NCBI GenBank assembly: GCA_902581405.1
Contig: CACHOJ010000004.1
Coordinates: 13,527 to 77,526, forward strand
From: an uncultured Pelagibacteraceae bacterium
GTDB taxonomy: Bacteria; Pseudomonadota; Alphaproteobacteria; Pelagibacterales; Pelagibacteraceae
DNA length: 64,000 nt
Direction of reading: 5' to 3'
The notes below the pieces were generated by a model. That model worked only from the letters and a program-made list of their open reading frames with translations. It ran no database searches and had not been told where the DNA came from. Below are positions 1 through 64,000 of the stretch, piece after piece. The stretch's first letter is position 1. The number at the start of each line of letters is the position of its first letter. The position numbers were made by a program, and so were the translations under genes.

Positions 1-2
1 TA

Positions 3-464
3 ATTTCAGATGTACAATTTAATAAAATTCAAGGATTAATTCAAAAAGGAATAGATGAAGGTGCAAAATTAGTTGCTGGCGGCCCAGGAAAACCTGAAGG
101 ATTAAAAGATGGTTATTACGTAAAACCTACAGTATTTGCAGATGTTAATAACGATATGGAAATTGCAAGAACGGAAATTTTTGGTCCAGTTTTATCTGTA
201 ATTCCATTTGAAACTGAAGAAGAGGCTATTCAAATTGCAAATGATACTGATTATGGATTAACAAATTATATTCAAACTCAAGATAATGACAAGGTACAAA
301 GAGTTGCAAGAAAACTTAGATCAGGAATGGTAGATGTTAATGGAGCAGGTATTGCAGTAGATGCACCATTTGGGGGATTTAAACATTCAGGGATTGGAAG
401 AGAAGCTGGAAAAGAAGGTTTGCTTGAATTTTTAGAAGTTAAATCTGTTGGTGGTTGGAATTAA
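3..464 (+). CDS. Aldehyde dehydrogenase family protein, 5'-truncated by window edge
   Basis: Frame is open from base 3 (ISDVQFNKIQGLIQKGIDEGAKLVAGG...GYYVKPTVF) into the track ORF 156..464; motifs EIFGPV, PFGGFKHSGIGRE. Confidence 0.93.
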   Translation: MSDVQFNKIQGLIQKGIDEGAKLVAGGPGKPEGLKDGYYVKPTVFADVNNDMEIARTEIFGPVLSVIPFETEEEAIQIANDTDYGLTNYIQTQDNDKVQRVARKLRSGMVDVNGAGIAVDAPFGGFKHSGIGREAGKEGLLEFLEVKSVGGWN

Positions 465-1651
465 TTCAAAGACTTATTTTTTACACCATCTAAAAAACTA
501 ATACATTTTTTTATTTCAGAAAGTTTTATAAACTCATCAATCTTATGTGCTTGCTTAATTGACCCTGGACCACACACAACTGTACTTATTCCTATTTCTT
601 GAAATAACCCTGCTTCGGTTCCAAAAGAGACTACCTCTCTAGAATTATCTCCAGTTATACTAGACACAAATTCACATGCCTCGGAATTTGAAATTCTATC
701 AAAACCAGTTATTTCACCAATGATATGTTTCTTTATGCTAGATTTTGGATATATCTTTTTCATTTCCGGCAAAAGTGTCTCGTTAGTAAATTTATCTATT
801 TCATGATTTAAAAAAATTCCATCTTCTTTCACAACAGGTCTTGTTTCCCAGTTTACATGACATTTGTCAGCAATTACATTATGAGCAATTCCACCAAAAA
901 TTCCACCAACTTGCAAAGTTGAATATGGAGGATCAAAGATAGAGTCTTTTAATTCTCTTTCTTTCAATTTTTCTTTTAATTCGAGAAGTTTATTTACATA
1001 TCTTGCAGCAAATTCAACTGCACTTACACCTTTGTCTGGTTCCGAACTATGTCCAGCAAGACCTTCAAAATAGGTTGTATATTCATAGCATCCTTTATGT
1101 GCATCAATAATTTTCATATTTGTTGGTTCACCAACAATACAAATACAATCTTTAATGCCTCTTTTTTTCAGTTCTGTAATCAAAATTGGTGCACCTTTGC
1201 ATGCTGTTTCTTCATCAAAAGTGAATGCAAAATGAATATCTCTATCTAAATTTGATGAAGAGAAAATTGGTGCGTAAGCTAATGCACATGCAATAAAACC
1301 TTTCATATCACACGATCCTCTGCCAAACAATTTATCTTCTTTGATTGTTGCATCAAAAGGATCTGTTGACCAACCTTTTGAAACTGGAACAACATCTGTG
1401 TGTCCAGATAAAATAATTGGTTTTTTATTACTTTTGTTTTTTGCTTTTAAAGTTGAGAAAAGATTTACTCTTTTTTTTTCCTCATCATAAGTTTTAAAAG
1501 AACTAGCTCCTAAAGAATTTAATATATCATCACAATAATCTATAAGTTGGTTATTATCTTCGCCAGATACTGTTTTAAATGCAATTAAATCTTTGAGAAT
1601 TCTTATCGAATTATTATATATATCTTCTAAATTATTTCCTGTACTCATCAA
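461..1651 (-). CDS. argE: Acetylornithine deacetylase (M20 family)
   Basis: LSGHTDVVP, GRGSCDMKG, FDEE, VGEPT, GHSS, FGTEAG, QAHKIDE motifs. Confidence 0.88.
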   Translation of the reverse strand: MMSTGNNLEDIYNNSIRILKDLIAFKTVSGEDNNQLIDYCDDILNSLGASSFKTYDEEKKRVNLFSTLKAKNKSNKKPIILSGHTDVVPVSKGWSTDPFDATIKEDKLFGRGSCDMKGFIACALAYAPIFSSSNLDRDIHFAFTFDEETACKGAPILITELKKRGIKDCICIVGEPTNMKIIDAHKGCYEYTTYFEGLAGHSSEPDKGVSAVEFAARYVNKLLELKEKLKERELKDSIFDPPYSTLQVGGIFGGIAHNVIADKCHVNWETRPVVKEDGIFLNHEIDKFTNETLLPEMKKIYPKSSIKKHIIGEITGFDRISNSEACEFVSSITGDNSREVVSFGTEAGLFQEIGISTVVCGPGSIKQAHKIDEFIKLSEIKKCISFLDGVKNKSLN

Positions 1652-1673
1652 TTATTAATTATATATTAAATTT

Positions 1674-2015
1674 ATGAAAGAACAAATAACATACGATACA
1701 TACGACAAAGTAGACATTAGGGTAGGAACAGTAATATCAGTAAAAAAAAATGAAAAAGCTAGAAAACCATCACTAGTTGTTGAAGTAGATTTTGGAAAAG
1801 GAATAGGGGTTAAACAATCATCTGCACAGATAACCCATTATTACAATGAAGAAAACTTAATTGGAAAACAAGTTATAGGAGTTTGTAATTTTCCTGAAAA
1901 AAATATAGCAGGTGTTGTTTCTCAAGTTTTAATTCTTGGCTCTATTGATAAAGAAGGAAAAGTTGTACTTGTTCATCCATCTCAAAAAGTTGAAAATGGT
2001 TTGCCTGTAGCATAG
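1674..2015 (+). CDS. csaA: CsaA-type tRNA-binding/secretion chaperone
   Basis: VDIRVGT, SSAQIT, VCNFPEKNIAGVVSQVLILG; 113 aa OB-fold size. Confidence 0.85.
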   Translation: MKEQITYDTYDKVDIRVGTVISVKKNEKARKPSLVVEVDFGKGIGVKQSSAQITHYYNEENLIGKQVIGVCNFPEKNIAGVVSQVLILGSIDKEGKVVLVHPSQKVENGLPVA

Positions 2016-2017
2016 TA

Positions 2018-2608
2018 ATGCATCCTGAATTGCTGTCTCTTTGTTTATTTATGTTTGTGACAAGCTGTTCGCCTGGACCAAATAATATTGTAGCGTCACA
2101 TTCAGGATTTAATCATGGGTTTAAAAAAACAATTCCTTTAATGTTAGGTGTGATTTTTGGTTTTACATTCATGTTGGCAGTTATAAATTTTGGCTTAATA
2201 AATATTTTTAAGCTTTATCCTATAATTCAAAAAGGTTTAATATTTACTGGTACAGCATTTTTAATTTATTTGTCATACAAGATATCATTTTCGAAATCAT
2301 CAGACGAAAATGAAAAATTAAGACCAGTAAATTTTATGGAAACTTTTCTTTATCAATTTTTAAATCCAAAAGGTGTGATAGTTGCAATTATTGCAGTTTC
2401 AACATATGTAGAATCAGGTAGTAATTTCATTTCTTATTCAATTTGGTTATTAGGTATTGCTTTTGTATTTGCAGTTATTAGTATTATTTTTTGGACAATA
2501 ATTGGAAAATTTATGAGGAAATTCGCGACAAATGAGAAATTTATTAAATGGTTTAATTATGTTATGTCGGCACTTTTACTAAGCTGTATAGCAACTTTTT
2601 ATTACTAG
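2018..2608 (+). CDS. LysE family translocator
   Basis: N-terminal SPGPNN, FQFLNPKG-like motif (YQFLNPKG), about 6 hydrophobic helices. Confidence 0.88.
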   Translation: MHPELLSLCLFMFVTSCSPGPNNIVASHSGFNHGFKKTIPLMLGVIFGFTFMLAVINFGLINIFKLYPIIQKGLIFTGTAFLIYLSYKISFSKSSDENEKLRPVNFMETFLYQFLNPKGVIVAIIAVSTYVESGSNFISYSIWLLGIAFVFAVISIIFWTIIGKFMRKFATNEKFIKWFNYVMSALLLSCIATFYY

Positions 2609-2612
2609 TATT

Positions 2613-5288
2613 ATGAAGCCTGGAAATCAAAATTCGTTCAATTCTTTAAAAGAACTAAATATAAATGGGAAAAACTATTCTATTTATTCTCTAAAAGAAG
2701 CTGAAAAAAATGGCTTAGAAGGCATCAATAAATTACCAAAATCAATTAAAGTTTTACTCGAGAATCTTCTAAGGTATGAGGACAATATCACTGTAAATAA
2801 ACAACAAATATTATCAATTAAAGATTGGCTAAATACAAAAAAATCAAAAACTGAAATTGCATATAGACCTGCAAGAGTACTTTTACAAGACTATACTGGT
2901 ATACCAGCTGTTGCTGACCTTGCCGCAATGAGAGATACAGTCAAAGAAAAAAATAAGGATCCAAATAAAATTAATCCTCTTTCTTCAGTAGATTTGGTAA
3001 TAGATCATTCTGTTCAAGTGGATAAATTTGCTACAAAGAATTCATTAAAAGAAAATGTTGATATCGAATTTGATAGAAACTTTGAAAGATACTCTTTTTT
3101 AAAGTGGGGGCAGCAAGCGTTTGATAATTTTAGAATTGTTCCACCTGGAACTGGGATTTGTCACCAAGTAAACTTAGAATACTTATCAAAAGTAGTGTGG
3201 AATGAAAGGTTTGAAGAAAAAGAATACTTATTTCCTGATACACTAGTTGGAACTGATAGTCATACGACAATGGTTAATGGTTTATCAGTACTTGGTTGGG
3301 GAGTAGGAGGAATTGAAGCAGAAGCAGGGATGCTAGGTCAACCAATATCTATGTTGATACCAGAGGTCATCGGATTTGAAATGAAAAATAAACTTCCCGA
3401 AGGTACAACTGCGACTGACCTTGTGTTAACAGTCGTAAAAATGTTAAGAGATAAGGGTGTTGTTGGAAAATTTGTAGAATTTTATGGTGAAGGACTTAAA
3501 AATTTAACACTCGCAGATAGAGCAACTATTGCGAACATGGCACCAGAATATGGAGCAACATGTGGTTTCTTTCCAATAGATGAAGAAACTTTAAAATACC
3601 TAGAATTTTCTGGTAGATCTAAAGAAAATATTCAGATTGTAGAACAATATGCAAAAGAACAAAATTTATGGGCAAGTGATGATATAATATTTACCGATAC
3701 TTTGTCTTTAGATATGTCTACAGTGGTCCCGACAATATCTGGACCAAAAAGACCTCAAGATAAAGTTCTTTTAACAGATGCCTCCAAAAATTTTATAAAA
3801 GTCTTTGAAGATGTATGTAAAAAAACAGAACCTACTGTGGCTAAAGTTAAAAACGAAAATTTTAAAATAAAAGACGGCGATATATTAATCGCAGCTATTA
3901 CTTCTTGTACTAATACGTCAAATCCAAATGTGTTAATTGGCGCAGGGTTGCTGGCTAAAAATGCTATAAAGAAAGGATTAATAGTTAAACCATGGGTTAA
4001 AACTTCGCTTGCCCCTGGATCACAAGTTGTAACAGATTATTTAGATAAGGCAGGTTTAAGTGAATATTTAGATCAATTAGGCTTTAACTTGGTTGGTTAC
4101 GGATGCACAACATGCATTGGTAACTCAGGACCTTTGCCAGATAATATCTCTGAGGCAGTTAAAGAAAATGATTTATATGCCGTCTCAGTTTTGTCTGGTA
4201 ATAGAAATTTTGAAGGTAGAATTTCTCCATTAGTCAAAGCTAACTATCTTGCCTCTCCTCCTTTGGTAGTAGCTTATGCAATCGCTGGTTCAATGAGAAT
4301 GGATTTATACAAAGATCCTCTTGGTAAAGATAGCGATGGGAATGAAGTATATTTAAAAGATATTTGGCCAACAAATAAAGAAATAGAAGACACGCTTATT
4401 CAATCTTTAAATCCTGAAATGTTTCTTAATAGATACTCAAATGTCTCCAAAGGACCAGAGCAATGGCAAAAAATTAAAGTTAATAAAGGCAGTATTTATA
4501 ATTGGGAGGAAAACTCAACTTATGTAAAAAAACCACCATTTTTTGAAAATTTGCCAGATGAACCTGAGGGGTTTAAGGAAATAAAAGATGCAAGGCCATT
4601 ATTAATATTGGGGGATATGGTGACTACAGATCATATATCTCCTGCGGGAAGTATACAAAAAGAAAGTCCAACAGGAAATTATTTTATGAAGCACCAAATT
4701 TTGCCAAAAGATTATAATTCTTATGGCTCAAGAAGAGGTAATCATGAGGTTATGATGAGAGGTACATTTGCCAATATAAGAATTAAAAATGAAATGGCTC
4801 CCGGAACAGAAGGAGGTTTTACAACACTCTATCCTGAAAAAAAAGTTATGCCCATTTATGATGCAGTTGTCGAATATAAAAAAAGAGGCGTTGATTTAGT
4901 TGTTTTTGGAGGTAAAGAGTATGGAACTGGATCCTCAAGAGATTGGGCAGCAAAAGGAACAAAGTTATTGGGTGTAAAAGCTGTAATAGCTGAAAGTTTC
5001 GAGAGAATTCATAGATCAAATCTTATAGGAATGGGCGTTTTGCCATTACAATTTATAAATAATATGAATAGACAAAATTTAAATCTAAAAGGATCTGAAT
5101 TAATTTCAATTATTAATATTGAAAAAGGTATAAATCCAGGAGATCAATTGGATGTTGAAATCAAATATTTAACTGGCGATATTAAAAAAATTAAAATGTT
5201 ATGCAGAATTGATACTAAAAATGAATTAGAATATTATAAGAATGGTGGTATTTTACAATATGTTTTAAGGAATATGATTAATGGATGA
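2613..5288 (+). CDS. acnA: Aconitate hydratase A
   Basis: DHSVQVD, GTDSHT, AAITSCTNTSNP, GYGCTTCIGNSG, TTDHISPAG, YGTGSSRDWAAKG. Confidence 0.98.
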   Translation: MKPGNQNSFNSLKELNINGKNYSIYSLKEAEKNGLEGINKLPKSIKVLLENLLRYEDNITVNKQQILSIKDWLNTKKSKTEIAYRPARVLLQDYTGIPAVADLAAMRDTVKEKNKDPNKINPLSSVDLVIDHSVQVDKFATKNSLKENVDIEFDRNFERYSFLKWGQQAFDNFRIVPPGTGICHQVNLEYLSKVVWNERFEEKEYLFPDTLVGTDSHTTMVNGLSVLGWGVGGIEAEAGMLGQPISMLIPEVIGFEMKNKLPEGTTATDLVLTVVKMLRDKGVVGKFVEFYGEGLKNLTLADRATIANMAPEYGATCGFFPIDEETLKYLEFSGRSKENIQIVEQYAKEQNLWASDDIIFTDTLSLDMSTVVPTISGPKRPQDKVLLTDASKNFIKVFEDVCKKTEPTVAKVKNENFKIKDGDILIAAITSCTNTSNPNVLIGAGLLAKNAIKKGLIVKPWVKTSLAPGSQVVTDYLDKAGLSEYLDQLGFNLVGYGCTTCIGNSGPLPDNISEAVKENDLYAVSVLSGNRNFEGRISPLVKANYLASPPLVVAYAIAGSMRMDLYKDPLGKDSDGNEVYLKDIWPTNKEIEDTLIQSLNPEMFLNRYSNVSKGPEQWQKIKVNKGSIYNWEENSTYVKKPPFFENLPDEPEGFKEIKDARPLLILGDMVTTDHISPAGSIQKESPTGNYFMKHQILPKDYNSYGSRRGNHEVMMRGTFANIRIKNEMAPGTEGGFTTLYPEKKVMPIYDAVVEYKKRGVDLVVFGGKEYGTGSSRDWAAKGTKLLGVKAVIAESFERIHRSNLIGMGVLPLQFINNMNRQNLNLKGSELISIINIEKGINPGDQLDVEIKYLTGDIKKIKMLCRIDTKNELEYYKNGGILQYVLRNMING

Positions 5289-5922
5289 GGAAATAGAAAT
5301 TATCAATACAAATACAAGAATTGAGAAACTTAAAAATTTTTTAGTCGCTAAAAGAAAAAAAATAATAACTTTATTAATAATATTAATATTAATATTAATA
5401 AGTTTTTTTGCGTATCAGGAATTTAACTCTAGGAATAAAATTAAATTGGCAAATAAATTTAATGATATTGTAATAAGTTTTGAAAATGGTCAAAAAAATG
5501 TAAATGATGAATTGATAGACATTATAAATGTCAAAGATAAAACATACTCACCATTGGCTTTTTTCTTTTTGTTAGACAATGATTTAATATCATCAAAAGA
5601 TGAAATTAATTCATACTTTGATATTTTAATAAACAACATACCTCTTGAAAAAGAGATTAAAAACTTAACTATTTATAAAAAAGGATTATTTAATTCTGAT
5701 TATGTTCAAGAAAATGAATTATTAAACATACTAAATCCAATAATTAAATCAGAAAGTATGTGGAAACCGCAAGCCTTATATTTAATGGCTGAATTTTATT
5801 TGTCAAAAAATCAAAAGCAGAAATCTAAAGAATTTTTTAATCAGATAGCAGAGATGGAAAATATTAGTCCAAAAATTAAACTAGAAGTTCAAAAAAGATT
5901 ACGTTCAGATTTCAGTGAGTAA
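5281..5922 (+). CDS. YfgM-like single-pass membrane TPR-like protein
   Basis: One N-terminal TM helix, helical C-terminal region, directly upstream of a BamB-like gene (known yfgM-bamB order). Confidence 0.6.
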   Translation: MDEEIEIINTNTRIEKLKNFLVAKRKKIITLLIILILILISFFAYQEFNSRNKIKLANKFNDIVISFENGQKNVNDELIDIINVKDKTYSPLAFFFLLDNDLISSKDEINSYFDILINNIPLEKEIKNLTIYKKGLFNSDYVQENELLNILNPIIKSESMWKPQALYLMAEFYLSKNQKQKSKEFFNQIAEMENISPKIKLEVQKRLRSDFSE

Positions 5923-7186
5923 ATGTATTAAATATATAATAATTTTATTATTTATATCTAATTGTAGCTTTACCAAAAATGAAAACAATGAAAATGAAAA
6001 TTTAGTAGATATTTTCCAAAAAACCTCACCTATTGAAAAAGAATTCAATCAACAGTTAAAAATAAAAAAGTTAAAATCTTTCAAACAAAAACCTTTTTTA
6101 AAAAATAATAGTAACAATAATGGTAACATAAACTTTGTCTCAAATTTTGAAAGTATTTCAAATTTTAAAATAAGTAAGATAAAAAAGTTTAAATCGAATC
6201 AACCAGAATTATTTTTTACGCAAGATAAAAATATTATTTTCTTTGACGGAAAAGGGACAATTTTTAAACTCAGTGAAAATCTTAAAGAGATATGGAAAGT
6301 CAATAATTATAATAAAAAAGAAAAAAAACTAAATCCAATATTGTATTTTGCTCAAGTTGATAAAAACTTAATTGTAAATGATAATTTATCAAAAATGTAT
6401 TCTATTAATTTAGATGATGGAAAAGTAATTTGGTCAAAATATAGCTCATCATCTTTTAACTCTGATATCAAGGTTTATGAAGACAAATTTATATCAATTG
6501 ATTTTGATAATGTAATTAGAGCAATTTCATCAAAAGATGGCACAGAATTATGGAATTTTAAAACAGAGAACTCATTTATTAAATCTCAAAAAAAACTTTC
6601 TATTATTTTAAAAGATGAAATTGTTTTTTTTATAAATAATTTAGGAGATGTTACAGCACTTGATGTTAATAATGGTAGTTTGGTGTGGCAGACACCTACA
6701 CAAAGTAATCTTATATATCAAGATGCATTTAGTTTAGAGAACTCAGATCTAGTTTTTGAGAATGATACTATTTATTTCTCAAATAACAAAAATGAATTTT
6801 TTTCGATTGATGCAAGAACTGGTATAATTAAATGGACACAATCTATTAATTCAAGTTTAAGACCGACAATTATTGAAAATTTAATTTTTACAGTGTCTAA
6901 TGAAGGTTATCTATTTGTAATAGATGACAGAACTGGAAATATTTTGAGAATAACAGATGTTTTAACAAACTTGAAAAATAGAGATAATATTAAACCGACA
7001 GGGTTTATACATGGAAAACAAAAATTATTTGTATCCTTGAGCAACGGGAGATTATTAGTTATAAATTCATCAACAGGGTCTCAAGAAAAAATAATTAAGC
7101 TTCATGGTTCAAAAATTTCTAGACCATCAGTATTTAATAATAGCATGTATTTGATAAAAGATAGTGCTATCGTTAAAATAAACTGA
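5915..7186 (+). CDS. PQQ-like beta-propeller lipoprotein (BamB-like)
   Basis: GTG start; lipobox-like FISNC; repeated 'D..dG...W' propeller repeats (LDDGKVIW, KDGTELW, NNGSLVW, RTGIIKW). Confidence 0.75.
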   Translation: MSKCIKYIIILLFISNCSFTKNENNENENLVDIFQKTSPIEKEFNQQLKIKKLKSFKQKPFLKNNSNNNGNINFVSNFESISNFKISKIKKFKSNQPELFFTQDKNIIFFDGKGTIFKLSENLKEIWKVNNYNKKEKKLNPILYFAQVDKNLIVNDNLSKMYSINLDDGKVIWSKYSSSSFNSDIKVYEDKFISIDFDNVIRAISSKDGTELWNFKTENSFIKSQKKLSIILKDEIVFFINNLGDVTALDVNNGSLVWQTPTQSNLIYQDAFSLENSDLVFENDTIYFSNNKNEFFSIDARTGIIKWTQSINSSLRPTIIENLIFTVSNEGYLFVIDDRTGNILRITDVLTNLKNRDNIKPTGFIHGKQKLFVSLSNGRLLVINSSTGSQEKIIKLHGSKISRPSVFNNSMYLIKDSAIVKIN

Positions 7187-7614
7187 TGTTTTTAAAAATA
7201 TTAGAAAAATTAGGTAGAAAAAAAGTTGTATTGGATAGAGGGCCATCCCACCCTGAGTATAGCAATGCTAAACCCTGGATGAATAGATACTATTTGTTAT
7301 TTCGGCATCGACCTAAATGGTTTCCATTTAATATTTTAATTCATGAAATGTTAGATGATGATCATGGAAATGGAGTACACAATCATTTGTTTCCTTTCAT
7401 TACAATAATACTTAGAGGAGGATATTGGGAAACATTAAAATCAGGTAAATTTTGGAGAGCGCCAGGCTATATAGGATTTAGATCTGCTAATAATTTTCAT
7501 AGAGTAGATTTAGAACCAGGCACTAGACCTCTAACTATTTTTATAGCTGGTCCATATGGACTTAGAAAAGGACCAAGATCAGAATATGGAATAGACTTTA
7601 AAACTAAAAAATGA
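7186..7614 (+). CDS. Hypothetical cupin-like metal-binding protein
   Basis: HNH..PFITIILRGGYWE and FHRVDL segments resemble the two cupin metal-binding motifs; translationally coupled at both ends. Confidence 0.55.
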   Translation: MFLKILEKLGRKKVVLDRGPSHPEYSNAKPWMNRYYLLFRHRPKWFPFNILIHEMLDDDHGNGVHNHLFPFITIILRGGYWETLKSGKFWRAPGYIGFRSANNFHRVDLEPGTRPLTIFIAGPYGLRKGPRSEYGIDFKTKK

Positions 7615-8663
7615 ATTTAAATAAATCTTTCCTTAAATTTTGTGAAGATAATGAATATGAAATTAATGAAAACCAAATTAATGTTATTGAAAAATTAAGT
7701 GAGTTTTACAATCTAAACTTCAAACAATCTTTTATTAAAACAATATTTACAAAAAAAAAATATAAATTAGGTTTTTATCTAGTTGGAGATGTAGGTGTAG
7801 GTAAAACTATGATTTTAAATTTTTTTTTTAATTCTTTGAAAGAAAATAAAATAAGATTACATTTCAACGAGTTCATGATCAAATTTCATGAATATGTACA
7901 TAAAAACAAAGAAAGTGGAAAAGAAAATGGTTTAGACAAATTTGTTGAAGATTTATCAAGAAAAACAAAAATTATTTATTTTGATGAATTTCAAGTAACC
8001 AACATTGTAGATGCAATGATATTAGGTAAATTATTTGAAAAGATATTTGAAAATAAGTTAAGAGTGATTTTTTCCTCAAACATAAATGTGAAAGATTTGT
8101 ATAAAAATGGGCTTCAAAGAGACCAATTTTTACCATTCATTAAAATTTTAGGTGATAATTGTTCAGAAATAGAACTTAATATTGAGGAAGATTATAGAAC
8201 TAATAAAAATATAACATTGGATAGATTTTTATCTCCAATAGATCAATCGTCAAATTTTAGATTTAATAAGTTTTTTAGAAAAATGACTAAGGGTAAAAAC
8301 AAAATATCTAAAATATTAGATATTAAGGGCCGCAAACTAACAATTGAGAACTATTATGACAGAGTTGTCAAATTCACTTTTGATGAAATATGTAATAAAA
8401 ACTTAGGATCTGAGGATTATATTGAGATTGGAAAAGAAAGTGATTTAATTTTTATTGAAAATTTGCCTAATTTTAATGAGAGTAACTCTAATCAACAACA
8501 TAGATTTATGACTTTTATAGATATTATTTATGAAAAAAAAATACCTTTAATGATTAAATCTGAAGTAGATCTAAACATGCTTTGCTCAGCAAACAGCCTG
8601 AAAGAGCCATTTAAAAGAACTGTAAGTCGTTTGTACGAAATGACATCGCAAAAGCTTAATTAA
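7611..8663 (+). CDS. zapE: Cell division ATPase ZapE (AFG1 family)
   Basis: Walker A GDVGVGKT, FDEFQVTNIVDAMILG, GLQRDQFLPFI, FKRTVSRLYEM. Confidence 0.92.
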   Translation: MNLNKSFLKFCEDNEYEINENQINVIEKLSEFYNLNFKQSFIKTIFTKKKYKLGFYLVGDVGVGKTMILNFFFNSLKENKIRLHFNEFMIKFHEYVHKNKESGKENGLDKFVEDLSRKTKIIYFDEFQVTNIVDAMILGKLFEKIFENKLRVIFSSNINVKDLYKNGLQRDQFLPFIKILGDNCSEIELNIEEDYRTNKNITLDRFLSPIDQSSNFRFNKFFRKMTKGKNKISKILDIKGRKLTIENYYDRVVKFTFDEICNKNLGSEDYIEIGKESDLIFIENLPNFNESNSNQQHRFMTFIDIIYEKKIPLMIKSEVDLNMLCSANSLKEPFKRTVSRLYEMTSQKLN

Positions 8664-8666
8664 TAT

Positions 8667-9086
8667 ATGATACAAGAGTTTTATAATCTAAAAATCAACA
8701 CAAATGGACAAAAACTTTATGAATTTACAGATGAAACAATTGATTGGGTTAAAAAAAATAATTTTAAAAATGGGATTTTGAATTTATCAATTCAACATAC
8801 AAGCGCATCTCTAATTGTTCAAGAAAATGCAGATCCAGATGTTCAAACTGATTTAATAAATTATTTTAATAAGTTGGTACCTATGGACAATTCGTTATAT
8901 ATCCATACTACCGAAGGTAAGGATGATATGCCTGCTCATATAAAATCAACTTTAACCAATAATCAAATTTCTTTCAGCATTAGAAAAAATGAAATTCTTT
9001 TAGGAACTTGGCAAGGTATTTATCTATTTGAGCATAGATTAGATCCAACTACACGAATCGTAATACATCATTTTATAGGGGATTAG
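8667..9086 (+). CDS. yjbQ: YjbQ/UPF0047 family protein
   Basis: HTSASL..QENADPDV, EGKDDMPAHIKS, LGTWQGIYLFEHR. Confidence 0.92.
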   Translation: MIQEFYNLKINTNGQKLYEFTDETIDWVKKNNFKNGILNLSIQHTSASLIVQENADPDVQTDLINYFNKLVPMDNSLYIHTTEGKDDMPAHIKSTLTNNQISFSIRKNEILLGTWQGIYLFEHRLDPTTRIVIHHFIGD

Positions 9087-10506
9087 TTTTTTTTTTAATA
9101 GATTGGAAAGCACTCAAAGCATCATTCCTAGCCTTTTCATGGATCACAATCGGCATAGGATAATCAGAACCTATAATAGTATTTATTGCTTCTTGGTATT
9201 TTCTTTCCATTTCCCAAGGTTTATGAATAAATTTTGTAGGCACTTTATTTAATTCAGGAACCCATTTTTTTACATATTGTCCTTGTTTATCGAATTTTTC
9301 ACCCTGTAAAATAGGGTTAAAAATTCTGAAATATGGAGCAGCATCAGCTCCACATCCTGCTACCCATTGCCATTGAGCAACATTATTTGCTTCATTAAAA
9401 TCAAGTAGGCAATTTCTGAAAAATTTTTCTCCTTCTTTCCAATTAATTCTTAAATGTTTAACTAAAAAGGAGCCAACAACCATTCTAATTCGATTATGCA
9501 TCCAACCAGTTTCATATAATTCTCTCATTCCAGCATCAACAATTGGATAGCCCGTCATTCCTTTTTTCCATGCATTTAAAAATTTAGTATTATTAACCCA
9601 TGGGAAATTATCAAATTCTTTTCTTAAATTTCCCTTCAGCATTTCTGGAAAGTAATTAATAAGACTATGTGAAAACTCTCTCCAACCAATTTCATTGGTA
9701 TATTTTTTTACACTTATATTTTTAGACTTTAATTTTTTACATTTCTCCCAGATATCACCAACATTAATCTGTCCATTTCTAATATATGGAGAAAGTTTTG
9801 ATGTTCCTTCAATAGATGGAAAGTCGCGATCTAAACTATAATTTAATATTTTTTTATTTACAAAGTTATCTAAGTATTCGTGAGCTTTTTTTTCTGAAGG
9901 TATCCAGTATTTCTCAAACTTCATATACCATTTTGACTTAGGTAAAATCTGTTCAGTTTTTATTTGTTTTTTAAATAGTACTTCTATCTTTTTACATTTT
10001 TTGACCTTGTTGAATTTATCTGGAATTCTCTCTAAATAATATTGCTCTGCATTTCTCCAAAAAGGACTATAAACTTTAAAAGGTGTTCCATCATTTTTCA
10101 TAATTTTATTATATTCATTTAGCACATTCCCTTTAAAAAATTTAAAATCAATTTTTTTATTATTTAAATCCTTTCCAATTTCTTTATCTTTATTCAATTC
10201 AGCAGGTTCATAAACTTTATTCCAATAAATAGAAATTTTATTATTATATTTTAATTTAGAAAAAAAATTAATTTCATCATCTTTAATTATTTCTAATCCA
10301 ATATTGAATTTTTTTAAATCAGATCTAAAATTTTCCAAAGATTTACTTAGCCACCATTTTTGTGCCTCTCTTTTATTATCAAAAATGTGATTATTAAAAA
10401 TAAAAACTGCAGTTACAACATCATGATTATTTGTTGCATAAATTAATGCATCATTATTGTTTATGCGAAAATCATCTCTAATCCAAACAAGAGCTTTACT
10501 AGACAT
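9073..10506 (-). CDS. phrB: Deoxyribodipyrimidine photolyase (class I CPD type)
   Basis: VWIRDDFRI, TSKLSPY, TGYPIVDAGMRELYETGWMHNRIRM, WQWVAGCG, FRIFNP; start moved to ATG 10506 (MSSKALVW), overlapping the upstream TAG. Confidence 0.93.
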   Translation of the reverse strand: MSSKALVWIRDDFRINNNDALIYATNNHDVVTAVFIFNNHIFDNKREAQKWWLSKSLENFRSDLKKFNIGLEIIKDDEINFFSKLKYNNKISIYWNKVYEPAELNKDKEIGKDLNNKKIDFKFFKGNVLNEYNKIMKNDGTPFKVYSPFWRNAEQYYLERIPDKFNKVKKCKKIEVLFKKQIKTEQILPKSKWYMKFEKYWIPSEKKAHEYLDNFVNKKILNYSLDRDFPSIEGTSKLSPYIRNGQINVGDIWEKCKKLKSKNISVKKYTNEIGWREFSHSLINYFPEMLKGNLRKEFDNFPWVNNTKFLNAWKKGMTGYPIVDAGMRELYETGWMHNRIRMVVGSFLVKHLRINWKEGEKFFRNCLLDFNEANNVAQWQWVAGCGADAAPYFRIFNPILQGEKFDKQGQYVKKWVPELNKVPTKFIHKPWEMERKYQEAINTIIGSDYPMPIVIHEKARNDALSAFQSIKKKTNPL

Positions 10507-11644
10507 TTGATAATTTTTCTGATCCTTTAGATAGAAGTTCTTTATATAATTTGGTGTCCGTATCTCCCTCACATCCGATTAGTAAAACATTTGAATTCAT
10601 ATCTAATTCAAGATCTTTTTTAATTTGTTCGTTATTACAACTTACGTTTAGACTTATTACAGCAGGTGCTGAACACTCTCCTGCAATAATTTTATCATCA
10701 CCAAAGTATCCTTTTGCTAACATTGCGACCGATAATGGAATGTCTTCATCAGGAATACTTAAGCAATTATTTACTGAATTTTTGAGAATTTGCCATGGGA
10801 CCAATGATACATCTCCACAAGACATTCCACCCATGATACTTTCTTTTTCAATTTCGACTTTGGTGAGTTCACCAGCATCGACGCTTTTTAAAACACAATC
10901 TGCATTTTCTGGTTCAATAACAATAATTTTTGGAATTCTTTTAAAATATCTAGCAACACCTGCTATTACCCCAGATGCCATACCTCCAACACCTGCCTGT
11001 AAAAAAATGTGTGTAATATATTGATCAGTTTGCTTTGATATTTCTTCAATCATCACAGAATATCCAGCCATTGTTAGTTTTGGAACCGTAAGATAATTTT
11101 CCCAAGCCACATCTTGTACTATTTCCCAGCGATTTTTTTTAGATTGTTTAATGCATTCATTTAGAGAGTTTTCATAGTTTCCTTTAACTTCAACGACATC
11201 AGCGCCAAGTTTTCTCATCTCATCAGCACGTGTATCGCTAACAAATTCACTAATGAAGATTTTACAAGAAATTCCTAATCTATTTGCTCCCCATGCAACA
11301 GATTTGCCATGATTTCCTGCGGTTGCAGTTGCTACGACTACATTTTTCTTACCAGCAGAGACTTGCTCTACAGCATAAGCGCCACCAAGAGCTTTAAAAG
11401 ATTTGAGACCAAACCTTTTTGACTCATCTTTGTAAAAAATATTTTTAAGTCCAAGATTTTTTGAGAGCTTATCTAAATTAAGGAGAGGGGTGGGTTTATA
11501 AGTTTCCCAATTAGAAATTGTATTGTATGCTTTATCTATTGCACTTTTATCTAATACATTTAATATTTTCTCTCTACTAAATGAATAATTATTATTTTTG
11601 ATAAAAGATGAAAATTTTTTAATATGACTATAGTCAATAGGCAT
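10499..11644 (-). CDS. dpaL: Diaminopropionate ammonia-lyase (PLP, fold type II)
   Basis: KDESKRFGLKSFKALGG (PLP lysine), ATAGNHG, QAGVGG, IAGECSA, IGCEGDTD. Confidence 0.85.
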   Translation of the reverse strand: MPIDYSHIKKFSSFIKNNNYSFSREKILNVLDKSAIDKAYNTISNWETYKPTPLLNLDKLSKNLGLKNIFYKDESKRFGLKSFKALGGAYAVEQVSAGKKNVVVATATAGNHGKSVAWGANRLGISCKIFISEFVSDTRADEMRKLGADVVEVKGNYENSLNECIKQSKKNRWEIVQDVAWENYLTVPKLTMAGYSVMIEEISKQTDQYITHIFLQAGVGGMASGVIAGVARYFKRIPKIIVIEPENADCVLKSVDAGELTKVEIEKESIMGGMSCGDVSLVPWQILKNSVNNCLSIPDEDIPLSVAMLAKGYFGDDKIIAGECSAPAVISLNVSCNNEQIKKDLELDMNSNVLLIGCEGDTDTKLYKELLSKGSEKLSNV

Positions 11645-11647
11645 ATT

Positions 11648-12973
11648 TTAACAATCTAAGGTATTCGATCTTTCCCACTTTGTAATAGGCTTGAGTTTAT
11701 TAAAATTTTCTTTTGATTTGAAACTTTCAATTTCAGACTTTTTAAGTTTCATATAACTATTTAAAACATCTTTGCCAAAAGCATTTTTTAATACTGAATT
11801 TGAATTTAACATATCAATCGAGTCTTCTAGAGTATTTGGTAATTTTTTTAGATTTGGATATTTTTCATGATCTGTATACATATTACAAAACAAAGGTTTG
11901 CCTGGATTTATTTTTTTTCTGATACCGTTTATACCTGCTGCTAGAATTCCAGCTTGTACCAAATATGGATTAGCTGATCCATCCATAAGTCTCAATTCAA
12001 ACCTTCCAGGGTCAGGAACTCTTATCATGTGTGTTCGGTTATTTCCTGTGTAAGAGATGCTACTTGGAGACCAAGTTGCTCCTGATTTAGTAGGAGGTGC
12101 GTTTATCCTCCTATAACTATTTAGCGTAGGATTAAAAAATGCAGATAAAGATCCTGCGTTTTTAATTATACCACCTAAAAAATTGTAAGCTAGATTGCTA
12201 AGTCCGAGTTTATCATTTTTATCCAAAAATTTATTTTTTCTTTTATCCCAAAGAGAAACATGAGTATGGCACCCGTTACCAGTTAGATTTTCAAAAGGCT
12301 TGGGCATAAACGTAGCTCTAAGTCCATGTTTTTCAGCAATCGTTTTAACCATAAATTTAAAAAAAGTATGTCTATCTGCTGTAGTTAGGCAGTCTGAGTA
12401 ATCCCAATTCATTTCAAACTGACCATTAGCATCTTCATGGTCATTTTGATAAGGATTCCATCCCATTTCGATCATACAATCGCATATCTCTTTAATTAAT
12501 TCGTATCTTCTCATTAGTGAAGATTGATCGTAGCATGGTTTAGGTTGAGTATCTTTTGAGTCTGCAATTGTTTTGCCGTCAGCGGAGATTAAAAAATACT
12601 CACATTCCACACCAGATTTCATAATGAATCCTTCATTTTGCAGCAGTTTTATTTGTTTTTTTAACATTATTCTTGGAGATGCATCCACTGGTTTGCCATT
12701 CATCCACAAATCAGACGCTAACCATCCTACCTCTTTATTCCAAGGTAGTTGAATTAAACTATTTGGATCTGGAATTGCAAACATATCTGAGTCTGCCGGA
12801 GACATGTCTAACCAAGCAGCAAATCCTGCAAACCCAGCACCATTAGTTTGCATCTCTTTTATAGCTCTAGTTGGTACTAATTTTGATCTTAAAACTCCGA
12901 ACAAATCTACAAAACTTATTAGGAAATATTTTATTTTTTTTGTTTTTGCAATTTTATATAAGTTTTTTGCCAC
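11648..12973 (-). CDS. gmaS: Gamma-glutamylmethylamide synthetase (GlnT/GS-like)
   Basis: GTG start; FLISFVDLFG..RSKLVP, GAGFAGFAAWLD, YQNDHEDANGQFEMNW, GNNRTHMIRVP, RFELRLMDG; co-located with mgs/tdm. Confidence 0.85.
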   Translation of the reverse strand: MAKNLYKIAKTKKIKYFLISFVDLFGVLRSKLVPTRAIKEMQTNGAGFAGFAAWLDMSPADSDMFAIPDPNSLIQLPWNKEVGWLASDLWMNGKPVDASPRIMLKKQIKLLQNEGFIMKSGVECEYFLISADGKTIADSKDTQPKPCYDQSSLMRRYELIKEICDCMIEMGWNPYQNDHEDANGQFEMNWDYSDCLTTADRHTFFKFMVKTIAEKHGLRATFMPKPFENLTGNGCHTHVSLWDKRKNKFLDKNDKLGLSNLAYNFLGGIIKNAGSLSAFFNPTLNSYRRINAPPTKSGATWSPSSISYTGNNRTHMIRVPDPGRFELRLMDGSANPYLVQAGILAAGINGIRKKINPGKPLFCNMYTDHEKYPNLKKLPNTLEDSIDMLNSNSVLKNAFGKDVLNSYMKLKKSEIESFKSKENFNKLKPITKWERSNTLDC

Positions 12974-12994
12974 ATTAACTTCTTATCATATTTT

Positions 12995-13150
12995 TTATAA
13001 AAATGATAAAAAGAAATCTTTATAGTAAACAATATTACCAAAAATAATTATCAAGATAGCTATAACCAATCCATACTTTGCCTTTGGCCAAGCTAATCTT
13101 GCCATTTTACTCGGTGTTTTATTTATGTGATTTTTATTTTGCTCTTCCAT
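12995..13150 (-). CDS. Small 51-aa membrane protein not in the ORF track
   Basis: Read manually: MEEQNKNHINKTPSKMARLAWPKAKYGLVIAILIIIFGNIVYYKDFFLSFL*, one TM helix; alternative ATG at 13105; fills the gap upstream of gmaS. Confidence 0.55.
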   Translation of the reverse strand: MEEQNKNHINKTPSKMARLAWPKAKYGLVIAILIIIFGNIVYYKDFFLSFL

Positions 13151-13158
13151 GATTATTC

Positions 13159-13186
13159 GAGGGCGCATTTATTAAAATGCGCCCTC
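13159..13186. terminator. GC-rich stem-loop downstream of amt and the small protein
   Basis: GAGGGCGCATTT-atta-AAATGCGCCCTC perfect 12-bp inverted repeat; no U-tract on the coding (minus) strand, so possibly a stabiliser or attenuator. Confidence 0.7.
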
Positions 13187-13198
13187 AAGATTATATTT

Positions 13199-13426
13199 TT
13201 ATCCGTCAGTCATATTGCTTTTCCATGCATTGGAACTCGGCTTCCTTCTTGCAAGCTCAGAAAGTTTATCACTTTCTTGTTTAGCGCTTACAACTGTCCA
13301 ACCAATCCAAATAACAGCAAGTATAAGAACTAATATACCTTCTGATCCAACTCCTGGATAAACTGCGCCTGCAACTTCTTCAGCAGGTTTATTTAGATGA
13401 TCTATCCAATTTGATACTGTAGCCAT
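13199..13426 (-). CDS. Small single-TM protein associated with Amt
   Basis: Strong RBS (AAGGAGGG) upstream on minus strand; YPGVGSEGILVLILAVIWIGW hydrophobic segment. Confidence 0.75.
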   Translation of the reverse strand: MATVSNWIDHLNKPAEEVAGAVYPGVGSEGILVLILAVIWIGWTVVSAKQESDKLSELARRKPSSNAWKSNMTDG

Positions 13427-13437
13427 ATTACCCTCCT

Positions 13438-14838
13438 TTAACTACTCGAAGAAGCAACAGCTTTTTCATCTTCTTTTGCCTCCTCCATTATTTGGTAGTC
13501 TAAACCGGCCAACTCAACCTCCCTAGGGATTCTAAGTTTGCCCATTCCATTTAACACTTTCGCAATTATGTAACCTGGTATCATACCCAGAACAAAGAAC
13601 ATGATTATTGCACCAATAAACATTCCTAAAGGATTTATCGCAGCATAGTTGCTTCCATCCCACATTGCACCTACGCTATATCCTGAAGAAGGGTATCCAT
13701 TTAGTACAAACCCACATATTACAAGTCCAGCAAATCCAGCATAACCATGTACAGCTACTGCGCCAACTGCATCATCAATTTTGAACCTTCGTTCAACCCA
13801 GTAATGCAATTTGTAAGCAATAACTACTCCTATCATTCCAATAATTAATGATTGAATTGGATGATATAAGTCGTTTCCTGCAGAAGCGCATATTATTCCA
13901 GCAAGTCCACTTGAGTAAGTCCAGAAAGGATCACCTTTAGATATTACGTATCCTGCTAGCAATCCTCCAGAAAGTGACATTAAGAAATTCATTGTAATAC
14001 CACTAAGTGTTGTAGGAGTTACATATATGTTTGTTGCCGTAAAGTAAGTTACACCTTCCATGCCATACTCTGGTCCTAGGTCATAAATTGGAATATTACA
14101 CGCTGCGTAAAAACCCCAGAAACCTGTATAAATTAAGAATAATCCAACAGTTACCAACCAAGGATTTCTTGGTCCGATATTTCTAGGCTCTCCACTTGAT
14201 GAAAATTTTCCAATTCTTGGCCCCAAAACTGCTAAAACACCTAAAGCAAATCCTCCTGCTACAGCATGAATTACTCCTGATGCATAAGCATCATGATATC
14301 CGAGTAATTTTAACATCCATCCGTCAAAGTGCCATCCCCATGCAGCATCTATACTCCAAAATACAGATCCAATTGCAATCGCAAGAATTCCAAATGCAAA
14401 AGTTGTAATTCTTTCAATTACAGCACCTGATACTATTGAAGCAGCTGTCCAAGAGAATAATAAAAATGCAGCCCAAAATACTCCGCTTATATGATCACCT
14501 AAATTAATAGCCATAAGTTCACTATTTGGTAAATACCATTTAGCACTAAAAGCTGAGTCATCCGTAATCAGAGCTGTACTCTCAGTCATTATTGATGGTG
14601 CAAGACCTGGTCCAGTTGGAAATGCCCAATAAATCCACCAACCAAATAAAAACCAAGTAACTGTTACCAACGGTATCAGCATTGTGTTTTTCATTAAAGT
14701 ATGTTGATGATGTTTGTATCGGGAAGCTCCAACTTCATACATACAGAATCCTACGTGGATCAGAAACATAAGTACTACTGTTATCCAATAGTAAAATTCT
14801 GTGAATATGGTTGTCAATGCACCTAGTTCGTCAGTCAT
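13438..14838 (-). CDS. Ammonium transporter (Amt) family, divergent; putative methylamine channel
   Basis: SIVSGAVIER, DAYASGVIH and DDAVGAVAVHG (twin His), LGPRIGKF; RBS GGAGG. Confidence 0.9.
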   Translation of the reverse strand: MTDELGALTTIFTEFYYWITVVLMFLIHVGFCMYEVGASRYKHHQHTLMKNTMLIPLVTVTWFLFGWWIYWAFPTGPGLAPSIMTESTALITDDSAFSAKWYLPNSELMAINLGDHISGVFWAAFLLFSWTAASIVSGAVIERITTFAFGILAIAIGSVFWSIDAAWGWHFDGWMLKLLGYHDAYASGVIHAVAGGFALGVLAVLGPRIGKFSSSGEPRNIGPRNPWLVTVGLFLIYTGFWGFYAACNIPIYDLGPEYGMEGVTYFTATNIYVTPTTLSGITMNFLMSLSGGLLAGYVISKGDPFWTYSSGLAGIICASAGNDLYHPIQSLIIGMIGVVIAYKLHYWVERRFKIDDAVGAVAVHGYAGFAGLVICGFVLNGYPSSGYSVGAMWDGSNYAAINPLGMFIGAIIMFFVLGMIPGYIIAKVLNGMGKLRIPREVELAGLDYQIMEEAKEDEKAVASSSS

Positions 14839-14972
14839 TTAACCTCCAATTGTTTAAACAAATTAAATAAATATTAATAAATGGCACAACATGATCAATC
14901 TTAAATTATATATGATAAATGTTGTTTATTTTGCAGAGAACAACCTCTGGTATATATAAATTTTCAGTGATT

Positions 14973-15377
14973 CTAGAATTTTCTGTAAGCTTTTTTAAGA
15001 TCTACTAGTGGATGATTTGGAGACATTTGGAATTTTACTAACAATTCTCTAGCAATCATATCCCTATCTTGTTGATTATTTGGAAGTTTAATCTTCTTTG
15101 GAATTGTAACCCACCCATTAGCATTTCTGTCAAAAACTGCAGGTCTATCTTCTTCATATCCCATGTGAACATCTTCTAACCAATTTAAATCATCCCATCC
15201 CATTGCTTCTATGTATTTTTTTAAGAATGGTGTAATTCTTGAATAGTCTGGAAGCAGGTTAACATCATAACGATAGCCAATAGTTTGACCTATCATTTTT
15301 TCTCTAGCAGTCTCTTTTTTCTTACCTAATTGACCTTTAGTTTCTTTTTTTGCTTTTTTGTTTTTCTTTTTAGGCAT
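14973..15377 (-). CDS. Hypothetical protein in the mgs operon
   Basis: 134-aa ORF 2 nt downstream of the mgsC stop; Lys-rich N-terminus, Trp-rich core. Confidence 0.7.
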   Translation of the reverse strand: MPKKKNKKAKKETKGQLGKKKETAREKMIGQTIGYRYDVNLLPDYSRITPFLKKYIEAMGWDDLNWLEDVHMGYEEDRPAVFDRNANGWVTIPKKIKLPNNQQDRDMIARELLVKFQMSPNHPLVDLKKAYRKF

Positions 15378-15379
15378 AA

Positions 15380-16774
15380 TTAAATTTTATGAAAATCATC
15401 AACTCCTACAGTATGATTTGTTCCCGAAAGTGGCACTTTTGCTAAAGCAGAAGCTTCCATTGTTAAAGCGGCTAAATCTTCAGGTTCTAGTGAGTGAATA
15501 TTAGTTTTACCACACGCTCTTGCTAATAATTGAGCCTCTAAAGTCATTGTATGTAGGTAATTATACACTCTTAGAGCAGCATCATCAGGATTTAATCTTT
15601 TTCTAAGTTTAGGGTCTTGCGTAGCAACACCAACTGGACAACGACCTGTGTGACAGTGATAACAATGACCTGCAGGAACTCCCATCTCTTTCTCAAAATT
15701 AGACTCAGGAATTTCTTTATTACAATTCAAAGCTATCATTGCTCCAGTTCCAATTGCGATCGCATCAGCACCTAATGCTAATGCCTTAGCCATATCAGCG
15801 CCATCTCTTACACCACCAGCATATATTAGAGTTACTTTTCCAGTTTTACCAACATCATCAATTGCTCTTCTTGCTTCTCTAATAGCAGCTATCCCAGGAA
15901 TCCCTGTGTTAGCTGCAGCTATATGAGGGCCTGCACCTGTTGATCCTTCCATACCATCTAAATAAATTGAGTCAGGATCACATTTTGCTGCCATACGAAC
16001 ATCATCATAAACTTTTGCTGCACCAAGTTTTAATTGAATTGGAACTTTATTTTTTGTTAGTTCTCTTAATTCTTGAACTTTTAATGCTAAATCATCTGGA
16101 CCTAGCCAATCAGGGTGTCTAGCTGGAGATCTTTGATCAATACCAGCAGGCAATGATCTCATTTCTGCTACTTGGTCAGTAACTTTTTGACCCATTAAGT
16201 GACCACCCATTCCAACTTTTTGACCTTGTCCAATAAATACTTCTATCCCATCTGCAAGTTGTGCATGATGTGGATTAAAACCATATCTTGATTGAATACA
16301 TTGGTAATACCATTTTTCAGAATATCTTCTTTCATCTGGGATCATTCCTCCTTCACCAGAACATGTTGCACTTCCTGCCATCGTAGCACCTCTAGCTAAT
16401 GCAGTCTTAGCTTCATAAGATAAAGCTCCAAAACTCATTCCAGTGATATAAACTGGAATATCAAGTTCAACTGGATTTTCACATCTTGGTCCTATAACAG
16501 TTTTAGTTTCACATTTTTCTCTGTATCCTTCGATTACAAATCTTGTAAGTGTACCAGGCAAAAATACTAGGTCATCAAATGTGGGAATTTTTTTCATCAA
16601 TGCCATACCACGCATTCTGTATCTACCTAATTGCGCTTTTATATGTATGTCGTCGATTACTTCTGGAGTAAATATTGAATTATAACCTAATAAACTTTTA
16701 TTTCTTTTTGAAAATTCACTTTGACCATTGCCATTAGAATGACCATTTGTTTTTCCATTTTTCTTTTTTGCCAT
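15380..16774 (-). CDS. mgsC: FMN-binding glutamate synthase-family subunit (N-methylglutamate synthase C / GlxD)
   Basis: GMSFGALS, GEGGM, GQGQKVGMGGHLMGQKV, SPARHPD, GGVRDGADMAKALALGAD, CHTGRCPVGVATQDP. Confidence 0.85.
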   Translation of the reverse strand: MAKKKNGKTNGHSNGNGQSEFSKRNKSLLGYNSIFTPEVIDDIHIKAQLGRYRMRGMALMKKIPTFDDLVFLPGTLTRFVIEGYREKCETKTVIGPRCENPVELDIPVYITGMSFGALSYEAKTALARGATMAGSATCSGEGGMIPDERRYSEKWYYQCIQSRYGFNPHHAQLADGIEVFIGQGQKVGMGGHLMGQKVTDQVAEMRSLPAGIDQRSPARHPDWLGPDDLALKVQELRELTKNKVPIQLKLGAAKVYDDVRMAAKCDPDSIYLDGMEGSTGAGPHIAAANTGIPGIAAIREARRAIDDVGKTGKVTLIYAGGVRDGADMAKALALGADAIAIGTGAMIALNCNKEIPESNFEKEMGVPAGHCYHCHTGRCPVGVATQDPKLRKRLNPDDAALRVYNYLHTMTLEAQLLARACGKTNIHSLEPEDLAALTMEASALAKVPLSGTNHTVGVDDFHKI

Positions 16775-17628
16775 TATATAGCTCCTTTTTTCTCAGTTGG
16801 TTCTAAAGCGTCATAATTCCAAAGTTTTTTACCCGCAACGACCTTAGTCATCTGAGAAACATCAAAATTTTCGCCAATTTCAGCCACTTTAAGTTTTCTT
16901 TTTAACCAATCTATATCACTTTTTGTCATAGGTGACTCAATCGCATCACTTCCATATGATCCAATTTTTCCCCCAACATAGATTGTTCCATCATACATAG
17001 AGTCCCCAAGGTTTATACCCACATTACCTAAAACTACTATTCTTCCTCTTTGCATCATAAATCCAGTAAAAGCGCCAGCATCACCACCAATTATTATTGT
17101 GCCCCCTTTTTGGTCAATACCTGTTCTTGCACCAACACTTCCTTTGCAAATTAAATCTCCACCTCTTACTGCTGCTCCAAAACACGATCCTGCATTTTTT
17201 TCTATTACAACTTTTCCAGCCATCATATTTTCTGCACATGACCATCCAACTCTTCCATTAACTCTTACCGTAGGACCATCTATAGAACCAACTCCAAAAT
17301 AACCCAAACTCCCCTCAAAAATTAAGTTTAATTTATTCAAAATTCCAACACCTAGACTATGTTTTCCTTGAGGATTTTTTATTACAATTGTTCCAAAACC
17401 CTGACTCATCAATTCATCAATTTTTTTATTTGCTTCTTTGCAATCCATATCATTTACATCAAGTTCGGTTCTTTTATTAAAATCTACATCGTATGTTCCC
17501 CAATAATAAAAGTTTTCTGCTTCGTCTGGATTAAAAAACTTTTGTTGTGTTTTTCCTGTAAGAACTTCAGTATGAAGTCCCATTGATTGAGCTTTTGTTT
17601 TTTTCTCAGTTGTTTTTAAATTTGCCAT
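16774..17628 (-). CDS. mgsB: GXGXG beta-helix subunit (N-methylglutamate synthase B / GlxC)
   Basis: Repeated G-rich beta-helix (GRVGWSCAENMMAG, GSVGARTGIDQKGG, GFMMQRG, LGDSMYDG). Confidence 0.85.
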   Translation of the reverse strand: MANLKTTEKKTKAQSMGLHTEVLTGKTQQKFFNPDEAENFYYWGTYDVDFNKRTELDVNDMDCKEANKKIDELMSQGFGTIVIKNPQGKHSLGVGILNKLNLIFEGSLGYFGVGSIDGPTVRVNGRVGWSCAENMMAGKVVIEKNAGSCFGAAVRGGDLICKGSVGARTGIDQKGGTIIIGGDAGAFTGFMMQRGRIVVLGNVGINLGDSMYDGTIYVGGKIGSYGSDAIESPMTKSDIDWLKRKLKVAEIGENFDVSQMTKVVAGKKLWNYDALEPTEKKGAI

Positions 17629-18560
17629 ACTTTAACCTCTCCATCAAATGGATCATAAGTATCAATTTCTTGAGGAAGAACAGATCTGATTGCTATTTCT
17701 TCTGATCCCATTGCAACTAAATCATCTGACTCATATAAAACTAATGGTTTTGCTGCCATAGTGTCTTTAGCCATCCCAAGTGAATTTTTTGTTGCAACAA
17801 AGTAAGTGAATACTCCGTCAAGTCCAGATAAACTATCTTTCATACCCTCTTCAAGTGTAGCTCCATTTCTCATTTTTTCTGCTAAGTATACTGCAATCAA
17901 TTCAGAGTCACACTCTGACATAAATCTCATTCCTTTATTTTCTAAAATTCTTCTATTATTCCAATAGTTAGTTAATTGACCATTATGCACAACTGAAACA
18001 TCACTAAAAGGGTAGCCCCAAAATGGGTGAGCAGATTTTATGTCTACGCCAGACTCTGTTGCCATTCTAGCATGTCCAATTGCGTGAGTACCAACAAGAT
18101 CTCCTAAATTGTATCTATCACAAACAGTTTTTGCGTTACCTAAATCTTTAATTACTTCTAGGGATTTTCCCATTGATAGGATTTCAACTCCAGGAATGCT
18201 CTCTATTTTTTGTGAAAATTCAAGCAAATCTCCTTTATCATAGTCAATTTCATATCTTAGTGAATAGGGCAGTATTCTTTCTTCTTTTACAATCTTTGCT
18301 CCCATTTGAGAAAGATAACTATCAACGATTTTTTTTCTTTCATCATAAACTGATACATCTTCCATTACTGATGAACTACCTTCACCAACATTTTCACCAA
18401 CCTTAAATCGCATAATAAAGTTTTGACCATCTGTATCTCCATAAAGAGCATAACCAGTAGAATCCTCACCTCTATGCTTTAGTGCTTGAAGCATTCCTTG
18501 AAGTTCTTGACCTACGTTTGAAGATTTTCCTCTATGAATTAGTCCCGCAATTCCGCACAT
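17616..18560 (-). CDS. mgsA: Class II glutamine amidotransferase subunit (N-methylglutamate synthase A / GlxB)
   Basis: N-terminal MCGIAG, HRGEDSTG, GHARMATES, AHPF, VHNGQLTN. Confidence 0.87.
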   Translation of the reverse strand: MCGIAGLIHRGKSSNVGQELQGMLQALKHRGEDSTGYALYGDTDGQNFIMRFKVGENVGEGSSSVMEDVSVYDERKKIVDSYLSQMGAKIVKEERILPYSLRYEIDYDKGDLLEFSQKIESIPGVEILSMGKSLEVIKDLGNAKTVCDRYNLGDLVGTHAIGHARMATESGVDIKSAHPFWGYPFSDVSVVHNGQLTNYWNNRRILENKGMRFMSECDSELIAVYLAEKMRNGATLEEGMKDSLSGLDGVFTYFVATKNSLGMAKDTMAAKPLVLYESDDLVAMGSEEIAIRSVLPQEIDTYDPFDGEVKVWQI

Positions 18561-18585
18561 TGTTTTTCTCTCCTATAATTTTTCC

Positions 18586-20055
18586 TTATGGTAAACAATC
18601 CAGATAAGTATCAAGATCCCATTGAGTTGTTGCACCAAGAAATCTCTCCCACTCATCATTTTTATACCAATGAAATATTTTATACATTTCATCTGGCATT
18701 GCCGATTGAATAACTTTATCTTCAGCTAAACGATCCAATGCTTCACCAAGACTTAATGGTAATTTTTTAACGTTTTTTCCAGCCTTCTGAGCTTCATAAA
18801 TATTTCTAGACTCTGGTTTTCCAGGATCAATATTATTTTTAATTCCATCATCAAAAGCTTTTAATAAACCTGCTCCCATTAAGTAAGGGTTATGCATTGA
18901 GTCTACTGATCTGTACTCAAATCTTCCTGGAGCTGAAACTCTTAGTCCACAAGTTCTATTTTGATATCCCCAGTCAGCATAAACTGGTGCCCAAAAACCT
19001 TGGTCCCATAATCTTCTATAAGAATTTACAGTTGATGATCCAATAGCAGTTAAAGCTGGAAGGTGTTTCATTACACCACCAATTGATTTTAAGCCGATTT
19101 TACCTGGCAGCTGAACATCTTTTGTATCAGGCATAAAAGTATTTGTTCCACCTTCAACGTAAGTAAACACTTCATCCATACCTGGTAAAGATTTATGGCC
19201 TAATTTATTTACTTTGTCTTTTCCACCAGTCCATAAAGACATATTTGTATGACAACCACTTGCAGAGACTCCCATAAACGGTTTAGTCATAAAGCAAGCA
19301 ATCAAATTAAACTCTCTCGCAACCTGTGCACAAATTTGTCTATAAGTAGATAATCTGTCTGCATTTCTTAAAACATCATCATACGTCCAGTTTAATTCTA
19401 ATTGTCCTGGTGCATCCTCATGATCACCCTGTATCATGTCAAAACCCATAGCTCTCGCGTACTCCATAACTCTCATAAATACAGGTCTTAAAGATTCAAA
19501 TTGATCTATGTGATAACAATAAGGTTTAGAGAACCCTTTCCCTGTTGGAGTTCCATCCTCATTTCTAGTTAACCACATCATTTCTGGCTCCGTTCCCACT
19601 CTGAGTTGGTAACCATGTTTTTTCTTAAATTCTTTAGCGATTATTCTTAAATTTCCTCTGCAATCAGATGTAAGATGTCCACCTGGATTTTCTCTCTCTT
19701 CTCTATTTCTAAAACAAGTAACAAATACTCGAGCTACTTTTTTATCCCAGGGTAATTGACAAAAAGTCTCTGGATCTGGAATACCAACAAGTTCTTTTGC
19801 TTCAGGACCATATCCAATATAGTTATTGTGACGATCTAAAAATAAATTTGCAGTTGCTCCATAAACTAATTGAAAACCTTTTTCACAAGTTCTTTCCCAA
19901 TGATCTGCGGGAATTCCTTTACCAACAACTCTTCCTGTTACTGATATGAATTGAAAAAAAATATAATCAATTTTAAGTTCGTTTATTTTAGCTCTAACTT
20001 GTTTAACCAGTTTGGCTCTGCCTGGTTGATTAACATGCTTTTCTAGATCAGTCAT
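18586..20055 (-). CDS. Second glutamine synthetase-like gamma-glutamyl ligase
   Basis: GTEPE, DHEDAPGQLELNW, FMTKPF..SASGCHTN, WGYQNRT..RVSAPGRFEYRSVD; RBS AAGGGGG. Confidence 0.85.
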   Translation of the reverse strand: MTDLEKHVNQPGRAKLVKQVRAKINELKIDYIFFQFISVTGRVVGKGIPADHWERTCEKGFQLVYGATANLFLDRHNNYIGYGPEAKELVGIPDPETFCQLPWDKKVARVFVTCFRNREERENPGGHLTSDCRGNLRIIAKEFKKKHGYQLRVGTEPEMMWLTRNEDGTPTGKGFSKPYCYHIDQFESLRPVFMRVMEYARAMGFDMIQGDHEDAPGQLELNWTYDDVLRNADRLSTYRQICAQVAREFNLIACFMTKPFMGVSASGCHTNMSLWTGGKDKVNKLGHKSLPGMDEVFTYVEGGTNTFMPDTKDVQLPGKIGLKSIGGVMKHLPALTAIGSSTVNSYRRLWDQGFWAPVYADWGYQNRTCGLRVSAPGRFEYRSVDSMHNPYLMGAGLLKAFDDGIKNNIDPGKPESRNIYEAQKAGKNVKKLPLSLGEALDRLAEDKVIQSAMPDEMYKIFHWYKNDEWERFLGATTQWDLDTYLDCLP

Positions 20056-20122
20056 ATTCCCCCTTAAGAATTTTTAGACCAAAAAGTTAACTGAAAATAA
20101 AACATCTGTCTACTTAGATAAA

Positions 20123-21448
20123 TTAGCTCCAAGGAAACGGACTATTAGATGTAGGGTGTAATTCCCCTTTCTCGTAACGGTTGAATCTAAAAGGTTTTAG
20201 TAAATCACTTTCTGTTCCAAGAATTTCTTTTGCAACTAGTTCTCCAACTCCAATCATTTTGTAACCATGGTTAGAGTCTGCAATCATATAAACGTTTTCT
20301 AAAAATCTATCAAATATCGGAAATGAGTCTGGTGTCATGCATCCAAGACCACCCGAAGGTCCTTTTCTATATAAATCTGATTTTCCCTCGAACCTTTTTT
20401 GACAGTGAGCTAAAGCTGAACACCACATGTCATTAAAAGCCTCGGTTGTTTGATATTCAGGTGACTCTATTCCGTAAGGATCAACATTCACTTCGTCAAA
20501 ATGTTTATCTACAATGTAAGGTGATGTTCCACCCTGCACACCAAGACCGTCAATATCAGGTTTGTAATATATTCCCCAAATTTTATCTGTAATTAATTTT
20601 TTAGTTTTGTCTGAATATAAAGGAGCTGTTGAATCAACATGAATTACTGGTGGCTGCTCACCGTTATTCATTTTTAAAAAATCAGCTTCGACACCAATTA
20701 CGCCTTCTTGAAGCATCCAATATTTCCACATGTCAGTTTCATGCATCTTACCATCTTTACCTTTAATGTGAGCAGTTTTTGGAAGTTCTAGCATATTCCA
20801 AAAATCTCTTGCCCAAGGACCTGCCCCTACAACTACTTGTTCGCATTCAATAGTTCCTCTGTCTGTTTCAACCCCAGTTACAGCTTTACTGTTACTTCCT
20901 CTTTTAAAACCTGTTACCTTAATGCCTTTGATAACTTCAACGCCATTTGAGGTAGATTTATTTTCAAGTGCTTTAATTGAGTCTTTATTAAATGCATATC
21001 CACCTTTTTTTTCATGAAGAACAGAAGTTATACCTTTTGCCTGCCAATCATCAAACATACCCTTCATGTAGTTCATGCAATCTTTTTCGCCTTCTATAAA
21101 TTCTGAGTCATAACCAATCGCTTTTTGCTGTTCATAAATTGTAGCGACATCTGCGTGCATTACTTCTGGAGAAATCTGTAAATAACCTACTGCATTATAT
21201 TTAAAAGCTTTAGGATCGCTCTCCCAAACTGAGACTGAATGAGCCATTAATTCTCTCATGGCAGGTTGAAAATAATTATTTCTTACAACTCCACAAGCAA
21301 TACCACTTGCACCCGCTGCAGTATCTTTTTTTTCTAAGACTACAATATCACCTGGATTTTTATACTTTTCAGATAATTTCCAAGCAGTACTTAGTCCGTG
21401 AATTCCTCCACCAACTATTACTACTTTTGCTTTTGTCGGTAATGACAT
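20123..21448 (-). CDS. FAD-dependent oxidoreductase (DAO/sarcosine oxidase-like)
   Basis: VVIVGGGIHG dinucleotide fold, GASGIACGVVR, GAGPW, TPDSFPI, HGYKMIGVG. Confidence 0.85.
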   Translation of the reverse strand: MSLPTKAKVVIVGGGIHGLSTAWKLSEKYKNPGDIVVLEKKDTAAGASGIACGVVRNNYFQPAMRELMAHSVSVWESDPKAFKYNAVGYLQISPEVMHADVATIYEQQKAIGYDSEFIEGEKDCMNYMKGMFDDWQAKGITSVLHEKKGGYAFNKDSIKALENKSTSNGVEVIKGIKVTGFKRGSNSKAVTGVETDRGTIECEQVVVGAGPWARDFWNMLELPKTAHIKGKDGKMHETDMWKYWMLQEGVIGVEADFLKMNNGEQPPVIHVDSTAPLYSDKTKKLITDKIWGIYYKPDIDGLGVQGGTSPYIVDKHFDEVNVDPYGIESPEYQTTEAFNDMWCSALAHCQKRFEGKSDLYRKGPSGGLGCMTPDSFPIFDRFLENVYMIADSNHGYKMIGVGELVAKEILGTESDLLKPFRFNRYEKGELHPTSNSPFPWS

Positions 21449-21545
21449 TCTAAAACATTATTTTTTGGCAGAGGTTAAATATATAATTTTTTTTATATAT
21501 AAAAATTAGAAATAAAAAGTTATACAACCTCAAATTTACCAACTA

Positions 21546-21896
21546 TTAAAAACTTAAATTTTTAAGAGTGGACAAATAATCGTTAAATTCCTCAATAAAA
21601 GAGGCGCTTGGTTTAATATATTTTTTTCTTTGATCTTCTGAAGTTTTCTCTAAATAAAAAAACCCTTTTTCACATGCTTCATTAATAATTAAAGCAGATT
21701 TTGGTCGTGAAGTTTTAAATAATTTTGTTTTTAATTCTTCTACAGATAAATTTTGCTTTAATTTAAATGCAGACATTACAAGCAGCATCATATGATAGTG
21801 TGAAGGTGATTTTCTAAAAAAGTAGTTGCTAGAAGTATGAGAAAGTTTCATTTGATCTTCCCAAAATTCTAATAGATCTTTTGTTGATTTAGGCAT
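21546..21896 (-). CDS. Putative winged-helix (MarR-like) DNA-binding protein
   Basis: 116 aa; SRPKSALIINEACEKGFF..EKTSEDQRKKYI resembles MarR helix plus wing 'D.R'; TAATG overlap with tdm. Confidence 0.55.
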   Translation of the reverse strand: MPKSTKDLLEFWEDQMKLSHTSSNYFFRKSPSHYHMMLLVMSAFKLKQNLSVEELKTKLFKTSRPKSALIINEACEKGFFYLEKTSEDQRKKYIKPSASFIEEFNDYLSTLKNLSF

Positions 21897-24235
21897 TATG
21901 ATCTAACTTTAGTTTTCTTAGGATCGTAATGAGGAAATCCTACAATTTTAGCTGGAATTCTTTTTTGATGACCATCTATTTTTCCAATTTCAACTTCATT
22001 TCCTATTTCTGAATGACCTACATCTATTCTGCATAAGGCAATATTTTTATTTAACGTTGGTGAAATACACCCGCTTGTAATCACTCCAACTTGAGATCTT
22101 CCAATGTGTACGCAATCACCATGGTTTGCTTGTTCTCTACCAATCAATTCTAACCCAACTAATTTTTTTTGAGGATTTTCTTTTCTCTTAACAAGGTTTT
22201 CTCTTCCTATAAAATCTTCTGTTTTAGATTTTAAAGGCACCGAAAAACCAATCCCTGCTTCAAAGGGATCTTGTTGTCCGTCAAATTCATTACCAAATAA
22301 TATTAAACCAGCTTCAATTCTTAAAAGGTCTAAAGCAGCAAAACCAGCAGGTATCAAACCTTCATCTTTACCTGCTTCCATTAATTTATCCCAAACAGTT
22401 GGTGCATCGCTTGGATGACACCAAATTTCAAAACCAAGTTCACCAGTATAACCAGTCCGTGAAACAATTAATGGTATTCCATTTAATTCTTCTAATCTAC
22501 AAATACTAAATCTAAACCATTCCAATTCAGATATAGAGGGCTGTGTAGGAGGTGCAAAAATTATTTTTTCTAAAATTTTTCTACTTTTTGGTCCTTGTAA
22601 AGATAGGTTATTTATTTGGTCTGTAGAATTTTTTATATGAACTTTATAGTTTTTCTTTTTTGCTTGTTCTTTAAGCCATTCCCCACCATATTCATCTCCA
22701 CAAACCCATCTAAAACCATGATCACTAAGTTTTAACAAAGTTCCATCATCAAACATATTACCATTTTCATAGCACATTGCTGAATAAACAATTTGGCCTA
22801 CTGAAAGTTTTTTAACATTTCGAGTTAAAGTGTAATTCATTAATTCTTCAGCATCAGGACCAAGAATTTCAAACTTTCTCAAAGAAGATAAATCAATTAA
22901 AACAGCTCTTTCTCTACAAGCATTATATTCGTTAATAACGCCATGTTTTGTGTAATCATTTGGTAACCAAAAACCTCTGGCATCAACAAAGTTTCTGGTT
23001 AGTTTTGAAGTTCTTTCATAAAACCCTGTGTTCCTTGTAAGTTTATTTTCTGAATCTGTTTTCATTCTAAATCCATAAGATTTTGTAAATTCTTTACTCT
23101 TTTCATAAGTTCTAACAAAAATATCAGTAGGGTTCCATCCATTACAGCTATCAATATCGCTAGGACAAGCTGTAGTACCACACGTTAAATCTTTAAGTGC
23201 TTTAAAAATTACATAATCGCCTGGTCTTGCATATGACTCGTCAGAGGTTACTGAATTAAGACCTCCAGCAGATGTATTAAAAAAAAGATTTATAGCTTGC
23301 CAACCTTTTTTTTTCTCTACTCCATATTTTTCCATAGAGACATTTAAATTATCAGAACAATTTGCATGCCCAAAATATCCTGAATCCTCATAGTACTTTG
23401 AAGTACAAGCTAAGTTGAATGTATCGTGTATACCAACAGTATCTCTTATAACTTCTATTAAAGGTTCATGGTCAGTGTCATAAAATTTTGAATATAGACC
23501 TGGACCAGGAAAAGTGTGACCCATAAAAGTTCTAGTTGTTTGCCAATCAAGACCTCTCTCCAAACCTTTTTCTAGTTTAGCTGTATCATATGCGACAAAG
23601 TCTGAACACTGTCTTCCTGTTGGTGTTATAATTTGAATGTAATCACCAGCTTTGACTTGATAGCCAGTTGCAGTTTTTCTATCAATATTTACTTCATGAT
23701 CCGGATCATAAATTGGATCTGGTATTAATGAAAATTCTTTATCATTATTTTTAATTTTAGCTCTTTTTATTATTATTGTTAAATCTGATGGTGGATTTTG
23801 ATCATGAACAAGCATGTCATCTGCAGGTGCTGCAAATATGCAATAACATTTATCTTTAGATTTTAAATTTATTTTTTCTCCAGCTTTAGTATTTTTATCA
23901 AACAATATTGCTGACTTAGCTTTTTCAATTTTTAAATTTCTTTTGTTTAGTTGAAGCAAAGCCTGCATAGAGCTTTCTTCTTTTTTAAAAAGTATTTTTT
24001 TTATTTCAGAAGAATTTTTATTTTCTTTTAAATTTAATAGACCTAACTCTGAGTTTCCGTCTTTATCAAAAGAATTGATTTCACAAATTTGATTTCCTTC
24101 ATTATTAATTATTTTAATTTCGTCATCAGGAAAAATTTGAATTCCAGTAATTCCACCTGCATTGACAATATATCTTTCAACTCCAGGTGGTAGTACATTT
24201 AAACCAGGTTCTTTTATTGCTAAACTAGTTTGCAT
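21896..24235 (-). CDS. tdm: Trimethylamine N-oxide demethylase (DUF1989 + GcvT domains)
   Basis: DUF1989-type Cys motifs (GRQCSDF, FNLACT..GHANCSDN..TACPSD) fused to a GCV_T domain (SRTGYTGELGFE, LRIEAGL); divergent from tmoXWV; start adjusted to ATG 24235. Confidence 0.85.
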   Translation of the reverse strand: MQTSLAIKEPGLNVLPPGVERYIVNAGGITGIQIFPDDEIKIINNEGNQICEINSFDKDGNSELGLLNLKENKNSSEIKKILFKKEESSMQALLQLNKRNLKIEKAKSAILFDKNTKAGEKINLKSKDKCYCIFAAPADDMLVHDQNPPSDLTIIIKRAKIKNNDKEFSLIPDPIYDPDHEVNIDRKTATGYQVKAGDYIQIITPTGRQCSDFVAYDTAKLEKGLERGLDWQTTRTFMGHTFPGPGLYSKFYDTDHEPLIEVIRDTVGIHDTFNLACTSKYYEDSGYFGHANCSDNLNVSMEKYGVEKKKGWQAINLFFNTSAGGLNSVTSDESYARPGDYVIFKALKDLTCGTTACPSDIDSCNGWNPTDIFVRTYEKSKEFTKSYGFRMKTDSENKLTRNTGFYERTSKLTRNFVDARGFWLPNDYTKHGVINEYNACRERAVLIDLSSLRKFEILGPDAEELMNYTLTRNVKKLSVGQIVYSAMCYENGNMFDDGTLLKLSDHGFRWVCGDEYGGEWLKEQAKKKNYKVHIKNSTDQINNLSLQGPKSRKILEKIIFAPPTQPSISELEWFRFSICRLEELNGIPLIVSRTGYTGELGFEIWCHPSDAPTVWDKLMEAGKDEGLIPAGFAALDLLRIEAGLILFGNEFDGQQDPFEAGIGFSVPLKSKTEDFIGRENLVKRKENPQKKLVGLELIGREQANHGDCVHIGRSQVGVITSGCISPTLNKNIALCRIDVGHSEIGNEVEIGKIDGHQKRIPAKIVGFPHYDPKKTKVRS

Positions 24236-24322
24236 ATATAATCTAAATATGCCTAATCTATTATAAAGTATCAACAAATTTATATATAAATTTTATATAT
24301 ACATTTGTATCTATTTTGCTTA

Positions 24323-24351
24323 TTGACTGTCACTTTAATAGAGAAGATAAT
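24323..24351 (+). promoter_or_regulatory. Sigma70-like promoter for tmoX
   Basis: TTGACT-N17-GATAAT, 30 nt upstream of the ATG at 24382. Confidence 0.6.
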
Positions 24352-24381
24352 TTACTCCTTAATATTAAGAAAGGGGAAATA

Positions 24382-25335
24382 ATGAAAAAACTTTTATCAA
24401 TTTTTTCTGCTTTTCTAATCACATTTGTTTTTAGTTTTACAACTGCAAATGCTGATAAAAGCGGTGTTGTTAAAATCCCAACACATAACTGGTCTAGTCA
24501 ATTAGTTGGAGCTGAAGTTGTAGGTGAGCTTTTAAAAATGGTTGGAGAGAAAGTTGAATATATCAACATGGACTCTCAAGCAGTTTACCAAGCCATGGCT
24601 GATGGAGATATAGATTTAGTTCATGAAATTTGGGAAGGTGCTTTTGGTGCATCATACGAAAAAGCTAAAGCTGGTGGAGGAATTGAAGAAATTCTTACAC
24701 ATGATGCAGTAACAAGAGAAGATTGGTGGTATCCAAACCATGTAGAGAAATTATGTCCAGGTTTACCTGACTGGAAAGCACTTAATAAATGTGCTGACCT
24801 ATTTGCTAGAGCTGACTCAGGCGGAAAAGGAGTTTTCATTGGTGGTCCAGTTGACTGGTTAAAGCACGATGCTGAAAAAGTTGAAGCATTAGGAATGAAC
24901 TTTATGGTTAAAAATGCAGGATCGGCTGATGCAATTTGGGCAGAGTTAGATGCCGGTGTTGCTCAAGGTAAAGCAGTTGTAGTTTTTAACTGGTCGCCAA
25001 ACTTCATAGGTGCAAAATATCCAGGAAAATTTGTTGAGTTTCCAAAGCATGACCCTGCTTGTACAAAGGATCCAGCTTGGGGAATTAATAAAACAGCACT
25101 ATATGACTGTGGTAACCCAGCTAGTGGTTATTTAAAATTAGCAGTAAATGCTGACTTTAAGAATAATCATCCAAATGGATATAAATTACTGAAACAGATG
25201 AACTTTTCTGGTCCAGACATCGACAAGATGGCAAATTACAAAGACACAGACGGACTTGAAGTATCTGCTGCCGCTCAGAAATGGTTAAATGATCATAAAT
25301 CTAAGTGGGAGCCTTGGGTTGCTTCATCAAAATAA
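24382..25335 (+). CDS. tmoX: TMAO ABC transporter substrate-binding protein
   Basis: RBS AAGGGG; signal peptide MKKLLS..ANA; OpuAC-family features (NWSSQ, HEIWEG, REDWWYP, CPGLPDWKALNKC, FNWSPN); adjacent to tdm. Confidence 0.8.
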   Translation: MKKLLSIFSAFLITFVFSFTTANADKSGVVKIPTHNWSSQLVGAEVVGELLKMVGEKVEYINMDSQAVYQAMADGDIDLVHEIWEGAFGASYEKAKAGGGIEEILTHDAVTREDWWYPNHVEKLCPGLPDWKALNKCADLFARADSGGKGVFIGGPVDWLKHDAEKVEALGMNFMVKNAGSADAIWAELDAGVAQGKAVVVFNWSPNFIGAKYPGKFVEFPKHDPACTKDPAWGINKTALYDCGNPASGYLKLAVNADFKNNHPNGYKLLKQMNFSGPDIDKMANYKDTDGLEVSAAAQKWLNDHKSKWEPWVASSK

Positions 25336-25351
25336 GTAATTGAAAATATAT

Positions 25352-25389
25352 AAACGAACCGATTTTTATAAGTCGGTTCGTTTTTTTTT
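25352..25389 (+). terminator. Rho-independent terminator/attenuator after tmoX
   Basis: AAACGAACCGATT...AGTCGGTTCGTTT hairpin followed by a T-run. Confidence 0.85.
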
Positions 25390-25415
25390 ATTTTATGATA
25401 AATTAAAATTTAAGC

Positions 25416-26444
25416 ATGAACAAAGAAGCGAAAATATCCTGCAAAAATATCTGGAAGTTATACGGTGAAGCTCCAGAAAAGTTTCTAAAGAATACAAATA
25501 ACAACCCTACAACAGAAGAGATTAAAAAAAATAATTATATACCTGCTGTAAGAGATGCATCAATAGATGTTAATACAGGTGAAATACTAGTTATTATGGG
25601 ACTAAGCGGTTCAGGAAAATCAACATTGCTTAGATGTATGTCAAAATTAATTGAACCAACTCATGGTCAGGTATTTTTTGAAGGAAATGATTTGTTAAAA
25701 GCGTCTGAAAAAGAGTTAATAGATATAAGACGGCATAAGATGGGTATGGTGTTCCAACACTTTGCACTTTTGCCTCACCGAACAGTTTTGCAAAATGTTG
25801 CATTTCCACTTGAGGTTCAAGGACAAGAAATTCAAAAAAGAGAGGAAAGAGCAAAAGATGTAATAAAGCTAGTAGGTTTAGAAGGAAGAGAAAAATATTA
25901 TCCAAGGGAATTATCAGGAGGACAACAACAAAGAGTTGGTCTTGCGAGATCTTTAGCAGTTGAACCAGATGTTTGGTTTTTAGATGAACCTTTTTCTGCA
26001 TTAGATCCATTAATAAGAAAAGAAATGCAAAACGAGTTTTTAAGACTTCAAAGTATGTTAAAGAAAACGATTGTTTTTATTACTCATGATTTTGACGAGG
26101 CAATTAGATTAGCAGATAGGATAGCAATAATGTATGAGGGATTAATTGTTCAAGTAGGAACACCCGAAGAATTAATTACAAAACCAGCTACTGATTATGT
26201 TGCAGAATTTACAAAAGATATACCAAGATCAAAATTATTAAATGCAGAAAGCATTATGAATGAAAAAGATAAAAAACCTTACGAAAACAAAGTTAATTAT
26301 AGTGATAAAATTGAAAAAATTGCATCAAAAGTTTTAAAGTCAGAAAGTATTTTTTCTGTAGTTGATGACAACAAAGAGGTTATAGGTTCATTGAGTAAAA
26401 AAGAATTAATTAAAGCTTTATTTGCTGAAGACAAAAATGAATAA
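25416..26444 (+). CDS. tmoW: Quaternary amine ABC transporter ATP-binding protein
   Basis: GLSGSGKST, LSGGQQQRVGLAR, DEPFSALDP, FITHD. Confidence 0.85.
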   Translation: MNKEAKISCKNIWKLYGEAPEKFLKNTNNNPTTEEIKKNNYIPAVRDASIDVNTGEILVIMGLSGSGKSTLLRCMSKLIEPTHGQVFFEGNDLLKASEKELIDIRRHKMGMVFQHFALLPHRTVLQNVAFPLEVQGQEIQKREERAKDVIKLVGLEGREKYYPRELSGGQQQRVGLARSLAVEPDVWFLDEPFSALDPLIRKEMQNEFLRLQSMLKKTIVFITHDFDEAIRLADRIAIMYEGLIVQVGTPEELITKPATDYVAEFTKDIPRSKLLNAESIMNEKDKKPYENKVNYSDKIEKIASKVLKSESIFSVVDDNKEVIGSLSKKELIKALFAEDKNE

Positions 26445-28449
26445 AATTAAAACCATTTTTAGGGGAAAATTTTTTTTTATATTTGCGCCTTTCATTTTCT
26501 TGTGGCTCTTACGTTATATTATTCCAAATTATACTATTTCATCTAAAACACCTCATTGGGCTTACATTCCACCAAAAAGTTGCTTAGGTGGCTGTGGATC
26601 AATAGATGGTCTTATACCTTTTGTGGATTGGACAAATGCATTAATTCAATTTCTTAGAAAGTACGAAATATTCGGTTTGTTTACTTTTAGAGATTTTACA
26701 AGAGGTATTGCCAACTATGTTGATAAATTTTTAGATTTTACAGAAGCAGTTTTACACAAAGGTTTTCCAAGTTATGATGTAGGACCTTTACCTTGGATAT
26801 TTATTTTAACTCTTACAATTATATTGGGATTTTATTTAAGAGGCTGGAGATTAGCTTTATTGGGAGGCGCATGTTTTTCATATTTAATATTATTTAGCAA
26901 AAGAGGGATTTGGGAGCTATCTATGAAATCTTTGGCAGCCATCTCTGTTTCAGCACCTCTAGCAGCATTAATCGGACTGTGTTTAGGTATACTTGCGGTA
27001 AAAAGAAAAAGATTTGCAAACTTTTTATGGCCAATGCTTAACATTTTACAATCGTTACCTCATTTTTCATATTTAATTTTAGTAGTTATATTTGTTGGAA
27101 TAGGCACAAAAGCCGGAGTGATAGCAACTGTTATATTTGCATTTCCTCCCATGGCTAGATTAACGATATTAGGCTTACAAAATATATCTCAAGAAATAAA
27201 AGAGGCAGGTGTCATGGCTGGCTGCACAAAGTGGCAAATGTTATTTAAAGTTGAGATTCCAGCAGCTAGGTCTCCAATAATGTTAGGGATAAATCAGGTT
27301 ATTATGCAATGTCTTGCTATGATTGTTATAGCAGCATTTATTGGTCAACCAGGTCTTGGTCATGATCTATTAATTAGGTTACAAGGTTTAAGATTAGGGG
27401 AAGCTTTTGAAATAGGTGTTGCAGTTGTTTTGATTGCAATTACACTTGATAGGTATAGTCAAGCTTTAGCATTAAAAGAACCAGAGAGAAGAGAGGGAAA
27501 TTTTGTAAAGAGAAATCCATATTTATGCGCAACTTTTTTTGCAATTATAATTTGCTCTATCTTAGTTTTTCTTTTTCCATTTTTTAATGAATATCCAAAG
27601 GAGTTAACAGTTTCAGCATCTGTATATTTAGATAATGCCATTAAATCATTTACAAGATCTTTGTTTGTACCGTTAGGAATATTTAGAGATTGGATGTTAA
27701 TATATTTTTTGATGCCTCTTAAAGCTGTATTTCAATCTATGCCATGGACTGGAGTAATTTTATTTGTCGGAGCAATTGGATGGAAACTTGGTAAAATGAG
27801 ACTAGCTTTGACAGTTATGCTGTTTGTATTTTTTATTGCTTCATCTGGCTACTGGGTAAGGGCAATGATTACGGTGTACATGGTTTTTGCTTCATTAGTT
27901 ATTTGTGCTCTAATTGGAATACCATTAGGAATATGGGCATCTAAGAAAGAAAGTAGAACAAAGATTGTTTTAAATATTTGTGATATTTTTCAAACATTTC
28001 CGTCATTTATATACTTGCTTCCAGCAATAATGTTATTTCAAATTAGTGATGTATCAGCAATATTCGCAATTGTAATATATTCCTCTATTCCAATGATTAG
28101 ATATACGATATTTGGATTAAGAGGTGTTCCTCAACATATTATCGAAGCCGCCATAACATCAGGATGTACCCAAAGACAACTACTTTGGAAAGTAAGAATG
28201 CCTTTAGCTTTTCCAGAGATTATATTAGGTGCAAATCAAACTTTAATGTTCTCATTGTTTATGGTTATGATTGCCGGTTTTATTGGAACAGTTGATTTGT
28301 CTCAAGAAATTTTTAGAGCTTTATCTTTTAGCGATGGGGGAAAAGGATTGATTATTGGTTTATGTGTTGCTTTTATTGGTTTAACTGCTGATAGATTATT
28401 AGTGGAATGGTCAAAACAAATGAAATTAAAATTAGGGTTTAAAAATTAA
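26437..28449 (+). CDS. tmoV: Double-domain ABC permease
   Basis: Two ProW-like halves, each with an EAA loop (EAGVMAGC, EAAITSGC); ATG 26437 overlaps the tmoW stop. Confidence 0.82.
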   Translation: MNKIKTIFRGKFFFIFAPFIFLWLLRYIIPNYTISSKTPHWAYIPPKSCLGGCGSIDGLIPFVDWTNALIQFLRKYEIFGLFTFRDFTRGIANYVDKFLDFTEAVLHKGFPSYDVGPLPWIFILTLTIILGFYLRGWRLALLGGACFSYLILFSKRGIWELSMKSLAAISVSAPLAALIGLCLGILAVKRKRFANFLWPMLNILQSLPHFSYLILVVIFVGIGTKAGVIATVIFAFPPMARLTILGLQNISQEIKEAGVMAGCTKWQMLFKVEIPAARSPIMLGINQVIMQCLAMIVIAAFIGQPGLGHDLLIRLQGLRLGEAFEIGVAVVLIAITLDRYSQALALKEPERREGNFVKRNPYLCATFFAIIICSILVFLFPFFNEYPKELTVSASVYLDNAIKSFTRSLFVPLGIFRDWMLIYFLMPLKAVFQSMPWTGVILFVGAIGWKLGKMRLALTVMLFVFFIASSGYWVRAMITVYMVFASLVICALIGIPLGIWASKKESRTKIVLNICDIFQTFPSFIYLLPAIMLFQISDVSAIFAIVIYSSIPMIRYTIFGLRGVPQHIIEAAITSGCTQRQLLWKVRMPLAFPEIILGANQTLMFSLFMVMIAGFIGTVDLSQEIFRALSFSDGGKGLIIGLCVAFIGLTADRLLVEWSKQMKLKLGFKN

Positions 28450-28479
28450 TTAAAAAAATTAGCGTGAGAAAATTAATTA

Positions 28480-29958
28480 ATGAAAAAGTTTATTGTTTCA
28501 ATAGATCAAGGAACCACATCAACTAGATCTATTTTATTTGATTTAAATGGAAACTCTATTTTTACTTCCCAATTAGAATTCAAACAGTATTTTCCCAAGA
28601 ATGGTTGGGTAGAACATGATCCTGATGAGATTTGGTTTTCAACACTTAAAACCCTTAAACAGGTTATAAAAAAAGCTCATAAAATGAGAGGATGTATACT
28701 TTCAATTGGAATTACTAATCAAAGAGAGACTACAATTTTGTGGAATAAAAAAACAGGAAAACCAATTTATAATGCAATTGTTTGGCAAGATAGAAGAACA
28801 GCAAATATTTGTTCAAATTTAAAAAAAAGAAGTTTGGAAAAATCGTTTAGAAAAAAAACTGGTTTATTTATTGACTCTTATTTTTCAGGGACAAAAATAA
28901 AATGGATAATAGAAAATATAAAAAAATCAAAAAAATTAATAAAAGAAAAGAACTTGTTATTCGGAACAGTAGATACTTATTTAATTTGGAAATTGACAAA
29001 TAAAAAAAAACATTTGACAGATGCAACTAATGCTAGTCGTACATTATTGTATAATATTAATTCAAACAAATGGGATGCAGAAATATTAAAAAAGTTAAAA
29101 ATTCCAAAATCTATTCTGCCAGATGTTAAAAATTCTGCAGACGAATTTGGCTTCACAGATAAAAAAATAGTTGGAGAGGTAATACCTATTAATGCAGTAT
29201 TAGGTGATCAACAAGCAGCTGCCTTTGGACATGCTTGTTTTGAAAGAGGCTCAGTTAAATCAACCTATGGGACCGGTGCTTTTGCCATTATGAATACTGG
29301 AAAAAAAAAAATATTTTCAAAAAATAAACTGTTAACTACAATATTGTTAAGAATAAATAATAAAAATACATATGCGTTAGAGGGTTCTATTTTTATTGCA
29401 GGCGCTGGTATACAATGGCTTAGGGATAAACTAAAATTAATAAACAATGCTCATGAAACAGAAAAAATAATTAAATCAAAAAAAAATAACAACGGAGTTT
29501 ATCTGGTACCAGCATTTGTTGGTCTTGGAGCACCTTACTGGATCCCTACATCAAAAGGTATAATCACTGGTCTTACAAGAAATTCAGATTGGAAAGATTT
29601 AGTTAAAGCAACAGTAGAATCTGTAGCTTATCAAAGTTATGATCTTTTTGAGTCAATGAGAAAAGATGGATTAAAAGCAAAAGTTATAAAAGTAGATGGT
29701 GGAATGATTTCAAATAATTGGTTTATCCAATTTCTATCTGATATATTGGATACAAAAGTTATAAGACCTGCAAATCTTGAAACTTCAGCTTTGGGAGTTG
29801 CTCTGCTTTCAGGATATCAATACGGAATCTATAAGTCTATCAATGAAATAAAACTAAAATGTAAAATTGAGACTTATTTCTATCCAAAAATTAATAAATC
29901 AGTTAGAAATAATTTATTGAAAGGATGGAAACAAGCAATTAGTCAAGCTATTAATTAA
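28480..29958 (+). CDS. glpK: Glycerol kinase
   Basis: IDQGTTSTR, GWVEHDP, GITNQRET, VWQDRRT, TDATNASRT, GDQQAA, KSTYGTG, VDGG. Confidence 0.93.
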   Translation: MKKFIVSIDQGTTSTRSILFDLNGNSIFTSQLEFKQYFPKNGWVEHDPDEIWFSTLKTLKQVIKKAHKMRGCILSIGITNQRETTILWNKKTGKPIYNAIVWQDRRTANICSNLKKRSLEKSFRKKTGLFIDSYFSGTKIKWIIENIKKSKKLIKEKNLLFGTVDTYLIWKLTNKKKHLTDATNASRTLLYNINSNKWDAEILKKLKIPKSILPDVKNSADEFGFTDKKIVGEVIPINAVLGDQQAAAFGHACFERGSVKSTYGTGAFAIMNTGKKKIFSKNKLLTTILLRINNKNTYALEGSIFIAGAGIQWLRDKLKLINNAHETEKIIKSKKNNNGVYLVPAFVGLGAPYWIPTSKGIITGLTRNSDWKDLVKATVESVAYQSYDLFESMRKDGLKAKVIKVDGGMISNNWFIQFLSDILDTKVIRPANLETSALGVALLSGYQYGIYKSINEIKLKCKIETYFYPKINKSVRNNLLKGWKQAISQAIN

Positions 29959-29962
29959 GTTT

Positions 29963-30919
29963 ATGAAAAGAATTCTGATTATTGGAGGTGGTGCAATGGG
30001 GTCAGCCTTTTCTGTTCCATGTATAGATAATAATCATAAAGTATTTATAACAGAGCCATATAGTCAAAGATTTATAAAAAGTTTATCATCAAAAAATAAA
30101 TTTCATTCAGGCTTAAAATTAAATCTTTCAAAAAAACTAATATTTAAAAAATATTCCAAAGAATTACTTTTGGAAAAATACGATCTTATTGTTGTAGCAT
30201 TAAGCTTAACAGGTATCGATTTTATAGCGAAAGAATTAAAAAAATCTAAAGTAAAATCTCCAATTTTAGTACTTACAAAAGGTCTAAAATATGAGAAGCA
30301 AAATAAAAACATTATGACTATTTCACAAACCCTTTTAAAAAGTAATCCTAAATTAAATGTATCAGTTTTGAAAGGACCATGTTTAGCTAAAGAGTTATCT
30401 AGAAGATGCCAAACAAGTGTGATCATCGCCAACAAAAATATTCAGATTGCAAAATTGTTAGGTAAAATGATTTCAACAAAATACTATTTAATCGAATATT
30501 CTAAAGATGTGGTTGGTGTTGAAATATGTTCAGCAATAAAAAATATTTATTCTATGATAATAGGCTCTGGTTTGAGTTTAAATAAATCTTCAAGTTTGTT
30601 TCAAAAATCATTGTTAGAAATGAAACACATAACTAAAAGTTTAAAAGGAAAAAAAGATACGGTTTTAAGTTTAGCAGGTATAGGAGACTTGTATGTAAGT
30701 GCTGCGGGTGGAAGAAATAGTAAAATGGGAAACTATTTGGGACAAGGTTTTACTTTCCAAAGAGCTAAAAAAACGTTTATGGCAAATGATACTGTAGAAG
30801 GCGAACAACTTGTAAGAGAAATTGGACCTTTTATTCTAAAAAAGTTTAATTCAAGGAAAATACCTTTAATGTTTAAAATGATTAGAGCAATTCTAAAAAA
30901 TAAAAAATTCTTTATTTAA
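29963..30919 (+). CDS. gpsA: NAD(P)H-dependent glycerol-3-phosphate dehydrogenase, divergent
   Basis: GGGAMG, LTKG, GPCLAKE, DVVGVE..AIKN, GIGDLYVS..GRN, TVEG. Confidence 0.8.
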   Translation: MKRILIIGGGAMGSAFSVPCIDNNHKVFITEPYSQRFIKSLSSKNKFHSGLKLNLSKKLIFKKYSKELLLEKYDLIVVALSLTGIDFIAKELKKSKVKSPILVLTKGLKYEKQNKNIMTISQTLLKSNPKLNVSVLKGPCLAKELSRRCQTSVIIANKNIQIAKLLGKMISTKYYLIEYSKDVVGVEICSAIKNIYSMIIGSGLSLNKSSSLFQKSLLEMKHITKSLKGKKDTVLSLAGIGDLYVSAAGGRNSKMGNYLGQGFTFQRAKKTFMANDTVEGEQLVREIGPFILKKFNSRKIPLMFKMIRAILKNKKFFI

Positions 30920-31031
30920 AAAATATTATATTTATTGACTTTTTGAGATACAAAGACTTTTTATACCTATTGTCATTCATTTCTCTCGCTGATACATTTC
31001 AATAGTTAATCAACGAAAAGAGGGGAAATCA

Positions 31032-32360
31032 ATGATTAAAAAAATAATAATAACTGTTTGCACTCTAATATTTTTTGTAACTAATATTAGTTTTGCAGAC
31101 ATCACTTTTTGGACTACAGAAGTTCAACCAGCTAGAATGGCAAAACAAGAAGCTATGGCTAAGGATTTTGAGGCTAAAACTGGCATAAAGGTTGAAGTTA
31201 TTCCTGTAGAAGAAAAAGATTTAGGAACAAGAGCAACAGCCGCAGCTGCAGCTGGTGATCTCCCAGATGTAATATATCATACTTTACAATATGTTTTACC
31301 TTGGGCTGAAGCTGGAATATTAGATGTAGATGCTAATAATAAAGTTGTGAAAGAACTTGGCAAAAAAACTTTTGCACCAGGTGCATTAAACATGGCTAAA
31401 AGTGGATCTAAAATAGCAGCAGTTCCAGTTGATGGTTGGACACAAATGGTTGTGTACAGAAAAGATTTATTTGAAAAAGCAGGTCTTGAACCGCCAACAA
31501 GTTATGAAAATATAACTAAAGCAGTAGAAGCACTTTCAGGAGATGGAATGTTTGGTTTTGTTGCTGCTACTAAAACTGATGAAAATTTTATGAGTCAGGT
31601 TTTAGAGCATGTTCTTTTAGCAAATGGAGTAAACGTTGTTAAAAAAGGTGGAGTTAAAAAACAAGGTAAAAAGTTAAAGGCAGCTTTAGAGTTTTATAAA
31701 GTTATTGCAAACGCAAGTCCTCCAGGAGAATTGTATTGGAAACAGTCTAGAGAATTATACTTTGCAGGAAAAACTCCAATGATAATTTGGTCACCATTTA
31801 TAATGGATGAACTTGCAGGCTTAAGAGACTCTGCGCCTCCAACAATAAATGACGATCCTACCTCTAGCGAACTAGCTTCGAAGACAGGTTTTATTACTAA
31901 ATTCAAAGGACCTAATAATAATAAAGGAGCTGCATGGGCGGATATTAGATATTTTGGTATAACAGCTGATGCAGATACTGAAGAGGCAAGTGCATTCATT
32001 AAATATTCAATGGATGAAGGTTACACAAAAACTTTATCAATCGCACCAGAAGGTAAATTTCCTGTGAGAAGAGGAAATGCAAGTGATCCTGAAGCATTTA
32101 CAAAAGCATGGAGTAAATTACCTGTAGGAGTTGATAGAAAAGCACCTTTATCAGAATTATACTCTGAGGATGTTATTAATAACATTGTAGCTGGTTTAGA
32201 CAAAGCTACTAGATGGGGTGTTAAAGAAGGTGAACTCGCTAGAGCTTCTAAAATTATAAATAATAAGTTTATAAATAGAATAACTAGATTATACGTTGAC
32301 GGGCAGATTGATATTGATCAAGCGGTAGACATGATCAATCAAAAACTGGCTCAATTCTAG
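31032..32360 (+). CDS. Sugar (CUT1) ABC transporter substrate-binding protein
   Basis: Signal peptide; FEAKTGIKV, AAAGDLPDV, AVPVDGW..VYRKDLFEKAGL.PP motifs; RBS AGAGGGG. Confidence 0.9.
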   Translation: MIKKIIITVCTLIFFVTNISFADITFWTTEVQPARMAKQEAMAKDFEAKTGIKVEVIPVEEKDLGTRATAAAAAGDLPDVIYHTLQYVLPWAEAGILDVDANNKVVKELGKKTFAPGALNMAKSGSKIAAVPVDGWTQMVVYRKDLFEKAGLEPPTSYENITKAVEALSGDGMFGFVAATKTDENFMSQVLEHVLLANGVNVVKKGGVKKQGKKLKAALEFYKVIANASPPGELYWKQSRELYFAGKTPMIIWSPFIMDELAGLRDSAPPTINDDPTSSELASKTGFITKFKGPNNNKGAAWADIRYFGITADADTEEASAFIKYSMDEGYTKTLSIAPEGKFPVRRGNASDPEAFTKAWSKLPVGVDRKAPLSELYSEDVINNIVAGLDKATRWGVKEGELARASKIINNKFINRITRLYVDGQIDIDQAVDMINQKLAQF

Positions 32361-32381
32361 ATTATAAATTAAATTTTAATG

Positions 32382-32410
32382 AAAGCGGATAATGTGTATT
32401 ATCCGCTTTT
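32382..32410 (+). terminator. Stem-loop after the sugar SBP gene
   Basis: AAAGCGGATAAT-gtgt-ATTATCCGCTTT(T), perfect 12-bp stem. Confidence 0.8.
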
Positions 32411-32413
32411 ATT

Positions 32414-33673
32414 ATGAGCGATACACTTTCAAAAATTGAAAAAAGAACTGCTTATATTTTATTATTACCAGCAGTTTTTCTCGTTTTTTCAATAATATTG
32501 TTTCCTATATTTGCCAATGTTTGGATTAGTTTTAAGGAAGTAGGTTTAAAAGATATAAGAATACCTGAACCAAGAGCAAAAAAAATAGTTAAATCTGTAA
32601 AAGAAAGCCCTGATAAAATTAAAATAATTTACAAGTTAAGAAATAGTTCATTAATATTAGATATTAGGGATGTTAAATTTCTAGACAAGATCCCAAAAAA
32701 TACAGAACCATTAAATTTAGATGAAAGATGTAAACTTAAATCATTAATAATAAATTGTAATTTTGGAGATTGGAAAGCTAAGTATAAAGAGAATTTTCAA
32801 ATAATACTTGTCAACAATTCAGGGGAGAAAATTGATAAAAAAGAAATTAAATCAATCAAACCAAAACTATCAGGTAAATCAGATAATATTCTTTTAAATA
32901 CAAATTTTACGTTAAAAAATTTTAAAAAAGTTTTTTTTCAAAATGAATTTTTTGATTTACTGTCTACAACTTTTTATTATACTTTTTTTGGCACAGTAGG
33001 ATCAATAGTATTTGGAATTTTAGCAGCTCAGCTCGTAAACCAAAAATTTTTTGGAAGAACATTTATGAGAAGTATTCTTCTTTTTCCATATGTAGGACCT
33101 GTTGTAGCATTAGCATATACGTGGGAACTATTATTGGATCCTTACAGCGGAACATTAAACAATCTATTATTAAATTTTCAAATTATTCAGGAACCTCTAA
33201 ATTTATTAGGTCAAAAATATTTAACTATTAATTTTTTTGGTTTTGATTTAAAGCTTAGACTAGCCTTAACAACTGTCATTATTTTTGAAATTTGGCGATA
33301 CTTTCCATTAGCTTTTTTATTTATACTTGCTCGACTACAGGCTGTTCCAAAAGAATTATATGAGGCTGCAGATGTCGATGGAGCTGGCCCACTTCAAAAA
33401 TTTATTAGCATAACACTGCCGCAGATTATGGCAGTAATATCAATTTTGTTTATGATTAGATTTATTTGGAATTTTAATAAATTTGAAGATATTTTCTTAC
33501 TTACTGGAGGAGCGTCAGGTACTAGGACATTGCCAATTAATGTTTATGAGCAAGGTTTCACAATATCTGATATTGGAATGGGATCTGCTGTATCAATAGT
33601 TATAGTTTTGCTTCTTTTAATATTTATGTTTATTTATTTTAGACTATTAGGAAGGCGAGCTGATGAAAATTAA
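32414..33673 (+). CDS. Sugar ABC permease (MalF-like) with a large periplasmic insert
   Basis: EAA loop ELYEAADVDGAG..KFISITLP; TGG..GT.TL. Confidence 0.9.
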   Translation: MSDTLSKIEKRTAYILLLPAVFLVFSIILFPIFANVWISFKEVGLKDIRIPEPRAKKIVKSVKESPDKIKIIYKLRNSSLILDIRDVKFLDKIPKNTEPLNLDERCKLKSLIINCNFGDWKAKYKENFQIILVNNSGEKIDKKEIKSIKPKLSGKSDNILLNTNFTLKNFKKVFFQNEFFDLLSTTFYYTFFGTVGSIVFGILAAQLVNQKFFGRTFMRSILLFPYVGPVVALAYTWELLLDPYSGTLNNLLLNFQIIQEPLNLLGQKYLTINFFGFDLKLRLALTTVIIFEIWRYFPLAFLFILARLQAVPKELYEAADVDGAGPLQKFISITLPQIMAVISILFMIRFIWNFNKFEDIFLLTGGASGTRTLPINVYEQGFTISDIGMGSAVSIVIVLLLLIFMFIYFRLLGRRADEN

Positions 33674-34856
33674 AAGTCTAATATTATATTGTTTAATTTC
33701 ATCTATTTTTCTATTTTCCCTAGTCTCCATTTGGAAAGTTTTATCAACATTACAAGGAATAGATCTTGAAAATTTTAATTTCGCAATTATCCTAACTTTA
33801 GGAATTGGAATATCTCTAATAAATTTGATTATTGGAAACAAGCTTCATAAAGCTATAAAGTCAATAATATTTGCAATTTTATTTACCTTAGTTGATGGAT
33901 ATTTAGTCCAATCGATGCCTATTTGGTACAATATTGGCATCTTTGGAATTTTAATTTTTTACTCTTTTAAAATTGATAAATATAATCAAAAAAACCTAGA
34001 TCTTGATCATTCATCTCAAACAGTTGTATTTGAATTTTTAACTCTTTTTGGAATTGTATTATTTTCTTTTGTAATTTTATTTCCATTTTACATGATGATA
34101 GTTACTAGCTTTAAAACACAAACTGCACTGCTTATAAATCCTTTGGACTTTAGTATTAATTTTGCTCAAGATATTAAAGAACTGTTTAAATCTTACTTTG
34201 TCATATTTGATACTTATAAATTTGGAAGATATATACTTATCAGTACATTTGTATCAGTTGGTACAGTTATAATCACATTAATTTTTGCTATTCCAGCTGC
34301 ATACGCAGTTGCAAGACTAAATTTTTTTGGAAAAAACTTTTTGTCTACTTCAATATTAATTATTTATATGTTTCCTGCTATAGTTTTAGTAATACCTTTA
34401 TATACTGTATTTAGTCAGCTAGGGTTAAGAAATAATGTAGGTGGGCTTTTAATAGTATATACAGCAACTACTTTGCCAGTTGCGATATACATGCTTCAAG
34501 GATATTTCAAAAGTATACCTAAGGAATTAGAAGAAGCTGCTATTATGGATAAATTAAACTGGTTTGGAATTATTATTAAAATTATTTTACCATTAAGTAT
34601 TCCTGCCATTTCTTCAGTTGCTCTTTATGTATTTATGATTGCATGGAATGAATTCTTGTTTTCTTTAATGTTTCTAGATAATCCAAATTCATTTACTTTA
34701 TCAAGAGCGATACAATATTTGAGTGGTGATGCAGAAACCCCTAGACAATATTTAATGGCAGGATCAGTTGTAGTCACTATTCCAGTTTTATTTATTTTTG
34801 TTTATTTTGAAAAATATTTAGTAAGTGGACTAACTGCTGGAAGTGTAAAGGGTTAA
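33663..34856 (+). CDS. Sugar ABC permease (MalG-like) with an N-terminal TM extension
   Basis: AAYAVARLNF.G, IPKELEEAA, AWNEFLF, GLTAGSVKG C-terminus. Confidence 0.9.
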   Translation: MKIKSLILYCLISSIFLFSLVSIWKVLSTLQGIDLENFNFAIILTLGIGISLINLIIGNKLHKAIKSIIFAILFTLVDGYLVQSMPIWYNIGIFGILIFYSFKIDKYNQKNLDLDHSSQTVVFEFLTLFGIVLFSFVILFPFYMMIVTSFKTQTALLINPLDFSINFAQDIKELFKSYFVIFDTYKFGRYILISTFVSVGTVIITLIFAIPAAYAVARLNFFGKNFLSTSILIIYMFPAIVLVIPLYTVFSQLGLRNNVGGLLIVYTATTLPVAIYMLQGYFKSIPKELEEAAIMDKLNWFGIIIKIILPLSIPAISSVALYVFMIAWNEFLFSLMFLDNPNSFTLSRAIQYLSGDAETPRQYLMAGSVVVTIPVLFIFVYFEKYLVSGLTAGSVKG

Positions 34857-36121
34857 TGAAAAAATTTATTAATTCAGCTAAAAAAGTGTTATTAGGTAAT
34901 AAAAAAAATGGATACACTTTACCAACCAATAATAAATTATACCCAGCTCAATGGAATTGGGACTCTGGATTTATAGCTTTAGGTTATTCACATTTTAAAC
35001 TTAAATATGCTTTAGATGAATTAAATACACTTATTAGAGGTCAATGGAAAGATGGAATGATACCACATATTTTGTTTCATGATTTAAATACTAATTATTA
35101 TCCAAACCATTCTGTTTGGGCTTGTGGAAATAAAATTCATTCATCTGGAATTACCCAACCTCCAATTTTAGCAATAATAATAAAATTAATTTTTGATAAA
35201 TATAAAATTAAAAAAGAAAAAGCTGAATTTAAAAAAATTATTAAATGTGTTTTAAAATATCACAAATGGTTCATTAAATTTAGAGACCCAAATAATTCAG
35301 GATTAGTCTCAATTTTACATCCATGGGAGAGTGGATATGACAATTCACCTCTTTGGGATGATCCGATGAGTAAAGTAAAAATTCCAAAGAATTTAAAATA
35401 CAAAAGGGGCGATAACAAAGTGGTTAACCCTGAATACAGACCTTTAGACATAGATTATGATAGATATGTAACAATTAAAAATCACTTAAGAAAAAATAAT
35501 TATAATCCAAACAAACTTTTCAAAGCTTCGTTATTTAATGTTGTTGATGTTGGATTTAATTCGATATTTTTGAGGGCAAATAAAGATCTTGTTAAACTAT
35601 TAAAAATGTTTGATTTGAAAAGTAATGAAATAGAAACGTATATTTCGAGATCTGAGAAAAAAATTGTTAAACTATATAATAAAAAAAATAATAGTTTTTT
35701 TAATCTTGATTTAAAAAATAAAAAAAAAATAAAAATCCCATCTATCACAAATTATTTTATTTTAATTGCTGATTTAAAAGATAAAAAATTAAATAATAAT
35801 ATTATCAAAAACCTAAAAAAACATAGCAATAAAGAAAAATATTTTTTTTCAAGTATAAAATCAAATCATCGAAAATTTGAAGAAAAAAGATATTGGCGAG
35901 GCCCAGTGTGGATAAACTGTAATTGGATTATCTATCAAGGATTAAAAAATAAAGATAATAGATTTGCAAATCAAATAAAAAAGAAAACAATCGATCTTGT
36001 AAAACAAAAAGGTTTTAATGAATATTTTAGTTGCAAAACTGGAAAAGGATTTGGCGCAACCAACTTTTCATGGACTGCATCCTTATTTTTAGATTTAATT
36101 TTAGAGAATAAATATGAGTAA
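34856..36121 (+). CDS. GH63-like (alpha/alpha)6 glycoside hydrolase (mannosylglycerate/glucosylglycerate/glucosylglycerol hydrolase-like)
   Basis: YPAQWNWDSGFIALG, ITQPP, HPWESGYDNSP, YWRGPVWINCNW, GFNEYF, FSWTA. Confidence 0.83.
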   Translation: MKKFINSAKKVLLGNKKNGYTLPTNNKLYPAQWNWDSGFIALGYSHFKLKYALDELNTLIRGQWKDGMIPHILFHDLNTNYYPNHSVWACGNKIHSSGITQPPILAIIIKLIFDKYKIKKEKAEFKKIIKCVLKYHKWFIKFRDPNNSGLVSILHPWESGYDNSPLWDDPMSKVKIPKNLKYKRGDNKVVNPEYRPLDIDYDRYVTIKNHLRKNNYNPNKLFKASLFNVVDVGFNSIFLRANKDLVKLLKMFDLKSNEIETYISRSEKKIVKLYNKKNNSFFNLDLKNKKKIKIPSITNYFILIADLKDKKLNNNIIKNLKKHSNKEKYFFSSIKSNHRKFEEKRYWRGPVWINCNWIIYQGLKNKDNRFANQIKKKTIDLVKQKGFNEYFSCKTGKGFGATNFSWTASLFLDLILENKYE

Positions 36122-37277
36122 TAATAATTGGAATTATCCTACTACTATCTGGGTTGGCAAAGATAGAATAAAAGATCTTTATTTGGCCTGTTCAAATTTA
36201 AAAATTCAAAATCCTTTATTTGTTACGGATAAGGATTTGATAAACTTACCAATGGTTAAAGAGGTAATTTCAAAAATTAAAAATAGAATTAATAATATAG
36301 TAGTGTTCTCTGATTTTTCAGGAAATCCTTTTGGTGAGAATGTTGAAGAAGGTGTTAAAGAATTTAAGAAAAATAATTGTGATGGGGTAATTGCTTTTGG
36401 AGGTGGTAGTGGACTTGATGTGGGAAAAGCAATTGCATTTATGTCTGCACAAACAAGACCTATATGGGACTTTGAGGATATTGGAGATTATTGGAAAAGA
36501 GCAAATAATGAAAATATACCTCCTATAATTGCTATTCCAACCACAGCAGGAACTGGTTCAGAAACAGGTAGAGCTTCTGCGATAATAAATAAAGAAACTG
36601 GAGTTAAAAAAATAATTTTCCATCCAAAATTTTTACCATCAATAGTTATTTTAGACCCAATTTTAACAAAAGATCTTTCTCCAAGATTAACAGGAGCAAC
36701 AGGCATGGATGCACTAGCACATAATTTAGAGGCGTTTTGTGCACCAGGCTTTCATCCTATGGCTGATGGAATTGCAATTGAAGGAATGAAACTAATAAAG
36801 AAATCTTTATTAAATGCAGTCCATAATGGTAATGACCTTGATGCAAGATCTGATTTATTAGCTGCTGCCAGTATGGGTTCAACCGCTTTTCAGAAAGGTC
36901 TTGGTGCCATTCATTCATTAAGCCATCCATTAAATGCTAAGTTCAATATTCATCATGGATTATCTAACGCAATATTCATGCCATATGTATTAACTTTCAA
37001 TAGAGAAGCTATAGAAGAGAGAATTATTTCTATTTGTGATTATCTTAATTTATCGAAAAGTTTTAATTCTTTCTTAGAGTGGATACTAGATTTAAGAAAA
37101 GAATTAGAAATACCTCATAAATTATCAGATGTGATTGATATAAATAAGCTCGATATAGATGAACTCTCTGAAATGGCTTTGAATGACCCGTCAACTGCAT
37201 CTAACCCCAAAACATTGACAATTTCTGATATGAAAATAATTTACAAAAATAGCATCTCTGGAGAATTGTTTAAATGA
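36114..37277 (+). CDS. Iron-containing alcohol dehydrogenase
   Basis: GGGSGLDVGK, PTTAGTGSE, GMDALAHNLE, GAIHSLSH, HHGLSN. Confidence 0.92.
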   Translation: MSNNNWNYPTTIWVGKDRIKDLYLACSNLKIQNPLFVTDKDLINLPMVKEVISKIKNRINNIVVFSDFSGNPFGENVEEGVKEFKKNNCDGVIAFGGGSGLDVGKAIAFMSAQTRPIWDFEDIGDYWKRANNENIPPIIAIPTTAGTGSETGRASAIINKETGVKKIIFHPKFLPSIVILDPILTKDLSPRLTGATGMDALAHNLEAFCAPGFHPMADGIAIEGMKLIKKSLLNAVHNGNDLDARSDLLAAASMGSTAFQKGLGAIHSLSHPLNAKFNIHHGLSNAIFMPYVLTFNREAIEERIISICDYLNLSKSFNSFLEWILDLRKELEIPHKLSDVIDINKLDIDELSEMALNDPSTASNPKTLTISDMKIIYKNSISGELFK

Positions 37278-38059
37278 AAAAGATATTAATAGTTGAAGGT
37301 AATCTTAAAGAGGAAAATCAAAGTTTTACTGAAGGTGGAATAAAAACTCACACTGAAAGTCTAAAAGATAGTATTAGTTATTTCACAAATGATTTAGAAA
37401 TTGATGTAGTTAATCCTTCATCTGATAAAAATATTTCAGAAGTAGCAAAAGGTTTAGAAAAATTTGATGGAATGATCTGGGGAGGAAGTAGTTTAAATAT
37501 ATATAATGATACACTAGAAATAAGAAGACAAATAGAATTTATGAGATCATGTCAAAATAAAATAAAGAAAATACTAGCAATTTGTTGGGGTCTTCAGGTA
37601 GCCGCTACAGTTGCTGGAGGACAAGTAAAAAGATGCATGACTGGATCTCATAGAGGAATAGCCCATAATATTGAGATCAATAGTAGTGGATTGCAACATC
37701 CAATTTATAAAAATAAAAGTGAAACTTTTAACACTCCTGCATTCAATTTTGATGAAGTTGTAAAATTACCTAAAAATTCAATCTTGTTGGCCTCAAATCC
37801 TATAAATAAAGTTATGGGGGTCAATTTCAAATCTGGAGTAAGTGATATTTGGGGAATTCAATATCACCCAGAAATTACTTATGATAAAATGATAAGTCTT
37901 ATTCATTTTAGAAAAGATCGTCTGTTAAATAATAAAGCTTTTGTTGATGAGCAGGAGATAAACAATCATGTAGCTATGATTGCAGAGGAAAATAAAAAAT
38001 CAAATAAAGATCTTAGAATGCGAGAACTTGAAAATTGGTTAAATTATCTTTTAAAATAA
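37274..38059 (+). CDS. Class I glutamine amidotransferase-like hydrolase (stand-alone)
   Basis: Nucleophile AICWGLQ and QYHPE, giving a Cys-His-Glu triad. Confidence 0.85.
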
Positions 38060-39727
38060 ACCTTCTGTTTCACCTTTATCATTAATTTTTATTTTATCTG
38101 CAGCTGGCACCTTTGGTAACCCAGGCATAGTCATTATTGCACCGCAAACAACTACGATAAATTCTGCTCCTGATGATAACCTTACTTCTCTTATTGGTAG
38201 GACATGTCCGGATGGTGCACCTTTTAAATTAGGGTCTGTAGAAAAACTATATTGAGTCTTTGCAATACAAATTGGCAAGGATTGGTAACCTGTCTCTTCA
38301 AAATTTTTTAATTGTTCTCTTATTTTGGTATCCGCTACAACTTCACTTGCTCTATATAATTCCTTAGCAATCGTCTCAATTTTTTTAAACAATGATATTT
38401 TATCATCGTATAAAAATTTGAAGTTACTTCCTTTTTCACATAGTTCAGCAACATTATTTGCTAAATCTACTGCTCCTTCTCCACCTTTTTCCCAATGTTT
38501 TGATATTGATGCTGTTACACCTTTTTGCTGACAAAATTTTATAACTTCATCGACTTCTTTGTCTGTATCCAAAACAAAGTGATTAATAGCTACAGTGACA
38601 GGTAAGCCAAATTTTTGAATATTTTCAATATGTCTATCTAAATTCACCAATCCTTTTTTTACAGCATCTATATTTTCATTTTTAAGCTCATCTTTGTTAA
38701 CACCACCGTGCATTTTTAATGCTCTTATAGTTGCTACAATCACCACACAACTTGGTTTTAATCCTGATTTTCTACATTTTATATCTAAGAATTTTTCAGC
38801 ACCTAGATCGGCACCAAATCCTGCTTCAGTAACAACATAGTCTGAAAGTTTTAATGCAGTTTTAGTTGCTAATACAGAATTACAACCATGCGCAATATTA
38901 GCGAAAGGACCTCCATGGATTATTGCGGGATTATTTTCCAAAGTTTGAGTTACATTTGGTCTAATTGCGTCTTTTAACAAAACAGTCATTGGACCATGTG
39001 CATTTAAATCTTTTGCATAAATTGGTTTTTTATCTCTTGTGTAAGCAATAGTTATATTTCCAATTCTATTTTCAAGATCATGTAAATCATTAGATAAACA
39101 AAAGATCGCCATGATTTCAGATGCAACCGTAATGTCAAAACCATCTTCTCTTGGGAAACCATTTGCAACACCACCAAGATTTATATTGATAGATCTTAAT
39201 GCTCTATCATTCATATCAAGCACTCTTTTCCAAACTATTCTTCTTACATCTATATTTAATTTATTACCCCAATAAATATGGTTATCTATTAAAGCAGATA
39301 ATAGATTGTGAGCAGAAGTGATTGCATGAAAGTCACCTGTGAAATGAAGATTTATTTGCTCCATAGGAACAACCTGCGCATAACCACCACCAGCCGCACC
39401 ACCTTTCATTCCAAATGAAGGACCTAAACTTGGCTCTCTTAAACAAACAATAGATTTTTTACCTATTTTATTTAATCCATCTGACAATCCCACTGAAGTG
39501 GTTGTTTTTCCTTCTCCAGCTGGAGTAGGGGTAATTGCTGTAACTAATATTAATTTTCCGTCTTTTTTATTTTTAAATTTTTCAAGATATTCGAGTTTGA
39601 TCTTGGCTATGTATCTACTTATTGGACTATATGCCTCAGCATTATCTGGAACACCAACTCCATCCAAAATCTCTTGAATTGGTTTCATCTTTGCTTCTCT
39701 TGCAATTTGGATATCTGTTTTTGACAT
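38051..39727 (-). CDS. fhs: Formate--tetrahydrofolate ligase
   Basis: [59 protein letters not shown]. Confidence 0.97.
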
Positions 39728-39855
39728 TTGGTTTAAAACCTATAATAAATTAATGTGCAAAATTTCTATACTTTTTTAATAGGATTTTAAACATCTAAAA
39801 AATATATATATAAAAAATAAGAAAAAATTTAAGTTTAATTAGATAAAATTATAAA

Positions 39856-41112
39856 ATGCAAAAATACTCAGTTTTTAGTCTAATAAAAAATGCATTCTCA
39901 GATCATCAAAATTGGGAAGTAGCATGGAAAGACCCAACTCCTAAAAAAGAATATGATGTAATTATTATTGGTGGTGGAGGCCATGGTTTGGCAACTGCAT
40001 ACTATTTAGCAAAAGAACATAACATTACAAATGTTGCTATTATTGAAAAAGGTTGGATAGGTGGAGGAAACGTTGGAAGGAATACTACAATTATTAGGTC
40101 TAATTATATGCATGATGAGAATGGATTGTTTAGTGAATTTGGTATGGACCTATGGAGAAAGATGAGCCAAGATTTAAATTACAATGTAATGTTTTCCCCA
40201 AGAGGAATAATTAATCTTGCCCACTCAGATGCACAAATGAATGCCTATTCAAGAAGGGGAAATTCTATGCGTTTGAACGGAATTGATGCTGTTTTGTTAA
40301 ATAGAGAAGAAGTTCAAAAGTTAATTCCAATGGCAGACTTTTCTGACAATGTAAGATTTCCAATTTTTGGAGGTTTGATGCAACCAAGCGCTGGAACAGC
40401 AAGACATGATGCTGTTGCCTGGGGTTACGCAAGACAAGCAGACTCTATGGGTGTTGATATAATTCAAAATTGTGAAGTTACGGGATTTGATGTATCAAAT
40501 GGAAAAATTCTTGGAGTAAGAACTTCTAAAGGAGATATCAAAGCCAAGAAAGTTGGTTTATGCGTTGCAGGAAGTACAAATATTTTGGCAGAAATGTTAA
40601 ATATGACTTTACCAATTGAAACTCATTTACTTCAAGCATGTGTTTCAGAGCCTATTAAACCTTTGCTTGATCATGTTGTTACATTTGGTGCAGGACATTT
40701 TTATTGTAGCCAATCAGATAAAGGCGAAATGGTTATGGGTGGAGACTTAGATGGATATAATAGTTATTCACAAAGAGGAAACCTGCCAACTCTTCAACAC
40801 GTATTAACAGAGGGGATTGCGATGTTTCCATTTCTTAGCAAATTAAAAATGTTAAGAACTTGGGGTGGAATAATGGATATGTCCATGGATGGATCGCCAA
40901 TTATTGATAAAACGCATATTAACGGATTATATTTAAATTGTGGTTGGTGCTATGGTGGATTTAAAGCAACTCCAGCATCCGGGTGGACTTTTGCACATAC
41001 AATTGCTCAAGATAGAGTTCATGATTTAAATGCTGGTTATAGCCTCAACAGATTTAGCACTGGAAATTTAATTGATGAAAAAGGCCTAGGAACTAAAACC
41101 TGGATATCATAA
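39856..41112 (+). CDS. soxB: Heterotetrameric sarcosine oxidase beta / N-methylglutamate dehydrogenase A
   Basis: GGGGHGLATAYYLAK, GGNVGRNTTIIRSNY, GTARHDAVAWGYAR, GFKATPASG. Confidence 0.9.
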   Translation: MQKYSVFSLIKNAFSDHQNWEVAWKDPTPKKEYDVIIIGGGGHGLATAYYLAKEHNITNVAIIEKGWIGGGNVGRNTTIIRSNYMHDENGLFSEFGMDLWRKMSQDLNYNVMFSPRGIINLAHSDAQMNAYSRRGNSMRLNGIDAVLLNREEVQKLIPMADFSDNVRFPIFGGLMQPSAGTARHDAVAWGYARQADSMGVDIIQNCEVTGFDVSNGKILGVRTSKGDIKAKKVGLCVAGSTNILAEMLNMTLPIETHLLQACVSEPIKPLLDHVVTFGAGHFYCSQSDKGEMVMGGDLDGYNSYSQRGNLPTLQHVLTEGIAMFPFLSKLKMLRTWGGIMDMSMDGSPIIDKTHINGLYLNCGWCYGGFKATPASGWTFAHTIAQDRVHDLNAGYSLNRFSTGNLIDEKGLGTKTWIS

Positions 41113-41382
41113 ATGTTATATATCAACTGTCCACATTGTGGACTTAGATCTCAGAATGAATTTGCTTATGGCGGAGATGCAACAGTAAAGCGTCCTGAGC
41201 TAAATAAAGAAATAAGCGATCAAGAATGGGACAATTTTGTTTACTTAAGAAAAAGTCCAAGAGGAAAACATTTAGAATTATGGCATCATATTTCTGGATG
41301 TAGACAATGGATAAAAGTTGAGAGAGATACATCAACTCACGAAATTTTTAAAACTTATAAAGCAAACGAAGCAATAGAATAA
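41113..41382 (+). CDS. soxD: Sarcosine oxidase delta subunit
   Basis: CPHCG..EF.YGG and WHH..GCRQW zinc motifs. Confidence 0.92.
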   Translation: MLYINCPHCGLRSQNEFAYGGDATVKRPELNKEISDQEWDNFVYLRKSPRGKHLELWHHISGCRQWIKVERDTSTHEIFKTYKANEAIE

Positions 41383-44378
41383 TGTCCCAGGATTTTAGAT
41401 TAGATAATGTTGGAATGGTCAATAGAGAAAAAAAAATCTCGTTTAAGTTTAATGGCAAAAAATATTTTGGTTTCGAGGGAGATACTATCGCATCTGCCTT
41501 AATAGCGAATGGAGTTCATTTAGTAGGTAGAAGTTTTAAATATCATAGGCCTAGGGGTTTTTTTGGAGTTGGTGTTGATGAGCCCTATGCAATTCTTCAG
41601 TTAGACAGAAATAACGAGAGAGATCCAAATATAAGAGCAACAGAACAAGAAATTTTTGAAGGACTAGAAGTTAAGAGTGTTAATTGTTGGCCTAGTGTAA
41701 ATTTTGATATTGGAGCGATAAATAATTTTTTAAAAATGTTTTTTCCAGCTGGTTTTTATTACAAAACATTTATGTGGCCTCCTAGCTTTTGGTATAAAAT
41801 ATATGAACCTTTTATTCGAATGGCGGCTGGATTTGGAGAAGCTTCAATCAAACATGATAAAGAGAGATACGAGCATAAATATGAGTATTGTGATTTACTA
41901 ATAACAGGATCTGGACCTTCAGGTTTAGCAAGTGCTTATGCCGCTGCCAAGAACGGAGCCCGAGTAATATTAGCCGAGGATAAACCAAGATTTGGAGGTA
42001 GCTTATTAACAAGTGATGTAAATATCGGAAACCAAACAGGAGTCGAGTGGGCACAAAAAATTATTGCAGAACTAAAGTCCATGCCTAATGTTACAGTAAA
42101 AAATAGATCACAAGTTTTTGGTTACTATGATCACAATATGTTAGTAATGTCAGAGCGTATTAGCGATCACTTGCCAAAAACCCAAAAATATCTACCTAAA
42201 CAACGTTTGTGGTACATAAGAGCAAATGAAGTATTGATTTCATCAGGTTCAATTGAAAGACCTTTAGTTTTTGGAAATAATGATACTCCAGGAGTTATGT
42301 TATCGTCAGCTGCCAAAGAGTACATGAAAGTTTATGGAGTATTAGTTGGAAAAAAACCTTTAATTTTCACTAACAATGATAGTGGTTATGAAACTGCAAT
42401 AGAATTTAAGAAAAACGGAGTAAATCCAATTATATTGGATACAAGAAGCGATCCTTCTTCAGACATTATAACTGAGGCAAAAAATTTAAGTATTGAAATT
42501 AAATTCTCATATGTAGTTGTTGCTGCAAAAGGCTATAAAAAAGTTAAATCAGCAGATATTGCCAAAATATCTGACGATAAAAAAGAATTATTTAACATAG
42601 AAAATATAAAATGTGATTGTATTTGTGTATCAGGTTTTTGGACACCATCTATTCATTTAGCATCACAGTCAGGAAACAAATCTAAATTTAACGAAAAAAT
42701 TGATGCATTTGTACCAGATAAATCTAAACAACAAGAAAGTACAATTGGGTCAGCAAATGGAATATTTACATTAGAGGAAACAATTAAAGATGCTTTTGAC
42801 AAAGGTTTTGACGTTTCAAATAAAATAACTGAAAAAAATAATAAAATTTCAGTACCGACAGTAGTAGAAAAAAAATCAACAGTTCATGACAAATTTTGGT
42901 GTGTTCCTTTACCAAAAGGTAAATCTTATAAAAGGTTTTTAGATTTTCAAAATGACGTAGCGGTTTCTGATATTGAGCTAGCTCTAAGAGAAGGTTTCAG
43001 GTCTATCGAGCATGTAAAAAGATATACAACGCTTGGTATGGCCACAGACCAAGGAAAAACGAGTAATTTAAATGGATTACAATTAGTTTCTGATATTGAG
43101 AATAAAGTTGTTCCACAAGTAGGACATACTACTTTTAGACCTCCTTATACCCCAGTTTCAATTGGAGCAATCGTAGGAAGAGAAGTTGGTAAACATTCTA
43201 AACCAACAAGAAAATCACCTATGCATTCATGGCATGAAAAAAATAATGCAGTGTTTGTTGATGCAGGGGTTTGGTTAAGACCAAGATATTACAAGCAAGG
43301 AAATGAAGGGATATTTGAAGCATCAAAAAGAGAGGCAAAGAATGTAAGACAAAATGTAGGTGTATGTGATGTTACAACATTAGGTAAAATAGATGTTAAA
43401 GGTCCTGATGCAGCAGAGTTTTTGAATAGAGTTTATACTAATGCTTGGCTTAAACTTCCAGTGGGTAAAGCAAGATACGGCGTAATGTTAAGAGAAGATG
43501 GAATTGTTATGGATGATGGAACAACAACAAGGATTTCCGAAAATCATTATCACATGACAACTACAACAGCTCAAGCAGCAAATGTTCTATCTCATTTAGA
43601 ATATTATTTACAACTAGTGTGGCCAGAATTAAATGTAAACGTTGTATCAACCACAGAGCAATGGGCAGGTGCAGCAATCGCAGGACCTAATTCTAGAAAA
43701 TTATTAATGAAATTATTCCCTAATTTAGATGTTTCAAACGAAGGTTTACCATTTATGGGTTATAAAGAGGCTGATTTATTTGGAGTACCTGCAAAAATTT
43801 ACAGAATTTCGTTTTCTGGTGAGTTAGCATATGAGATTAACGTTGAATCTGATAACGGATATTTCATGTGGGAAAAGATCATGGAAGTTGGAAAAGAATT
43901 TCAAATACAACCATATGGAACTGAAGCTTTATCAACTCTTAGAATAGAGATGGGTCATGTTGCGGGATCTGAATTAGATGGAAGAACAATTCCTTACGAT
44001 GCATCTTTAGAAGGGCTAGTTAGTAAGAAAAAAGATTTTATAGGCAAAAGATCTTTAAACAGATCTGCCTTTACATCTACGGATAGAGAAAAATTAGTTG
44101 GCGTAGTTCCAATTGATAAAACTACAAGTATACCTGAGGGATCTTACATAGTAAAAGATCCAAAAGCAAAATTTCCTAATCCAAAATTAGGTCATGTTTC
44201 AGCTTCATGTTGGAGTGTTGAATATGATAACCCATTTTCTTTAGCAATAATTAAAGATGGTAAAAATATGATAGGACAAAAACTCTTTGCTATGTCACCT
44301 TTAAAAAATAAAACGATACCTGTAGAGATTGTCTCTTCTCATTATGTAGATCCTGAAGGAAAGAGAGTTAGATCATGA
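41382..44378 (+). CDS. soxA: Sarcosine oxidase alpha subunit
   Basis: RSFKYHRPRG, GFYYKTF, DFQNDV, KRYTTLGMATDQGK, C-terminal GcvT folate-binding domain. Confidence 0.93.
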   Translation: MSQDFRLDNVGMVNREKKISFKFNGKKYFGFEGDTIASALIANGVHLVGRSFKYHRPRGFFGVGVDEPYAILQLDRNNERDPNIRATEQEIFEGLEVKSVNCWPSVNFDIGAINNFLKMFFPAGFYYKTFMWPPSFWYKIYEPFIRMAAGFGEASIKHDKERYEHKYEYCDLLITGSGPSGLASAYAAAKNGARVILAEDKPRFGGSLLTSDVNIGNQTGVEWAQKIIAELKSMPNVTVKNRSQVFGYYDHNMLVMSERISDHLPKTQKYLPKQRLWYIRANEVLISSGSIERPLVFGNNDTPGVMLSSAAKEYMKVYGVLVGKKPLIFTNNDSGYETAIEFKKNGVNPIILDTRSDPSSDIITEAKNLSIEIKFSYVVVAAKGYKKVKSADIAKISDDKKELFNIENIKCDCICVSGFWTPSIHLASQSGNKSKFNEKIDAFVPDKSKQQESTIGSANGIFTLEETIKDAFDKGFDVSNKITEKNNKISVPTVVEKKSTVHDKFWCVPLPKGKSYKRFLDFQNDVAVSDIELALREGFRSIEHVKRYTTLGMATDQGKTSNLNGLQLVSDIENKVVPQVGHTTFRPPYTPVSIGAIVGREVGKHSKPTRKSPMHSWHEKNNAVFVDAGVWLRPRYYKQGNEGIFEASKREAKNVRQNVGVCDVTTLGKIDVKGPDAAEFLNRVYTNAWLKLPVGKARYGVMLREDGIVMDDGTTTRISENHYHMTTTTAQAANVLSHLEYYLQLVWPELNVNVVSTTEQWAGAAIAGPNSRKLLMKLFPNLDVSNEGLPFMGYKEADLFGVPAKIYRISFSGELAYEINVESDNGYFMWEKIMEVGKEFQIQPYGTEALSTLRIEMGHVAGSELDGRTIPYDASLEGLVSKKKDFIGKRSLNRSAFTSTDREKLVGVVPIDKTTSIPEGSYIVKDPKAKFPNPKLGHVSASCWSVEYDNPFSLAIIKDGKNMIGQKLFAMSPLKNKTIPVEIVSSHYVDPEGKRVRS

Positions 44379-44962
44379 CGATGATATCACCTTTGCAGAA
44401 TATTCATTCTGTAGGCTCTTATGGAAATTTTGAAAATAAAACTGAAGATGAATTATTAAAAATTTCTGAGTTAAAAAATTTATTAATTGTTCAAATAGTT
44501 CAGTACAAAAACTCTTCAATTAAAATAAATGGTATTAAACTTAATAATTTGCAATTTGTTAATGAAACACAAAAAGTCGTTGCAAATGAAAATTTAAGAA
44601 TATTGTGGAATTCACCAAACAATTGGCTTGTTGTTTCTAATAAAAAAGAACTTTTTAGTGAAATTTTAAAAAATTTTAATGAAAGCGACTTTGCTGTTAC
44701 AGATCTTTCACACTCTAAAGCGATTATAGAAATAGAAGGACCTAATGTTAAAGAGGTTTTAAAAAAAGGTTGTCCGTTTAATTTCAATATATTTAGAAAA
44801 AATATGTGTATCAACTCATCATATAACGGAATATCTTTTTTAGTTGATATGGTCGAAGATGATCCTGAAAAAGCTAGAATTTTTTCGCTTCGTAGTTTTG
44901 GGGAGTCTATGTACCACTCAATAACTGATGCTTCACTAGAATATGGCTATAAATGTATTTAG
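44375..44962 (+). CDS. soxG: Sarcosine oxidase gamma subunit
   Basis: LWNSPNNWL, VTDLSH, VLKKGCP, RSF motifs; position after soxA. Confidence 0.85.
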   Translation: MTMISPLQNIHSVGSYGNFENKTEDELLKISELKNLLIVQIVQYKNSSIKINGIKLNNLQFVNETQKVVANENLRILWNSPNNWLVVSNKKELFSEILKNFNESDFAVTDLSHSKAIIEIEGPNVKEVLKKGCPFNFNIFRKNMCINSSYNGISFLVDMVEDDPEKARIFSLRSFGESMYHSITDASLEYGYKCI

Positions 44963-44965
44963 AAA

Positions 44966-46591
44966 CTATTCTAAAGTTTTAAATCTTGTTTTTTGAATAA
45001 TAAATACGAACAAAATTGGTAAAATTAAAGTCAGCAATGTTACAGTTATTAATAATATTCCCAATTCTGAGTAATCAGCAGTCGTCAATATTGCATTAGT
45101 CACTTTATCTTTGACTTCACGAGTAATTGTATAAATTTCATTTAAGTATTTTGTTCCTAAAGCACTTGCTGATAGCGCCAAATTTGTAAAAGACGCAAAA
45201 ACTGCAAAAAAAGTAGCTTTTAGGTGCGAGGGCGCATTTTTAGCTATCCATGCTAGTAAAGGTATCATAGAGACCTGACCTAAAGGTGACTCTAATGCTG
45301 TATTAATTAGTGCAATAAATTTAGCATCAACAATTCCATTTGTTATTGATGAAGTCCAATTATGAAATCCGTAATACATCCCAACACTTGGCAAAAATAA
45401 TATTGCACCAGCAATTGACAAAACTACAATAATTTTTGCTATGGAATTATTTGACATAAAAGGTCTAAGCAAAATAATTCCTAACAATGTTAAGACCGAA
45501 GCTAGTAATGATAATACAGAAAAAAACTGCTCATTAAATTTTAGCTCATCTATTTCAAACCAAGATAATCCTGGTCCTGGACCTGGCATTGCTCTAAACA
45601 CAAATATAATTACAGCTGTTCCCACAATCGTAGATCTTAAATTTTGAGGCAATTCTTTAATCAATTTACTCATCAGGAACAAAATAATTACCATAGATCC
45701 TAAAAAAACTATCTCTTGTGCAAAAGGAACTCCGAAAGAACCAACGCTGAGTGTAAAAATTACAAAAATTAAACTACCACCTAAAATCCACCAATTAATA
45801 TCTGTTTTTTCATGTTCGTAATTATCCTCGTTACCAACTAAACCCTGACCAATTAATTTATTTTTCTTTTTATTTTTAAGATAATTAGCAAAAATTACTC
45901 CTAAAATTGAAACAAATGGTATTACCAGTGCATAAATATAAATTGATCCATAGAGTTCTATTTTATCTGCTTGCTCTAAACTATCCACTCCTTTAAATAA
46001 GATCACGTTCACTAAAGCAACAAGAACAGTACCACCAATAATTGCAAATCGTCCAAGTGTTTGCATTGTAGTATGCATTGTTTTGATCTGATCTTGTGAA
46101 AATTTTTGACCTTCTTCATTAACAACTGGAACAGCTTCTACTGTCATTGCATCTGCAACAACATCTTGAACCACATATCCAATGGGAGCTAAAAGAACAC
46201 TTATTACAAACCAAGTCTCTACTTTTAGAATTGTGGACATCCATTCCGTATGGATAATTAATCCATACATTATCAATAAGCTTAAACCAATTAGTGTTGC
46301 TCCTACATAAACCATATAATTTTTTTTGTTCCAAATTAGATCTACTAAATGACCTAATGGCATTTTTAACGCCCAAGGAATACCAGCCCAAAACCCTAGT
46401 CCAGCAAGAAAGGCTGCTGATAGATTTAGATAATCTTTGACAAAAAATGTACCTACTATTCCTGTTAAACCCGAAATTCCAGCTGCAAGATAAATCATTA
46501 GAGGTGGTAAATAAGATAATTTAAATTGTCTTCCTAAATCTAGCAAAGTGGAGTCGACGAATTTAGAAATTTGATTCATAAAATTATTCAA
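44966..46591 (-). CDS. BT1 folate/biopterin-family MFS transporter
   Basis: PWALK..G...D, QDVVADAMTVE, ATFFAVFASFTNL; about 12 TM helices. Confidence 0.72.
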   Translation of the reverse strand: MNNFMNQISKFVDSTLLDLGRQFKLSYLPPLMIYLAAGISGLTGIVGTFFVKDYLNLSAAFLAGLGFWAGIPWALKMPLGHLVDLIWNKKNYMVYVGATLIGLSLLIMYGLIIHTEWMSTILKVETWFVISVLLAPIGYVVQDVVADAMTVEAVPVVNEEGQKFSQDQIKTMHTTMQTLGRFAIIGGTVLVALVNVILFKGVDSLEQADKIELYGSIYIYALVIPFVSILGVIFANYLKNKKKNKLIGQGLVGNEDNYEHEKTDINWWILGGSLIFVIFTLSVGSFGVPFAQEIVFLGSMVIILFLMSKLIKELPQNLRSTIVGTAVIIFVFRAMPGPGPGLSWFEIDELKFNEQFFSVLSLLASVLTLLGIILLRPFMSNNSIAKIIVVLSIAGAILFLPSVGMYYGFHNWTSSITNGIVDAKFIALINTALESPLGQVSMIPLLAWIAKNAPSHLKATFFAVFASFTNLALSASALGTKYLNEIYTITREVKDKVTNAILTTADYSELGILLITVTLLTLILPILFVFIIQKTRFKTLE

Positions 46592-47024
46592 TTATGTTTA
46601 ATTTTATTAACTTAGTATTCTTTGTTTCATTACACCACAACTCGTAACTTTCACACACCCTCCACAGATGGTTAATAGCTCTTTGAGAAATATCTAAAGG
46701 AAAATGGCTTTTTGCATAGTATAAATCAGGAAATTTAATTAATTGCTTCATCATTGCTTCTTTTTGAAGATTTAAAAGCCGAATTACTTCGGCAGAAATT
46801 TTTTCTCCAGAATTAATATCAATATAATTATTTTTTTTTAACTCTTCAAACCAATCATCATGATACTTACCACTACTTATTTTTTCATATAATGGTGAAC
46901 CTATGAATCTTTCCATAGCATCAATATTGCTTATATTCTGCTCTTTACTTTTTATTTTACTTATTGCTATATAAATAACCTCAGCAACATAAAGTATATA
47001 GGGTTTGGCTAAATTTTTTTTCAT
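46584..47024 (-). CDS. Hypothetical protein
   Basis: 146-aa ORF tightly packed between GNAT and BT1 genes. Confidence 0.65.
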   Translation of the reverse strand: MKKNLAKPYILYVAEVIYIAISKIKSKEQNISNIDAMERFIGSPLYEKISSGKYHDDWFEELKKNNYIDINSGEKISAEVIRLLNLQKEAMMKQLIKFPDLYYAKSHFPLDISQRAINHLWRVCESYELWCNETKNTKLIKLNIIE

Positions 47025-47028
47025 GAGA

Positions 47029-47487
47029 TTACAAATTTAAACTATAATAACATGAATTTGGATCTTCTTTGTAATGTGCAAAAGGTTTACATTTTTTGAA
47101 ACCAAAATTTTTGAATAATTTCCTTGCCGGAGCAAAAAATTCTCCAGCTCCTGTCTCAACACTTAATTTTTTAATTCCAATTTTTTTTGATTTATCAATT
47201 AAGTGAGTGATGATTTTTTCTCCATATTTTTTTTTCCTAAATTTTTCTGCGACCCTTATTGACTTAAACTCCCCATGTTCTTCTGAAAGTGTTTTTAAAG
47301 CTCCACATCCAATTAAATCATTATTCTCCCATAAACTCCAAAATTTTATACTCGGAACTCTCAAACCTTGCACATCTAGTACATGTGAACTGCCTTCTGG
47401 CGATACAGATCTTAATTCAATAAAATGAATTCTAAGAAGTTCATTTACCTGTGGGTTATCAAAGTTATTTTCTATTGATTTAATCAT
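47029..47487 (-). CDS. GNAT N-acetyltransferase
   Basis: SPEGSSH.LD, GCGALK, GEFKSIRV, LSVETG, FGF..C.PF..Y.EDPNS; start adjusted to ATG 47487. Confidence 0.88.
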   Translation of the reverse strand: MIKSIENNFDNPQVNELLRIHFIELRSVSPEGSSHVLDVQGLRVPSIKFWSLWENNDLIGCGALKTLSEEHGEFKSIRVAEKFRKKKYGEKIITHLIDKSKKIGIKKLSVETGAGEFFAPARKLFKNFGFKKCKPFAHYKEDPNSCYYSLNL

Positions 47488-47534
47488 TTTGAAGAACATA
47501 TAATCGAAAAACAAATTAAACCAATATTAAATAT

Positions 47535-48155
47535 ATGTGTGGAAGATACGTAATTACCAATGCTGTAACAAAAACAAAAAATATTGTAAAAACCGCGATT
47601 AATGTTCAAGACAGTGATAACTATAATGCACACCCATATCAAAATCTTCCTGTAGTCAAGAAATATAAAAACGGAAATACTGTTGAAAATCTTAAATGGG
47701 GAATTATTCCATCATGGGCAAAACAGAAAGACTTTAAAGCTCTGATAAATGCAAGATTAGAAACAATCGATGAAAAGGTCTCATTTAAAAAACTTATTAA
47801 AACGCAAAGATGTGTAGTTGTTGCCGATGGCTTCTATGAGTGGAAAAGAACAAAAGACAACAAAATTCCATATTATTTTTTCAGAAATGATAAAAAGACA
47901 ATTTTTATAGCTGCAATTTATGATGAAGGCCAATTTTGTATGATAACAGAGGAGGCAAGCCAAAATATTTCAGAAATTCACCATAGACAACCAGTAATAC
48001 TTTATGAAAAAGATATAGATAAATATTTAAATATTGAACATTTTAGCTCAACTTTTTTAAAAGAGTGTAACAAAGTAAGTTTGACTTTTCACGAAATATC
48101 TAAAGATGTAAATAAGCCAACAAATAATAGCCCCTCATTAATTCAACAAATTTAA
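47535..48155 (+). CDS. SOS response-associated peptidase (SRAP/YedK/HMCES family)
   Basis: N-terminal MCGRY, WGIIPSW, INARLET, ADGFYEW, IHHRQP. Confidence 0.92.
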   Translation: MCGRYVITNAVTKTKNIVKTAINVQDSDNYNAHPYQNLPVVKKYKNGNTVENLKWGIIPSWAKQKDFKALINARLETIDEKVSFKKLIKTQRCVVVADGFYEWKRTKDNKIPYYFFRNDKKTIFIAAIYDEGQFCMITEEASQNISEIHHRQPVILYEKDIDKYLNIEHFSSTFLKECNKVSLTFHEISKDVNKPTNNSPSLIQQI

Positions 48156-48159
48156 GATA

Positions 48160-49203
48160 TTATTTTTCAATAATTGTTATATGACCCATTTTTCTTTTGT
48201 TCTTTACATCTTTTTTAAGATAGTCAAAAAAGAATTCATTCTCAGAAAATTTTTTGTCTCTATATATTGAAATATCATCACCTATTAAATTTATCATTTT
48301 GGCATTATATATTTTCTCTGTTTTAATTTTTTCTAAACCACATACAGCCCTAACATGATTTTCAAATTGACTTATATTGTGAGAATTAATTGTCAAGTGC
48401 CCTGAGTTATGAACTCTGGGAGCTATTTCGTTTGCATATAAATTATCATTTTTATCAATAAAAAACTCCACACATAATGTTCCAATATAATCTAAATCTT
48501 CAACAATTTTTTTTGACCACTCAGTGGATTTAATTATAATTGCTTCTGAAACATCTGCGGGGATTTTAGAGTGTTTTAAAATTTGGTCTTCATGAACATT
48601 TTCAATTGGTTCATATATTTCATATTTGTGATTACCAAATCTTGTAATTATAACAGATATTTCTTTTTTTAAATTAATAAATTTTTCTAATATGTATTCT
48701 TTAGAGAAATCTATTTTATTAGATATGTCCTTTTTACTATTTAATTTGTATTGACCTTTCCCATCATATCCTAGTGTAGTTGTTTTTAGCAATCCTGGTA
48801 AAAAATTTTCATTTTCTTTTAATTCATCGATATGTTTTATAGAAACATATTGGGTAGTTTGAATATTTATATCATTTAGAAAATTTTTCTCTGTCAATCT
48901 ATTTTGGATTAAATTATTAATCTCAGGTTTAGGCAAAACTGGTTTTTCATTATTTATACTTTGAAGAATATGAAATGGAATATTCTCAAATTCATAAGTA
49001 ACTAAATCGACACTATCGATAAATTCCTTTGTTATTGATTTGTTATCATATTTCCCATATATGAATTTTTTCGTAAAGTTTTTAGCCGGTGCATCCTCAT
49101 CATCGCTTAAAATAACAGTTTTAACGCCAATTCTGTTGGCAGCTACTGACAGCAAACTTCCAAGTTGACCTCCACCTATAATTCCTAAAATAGGACTTTT
49201 CAT
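48160..49203 (-). CDS. purK: N5-CAIR synthase
   Basis: GIIGGGQLG, TYEFEN, GYDGKGQ, NEIAPRVHNSGH, SQFENH, RKMGH. Confidence 0.96.
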   Translation of the reverse strand: MKSPILGIIGGGQLGSLLSVAANRIGVKTVILSDDEDAPAKNFTKKFIYGKYDNKSITKEFIDSVDLVTYEFENIPFHILQSINNEKPVLPKPEINNLIQNRLTEKNFLNDINIQTTQYVSIKHIDELKENENFLPGLLKTTTLGYDGKGQYKLNSKKDISNKIDFSKEYILEKFINLKKEISVIITRFGNHKYEIYEPIENVHEDQILKHSKIPADVSEAIIIKSTEWSKKIVEDLDYIGTLCVEFFIDKNDNLYANEIAPRVHNSGHLTINSHNISQFENHVRAVCGLEKIKTEKIYNAKMINLIGDDISIYRDKKFSENEFFFDYLKKDVKNKRKMGHITIIEK

Positions 49204-49698
49204 TTAATATGGTTTTTTCTTAACAGATTTGGATTGTTTAGATCTCCACTTTATCAAGCTGTTTTTAATTTTAGGATCAAAATTAGAAATTATAGATGCT
49301 GCATACAATGCAGCATTTATAGCACCATCAGCTCCTATAGCAACTGTTCCAACCGGAATTCCTTTTGGCATTTGAGCTATTGATAAAAGACTATCTAGAC
49401 CTTTTAGTTTTTTACTTTCTATAGGAACGCCTATTACTGGTATTCTTGTTAATGCAGCAATCATGCCAGGCAAATGTGCAGATCCCCCTGCGCCTGCAAT
49501 AATAACATTAATGCTTCTCGACTCTGCTGATTTTGCATAATTGAACATTCTTTCAGGTGTTCTGTGAGCAGAAACAATATTAGTTTCATAATTAACTTTG
49601 AGTAATTTAAGAGTTTTTTCACATAATTTCATTGTGGAATAGTCAGATTTGCTCCCCATTACTATGGATACTCTGTGACTATATCTTTTCTTTTTCAT
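49204..49698 (-). CDS. purE: N5-CAIR mutase
   Basis: [34 protein letters not shown]; start adjusted to ATG 49698. Confidence 0.96.
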
Positions 49699-49785
49699 GC
49701 TAAGTTTTTGAATTAATATGTTCAATATAGTCTTAAAATTAAAACTAGTCGACAAAATTTGTAATAATTATAATGTGTTTTTAAT

Positions 49786-50754
49786 ATGAATTATCGAATT
49801 GATAATCTTCAATATTGTAACTGGTCTAGAGATATTTTTAAAATTAATAGGGACGCAGGATTAAGCGCAGTACATGCAACAGTAGTATATCATGAAGACT
49901 ATGATGAATTTTTAATTAAATTGAAAGAATGGGAAAACTTATTTAATGAAAATTCGGATCTAATATTTTTGGGAAAAACTTTTGAGGATATTATAAAGGC
50001 TAAGTCAGAAAATAAAACTGCAATATTTTTTGGTTTTCAAAACTGTTCTCCAATTGAGGATGATATTAACTTAATTGAAAAAGTTCATCATCATGGATGT
50101 AGATTTATGCAACTTACTTATAATAACCAATCTCTTTTAGCTACAGGATGTTATGAAAAACACGACTCTGGTGTAACAAATTTTGGAAGAGAAGCTATAA
50201 AAGAAATGAATAGAATTGGAATAGTTATTGATATGTCGCATTCAGGTGAAAAAAGTACTTTAGACGCAATAGATATTAGCGAAAAACCAATTGCAATTAC
50301 TCATGCTAATCCGTCTTTTTGGCATAGTGCTTTAAGAAATAAATCTGAAAAACTTTTAAAACATTTATCAAACAGTGGAGGAATACTTGGGCTTTCTTTG
50401 TATGCACATCATCTAAAAGATGGAACAGATTGTAAATTAGATAGTTTTTGTGAAATGGTAGCAAAAACTGTTGATATAATGGGAGTAAAAAATATAGGCA
50501 TTGGTTCCGATCTTTGTTTGAACCAACCAAATAGCATTGTCGAGTGGATGAGAAATGGAACGTGGACTAAAACAAAAAATTATGGTGAAGGGAGCAAAAG
50601 TAAACCAGAATTTCCTGATCAACCTGAGTGGTTTATTGATGCAAGAGGGTTTAGTAATTTAGAAAAAGGATTAAAAAAAATTGGTTTTAATGAAAATGAA
50701 GTAAATGATATTTTAGGAAATAATTGGTTTAATTTTTATAAAGGAATTAATTAA
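49786..50754 (+). CDS. Membrane dipeptidase family (M19) amidohydrolase
   Basis: QLTYN, GIVIDMSH, ITHAN, RNK, IGIGSD, ILGNNW. Confidence 0.88.
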   Translation: MNYRIDNLQYCNWSRDIFKINRDAGLSAVHATVVYHEDYDEFLIKLKEWENLFNENSDLIFLGKTFEDIIKAKSENKTAIFFGFQNCSPIEDDINLIEKVHHHGCRFMQLTYNNQSLLATGCYEKHDSGVTNFGREAIKEMNRIGIVIDMSHSGEKSTLDAIDISEKPIAITHANPSFWHSALRNKSEKLLKHLSNSGGILGLSLYAHHLKDGTDCKLDSFCEMVAKTVDIMGVKNIGIGSDLCLNQPNSIVEWMRNGTWTKTKNYGEGSKSKPEFPDQPEWFIDARGFSNLEKGLKKIGFNENEVNDILGNNWFNFYKGIN

Positions 50755-52406
50755 TGGAAATTAAGTTAAGAGACCCTAAATTCCTGATGAAGTTGTCTAA
50801 ACTTGGCTCTTTTCATCAATCAAAACTCTCTTTTTTGAGATCTTTCTTAAAAGAGTTTAAAGATTGGAGATATAGTAGAGATTTATTTCAATTAAATGAC
50901 AAAGGATTTGGAAGAGCCATTTATTCTTTCACTAAAGAAAAAAAAACTTATTCTCTAATTTGTTTTGCAAATGAAATTAAGGATGAAGAAAGATCAGATA
51001 GAGTTATTGCCACTAAATGGGATGCTGCATTTACTCTATTTGATGGAATCCCAACAAAAGAAGATGTTGATAGACTTAGTAATAATGTGCCCAAACAAGA
51101 AGTTGGAAGGTTGTCTTACAAAGAACTAACCCTATCAAGAGCTAATAAATCTGTCAGGTTGTTTAATCATGTGGTTGAAAATTTATCAAAAGGTCAACAA
51201 CCAGATAAAGAATATCTATCTAAAGTTGGTTATCTTTATAGAACTACTGCAGTCTATGGATCTGGTAAATTTGGTTTAGCTGATAGATTTAGGATTAAAA
51301 ATAGGGATGAAATTTGTGGGCCGTTTAGACTTGAAATGATGTTGGTTTATTTAGTTAGACAATTTACATTTGACCAAGTTAATCATATTGCAAAAAGTAT
51401 AAGTCCAAAGAATGCAGTTGAACTAGATAATAATATCAGCAGAACTCTAGGAATAGGAAATTCTACAGGACTTGGCATGGCACCATTTATAGTAAACCAT
51501 CCCACTTTACTTAATAACTGGATAATTGCTAGAGAAACAGTTTTAAAAAAAATAAGAGAAATAGAAAAAGTTTCTAAAAATGATTTAGATATTTTTTATC
51601 AGTGTTTAATTAAATCACTAAAAAATATCACCAGTTGGCATACTGACAGTGAATTCCAAAAAGAAAAAATTAAAAATTTAATATTTGATTTAAAAAAATT
51701 TATAAAATTTATGAAAGATGAGTTTAACTTTGAAAATTCTTATCAATTTAATAATATTTATATGTGGGCTGAAGAGAATTTAAATGATGAATGTATTGAG
51801 TATATTGTTTCTATGATGATGGAGCCATATGATAAAATAGTAGATCCTTTAGTATCTAAAATGAGTTCAAATGAAGAAAAATACTTCAATATTCCTGTTG
51901 AAAGAACTATCGAAGATTTAAGAAATATCATTGAAAAGAATTACTCTGAAATTTTGAAAATTGATTTTAATAAGGAAGAAAATAATAAAAATTTCTGGTT
52001 TATTTCAAAAAATAAAGAGGAGCCAAGAATAGGGGATAGGTATATCGATGATGGATCAAATTTAGAACAACCACTTGCAATTGCAAGAGATATCAAAAAG
52101 CTTTATGAAATAGTATTCACAAAAAAAAATAGTTCCAAAATTGGAAAATTTTTATTGGATAATAACCATTTAAGACATGTAGTAAGAAGAGTATTTATTT
52201 CTGAAAAATGTCCTTATGCAGAAATTCAAGATAATACAATTGGGTCTAAATTGATGCCAATTGATATGTTAAGACTTAAGCTATCATTTTTTGGAGCAAT
52301 AAAATTTGATCCGAGATCAGACAAATGGTTACGTATATGTATGTTTCAAGGAGCACCTTTACCTTCAGAGCTGTCAAATTTTGATAATTATTGGATGTAT
52401 AATTAA
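50754..52406 (+). CDS. Conserved-looking 550-aa protein of unknown function
   Basis: TAATG coupling; conserved-looking islands RSDRVIA..WD, LSRANKS, RTTAVYGSGKFG, GIGNSTGLGMAPF, EEPR.G, FFGA.KFDPRSD. Confidence 0.75.
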   Translation: MEIKLRDPKFLMKLSKLGSFHQSKLSFLRSFLKEFKDWRYSRDLFQLNDKGFGRAIYSFTKEKKTYSLICFANEIKDEERSDRVIATKWDAAFTLFDGIPTKEDVDRLSNNVPKQEVGRLSYKELTLSRANKSVRLFNHVVENLSKGQQPDKEYLSKVGYLYRTTAVYGSGKFGLADRFRIKNRDEICGPFRLEMMLVYLVRQFTFDQVNHIAKSISPKNAVELDNNISRTLGIGNSTGLGMAPFIVNHPTLLNNWIIARETVLKKIREIEKVSKNDLDIFYQCLIKSLKNITSWHTDSEFQKEKIKNLIFDLKKFIKFMKDEFNFENSYQFNNIYMWAEENLNDECIEYIVSMMMEPYDKIVDPLVSKMSSNEEKYFNIPVERTIEDLRNIIEKNYSEILKIDFNKEENNKNFWFISKNKEEPRIGDRYIDDGSNLEQPLAIARDIKKLYEIVFTKKNSSKIGKFLLDNNHLRHVVRRVFISEKCPYAEIQDNTIGSKLMPIDMLRLKLSFFGAIKFDPRSDKWLRICMFQGAPLPSELSNFDNYWMYN

Positions 52407-52412
52407 TTAAGA

Positions 52413-53021
52413 ATGAGAAGTTATAGCGAAATAGAAACTACAATTAAAAGAGCAACCAAGGCTATGGGTTTTTCATGGGGTATTTCAGAGGAAGTTGGGA
52501 AGAATATAAAGTTATTAGAAATGTTTGGATTACCTGGTTTTAAAAATTTAAACCAATATTTTAAAATTTATAATATAAGCAACTTTGAAAATATTGGAGA
52601 GATTTCATCTTCAAACACTTCAAAAGGCTACTATTGCCCAATACTTTGTGGGTTAAATTTTTTTGATCAATCACCTGTAATTTTAAAATTTAATGAAATA
52701 GAAATTAACAAAATAGCCTTTCCCATCATATTTTTATCTTTTTTGAGTAGGGCATCAGAAATTACAGGAAAAAGAATATTCTTAAAAATGGATAATAAAG
52801 AGTTTTTGTTTAACTTTAATGAATCTATTTATTCTAATTATTTAAGTGGAGATATTTTAGAAAAATCAGACAAAATAAATATAAAATTTTTAGATAATAA
52901 AAATAATTTTTCGGAAGAAGATTGGCTAGAAATGCATAGACTTTCCATTAAAACTTATGTTGAAGAAAGTGAAGTTTCAAAAACAAGAACAGCAGGAGCT
53001 GGATTAAACGATAATGACTAA
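52413..53021 (+). CDS. DUF3726-like protein
   Basis: S.SEI...KRA.KAMGFSWG..EE N-terminus and C-terminal EES..S...AGAGLNDND, as recalled for DUF3726. Confidence 0.7.
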   Translation: MRSYSEIETTIKRATKAMGFSWGISEEVGKNIKLLEMFGLPGFKNLNQYFKIYNISNFENIGEISSSNTSKGYYCPILCGLNFFDQSPVILKFNEIEINKIAFPIIFLSFLSRASEITGKRIFLKMDNKEFLFNFNESIYSNYLSGDILEKSDKINIKFLDNKNNFSEEDWLEMHRLSIKTYVEESEVSKTRTAGAGLNDND

Positions 53022-53175
53022 AGAAAATAATCAAGAAGAAAAAGTTGAGAATGATAAAAATGATATTTGTGAAGAGTGCCTAAATAATCACGAAAGTGTT
53101 TTTCAGAATTTAATACTTAACGGTTATAAAATTTGTAAATTTTGCAAGACATCAAAAACTATTTTTCCAATTTAA
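53014..53175 (+). CDS. Small 53-aa zinc-finger-like protein not in the ORF track
   Basis: Read manually: MTKENNQEEKVENDKNDICEECLNNHESVFQNLILNGYKICKFCKTSKTIFPI*; two CxxC pairs; overlaps the upstream stop and fills the gap exactly. Confidence 0.7.
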   Translation: MTKENNQEEKVENDKNDICEECLNNHESVFQNLILNGYKICKFCKTSKTIFPI

Positions 53176-53738
53176 CTAATTGTTCCTGAAGTTATTTGGA
53201 TCTGCGTTGAAAAAACATAAATCAAAAGAATTATTATTGGTGAAAGAACAACTAGTGTAGATTTAAATGTATTATTGTAATTTAAAATAATATTTAGACC
53301 CACTATTAAAGATATATTGTACCAAATATATGTTATTATTGCCAAAAACAATAAAGATGGAGTAAAAATTAAAAAATTAAAAAACATTGGTGCATTAGCA
53401 TATCCAATTAGGATTAAAATTTTTCTAAAACTACAATTAGTTTTTTTATTTGGAAACACAACTACACCAACAAAATATATATAAAATGATTTTATAATCC
53501 AAAATAAAACTGAAAAAAATACAACATTTCTCAATGATGGACCTTGTATTATTCCTATATTGTAATTTAAATTAATAACTTCAAATAATGATTTTTGGGG
53601 AATTAAATTTAAGAGACCGCTAATTATGATTATTAATATTGCAAAATAAATCGAAGCCTCTCCAAAATTTTTATTATTTTTAAAGAACTCTTTTTGTATT
53701 GAAATAATTTGAAAAATTATTTTTAAAAACTCTGACAT
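53172..53738 (-). CDS. Yip1-like membrane protein
   Basis: About 5 TM segments, 'LIGYANAP' motif; start adjusted to ATG 53738. Confidence 0.55.
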   Translation of the reverse strand: MSEFLKIIFQIISIQKEFFKNNKNFGEASIYFAILIIIISGLLNLIPQKSLFEVINLNYNIGIIQGPSLRNVVFFSVLFWIIKSFYIYFVGVVVFPNKKTNCSFRKILILIGYANAPMFFNFLIFTPSLLFLAIITYIWYNISLIVGLNIILNYNNTFKSTLVVLSPIIILLIYVFSTQIQITSGTIS

Positions 53739-53749
53739 AGTTTTCTTAA

Positions 53750-53766
53750 GGGGAGTAAAACTCCCC
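53750..53766. terminator. Stem-loop downstream of the GcvT-like gene
   Basis: GGGGAGT-aaa-ACTCCCC inverted repeat. Confidence 0.6.
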
Positions 53767-53772
53767 ATAAGT

Positions 53773-55131
53773 TTATCCTTTTACAACTTCTCTCGTATTT
53801 GCGTTGTAAGATTCTTTAAATGGTATATCAACAACCACAGCATCCACTGGTTTGCCTGGAGTTTCAGAATATTTTTCAGGCAAATGTACCTTGAATTTAG
53901 TTCCTACTTTTCCTTTTGGAAAACCATTTGCGTTCAATGTTCCATCAAAAGGCACATATCCCATTGCAATATTTATTTTTTTCTCAGGATGATACCAAGG
54001 TGAAGTAACAAAACCGATCGGTTCACCACCACCTTCATCAGAAATTAGCCAAAAATCTGGCGCATAATCGTCAATTGGTTTACCTCCCATTTCTAAACCA
54101 ACTAATTGAAGTTTGTATGGTTTGTGACCAGCTTTTAAATCAGCCTTCATTTTTTCAAGAGCTTTTTTTCCAACATAATCTGCCTTCTTATTCCACTCTC
54201 CTTTACCTGATAATGAAACTTGATAACCTAAATTACATTGGAATGGATTATGTTGATTATCCATATCTTGCCCCCAAGAGAGAATTCCAGCTTGAATTCT
54301 TCTGTGGTGAGCTGGAGCAATTACCATTAAACTATGTTTTTTACCCGCTTCAAGAACCGCATTCCACATATCTTCAGCGTATAAAGTGCATTCTCTCAAA
54401 TATATTTCATAACCTGCTTCTCCTGAAAATCCTGATTGAGATATTACACAGCTTCTACCGCCAATCTTAGCTTCAGCTAAACCGTAGAAAGGCATATTAT
54501 CAAAATCAACTTGATCTCCACATAAATCTTTCATTAATGCTTTAGATTTTGGTCCTTGAATTTGAACAGGACTTACATCTATTTCATCAATTTCTACATT
54601 AAATCTCTCATCGGAGTTTACACCCTGTAAATAAAGACCTATATCACTATCAGATAAACTAAACCAAAATTCGTCTTTTGATATTCTTAAAAGTATAGGA
54701 TCATTTAATACGCCGCCATATGCATTACAAAGAATTACATATCTTGCTCTCATCGGAGAAATTTTTGTAGCATCTCTTGTAATTACATAGTCTACAAATT
54801 TTTCTGCATCAGGTCCCTTCACTCTAATTTGTCTTTCAACTGCAACATTCCACATTGTTACATGATTAACAATTGCATCGTACTCGACCATTGCACCTCC
54901 ATCCTCAGGTTTTACATAACCTCTTGGATGGTAAATACGATTATATACAGTTGCTCTCCAACATCCTTCTCGCATTGATAGATGCCAGTATGGTGATTTT
55001 CTTACTCGTGTTGATATTAACATTTCAACTTTTGTTGGTCCGCTTTGTCTTAAATTATAAGGCACTTTTCTATCAGATTGATCTACTGATGTTATGTGTC
55101 TTAGCTTACTATAGTCAAATTCTTTAGACAT
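53773..55131 (-). CDS. GcvT-family THF-dependent demethylase (DmdA-related paralog)
   Basis: RVRKSPY, TVYN, WNVAVERQI, LNDPIL, QIQGPKS, SQSGFSGEAGYEIY, RRIQAGILSWG. Confidence 0.85.
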   Translation of the reverse strand: MSKEFDYSKLRHITSVDQSDRKVPYNLRQSGPTKVEMLISTRVRKSPYWHLSMREGCWRATVYNRIYHPRGYVKPEDGGAMVEYDAIVNHVTMWNVAVERQIRVKGPDAEKFVDYVITRDATKISPMRARYVILCNAYGGVLNDPILLRISKDEFWFSLSDSDIGLYLQGVNSDERFNVEIDEIDVSPVQIQGPKSKALMKDLCGDQVDFDNMPFYGLAEAKIGGRSCVISQSGFSGEAGYEIYLRECTLYAEDMWNAVLEAGKKHSLMVIAPAHHRRIQAGILSWGQDMDNQHNPFQCNLGYQVSLSGKGEWNKKADYVGKKALEKMKADLKAGHKPYKLQLVGLEMGGKPIDDYAPDFWLISDEGGGEPIGFVTSPWYHPEKKINIAMGYVPFDGTLNANGFPKGKVGTKFKVHLPEKYSETPGKPVDAVVVDIPFKESYNANTREVVKG

Positions 55132-55852
55132 AGTTATTCTCCTTCAACCACTTGTTTGTTTCCTTCAAGCCGCCGAATGTATAAATGTGAAAATAATCAG
55201 TATGCGATTTAACTTTCCCAATTAGATCATTAGGGTCTTTAGGTTTCAATAAATCTAATGCCTTAGTAAAATTAGATTTAAGAAAGTTAATGGAATTTTT
55301 TGCCCCTACAATATTTGCAAACTTTATTAAGCTTGAAATTTTCATTGGCCCAGTTATTCCAACATGAACTGGTATCGTTTGTTTAGAAATAAAATCTACA
55401 ATAGGCTGAGCATCAAGTAACCATTGAGTAACTATATAATCAGCATAAGGCTTTTTATCTATCATAGCTTTTTCTAAATCTGAATCGGATATATCAGGAC
55501 TCCCCTCTGGATGTCCAGCAATTCCGATCTTAATCCCATCAAAATATCCTGTTTCTAATATCTGATAGGAACTATCAAATTTTCCAATAGGTTCACGACT
55601 GCCTCCAATTACCAGAACTTGTTTTACACCTAAGTCTTTGCATCTTGAAACATAATTTTTTAATTCACTTTCAGAATTTATTGATCTAGCAGGAAAATGT
55701 GGAACTGGATTAAATCCTTTTTTTACCAAGTCTCCAGATTTATCTGCAGTCTCCTTATAATCTCCTCCAGGTAGCATTGTGACATATACATCTTTAACAG
55801 ATGGCAAGGTATCAAGATCTGTGTGAGGTCCAATTTCTAATGAAAAATTCAT
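55124..55852 (-). CDS. metF: Compact methylenetetrahydrofolate reductase
   Basis: PVPHFPAR, LVIGG, IAGHPEG, IVTQW, HIYTFGG; 242 aa. Confidence 0.78.
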   Translation of the reverse strand: MNFSLEIGPHTDLDTLPSVKDVYVTMLPGGDYKETADKSGDLVKKGFNPVPHFPARSINSESELKNYVSRCKDLGVKQVLVIGGSREPIGKFDSSYQILETGYFDGIKIGIAGHPEGSPDISDSDLEKAMIDKKPYADYIVTQWLLDAQPIVDFISKQTIPVHVGITGPMKISSLIKFANIVGAKNSINFLKSNFTKALDLLKPKDPNDLIGKVKSHTDYFHIYTFGGLKETNKWLKENNYV

Positions 55853-55914
55853 TAATGGATAATTATTTATTTTAAAATAACTGTCTAGAAAAATATTAGA
55901 TCAAAGTGTCAGGT

Positions 55915-56799
55915 TTATTTTTTCTGACCTCTGTGTTTTTGAATTCTTTGACCATACTGTTGTGTAACTCTATCAAAGATGATTGCCAGAGCAACTATTG
56001 CCAGACCATTCATCATTCCTAGTGCTAAATATTGGTTAGAAATAGCTTGTAAAATCGGTACTCCCAGTCCTTTAACTCCTATCATTGATGCGATTACCAC
56101 CATAGCCAAAGCCATCATAATCGTTTGGTTTATTCCTGCAAATATTGTTGGTAAAGACAGAGGTATTTGCACAGATTTTAATTTTTGCATAGGTGTTGCG
56201 CCAAAAGCCTCACTTGCCTCAAGTGTTTCTTTGTCCACCTCTCTTATCCCAAGATTTGTAAGTCTTACCACTGGAGGCAATGCATAAATACAAACTGCTA
56301 ATAAACCAGGTACTTTTCCAATACCTAAAAGCATTATTATAGGTATAAGGTAAACGAAACTTGGAATAGTTTGCATCATATCCAAAACAGGTAAAATTGC
56401 TTTTTCTGCTCTGCTTGATTTAGACATTAACACACCAATTGGAATACCGACTACAATACAAACTAATGTTGAAACAGATATTATTGCAACAGTAGCCATA
56501 CAGTTTTTCCACATTCCAAAATAACCAATAATCATAAAACAAACTATTGTACCTATTACCAGTTTAATACTTCTTGATCCAATCCATGCCAACAAAGCAA
56601 ATACACCTATTACTAATGGCCAAGGACTATTGACTAATAATTTTTCCAACCAAATTAAAAAATGCAAAAGTGGATCAAAAAAACCTTCAATTCCATCTCC
56701 ATAGGCTCTTGAAAATTCTTTAAAACTAGAGTCTATTCCTTTTTTAAGCTCTCTTAAAGCTGTTCGATCCATTACAGGAATTTTATTAAAGAAATCCAT
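55915..56799 (-). CDS. proW: Glycine betaine/proline-type ABC permease
   Basis: LDMMQTIPSFVYLIP, VRLTNLGIR, EASEAFG, GINQTIMMAL; start set at ATG 56799 (track uses TTG 56811). Confidence 0.85.
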   Translation of the reverse strand: MDFFNKIPVMDRTALRELKKGIDSSFKEFSRAYGDGIEGFFDPLLHFLIWLEKLLVNSPWPLVIGVFALLAWIGSRSIKLVIGTIVCFMIIGYFGMWKNCMATVAIISVSTLVCIVVGIPIGVLMSKSSRAEKAILPVLDMMQTIPSFVYLIPIIMLLGIGKVPGLLAVCIYALPPVVRLTNLGIREVDKETLEASEAFGATPMQKLKSVQIPLSLPTIFAGINQTIMMALAMVVIASMIGVKGLGVPILQAISNQYLALGMMNGLAIVALAIIFDRVTQQYGQRIQKHRGQKK

Positions 56800-56811
56800 A
56801 ATTTTACTCAA

Positions 56812-56837
56812 CCAAACCCACTAAAGAGTGGGTTTGG
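56812..56837. terminator. Stem-loop between the betaine SBP and permease genes
   Basis: CCAAACCCACT-aaag-AGTGGGTTTGG, perfect 11-bp stem. Confidence 0.75.
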
Positions 56838-56852
56838 CAATATTTTATTTTA

Positions 56853-57863
56853 TTAAAGTGCTTTTTTTATTTTTGCAGCAGCTTCACTTGAAACCCACTT
56901 AGACCAAACATCTTCTTGGTTTGTTAGGAATTCAATTGCAGCATCAGCACCCTCTGCTTGGTTTTCACCCATCCAAACTAACATACCGTTCATTACTGGA
57001 CCTGGATAAGTTCTTTTTTTGAAATAATCCATACCAGCACTTCCAGCTGTATTTTTGAAATTGTCAGTTACGATTGTGTAAACTTCAGATTTTGTCCATG
57101 AAGTTGCTTTAGGGTCTCCACATTCTTGTTCTGGTAAAACTATACATTTATCCCAGTTATCTTTTCCACCCCAAGCTCCCATGTCCACAGCTCTCATATC
57201 ATATTTACCAATGATAGCTGTTGGTGACCAATAGTAACCAAACCAGTTTTCACCTCTTTCAGCAGCTTTAGCAATTGATCCATCTAATCCTGCAGCAGAA
57301 CCTGTTTCAACAATAGCCCAACCTTTTGCTTCCATGTCAAAAGCTTTGTAAAGATTTCTATTACTTAGTTCACAGTTCCATCCTGGAGGACAAATATGAA
57401 ACCCACCTTTTGATGGATCCTCTGGATGAGGAAATAGATCCGGTCTTGCCAAAATTGCTTCAGCAGTTGTAAGTTCAGGATGTTTTTCTAAAGTAGCAGG
57501 TAACACCCACCATCCTTCACCTAAACCAGTAATAGGTGCTTTATTAAGTGAGTGCATTTTTCCTTCATCAACTGCTTTATTTAAAGCAATGATTGCAGCG
57601 TTAGCCCAAAATTCTGGAGCAACATCTGGCTCACCTTTTTCTTGCATAGATGTAAATGTAGGCATTGTTGCACCTGGCACCAATTCAACAGAACATCCGT
57701 AACCTTCTTCTAATATGATTTTGTCAACTTCAGCCATGAAGTTTGCTGAAGCCCAGTTCATATTAGCGATAGTTATATTCCCACAAGCTGCGTTGGCAAC
57801 ACTTCCAAAAGAAGTTAGTCCAAATATTACAGCAGCAGATAGAAGTAATTTTTTGATTTTCAT
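56853..57863 (-). CDS. proX: Betaine/osmolyte ABC substrate-binding protein (ProX/HisX-like)
   Basis: Signal peptide; ANMNWAS, GYGCSVELVPG, PEFW, CPPGWNC, GYYWSPT; RBS AGGAG. Confidence 0.8.
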   Translation of the reverse strand: MKIKKLLLSAAVIFGLTSFGSVANAACGNITIANMNWASANFMAEVDKIILEEGYGCSVELVPGATMPTFTSMQEKGEPDVAPEFWANAAIIALNKAVDEGKMHSLNKAPITGLGEGWWVLPATLEKHPELTTAEAILARPDLFPHPEDPSKGGFHICPPGWNCELSNRNLYKAFDMEAKGWAIVETGSAAGLDGSIAKAAERGENWFGYYWSPTAIIGKYDMRAVDMGAWGGKDNWDKCIVLPEQECGDPKATSWTKSEVYTIVTDNFKNTAGSAGMDYFKKRTYPGPVMNGMLVWMGENQAEGADAAIEFLTNQEDVWSKWVSSEAAAKIKKAL

Positions 57864-57934
57864 TATTTCTCCTAATTAATTAATTATAAATCATCAGAAC
57901 ATATAGATGGAAAAATTGCAAACTAGTTTCAACT

Positions 57935-57963
57935 TTGAGTTGTGTTAAAATTGTCTTTATACT
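57935..57963 (+). promoter_or_regulatory. Sigma70-like promoter for the bhmt operon
   Basis: TTGAGT-N17-TATACT, 32 nt upstream of the ATG at 57996. Confidence 0.6.
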
Positions 57964-57995
57964 CTCTTTATTTAGAAATAAATTATTAAATAAAT

Positions 57996-59036
57996 ATGAA
58001 TAAAAATTTATTATCAAGATTAGATGAGGGTCCCGTAATATTCGCAGAGGGATATTTATTTGCGATGGAAAGGAGAGGATATCTTTCTGCAGGTCCATTT
58101 GTGCCAGAAGTAGTTTTAGAGCATCCAGATGTAGTTACACAATTACATAGAGAATTTATTAGAGCTGGTTCAGATATTGTTCAAGCTTTCACCTATTATG
58201 GACATAGAGAGAAATTAAGAATTATTGGAAAAGAACATTTGCTAGAGCCGATGCAAAAAAATGCACTTAAAATTGCAAAGGATGCTGCGAAAGAATTTAA
58301 AGATTTAGACTTAATGGTTTGTGGAGATGTTGCTAATACAAATATTTTTGATCCAAAAGACAAAAACTCATTCAAAGAATGTCAAAAGATGTACGAGGAG
58401 CAAGTTCTTTGGGCAAAAGAGGCAGGAGTTGACTTTATAGTTGCAGAAACAATTAATTGGGTAGATGAAATGAAAATAGCTTTAAAAGCTATAAAAGATG
58501 AGGGATTAATAGCTGTTGCAAATTATGCAATACCCCGAGGAGATTTAACAAGAGATGGTCATACAGCAGAAGATGCATGTCAAATAATTGAAGATCTTGG
58601 AGCTGATGTTGTTGGTTTGAATTGTTATAGAGGTCCAGAAATGACTATGAAACTTTTAAAAAAAATAAGAAAAAAAGTATCCTGTCATGTCGCAGGTCTT
58701 CCTGTTCCATATAGAACAACAGAAGAAGAACCAGGATTTTTAAATCAGACTGACCATGGATGTGATTGCATTCCAGGAGGAAATGCATTTCCAGTTGCTC
58801 TAGATAATTTGTATTGCAACAGATTTGAAATGGCTGAATTTGCAAAAGAATGTCTTAAAGAAAAAATTAATTTAATTGGTATTTGTTGTGGTGCAGAAGC
58901 TCATCATGTTAGAGAAATGGCTGTTGCGGTTGGTAAAAAACCAATTGCCATGAAGTACATGCCAGATATGACTAAACATTTTCACCATGGGACAGACAAG
59001 ACATTGAAAGACGTCAATAAAGAAATAAAATACTAA
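57996..59036 (+). CDS. bhmt: Betaine-homocysteine S-methyltransferase family
   Basis: EGYLFAMERRGY, QLHREFIRAGSDIVQAFTYY, zinc ligands GLNC and GICCG. Confidence 0.85.
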   Translation: MNKNLLSRLDEGPVIFAEGYLFAMERRGYLSAGPFVPEVVLEHPDVVTQLHREFIRAGSDIVQAFTYYGHREKLRIIGKEHLLEPMQKNALKIAKDAAKEFKDLDLMVCGDVANTNIFDPKDKNSFKECQKMYEEQVLWAKEAGVDFIVAETINWVDEMKIALKAIKDEGLIAVANYAIPRGDLTRDGHTAEDACQIIEDLGADVVGLNCYRGPEMTMKLLKKIRKKVSCHVAGLPVPYRTTEEEPGFLNQTDHGCDCIPGGNAFPVALDNLYCNRFEMAEFAKECLKEKINLIGICCGAEAHHVREMAVAVGKKPIAMKYMPDMTKHFHHGTDKTLKDVNKEIKY

Positions 59037-59037
59037 C

Positions 59038-61443
59038 ATGCAAAATCATGCAAAAGTAGTCATCATAGGTGGCGGCGTAGTAGGCTGTTCCATTCTTTAT
59101 CATTTATCAAAGTTTGGTTTAAAAGATTGTATTCTTCTTGAAAGAAATGAACTCACATCTGGATCCTCTTGGCATGCAGCTGGAAATGTACATGTGATTT
59201 CATCTGACCCAAATATTTCTAGAATGATGGCTTATACAATCGGATTGTACAAAGAAATTGAAAAAGAGTCTGGCCATTCAGTTGGATTCAAATCAAGTGG
59301 GGGATTTTATTTGGCTTCAAATGATGTTTGGGCGGATTATTTAAAAAGAGAGAGGTCTAAAGCAAGATACATGGGTCTTGATCAAGAGTTTGTTTCTTTA
59401 GAGGAAGTAAAAAAGAAAAATCCCTTAATTGATCCATCAAGATACCTTCTGGCATTATGGGACCCTATTGATGGGGAAGTAGATCCATCAGGTGTAACTT
59501 ATGCTTTTGCTAAAGCCGCAAAAGTTCATGGTGGAAAATATTATACACATACAGTTGTAAAAGACACAAAACAAAAAGAGGATGGAAGTTGGGATGTGAT
59601 AACTGACAAGGGCAATATAAAAGCTGAAATAGTTATTAACGCTGGAGGTTTATGGGCAAGAGAAGTTGGACAGCTTGCAGGAATTAATCTACCAGTTCAA
59701 CCAATGGAGCATCACTATTTAATCACTGAAGCTATTCCAGAAATTGAAGCTATGGGCGATCAAAGAATTCCTATTGGAACTGATTTTGAAGGTAACATTT
59801 ATTTTAGACAAGAAGGAAAAGGAATGCTTCTTGGAACTTATGAACCAAAATCAACACCATGGAAGGTTGAAGGAACACCTATGAATTTTGGTCATGAGTT
59901 ATTAGAACCAAAACTAGATAATATCCAAGATAGATTAGCAATAGGTTTTGAAAGAATGCCAGCATTAGAAAAAGCAGGAATAAAAAATATTGTAAATGGA
60001 CCTTTTACTTTTGGACCAGATGGATCACCATTAATTGGTCCTGTTCCCGGAATGAAAAATTATTGGGTAGCAGTGGGTGTAATGGCTGGTTTTTGTCAAG
60101 GAGGAGGAGTTGGAAAATGTATTGCTGAATGGATAATTGACGGAGAACCATCAATAGATGTTTGGGCAATGGATGTTGCAAGATTTGGAGATTATGCATC
60201 ACCTCAATACGGAACAATTAAATCTTCTGAAAATTATGAACGAAGATTTATTATGACATTTCCAAATGAAACTTTACCAAAAGGAAGAAAACAAAAAACA
60301 ACAGCTCTTTATGATCGGTTTGTAGAACAAGGAGCGGTTATGGGAGACAGCTTTGGTTTAGAAAGTGTCTTGTGGTTTGCAAATGATAAAAAAGATGCAT
60401 ACGAAGAGCCAACTATAAAAAGATCTAGATCGCATGATTACGTATCAAAAGAAGTTATTAATGTAAGAGAAAATGTCGGTTTTATTGAAGTTGCTAATTT
60501 TTCAAAACATCAATTTAAAGGAAAAGATGCAAGAAAATTTTTAGATCATATTATGGCAGGTAAGCTTCCAAATCCTGGAAGAATATCGTTATCTCCAATG
60601 TTATCTTATAGAGGAAAATTATGTGGCGATCTTACAGTTTCATGCCTTGATGAAAACGAATTTATGGTTTTTGGTTCAGGTGCAGCTCAAGAAATGCATA
60701 GACGTTGGTTTGAAAGCCATTTAGATAAATTTAATGTTGAATATAAAAATAGATCAGATGAATTTCATGGAATATCTATAGCAGGACCTAATTCGAGAAA
60801 AGTTTTAGAAAAAATAGTTAGAGACGATGTATCTAATGAAAAATTTAGATTTAGAGATTCAAGAAGAATGTTTGTTGGAGGTGTTCCGGCAATTATAAAC
60901 CGAATTTCATTCACGGGTGAACTTGGTTATGAAATATATGTTGCGCCACATTTCCAAATTAAACTTTATGAGGAGTTAATGGAGGCGGGAAAAGAATTTG
61001 GTATTAAACCTTTTGGTGGAAGAGCTTTAATGTCTATGAGACTAGAGAAAAATTGGGGTGCGTGGACTTTAGACTATCGACCTGATTTTACTGCTAAAGA
61101 AACTGGATTAGAAAGTTTCATTAATTGGAACAAAGAATTTATTGGTAAAGAAAAAGCTAAACAAGACAATAGCTCGAATAGATTAGTTCCTTTAATAATT
61201 CAAACAAACGACATAGATGTCACAAACAATGAAGCAGTAATGAAGGGAGATAATAGCATTGGGTATATAACTTCAGGTGGATTTGCTCATTTTGTAAATA
61301 AAAGTGTTGCTTTTTCATATCTAGATCAAAAAAATTTATCATCTGAAGATGGAATACAAGTAGAAATTAATGGTGATTTATTCAATTGTTCAATTATCAA
61401 AGAACCACTTTATGATCCAAGTGGAGAAAAAATGAGAGGGTAA
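59038..61443 (+). CDS. Dimethylglycine/sarcosine dehydrogenase-like FAD-GcvT fusion
   Basis: GGGVVG, TSGSSWHAAG (covalent-flavin His region), GPFTFGPDG, C-terminal RISFTGELGYE and MRLEK. Confidence 0.88.
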   Translation: MQNHAKVVIIGGGVVGCSILYHLSKFGLKDCILLERNELTSGSSWHAAGNVHVISSDPNISRMMAYTIGLYKEIEKESGHSVGFKSSGGFYLASNDVWADYLKRERSKARYMGLDQEFVSLEEVKKKNPLIDPSRYLLALWDPIDGEVDPSGVTYAFAKAAKVHGGKYYTHTVVKDTKQKEDGSWDVITDKGNIKAEIVINAGGLWAREVGQLAGINLPVQPMEHHYLITEAIPEIEAMGDQRIPIGTDFEGNIYFRQEGKGMLLGTYEPKSTPWKVEGTPMNFGHELLEPKLDNIQDRLAIGFERMPALEKAGIKNIVNGPFTFGPDGSPLIGPVPGMKNYWVAVGVMAGFCQGGGVGKCIAEWIIDGEPSIDVWAMDVARFGDYASPQYGTIKSSENYERRFIMTFPNETLPKGRKQKTTALYDRFVEQGAVMGDSFGLESVLWFANDKKDAYEEPTIKRSRSHDYVSKEVINVRENVGFIEVANFSKHQFKGKDARKFLDHIMAGKLPNPGRISLSPMLSYRGKLCGDLTVSCLDENEFMVFGSGAAQEMHRRWFESHLDKFNVEYKNRSDEFHGISIAGPNSRKVLEKIVRDDVSNEKFRFRDSRRMFVGGVPAIINRISFTGELGYEIYVAPHFQIKLYEELMEAGKEFGIKPFGGRALMSMRLEKNWGAWTLDYRPDFTAKETGLESFINWNKEFIGKEKAKQDNSSNRLVPLIIQTNDIDVTNNEAVMKGDNSIGYITSGGFAHFVNKSVAFSYLDQKNLSSEDGIQVEINGDLFNCSIIKEPLYDPSGEKMRG

Positions 61444-62072
61444 TGGCCCAAAAAGATGTAGGTAACAAAGTTCCAATTTATAAACTAAAAGAAACAAAAG
61501 AGGTGATGGATTTTTATGACGAATGGGGTCTGGATAATAAATATGATAAAGATATGGTTGAATGGAATTATACTGGCCCAAAGGAAACAGCAGAAGTTTT
61601 CAATAAACATCAAAAAGAAAAAGATATTAATATTTATGATGCTGGATGTGGAACTGGATTGGTTGGTGTAGAATTGAAAAAGTATGGTTTCACTAATTTT
61701 TTTGGTGCCGATCTATCCCAAAAACTTTTAGATTTGGTTCCAAATAACCTTTATAAAAAATTAGATAAAGTAGATTTAAATAAACCAATCAAGGAAAAGG
61801 ATGATCAATATGATGCTTTAATGTGTGTGGGCACATTTACTTTTGGACATGTAAAACCACCTGCATTAGATGAGTTTATTAGAATTACTAAAAATAAAGG
61901 TCTAATTTGTTTCACTATTAACGAGGGAATATATGAGGAATATGGATTTGATAAAAAAATCAAACAATTAAAAAATGAAAATAAATGGAAAGAAATAGAG
62001 TTTTTTAAATCTGATTATATTGCTAGTAAAGATGTAAATGCATGGCTTGGTCTATATGAAGTGACAAAATAA
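61443..62072 (+). CDS. Class I SAM-dependent methyltransferase
   Basis: YDEW...YD, DAGCGTGLVG, GADLS, VGTFTFGHV. Confidence 0.88.
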   Translation: MAQKDVGNKVPIYKLKETKEVMDFYDEWGLDNKYDKDMVEWNYTGPKETAEVFNKHQKEKDINIYDAGCGTGLVGVELKKYGFTNFFGADLSQKLLDLVPNNLYKKLDKVDLNKPIKEKDDQYDALMCVGTFTFGHVKPPALDEFIRITKNKGLICFTINEGIYEEYGFDKKIKQLKNENKWKEIEFFKSDYIASKDVNAWLGLYEVTK

Positions 62073-62073
62073 A

Positions 62074-63249
62074 ATGTCAGCAATTTATAAAATTATAGAT
62101 AAAAAAAAATTAGATATAGTTAAGAAACCAATTTCAAAAGCACATGGACTCCCCAACGAATGTTATACAAGTAAAGATTATACTTTAATAGAAAGAGAGA
62201 AAATATTTGAAAATAAATGGACTGTAATAGGAGTAGCAAGTTCTTTGCCAAATATCGGCGATGTAAAACCATTTAACTTGTTAGGACTGCCATTATTTTT
62301 AGTAAGGAATAAAAAAGATCAGATAAAAGTTTTTCATAACGTCTGTAGTCATAGAGGAGTAAAGCTAGTAAACAAAAAAGGCAATATTAGAAATGTTATC
62401 AGATGTCCTTATCATTCATGGTCATACACATCAGATGGAAAGCTAATTGCAACACCTCATATAGGTGGGATGAACCAACATAGTAGCCCAAAATTTAAAA
62501 AAAATAAAAACAATTTAAAAGAAATAAGATCATGTGTTTGGTTAGATTTAATTTTTATTAATATTAGTAACAACGAAATTCCATTTGAAAAATATATTAA
62601 ACCCTTAAGTGATAGGTGGGCTAAATTTTGGAAAAAAAAAGATAGAAAATTAATTAATCATGCAAATGATTTTGGTTATTTTAAAATAAATGCAAAATGT
62701 AATTGGAAATTTGCAATTGAAAATTATTGTGAAAGTTATCATTTGCCATGGGTTCATCCAGGTTTAAATTCTTATTCAAAAATTGAAGATCACTATCATA
62801 TTCAAGGATTACCAAACCGCTTTGCAGGCCAAGGCACAGTTGTTTACAATCCAAAATTTAAAGGTAAGAAAAAATTTCCTTGCTTTCCTAACTGGCCCAA
62901 AGAAAAAGAAAATATTGCAGAGTATGTAGCTTTGTTTCCCAATGTTATGTTAGGTATACATAAAGATCATTTCTACGCATATTGGTTAGAACCCATTAGT
63001 CATAAAAAAACTTTAGAGCACATGGAAATATATTATGTAGGTGAAAAAGCCGCAAAATCATTAGAATTTAAATCATTAAGAAATCAAAATCATAAATTGT
63101 GGGAAAATATTCAAAAAGAAGATGTTGGTATAATTCAAAGAATGCAATTAGGCCGCAACTCACATGCATATAATGGTGGAAATTTTTCTCCTGATATGGA
63201 TAATCCAACACATCAATTTCACAAGTGGGTGGCAACTCACATTGTGTAG
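62074..63249 (+). CDS. Rieske oxygenase alpha subunit (choline monooxygenase/GbcA/CntA-like group)
   Basis: CSHRG...CPYHSW Rieske ligands; NWK..ENYCESYHLPWVH mononuclear Fe site; ED near the C-terminus. Confidence 0.9.
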   Translation: MSAIYKIIDKKKLDIVKKPISKAHGLPNECYTSKDYTLIEREKIFENKWTVIGVASSLPNIGDVKPFNLLGLPLFLVRNKKDQIKVFHNVCSHRGVKLVNKKGNIRNVIRCPYHSWSYTSDGKLIATPHIGGMNQHSSPKFKKNKNNLKEIRSCVWLDLIFINISNNEIPFEKYIKPLSDRWAKFWKKKDRKLINHANDFGYFKINAKCNWKFAIENYCESYHLPWVHPGLNSYSKIEDHYHIQGLPNRFAGQGTVVYNPKFKGKKKFPCFPNWPKEKENIAEYVALFPNVMLGIHKDHFYAYWLEPISHKKTLEHMEIYYVGEKAAKSLEFKSLRNQNHKLWENIQKEDVGIIQRMQLGRNSHAYNGGNFSPDMDNPTHQFHKWVATHIV

Positions 63250-63263
63250 AAAGTGCGAAATAT

Positions 63264-63704
63264 ATGTACAGACCTTTACCAGATGCATTAACAATAAAAA
63301 GTTCACCAATCGAAGGTTTGGGATTATTCGCAACCAAAGAAATTAAAGCTAATACTTTTATCGGAATTACTCACATAAGAGATGAGCAGTTTGAAAATAA
63401 ATATATAAGAACTCCATTAGGTGGTTTTTATAATCATTCTGACAATCCTACAGTTCAAAGAATGGTATCAAATATTTTACCTACATTAAAATTTGGTGAT
63501 CCAATTGATCCTACCGCAAAAGCAAAAAAATTTAACGAAAATGATGATAATTTAGAAAACATGTATTATAATTTAAGAGAGAAACCAGACGCAAAATATT
63601 TTTTTATGGTTTCAATAAAAGATTTGAGACCAGGAGATGAGCTTTGTGCAAATTATAATTTATACACCTATCCAAAAACAGGAGTTGGTGTACAGATGTT
63701 ATAG
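63264..63704 (+). CDS. SET-domain protein
   Basis: SPIEGLGLFATKEI, GGFYNHSDNP, IKDLRPGDELCANY; start adjusted to ATG 63264. Confidence 0.8.
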   Translation: MYRPLPDALTIKSSPIEGLGLFATKEIKANTFIGITHIRDEQFENKYIRTPLGGFYNHSDNPTVQRMVSNILPTLKFGDPIDPTAKAKKFNENDDNLENMYYNLREKPDAKYFFMVSIKDLRPGDELCANYNLYTYPKTGVGVQML

Positions 63705-63706
63705 AG

Positions 63707-64000
63707 ATGAAGTTTAACAGAAAAATTCTTTCAGAAAACCAACCAATTAAGAAATATATTTCAAAAAAAAGATTAAGAGAAGATGAAATAGATTTTGACG
63801 AACTTAGATCTTATAGACTTGACAGATTAAGAAATGAATTAAAGAAAAATAATATAGAGGCATGTATTTTATTTGATCCAGTAAATGTAAGGTATGCATT
63901 AGATACTGTGAATATGAGTGTTTATAATATGCATAATCTTACAAGATATTGTTTTATCTCTGTTGATGGTCCAACAATATTATATGAATATTTTAACTGT
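63707..64000 (+). CDS. M24 family protein, DddP (DMSP lyase)/creatinase-like N-terminus; 3'-truncated, not in the ORF track
   Basis: Read manually: MKFNRKILSENQPIKKYISKKRLREDEIDFDELRSYRLDRLRNELKKNNIEACILFDPVNVRYALDTVNMSVYNMHNLTRYCFISVDGPTILYEYFNC; the YRL.RL...FDP.N.RYA.D..NM....HN pattern is recalled for DddP-like proteins. Confidence 0.7.
   Translation, partial: MKFNRKILSENQPIKKYISKKRLREDEIDFDELRSYRLDRLRNELKKNNIEACILFDPVNVRYALDTVNMSVYNMHNLTRYCFISVDGPTILYEYFNC

What the first reader, a model, noticed from the sequence alone, without database searches (positions are those of the whole stretch)
18586..24235. Candidate Dmm-independent dimethylamine pathway: FAD oxidase + second GS-like ligase between tdm and mgsABC
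Seen: on the minus strand the order is tdm, wHTH gene, 441-aa sarcosine-oxidase-like flavoprotein, 489-aa GS-like ligase, mgsABC. A separate canonical gmaS lies downstream, and the window has no dimethylamine monooxygenase (dmmABCD) or tmm genes. Established: Tdm turns TMAO into dimethylamine (DMA) plus a C1 unit; GmaS/Mgs/Mgd handle monomethylamine; SAR11 have been reported to lack Dmm, leaving DMA-to-MMA unexplained. Inference: the two unassigned enzymes fill that gap. One route is glutamylation of DMA by the second ligase followed by flavin-dependent N-demethylation to gamma-glutamylmethylamide; another is direct DMA oxidation by the flavoprotein.
Basis: partly seen in the sequence, partly recalled or inferred. 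Interest (0 to 1): 0.85.

Follow-up and report, generated by a model that had tools for sequence, protein, structure and literature searches.

The report
Candidate dimethylamine pathway replacing Dmm
Next to the gene that makes dimethylamine, this SAR11-type ocean bacterium carries a conserved, unstudied copy of the methylamine-breakdown genes that turns up where the known dimethylamine enzyme is missing, so it likely supplies the long-sought, still untested step by which these very abundant bacteria consume dimethylamine.

Summary
The genes are real and in the stated order, but the unit is larger than the two flagged genes. The 'mgsABC' behind the ligase is not the canonical one. It is a separate clade (31/35/51% identical to canonical MgsA/B/C) that follows this ligase, with a 134-aa orphan, in 147 of 150 loci long enough to show it. 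Among 401 Alphaproteobacteria, 37 have tdm: 27 carry this module, 5 carry dmmC, none both. In 39 Pelagibacterales, ligase and tdm occur in the same 14 genomes. The ligase keeps the GmaS amine site and lacks GlnA's ammonia residues. Best reading (untested): DMA is glutamylated, MgsABC2 makes N,N-dimethylglutamate, the flavoprotein demethylates it to N-methylglutamate, and SoxBDAG finishes. Against: 12 of 39 module genomes lack tdm, the flavoprotein is missing from 4 of 38, and nothing has been assayed. I found no paper describing the module. The scan already noted it on other DNA (8 earlier notes listed); I had reached this reading before that look-up.

The parts
21896..24235 (-). tdm, TMAO demethylase (makes DMA plus a C1 unit)
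   Evidence: NF053776 1098.7 bits, cut-off 1100; DUF1989 + GCV_T + GCV_T_C
21546..21896 (-). 116-aa possible HTH regulator, seen in SAR11 loci; outside SAR11 a GntR/FCD regulator is often nearby instead
   Evidence: Atlas lead only; 16 GntR/FCD proteins among 81 neighbours scanned
20123..21448 (-). Stand-alone FAD oxidoreductase of the sarcosine-oxidase fold (by gene order the counterpart of SAR11_1304); proposed N,N-dimethylglutamate demethylase
   Evidence: PF01266; model pLDDT 89.5, top fold match sarcosine oxidase beta subunit, TMq 0.73; R56/Y59/H394/K397 invariant in 134 rows
18586..20055 (-). Second amine gamma-glutamyl ligase (counterpart of SAR11_1305 by gene order); proposed gamma-glutamyl-dimethylamide synthetase
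   Evidence: below the cut-offs of TIGR03105, TIGR00653 and NF045547; GmaS amine-site residues kept, W355 at the GlnA E327 position; own clade
17616..18560 (-). MgsA2, Ntn amidotransferase subunit of a paralogous N-methylglutamate-synthase-like enzyme
   Evidence: GATase_6/7; N-terminal Cys and oxyanion Asn-Gly invariant, about 31% identical to canonical MgsA
16774..17628 (-). MgsB2, GXGXG subunit
   Evidence: PF01493; about 35% identical to canonical MgsB
15380..16774 (-). MgsC2, FMN subunit keeping the three-Cys iron-sulfur motif
   Evidence: PF01645; clade with SH-aLRT 100, separate from canonical MgsC
14973..15377 (-). 134-aa orphan that always follows mgsC2; function unknown
   Evidence: no family hit; 66-81% identical across 28 diverse loci; last gene of the block in 147 of 150 long-enough loci
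13438..14838 (-). Amt-family transporter, often beside the module; possible methylamine/DMA importer (inferred)
   Evidence: PF00909; neighbour in many non-SAR11 loci
11648..12973 (-). Canonical gmaS (methylamine ligase), here without its usual mgsABC
   Evidence: TIGR03105 621 bits; close match to GmaS structure 7CQL
24316..28449 (+). Betaine/TMAO-family ABC transporter (TmoXWV-like), divergent from tdm
   Evidence: OpuAC, ABC_tran, BPD_transp_1; substrate not tested
38051..39727 (-). fhs, formate-tetrahydrofolate ligase (C1 oxidation)
   Evidence: NF010030 over cut-off
39856..44962 (+). soxBDAG, likely N-methylglutamate dehydrogenase (MgdABCD), the proposed last step
   Evidence: TIGR01373 and TIGR01372 over cut-off, soxD 112.6 against 116.5; its closest relatives lie next to canonical mgsABC in G424 and G751

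Best explanation
The ligase, MgsA2B2C2, the 134-aa protein and usually the flavoprotein form a conserved second copy of the N-methylglutamate pathway that likely breaks down dimethylamine without oxygen-dependent Dmm, by a predicted, untested route through gamma-glutamyl-dimethylamide and N,N-dimethylglutamate. Inferred steps: (1) Tdm makes DMA from TMAO (established for the family). (2) The ligase joins DMA to glutamate with ATP. (3) MgsA2 cleaves the amide, and FMN-bound MgsC2 transfers the dimethylamino group to C2 of the glutamate/2-oxoglutarate skeleton, giving N,N-dimethylglutamate. (4) The flavoprotein removes one methyl group, giving N-methylglutamate plus formaldehyde; where it is absent a SoxBDAG enzyme may do both demethylations. 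(5) SoxBDAG/Mgd removes the last methyl group to tetrahydrofolate. Free methylamine would not be an intermediate. MgsABC2 probably also accepts GmaS's product, because many genomes, this one included, keep gmaS but have no canonical mgsABC. Shown here: the genes, their linkage, their distribution and their residues. Not shown: any activity.
For: Linkage: the ligase is followed directly by mgsA2 in 78 of 78 SAR11, 70 of 70 metagenome and 38 of 40 alphaproteobacterial loci long enough to show it; the full five-gene block is present in 70 of 70, 41 of 41 and 36 of 39 (GC 0.33-0.71). Co-occurrence: of 401 Alphaproteobacteria, 27 of 37 tdm carriers have the module against 12 of 364 others. Exclusion: among the 37 tdm carriers, 27 module only, 5 dmmC only, 0 both, 5 neither (p=6e-4, kin not independent); by family 17/4/0/1. 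Among the 29 with Tdm over the curated cut-off: 24/4/0/1. Genus g274 holds one genome with dmmC and no module (G439) and one with the module and no dmmC (G761). The dmmC query comes from a verified dmmD-A-B-C cluster. No dmmC match in any of 200 ligase loci. Pelagibacterales: 14 of 39 have both ligase and tdm, 25 have neither. Ligase: keeps all seven GmaS methylamine-site residues and the Arg312 equivalent (PMC7948447) and is its own clade. Canonical GmaS has a Km of 16 mM for DMA against 27 uM for MMA, so a dedicated ligase would be needed. MgsC2 is its own clade, and further Mgs clades sit beside their own GS-like ligases in 5 of 8 loci examined, which suggests each Mgs works on its own ligase's product. 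Flavoprotein: R56, Y59 and K397 align with MSOX R52, Y55 and K348, which bind the substrate carboxylate (PMC12582975); they are invariant in 134 rows. A SoxB/MgdA-type gene was found in 37 of 38 module genomes. A DMFase-family gene, a possible second DMA source, was found in 15 of 28 module genomes against 3 of 30 controls, and lies within about 2 kb of the module in two genomes without tdm. HTCC1062 grows on TMAO as sole nitrogen source without dmm (PMC8918994).
Against: No enzyme of the module has been assayed. Module and dmmC do not overlap in the whole sample, but that alone is expected by chance (P=0.49); the signal exists only among tdm carriers and rests on 5 dmmC genomes in 4 families. 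The sample takes about four genomes per family at most, so Roseobacters, where Dmm is common, are barely represented. 12 of 39 module genomes lack tdm, and 7 of those 12 also have no DMFase-family match. In SAR11, tdm and the module share one island, so their co-occurrence there is not independent. The flavoprotein was not found in 4 of 38 module genomes, one of them a single-contig genome 99% complete (G449), and was found in 2 of 7 dmmC genomes without the module. In HTCC1062 under nitrogen limitation SAR11_1304 protein rose while SAR11_1305 and 1308 fell to 0.67 and 0.66 (PMC3870248). Ligase relatives at 52-63% identity sit with P450s, aldehyde dehydrogenases and class-I amidotransferases, so this ligase family handles more than one amine. 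The active-site comparison shows no feature that specifically points to DMA. DMFase-family proteins are often multi-copy and of unknown substrate, and the 30 controls were taken in handle order, not at random.
Confidence: 0.52

Rival explanations
1. The module handles another amine (another secondary amine, ethylamine or similar) and travels with tdm only because both suit the same amine-rich niche; DMA stays unused or goes by another route.
For: 12 of 39 module genomes lack tdm, 7 of them with no DMFase match either. GS-like + MgsABC modules have diversified into at least four clades. Close ligase relatives serve other amine pathways. No residue points specifically to DMA.
Against: It does not explain why 28 of 29 genomes with canonical Tdm have exactly one of module or dmmC and none both, or why the module lies within 10 kb of tdm in varied orientations in 33 of 80 metagenome loci.
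Confidence: 0.18
2. One reading: the ligase makes gamma-glutamyl-dimethylamide, the flavoprotein removes one N-methyl from the amide to give gamma-glutamylmethylamide, and MgsABC2 works as an ordinary Mgs.
For: 17 of 38 module genomes have gmaS but no canonical MgsC, as does this genome, so MgsABC2 probably accepts gamma-glutamylmethylamide. The flavoprotein is followed by the ligase in 135 of 146 hits.
Against: The flavoprotein keeps the alpha-carboxylate clamp, which would place the alpha-amine, not the distant amide, at the flavin (inference). Amide nitrogens are poor substrates for amine oxidases (recalled chemistry). The flavoprotein was not found in 4 of 38 module genomes, and 14 of 38 keep both Mgs sets.
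Confidence: 0.1
3. One reading: the flavoprotein oxidises free DMA to MMA, and the ligase plus MgsABC2 are a second MMA pathway.
For: Smith et al. 2013 proposed that SAR11_1304 frees primary amines and found it induced by nitrogen limitation. The ligase keeps every GmaS amine-site residue.
Against: The exclusion with dmmC follows the ligase and Mgs2, not the flavoprotein. DMA has no carboxylate for the invariant Arg/Tyr/Lys clamp. 31 of 38 module genomes already have gmaS.
Confidence: 0.08
4. The whole set is a parallel methylamine pathway with different kinetics (ligase = GmaS2, Mgs2 = Mgs, flavoprotein = single-subunit N-methylglutamate dehydrogenase) and has nothing to do with DMA.
For: A source names 4 of the 120 listed flavoprotein relatives 'methylglutamate dehydrogenase subunit A'. 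Canonical mgsABC is missing from 24 of 38 module genomes. The carboxylate clamp also fits N-methylglutamate.
Against: It leaves the exclusion with dmmC unexplained: all 7 dmmC genomes use canonical gmaS + MgsC and none the module. The flavoprotein scores 88 against a SoxB cut-off of 529, is never followed by soxA/soxG, and 37 of 38 module genomes have a true SoxB-type gene.
Confidence: 0.12

Closest known systems
N-methylglutamate pathway: GmaS + MgsABC + MgdABCD (Methylocella silvestris, Methyloversatilis universalis, Ruegeria pomeroyi; GmaS structure 7CQL)
   Same: Same parts and order: amine gamma-glutamyl ligase with the GmaS amine site and flap Trp, Ntn amidotransferase, GXGXG and FMN subunits, and a flavin N-demethylase.
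   Different: The ligase is 28% identical to the window's GmaS and below the TIGR03105 cut-off. MgsA2/B2/C2 are 31/35/51% identical to the canonical set and form their own clade. There is an extra 134-aa gene and a stand-alone flavoprotein. The module is linked to tdm and not found with dmmC.
Dimethylamine monooxygenase DmmDABC (Ruegeria pomeroyi, PMC5520151)
   Same: Proposed to fill the same step after Tdm; complementary distribution among tdm carriers.
   Different: No homology. Dmm is a haem/NADPH/O2 enzyme that releases free MMA; the module would use ATP and glutamate and release no free MMA (inferred).
Monomeric sarcosine oxidase (1EL5, 1ZOV), sarcosine oxidase beta subunit (1VRQ, 2GAG) and dimethylglycine oxidase (1PJ5)
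   Same: Same fold (TMq 0.67-0.74); carboxylate-binding Arg/Tyr/Lys and the His before the Lys are kept.
   Different: About 17-20% identity; no Cys315 or Arg49 equivalent for covalent FAD; no folate-binding domain; no soxDAG partners.
SAR11_1304 / SAR11_1305 / SAR11_1308 of 'Ca. Pelagibacter ubique' HTCC1062 (PMC3870248, PMC3160333)
   Same: Same gene order in the papers' tables (1303 gcvT-like, 1304 sox, 1305 glnT, 1308 gltB2, 1310 amt, 1313-1316 glxBCD-glnT, 1317 ygeX). The match is by gene order, not by sequence comparison.
   Different: The passages read treat them as a monomeric sarcosine oxidase of uncertain function, a class III GS and a glutamate synthase subunit. They do not treat them as one pathway or link the ligase and Mgs2 to DMA.

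Membership tests
Glutamine synthetase GlnA (ligase) | Glu327 flap | tested here: not met
   W355 aligns with E327 of this genome's GlnA and W301 of its GmaS; Trp in 196 of 196 rows
Glutamine synthetase GlnA (ligase) | Asp50' ammonium-binding residue | tested here: not met
   Y65 stands opposite the Asp in the alignment to 8TFB; Tyr in 196 of 196 rows
Glutamine synthetase GlnA (ligase) | TIGR00653 score over cut-off | tested here: not met
   237.9 against 429.15; a canonical glnA lies on contig C1
GmaS (ligase) | Amine site K30', Y147, Q175, D177, E179, E186, N188 and catalytic R312 | tested here: met
   K46, Y181, Q209, D211, E213, E220, N222, R367, each in at least 195 of 196 rows
GmaS (ligase) | TIGR03105 over cut-off and placement in the GmaS clade | tested here: not met
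   301 against 469.6; separate clade in a quick tree of 43 rows
GmaS (ligase) | Methylamine as preferred substrate | not testable with these tools
   needs kinetics
gamma-glutamylputrescine synthetase PuuA (ligase) | NF045547 over cut-off | tested here: not met
   215.4 against 650
N-methylglutamate synthase MgsABC | Three-gene Ntn amidotransferase / GXGXG / FMN architecture with N-terminal Cys | tested here: met
N-methylglutamate synthase MgsABC | Orthology with the gmaS-linked canonical set | tested here: not met
   MgsC2 clade (SH-aLRT 100) apart from the canonical clade (99), quick tree of 29 rows; both sets coexist in 14 of 38 module genomes
N-methylglutamate synthase MgsABC | Makes N-methylglutamate | not testable with these tools
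   needs an assay
Monomeric sarcosine oxidase (flavoprotein) | Sarcosine-oxidase fold and R52/Y55/K348 carboxylate clamp | tested here: met
   residue mapping goes through one MSOX-type protein and the profile alignment is weak overall (probability 20%), though both motif regions align and agree with the alignment to the beta subunit
Monomeric sarcosine oxidase (flavoprotein) | Covalent FAD at Cys315 (with Arg49) and TIGR01377 over cut-off | tested here: not met
   G367 and G53 at those positions; 40.1 against 479.65. The role of Cys315 and Arg49 is recalled, not from a call.
SoxB / MgdA beta subunit (flavoprotein) | TIGR01373 over cut-off and operon with soxDAG | tested here: not met
   87.6 against 529.45; 0 of 146 hits followed by soxA or soxG
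Tdm | DUF1989 + aminomethyltransferase domains, NF053776 cut-off | tested here: inconclusive
   domains present; 1098.7 against 1100, like most SAR11 copies (1082-1181)
DmmDABC | DmmC (PF11927) and DmmA (PF22290) in the genome | tested here: not met
   no match; genome 78% complete
134-aa orphan | Any known family or fold | tested here: inconclusive
   no Pfam or NCBIfam hit; model pLDDT 71

The most novel reading that the evidence does not exclude
A previously undescribed, oxygen-independent pathway breaks down dimethylamine through gamma-glutamyl-dimethylamide and N,N-dimethylglutamate. It uses three unassigned enzymes (a secondary-amine glutamyl ligase, an N,N-dimethylglutamate synthase with a possible fourth small subunit, and a stand-alone demethylase). 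It is present in most tdm-carrying SAR11 and occurs in more alphaproteobacterial families than Dmm itself (17 against 4 among tdm carriers sampled). The published 'DMA bottleneck' of the surface ocean would then largely be an annotation gap.
Probability: 0.5. Interest if true: 0.92.

Novelty: new variant of a known kind. Interest (0 to 1): 0.78.

Why it matters
Lidbury et al. 2017 concluded that SAR11's lack of dmmDABC creates a genetic bottleneck that lets DMA accumulate and feed marine aerosol. Smith et al. 2013 left SAR11's DMA route as an open question. Gao et al. 2022 showed that HTCC1062 grows on TMAO as sole nitrogen source and supposed an unknown Dmm isoenzyme. This module names the candidate genes and intermediates and can be tested with one ligase assay and one complementation in a harmless laboratory strain. 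If true, it changes the estimate of how many ocean bacteria consume DMA, adds new metabolites and enzyme activities, and gives a better marker gene than dmm.

Tried and rejected
Complex prediction of MgsC2 with the 134-aa protein returned no answer (score 0.00); it says nothing either way. Fold search of the 134-aa model found no match at Z 5 or more (best 3.5), and the Atlas gave only unnamed clusters. Expression: contigs of four marine RNA libraries from four studies cover 27-30 of 30 bins of window 11600-23800, but contigs cannot show strand or level, DNA may be present and no silent control was laid, so this is not used as evidence. The promoter/terminator scan gave no more sites than shuffles (41 against 53.2; 6 against 5.4). 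The flavoprotein has no plasmid match at 1e-30. The ligase's 8 plasmid matches are 39-54% identical; the 5 loci examined lack mgsABC2. The careful ligase tree did not finish, so only quick trees are cited. The single genome-contig scan returned only SAR11, so non-SAR11 loci came from the metagenome scan and genome searches. The idea that the flavoprotein is MgdA was considered and rejected (no soxDAG linkage, low SoxB score). A third Mgs-like set in the dmmC genome G439 was checked in case it was Mgs2; it falls outside the Mgs2 clade. A recalled link between Paracoccus sp. TOH and piperazine breakdown found no supporting paper and is not used. Literature searches for the module or its intermediates found no description; the library holds only Creative-Commons PMC papers and bioRxiv, and no supplements were opened, so a subscription paper or supplementary table could have been missed.

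Full report
Observation. The ORF list shows, on the minus strand, tdm (21896-24235), a 116-aa gene, a 441-aa flavoprotein (20123-21448), a 489-aa GS-family protein (18586-20055), three glutamate-synthase-like genes (15380-18560), a 134-aa orphan, an Amt transporter and gmaS (11648-12973). Family scans agree: Tdm scores 1098.7 against a cut-off of 1100, gmaS passes TIGR03105, the 489-aa protein passes no GS-family cut-off, and the flavoprotein passes no sarcosine-oxidase cut-off. The window also holds fhs and soxBDAG, and the genome holds a canonical glnA on another contig. Related loci are all Pelagibacteraceae. No DmmC, DmmA, FMO/Tmm or old-yellow-enzyme match was found in the genome, which is 78% complete.

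The correction. The three genes behind the ligase are not the canonical mgsABC. Of 64 SAR11 loci showing both amt and gmaS, 12 carry a second set between them, about 31/35/51% identical to the window's. A quick tree of 29 MgsC-like rows puts the window's protein in its own clade (SH-aLRT 100), apart from the canonical clade (99) and from two further groups. I call the window's set MgsABC2. MgsA2 keeps the N-terminal Cys and oxyanion residues, and MgsC2 keeps the three-Cys motif. This genome has no canonical set beside gmaS. That is common: canonical MgsC was found in only 7 of 14 module-bearing Pelagibacterales, and is missing from single-contig genomes such as G771 and G775.

The conserved unit. 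I fetched 80 SAR11 loci, 80 metagenome loci centred on non-SAR11 ligases and the loci around the ligase in the Alphaproteobacteria sample. Where the contig was long enough, the ligase was followed directly by mgsA2 in 78 of 78, 70 of 70 and 38 of 40 loci, and by the whole block mgsA2-B2-C2-orf134 in 70 of 70, 41 of 41 and 36 of 39. The two genomes where mgsA2 does not follow (G465, G760) hold a lone or paralogous ligase. The flavoprotein was in the locus in 79 of 80, 30 of 80 and 32 of 40; tdm in 71 of 80, 33 of 80 and 7 of 40; dmmC in none of the 200. Outside SAR11, tdm sits upstream, downstream or divergent, so the link is not one inherited gene order. In a quick tree of 43 rows, the module-linked ligases form one clade (99) that also holds the lone G465 copy; relatives at 52-63% identity lie outside it, and the two annotated ones at 52-54% sit with a P450, aldehyde dehydrogenases and class-I amidotransferases.

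The profile. The same 401 Alphaproteobacteria (400 at 90% completeness or more, plus this genome; about four per family at most) were searched for Tdm, the ligase and DmmC from a cluster verified as dmmD-A-B-C. Tdm-type genes were found in 37, the ligase in 41 (39 with mgsA2), DmmC in 7. The module was found in 27 of 37 tdm carriers and 12 of 364 others. Among the 37: module only 27, dmmC only 5, both 0, neither 5 (Fisher p=6e-4); by family 17, 4, 0 and 1. Four of the five with neither have a sub-cut-off or partial Tdm-like gene 43-44% identical to the window's. Among the 29 over the curated cut-off the split is 24, 4, 0, 1. One genus holds both states. Kin are not independent, and over all 401 genomes zero overlap is expected by chance (P=0.49), so the signal rests on the tdm carriers and on few dmmC genomes. 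In 39 Pelagibacterales the ligase and tdm were found in the same 14 genomes, but they share an island there.

Follow-up in 52 of the 401 genomes (all ligase, tdm or dmmC carriers other than this one). The flavoprotein was found whole in 33 of 38 module genomes and as a contig-end fragment in one more; it was not found in G449, G462, G470 and G674, and was found in 2 of 7 dmmC genomes. gmaS was found in 31 of 38 module genomes and 7 of 7 dmmC genomes; canonical MgsC in 14 of 38 and 7 of 7. So 17 of 38 keep gmaS without canonical MgsC, which suggests MgsABC2 also takes GmaS's product. A SoxB/MgdA-type gene was found in 37 of 38 (this does not separate Mgd from sarcosine oxidase). Following a lead from an earlier scan note, a DMFase-family gene was found in 15 of 28 module genomes searched (5 of the 12 without tdm) against 3 of 30 controls, and lies beside the module in G569 and G759. 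Seven of the 12 module genomes without tdm have no identified DMA source.

Active sites. Wang et al. (PMC7948447, passages) name the GmaS amine site and note that GmaS has Trp at the GS Glu flap and no Asp50'. The ligase keeps all of these residues in at least 195 of 196 rows, and has W355 opposite E327 of this genome's GlnA and Y65 opposite the Asp50' equivalent. It is therefore an amine ligase, not an ammonia GS. The same paper gives GmaS a Km of 16 mM for DMA against 27 uM for MMA; it also reports turnover with trimethylamine, which cannot form an amide, so the DMA figure may overstate real ligation (my inference). The flavoprotein model (pLDDT 89.5) matches sarcosine oxidase beta subunits, proline dehydrogenase, dimethylglycine dehydrogenase/oxidase and MSOX. 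Through an MSOX-type protein, R56, Y59 and K397 map to MSOX R52, Y55 and K348, which PMC12582975 (passages) says bind the substrate's carboxyl group; they are invariant in 134 rows. The Cys315 and Arg49 positions are Gly, so FAD is probably non-covalent (role recalled). This points to an N-methyl amino acid as substrate, not free DMA or a distant amide.

Mechanism. By analogy with the methylamine route and with dimethylglycine to sarcosine to glycine, the most likely route is: DMA to gamma-glutamyl-dimethylamide (ligase), to N,N-dimethylglutamate (MgsABC2), to N-methylglutamate (flavoprotein, or SoxBDAG where it is absent), to glutamate plus methylene-THF (SoxBDAG). That FMN-dependent Mgs exchanges amines through an imine at C2 is recalled, not from a call; a secondary amine would go through an iminium. 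Every step after Tdm is inferred. I put about 0.7 on the module handling DMA by some route and about 0.5 on this route. One published result runs against a tight unit: in nitrogen-limited HTCC1062, SAR11_1304 protein rose while SAR11_1305 and 1308 fell (PMC3870248, passages).

Literature. Seen as passages only: PMC5520151 (dmmDABC absent from all SAR11, 'bottleneck'), PMC3870248 (SAR11_1304 of uncertain function, DMA route left open), PMC3160333, PMC7948447, PMC13390433 (2026, Tdm and Dmm given as the route, dmmA mutant blocked), PMC12582975. PMC8918994 was seen as passages and one whole section (growth on TMAO as sole N source, unknown Dmm isoenzyme supposed). The match to SAR11_1303-1317 is by gene order in those tables. 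Searches found no paper that describes the module or the intermediates; subscription papers and supplements were not covered.

Earlier scan notes. The look-up by sequence listed 8 notes on other genomes that describe the same module as a DMA candidate. My reading was recorded before that call, and the notes are not counted as evidence. One gave the DMFase lead.

Verdict. A real, widely conserved, uncharacterised paralog of the N-methylglutamate pathway with a good distributional case for replacing Dmm. It is a new variant of a known kind, addresses a gap stated in print since 2013, and can be settled by simple assays. Interest 0.78.

Noticed in passing
window 12973-13438; L001-L080: Canonical mgsABC is missing between amt and gmaS here and in 52 of 64 SAR11 loci that show both genes, while gmaS is kept. 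Many SAR11 would then depend on MgsABC2 for methylamine too.
   Followed up: yes
L289-L296 (G439, G092, G596, G735, G435, G599, G759, G569): Two further groups of MgsABC-like sets (50-53% identical in MgsC to both known sets); 5 of the 8 loci have their own GS-like ligase (27-30% identical) nearby. They may be further amine-specific modules. In G092 one lies about 11 kb from a Tdm-like paralog.
   Followed up: partly
L275, L276, L277, L280, L287 (G092, G112, G625, G036, G596): A Tdm-like paralog class scoring 1000-1065 bits (43-44% identical to the window's Tdm), in four of these loci beside a different ABC transporter; substrate unknown.
   Followed up: no
window 24316-28449: The ABC transporter divergent from tdm is only about 43/55/40% identical to the one at the same place in most SAR11 loci but 87-98% identical in L059 and L070: two transporter types alternate at this site.
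   Followed up: no
L254:4931-5530, L260:3825-4400, L106:8463-9017: A roughly 190-aa protein with no Pfam hit and a similar N-terminal region recurs just beside the module outside SAR11.
   Followed up: no
L236:1400-3760, L237:14902-17259: DMFase-family large-subunit genes within about 2 kb of the module in two genomes without tdm.
   Followed up: partly
L081, L082 (Paracoccus and Ruegeria plasmids), L085 (Gordonia plasmid): Ligase relatives (52-54%; 40% in L085) sit with a P450 or flavoprotein oxidoreductase; in L081 and L082 also with a second GS-like gene and class-I amidotransferases. These look like glutamylation routes for other amines.
   Followed up: partly
L094, L298 (G366, G755), L095 (G181): The flavoprotein occurs alone, without the ligase, in two dmmC genomes of one genus and in one genome of another class, so it may have a role outside the module.
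   Followed up: partly
window 13159-13186 and about 13199-13426 (-): A G+C-rich inverted repeat and a short (about 75 aa) ORF lie between amt and gmaS, read from the sequence.
   Followed up: no
L003, L285, L286 against L017, L229, L104: Some canonical MgsC proteins have lost the three-Cys iron-sulfur motif while others keep it; MgsC2 keeps it.
   Followed up: no
window 53773-63249: A second methylated-compound cluster: an aminomethyltransferase, a betaine-type transporter, a homocysteine methyltransferase-like gene, an 801-aa flavoprotein with an aminomethyltransferase domain and a Rieske-type oxygenase subunit.
   Followed up: no

What the first reader, a model, noticed from the sequence alone, without database searches (positions are those of the whole stretch)
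28480..36121. glpK-gpsA-sugar ABC-GH63 cassette: probable glycosyl-glycerol osmolyte scavenging module
Seen: six co-oriented genes (glycerol kinase, divergent NAD(P)-dependent G3P dehydrogenase, CUT1 SBP, two permeases, GH63-like hydrolase) sit inside an otherwise methylamine/C1 region. Established: characterised GH63-like enzymes with these motifs cleave compatible solutes (mannosylglycerate, glucosylglycerate, glucosylglycerol). Inference: the partner is a glycerol kinase rather than a glycerate kinase, which points to a glycerol aglycone such as cyanobacterial glucosylglycerol or algal floridoside/isofloridoside. That would be a phytoplankton-to-SAR11 cross-feeding route I do not know to be characterised.
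Basis: partly seen in the sequence, partly recalled or inferred. Interest (0 to 1): 0.78.

Follow-up and report, generated by a model that had tools for sequence, protein, structure and literature searches.

The report
SAR11 glucosylglycerate importer and hydrolase
Four genes in this ocean bacterium (SAR11) likely import the sugar-acid osmolyte glucosylglycerate and split it into glucose and glycerate, which would be an untested food link to marine cyanobacteria; the two glycerol genes beside them are likely ordinary neighbours, not part of the unit.

Summary
The six genes are real, but they are not one module and the glycerol-aglycone inference is not supported. The conserved unit is SBP-permease-permease-GH63, usually with a MalK ATPase (missing here; a likely partner lies on contig C1). 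gpsA is the single-copy housekeeping gene. glpK lies within 10 kb in 33 of 67 SBP loci and 0 of 13 non-SAR11 loci. The evidence points to glucosylglycerate (GGA). The hydrolase keeps all five glycerate-contacting residues of mycobacterial GgH, which cannot cleave glucosylglycerol. In relatives it follows the GGA synthesis genes gpgP-gpgS. It is replaced in place by a GGA phosphorylase behind an identical SBP. In 301 Pelagibacteraceae genomes the two enzymes never co-occur; 120 of 126 SBP genomes and 80 of 82 gpgS genomes carry one of them. Seventy genomes have importer plus cleaving enzyme but no gpgS match. Against my reading: glpK occurs somewhere in 32 of 37 GH63 genomes checked, and no glycerate kinase was found. 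No ligand has been measured. My ten paper searches found no SAR11 GGA importer. This scan reached the same reading on three other genomes.

The parts
31032..32360 (+). CUT1 solute-binding protein, YcjN subfamily; predicted glucosylglycerate-binding protein (core of the unit)
   Evidence: Pfam SBP_bac_1/8; best PDB sequence and fold matches are YcjN 8VQK, 7V09 and Lmo2839 8ULA, TM 0.77-0.81; found in 126 of 301 family genomes
32414..33673 (+). ABC permease, MalF/UgpA type (core)
   Evidence: PF00528 and NCBIfam hits; follows the SBP in related loci
33663..34856 (+). ABC permease, MalG type (core)
   Evidence: PF00528 and NCBIfam hits; overlaps both neighbours
34856..36121 (+). GH63 MgH/GgH-type glycosylglycerate hydrolase (core; exchangeable with a GH13_18 GGA phosphorylase in relatives)
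   Evidence: PF22422; TTHA0978 E 3.4e-92, MhGgH E 3e-52; 17 of 18 MhGgH active-site positions kept; found in 100 of 301 genomes
30920..31031 (+). 112-bp intergenic region before the SBP, where relatives often have malK; possible own promoter (untested)
   Evidence: similar in the three close kin printed; promoter scan of the region not above shuffles, 59 vs 48.8 +/- 6.7
28480..29958 (+). Glycerol kinase GlpK; neighbour, not a conserved part of the unit; different ancestry from the downstream block
   Evidence: TIGR01311 above cut-off; 71-72% identical to the glpK of kin whose GH63 is 97% identical
29963..30919 (+). NAD(P)H-dependent glycerol-3-phosphate dehydrogenase GpsA; the only copy in the assembly, housekeeping; neighbour
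   Evidence: single tblastn hit in G000; match in 54 of 61 relatives

Best explanation
The SBP, two permeases and GH63 form a portable SAR11 unit that likely imports 2-O-alpha-glucosyl-D-glycerate (GGA; probably also mannosylglycerate) and likely hydrolyses it in the cytoplasm to glucose and D-glycerate, with glpK and gpsA likely unrelated neighbours. Shown: gene content, family membership, active-site conservation and co-occurrence patterns. Inferred: the YcjN-type SBP binds GGA; the permeases are powered by a MalK encoded elsewhere (G000:C1:199326-200375); D162 (acid) and E389 (base) act by the inverting mechanism described for MhGgH; glucose enters the sugar-oxidation locus at G000:C1:146-165 kb. 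The fate of glycerate is open: no glycerate kinase was found, so oxidation by a 2-hydroxyacid or tartronate-semialdehyde-type dehydrogenase, or excretion, is a guess. In lineages without gpgS the unit would be a scavenging route for GGA made by picocyanobacteria or other SAR11; in lineages with gpgS it would also recapture and turn over the cell's own osmolyte.
For: (1) Active site: Y29, W33, Y81, R195 and Y346 match the five MhGgH residues that contact glycerate (Y36, W40, Y88, R216, Y375). 17 of 18 positions are identical in 11 of 11 SAR11 copies; the 18th is Phe, as in Thermus MgH. MhGgH does not cleave glucosylglycerol. MgHs cleave MG and GGA alike. (2) Synthesis context: gpgP-gpgS-GH63 in L015, L115, L117 and L118 (GH63 73-76% identical to the window's), and a single co-oriented run gpgP-gpgS-malK-SBP-perm-perm-GH63 in L116. 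(3) In-place swap: L071, L078 and L096 carry a 576-aa GH13_18 enzyme in the GH63 position. 6 of 6 such proteins in the loci have (T/S)ETN and Glu in loop A, the published fingerprint of strict GGA phosphorylases, not the VGAIYQ of glucosylglycerol phosphorylases. The SBP of L096 (phosphorylase) is 100% identical to that of L100 (GH63). Phosphorylase-linked SBPs fall at three places in the SBP tree. (4) 301 genomes: GH63 100, phosphorylase 58, both 0 (19 expected if independent; kin are not independent); SBP genomes with one of the two 120 of 126; gpgS genomes with one 80 of 82. (5) The SBP's closest structures are YcjN-type, and E. coli ycjN shares an operon with the GGA phosphorylase YcjM. 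(6) ATPase: the C1 MalK is 78-83% identical to the MalK directly upstream of this SBP in 10 loci, and its neighbourhood is syntenic with the site where those genomes carry the cassette.
Against: No ligand or activity has been measured. No glycerate kinase was found in G000 (PF13660, PF02595, PF00485; 78% complete) or in 40 near-complete relatives (PF13660 only). glpK is somewhere in 32 of 37 GH63 genomes, and within 12 kb in 12 of those 32. The GH63 scores 302 bits against NF047898 (cut-off 550). YcjN's own ligand is unknown, and its identity to this SBP is about 21%. Distant alphaproteobacterial GH63s (30-38% identical) sit with other SBPs and show no GGA genes nearby, so the family may have other substrates. 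No KDPG aldolase (PF01081) or glucokinase (PF02685) match in the incomplete assembly.
Confidence: 0.74

Rival explanations
1. One reading: the unit is dedicated to a glycosyl-glycerol (glucosylglycerol, floridoside), and GlpK/GpsA consume the released glycerol.
For: glpK-gpsA directly precede the SBP in this window. glpK is within 10 kb in 33 of 67 loci and somewhere in 32 of 37 GH63 genomes. No glycerate kinase was found. Glucosylglycerol has a net turnover above 1 nmol C per litre per day in the North Pacific gyre (PMC8269247 passage).
Against: The glycerate-contacting residues are fully kept and MhGgH is inactive on glucosylglycerol. The same SBP pairs with a phosphorylase of the GGA fingerprint. 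GH63 follows gpgP-gpgS in 4 loci and shares a run with them in L116. The glpK-near loci form two clades of the SBP tree. Five GH63 genomes have no glpK match (G253 97% complete; four of genus g5, 86-92%). 0 of 13 non-SAR11 loci have glpK or gpsA. The glpK/gpsA join is a recombination boundary. Floridoside is a galactoside (recalled), whereas the -1 subsite matches the gluco/manno enzymes.
Confidence: 0.06
2. Broad heteroside unit: GGA is a substrate, but the GH63 version (unlike the strict phosphorylase) also handles glucosylglycerol, which would explain why GH63 lineages tend to keep glpK.
For: glpK is in 32 of 37 GH63 genomes, against 7 of 23 phosphorylase genomes and 6 of 20 with neither. 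The Phe at the Q434 position differs from the strict mycobacterial enzyme.
Against: The genome sets were hand-picked and the pattern follows lineages. Identical SBPs serve either enzyme. The one homologue for which I read a test does not turn over glucosylglycerol.
Confidence: 0.12
3. Same chemistry, different role (overlaps the best explanation): in this lineage the unit mainly manages the cell's own osmolyte pool, recapturing and turning over self-made GGA, rather than feeding on phytoplankton products.
For: 9 of the 10 genomes whose GH63 is at least 85% identical to the window's have gpgS, so G000 (78% complete, no gpgS match) may have it unassembled. 50 genomes have importer, cleaving enzyme and gpgS. 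GGA synthesis genes are reported in 82% of 22 offshore SAR11 genomes (PMC12636525 supplement).
Against: 70 genomes have importer plus cleaving enzyme and no gpgS match, among them single-contig 99% complete genomes such as G118, G151, G159 and G187; these can only use external GGA.
Confidence: 0.35
4. The main substrate is mannosylglycerate (digeneaside) or an unknown alpha-1,2-glycoside rather than GGA.
For: The closest characterised enzyme is Thermus MgH (E 3.4e-92, against 3e-52 for MhGgH), with the same Phe. MgHs cleave MG and GGA alike.
Against: The linked synthase is GpgS-like, and the interchangeable GH13_18 enzymes strictly bind a glucosyl group.
Confidence: 0.08

Closest known systems
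GH63 mannosyl/glucosylglycerate hydrolases: Thermus thermophilus MgH (TTHA0978, PDB 2Z07/4WVA-C) and Mycolicibacterium hassiacum GgH (PDB 5OHC and others)
   Same: Full-length homology (E 3.4e-92 and 3e-52), both catalytic residues, 17 of 18 site residues. Mycobacterial ggH also lies near putative transport genes (passage).
   Different: Mesophilic marine alphaproteobacterial clade, below the NF047898 cut-off; coupled to a YcjN-type importer; swaps with a phosphorylase; untested.
E. coli ycjM-ycjNOP(-ycjV) segment (GGA phosphorylase YcjM plus YcjN ABC importer)
   Same: The SBP's best sequence and fold matches are YcjN-type. SAR11 variants L071, L078 and L096 have the same importer-plus-GGA-phosphorylase make-up. 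YcjN's ligand is unknown; glucosides other than kojibiose were not in the screen.
   Different: About 21% identity; none of the other ycj genes; the window uses a hydrolase instead of the phosphorylase; the SBP here shows no lipoprotein cysteine in its N-terminus (sequence).
SAR11 glucosylglycerate synthesis genes gpgS/yedP(gpgP) (Tucker et al. 2025, PMC12636525)
   Same: Same compound; these genes are joined to the hydrolase or the whole cassette in several relatives.
   Different: In the passages and supplement rows I saw, that paper lists synthesis only; the importer, hydrolase and phosphorylase did not appear under the terms searched.
Glucosylglycerol catabolism: GH13_18 glucosylglycerol phosphorylase of Marinobacter; cyanobacterial GghA (search listing) and Ggt transporter (recalled)
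   Same: Also an alpha-1,2-glucoside osmolyte route.
   Different: Different enzyme families or fingerprints; the SAR11 GH13_18 proteins carry the glycerate-type motifs.

Membership tests
GH63 MgH/GgH glycosylglycerate hydrolases | Full-length MGH1-like GH63 domain | tested here: met
   PF22422 288 bits vs cut-off 27, positions 1-356 of 356; PDB 2Z07 E 3.4e-92
GH63 MgH/GgH glycosylglycerate hydrolases | Catalytic Asp/Glu and -1 subsite residues | tested here: met
   D162, E389, W35, D36, Q101, G160, W347, W352, W406; Q434 position is Phe as in Thermus MgH
GH63 MgH/GgH glycosylglycerate hydrolases | +1 subsite residues contacting glycerate (Y36, W40, Y88, R216, Y375) | tested here: met
   Y29, W33, Y81, R195, Y346 in 11 of 11 SAR11 copies aligned
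Actinobacterial GgH equivalog (NF047898) | Score above curated cut-off 550 | tested here: not met
   302.5 bits
GH63 MgH/GgH glycosylglycerate hydrolases | Hydrolysis of GGA/MG in vitro | not testable with these tools
   needs enzyme assay
CUT1 carbohydrate ABC importer | SBP plus two permeases | tested here: met
CUT1 carbohydrate ABC importer | MalK-type ATPase | tested here: inconclusive
   None in the cassette; adjacent in 45 of 67 related loci; a likely orthologue, 78-83% identical, at G000:C1:199326-200375; pairing untested
YcjN-type SBP | Closest sequence and structure matches are YcjN, ECL_RS08780 and Lmo2839 | tested here: met
   top three (model pLDDT 86.5; E 1e-28 vs 2e-20 for the next protein)
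GH13_18 glucosylglycerate phosphorylase (replacement gene in relatives) | (T/S)ETN motif and Glu in loop A | tested here: met
   6 of 6 proteins; fingerprint from PMC7178133 and PMC6720575 passages
   direct order 0 of 67; glpK within 10 kb in 33 of 67; 0 of 13 outside SAR11; glpK-gpsA adjacent without GH63 in 7 of 8
Glycerol kinase GlpK | TIGR01311 above cut-off | tested here: met
   660 vs 590 bits

The most novel reading that the evidence does not exclude
About 40% of Pelagibacteraceae genomes carry an unrecognised high-affinity importer for glucosylglycerate, with a swappable hydrolase or phosphorylase behind it. This would make GGA a traded osmolyte between picocyanobacteria, SAR11 makers and SAR11 takers, and would name GGA as the ligand of the orphan YcjN binding-protein family, including E. 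coli's. With no glycerate kinase found, the glycerate may be used by an undescribed route.
Probability: 0.5. Interest if true: 0.72.

Novelty: new variant of a known kind. Interest (0 to 1): 0.52.

Why it matters
SAR11 and Prochlorococcus dominate the oligotrophic ocean, and which osmolytes pass between them is an open question (PMC3686209 passage, which also names GGA as a main Prochlorococcus osmolyte). A GGA importer in 126 of 301 sampled genomes gives a concrete, cheap test: one SBP and one enzyme against a five-compound panel. The hydrolase/phosphorylase swap behind an identical SBP fixes the likely ligand without relying on annotation, and predicts a ligand for E. coli YcjN, whose published screen found none.

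Tried and rejected
Single-sequence AlphaFold model of the GH63: pLDDT 34, unusable. Promoter/terminator scan: not above shuffles. RNA runs: 22 listed, all with small word shares; contigs of 4 metatranscriptomes (3 studies) lie on the region, SBP included, but contigs cannot rank genes or show co-transcription, so I draw nothing from them. Glycerate kinase: no match in G000 for PF13660, PF02595 or PF00485 over cut-off, nor in 40 relatives for PF13660 (the other two families were not searched there). No clear serine-glyoxylate aminotransferase: the weak PF00266 hit on C3 is HisC. Non-SAR11 neighbourhoods: 45 of 77 same-strand ORFs scanned with Pfam; no glycerate kinase among them, and one locus has glucokinase and a dehydratase. 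mis-called ORFs in high-GC loci and was redone with tblastn. One search stopped with a parsing error after its printed output; the counts were redone. The SBP model was not inspected for pocket residues (coordinates not available to scripts). Literature: ten searches found no paper assigning a GGA or glucosylglycerol importer to SAR11; subscription papers are mostly missing, and bioRxiv supplements (for example the SAR11 Genome Atlas, seen only in a listing) were not seen. I did not test whether strain HTCC1062 has this SBP.
Full report
Observation. The six ORFs are present and co-oriented, and the labels hold: GlpK above its equivalog cut-off, a divergent GpsA, a CUT1 SBP, two permeases and an MGH1-like GH63. 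The 80 closest SBP loci are Pelagibacteraceae or unclassified Alphaproteobacteria records, so the SAR11 setting is right. The cassette has no ATPase, and a 112-bp gap separates gpsA from the SBP.

Is it one module? No. gpsA is the only copy in the assembly and matches in 54 of 61 relatives, as expected of the housekeeping source of glycerol-3-phosphate for lipids (established knowledge). glpK matches in 40 of 61 and GH63 in 11 of 61. Of the 8 same-genus genomes with glpK but no GH63, 7 have glpK 12-19 bp from gpsA, so that pair exists on its own. Of 80 SBP loci, 67 have at least 6 kb upstream; of these 33 contain glpK, 56 gpsA, 45 an adjacent MalK, and none has the direct glpK-gpsA-SBP order of this window. 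The loci with glpK fall into two clades of the SBP tree (95 rows, some genomes represented twice, FastTree, midpoint root). The cassette also occurs beside a hisD-like gene and pta, beside inositol-type genes and beside valS-like genes (the last two labels are read from N-terminal sequence and recalled). In 13 of 300 other alphaproteobacterial genomes with a GH63 match, all 13 have permeases and MalK next to it and none has glpK or gpsA in the stretch fetched (18 kb; 5.3 kb for one). The window itself is a mosaic: 96% DNA identity to L022 from about 29951 on, 84% to another lineage over the upstream ABC genes, and about 70% over glpK.

What is the substrate? Four lines point to glucosylglycerate (GGA). 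First, the active site. Cereija et al. (PMC6608630; passages read) list the residues that hold glycerate and report that MhGgH cannot hydrolyse glucosylglycerol. The window's enzyme keeps all five polar glycerate contacts and both catalytic residues; 17 of 18 positions are invariant in 11 SAR11 copies, and the other is Phe as in Thermus MgH (numbering transferred through the HMMER alignment). Alarico et al. (PMC5381378; passages) state that MgHs cleave MG and GGA alike. Second, gene context: close homologues follow gpgP-gpgS-like genes in L015, L115, L117 and L118, and L116 has gpgP-gpgS-malK-SBP-perm-perm-GH63 in one direction (the GpgS and GpgP hits are below their NCBIfam cut-offs). Third, an in-place swap: in L071, L078 and L096 a GH13_18 enzyme stands where GH63 stands, and L064, L066 and L067 have it divergently upstream, twice with gpgS-gpgP. 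All 6 carry (T/S)ETN and a loop-A Glu, which Franceus and Desmet (PMC7178133; passages) give as the fingerprint of strict GGA phosphorylases. The L096 and L100 SBPs are identical although one precedes the phosphorylase and the other GH63. Of 61 loci with both flanks, 55 have GH63, 5 the phosphorylase and 1 neither. Fourth, whole genomes: in one draw of 301 family genomes (at least 80% complete, plus G000) GH63 occurs in 100, the SBP in 126, GpgS in 82 and the phosphorylase in 58. No genome has both cleaving enzymes; 120 of 126 SBP genomes and 80 of 82 gpgS genomes have one; 136 have none of the four. Kin are not independent, so no P value is claimed. The SBP is of the YcjN type by sequence and predicted fold; E. 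coli ycjN shares its operon with the GGA phosphorylase YcjM, and its ligand screen was negative (PMC11543891; passages).

Mechanism. Likely: the SBP captures GGA, the permeases import it with a MalK encoded on C1 (78-83% identical to the MalK adjacent to this SBP in 10 loci, at a syntenic site), and GH63 releases glucose and glycerate. G000 has a sugar ABC, dehydrogenase and dehydratase locus on C1 that resembles the SAR11 glucose-oxidation cluster (recalled); no KDPG aldolase matched in the 78% complete assembly. Glycerate's fate is unresolved: no glycerate kinase, several 2-hydroxyacid dehydrogenases and one tartronate-semialdehyde-reductase-like gene below cut-off.

Against my reading. glpK is somewhere in 32 of 37 GH63 genomes checked, against 7 of 23 phosphorylase genomes and 6 of 20 with neither; it is within 12 kb of GH63 in 12 of the 32, 31-185 kb away on the same contig in 10, and on another contig in 10. 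The sets were hand-picked and lineage-structured, but they leave room for side activity on glucosylglycerol, which is a real, fast-cycling gyre metabolite (PMC8269247; passages). Also, 9 of the 10 closest genomes have gpgS, so this lineage probably makes GGA and the importer may serve recapture. Cross-feeding is best argued from the 70 genomes with importer and cleaving enzyme but no gpgS match.

What is known. GGA synthesis genes in offshore SAR11 are published (PMC12636525; passages and supplement rows). GGA as a Prochlorococcus osmolyte is stated in PMC3686209 (passages); Klahn et al. 2010 was seen only as a reference title. The SAR11 SBP survey (PMC11485210; term search) has no occurrence of 'glucosyl' in its main text. 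PMC13712998, PMC6775983, PMC8443644, PMC12324868, PMC11009771, PMC6720575 and 10.1101/549816 were read as passages only and assign no such importer in what I saw. SBP relatives are numerous (3282 proteins at E up to 1e-40 among 8000 candidates), with source names including SAR116, Amylibacter and Ahrensia. Earlier agents of this scan reached the GGA reading on three other SAR11 genomes; my reading was set before that look-up, and those notes are not independent support.

Verdict. Observation confirmed; interpretation partly supported; a new variant of a known kind. Glucosylglycerate import and hydrolysis 0.74; glycerol-glycoside-dedicated module 0.06. Interest 0.52.

Noticed in passing
window 24316-29958: The betaine-type ABC genes and glpK come from a different lineage than the downstream block; closest kin have another ABC allele plus a divergent tmm (trimethylamine monooxygenase) between glpK and gpsA. 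No tmm match in this assembly.
   Followed up: partly
L071:13912-15642, L078, L096: GH13_18 glucosylglycerate phosphorylase replaces GH63 in place behind SBPs 99-100% identical to GH63-linked ones; the two enzymes never co-occur in 301 genomes.
   Followed up: yes
L116 (G253:C1:309500-327500): Complete make-import-cleave run gpgP-gpgS-malK-SBP-perm-perm-GH63 in a 97% complete genome with no glpK match.
   Followed up: yes
L136:13327-14376 (G000:C1:199326-200375): MalK divergent from another sugar-type ABC operon and close to a hisD-like gene; in relatives the GGA cassette sits directly behind this gene, where G000 has a single 299-aa membrane-type gene. It may be a shared ATPase.
   Followed up: partly
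L135 (G000:C1:145000-164999): Sugar ABC, ROK kinase, several dehydrogenases, two dehydratases, a TRAP-like transporter and a tartronate-semialdehyde-reductase-like gene: probable sugar and sugar-acid oxidation locus.
   Followed up: partly
L142:10006-11657 (G000:C10): Dihydroxyacetone kinase subunits DhaL and DhaK (both above cut-off) follow a sugar ABC operon with two ATPases.
   Followed up: no
L122-L127, L129, L130, L134: Nine non-SAR11 alphaproteobacteria have a second ABC-MalK-GH63 operon type with a different SBP family, three of them near a PIG-L deacetylase and one near a lyxose isomerase; substrate unknown.
   Followed up: partly
window 29963-30919: The Pelagibacteraceae GpsA is only 26-30% identical to that of the other family sampled in the same order and scores below all NCBIfam GpsA cut-offs; best PDB match 1TXG.
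   Followed up: no
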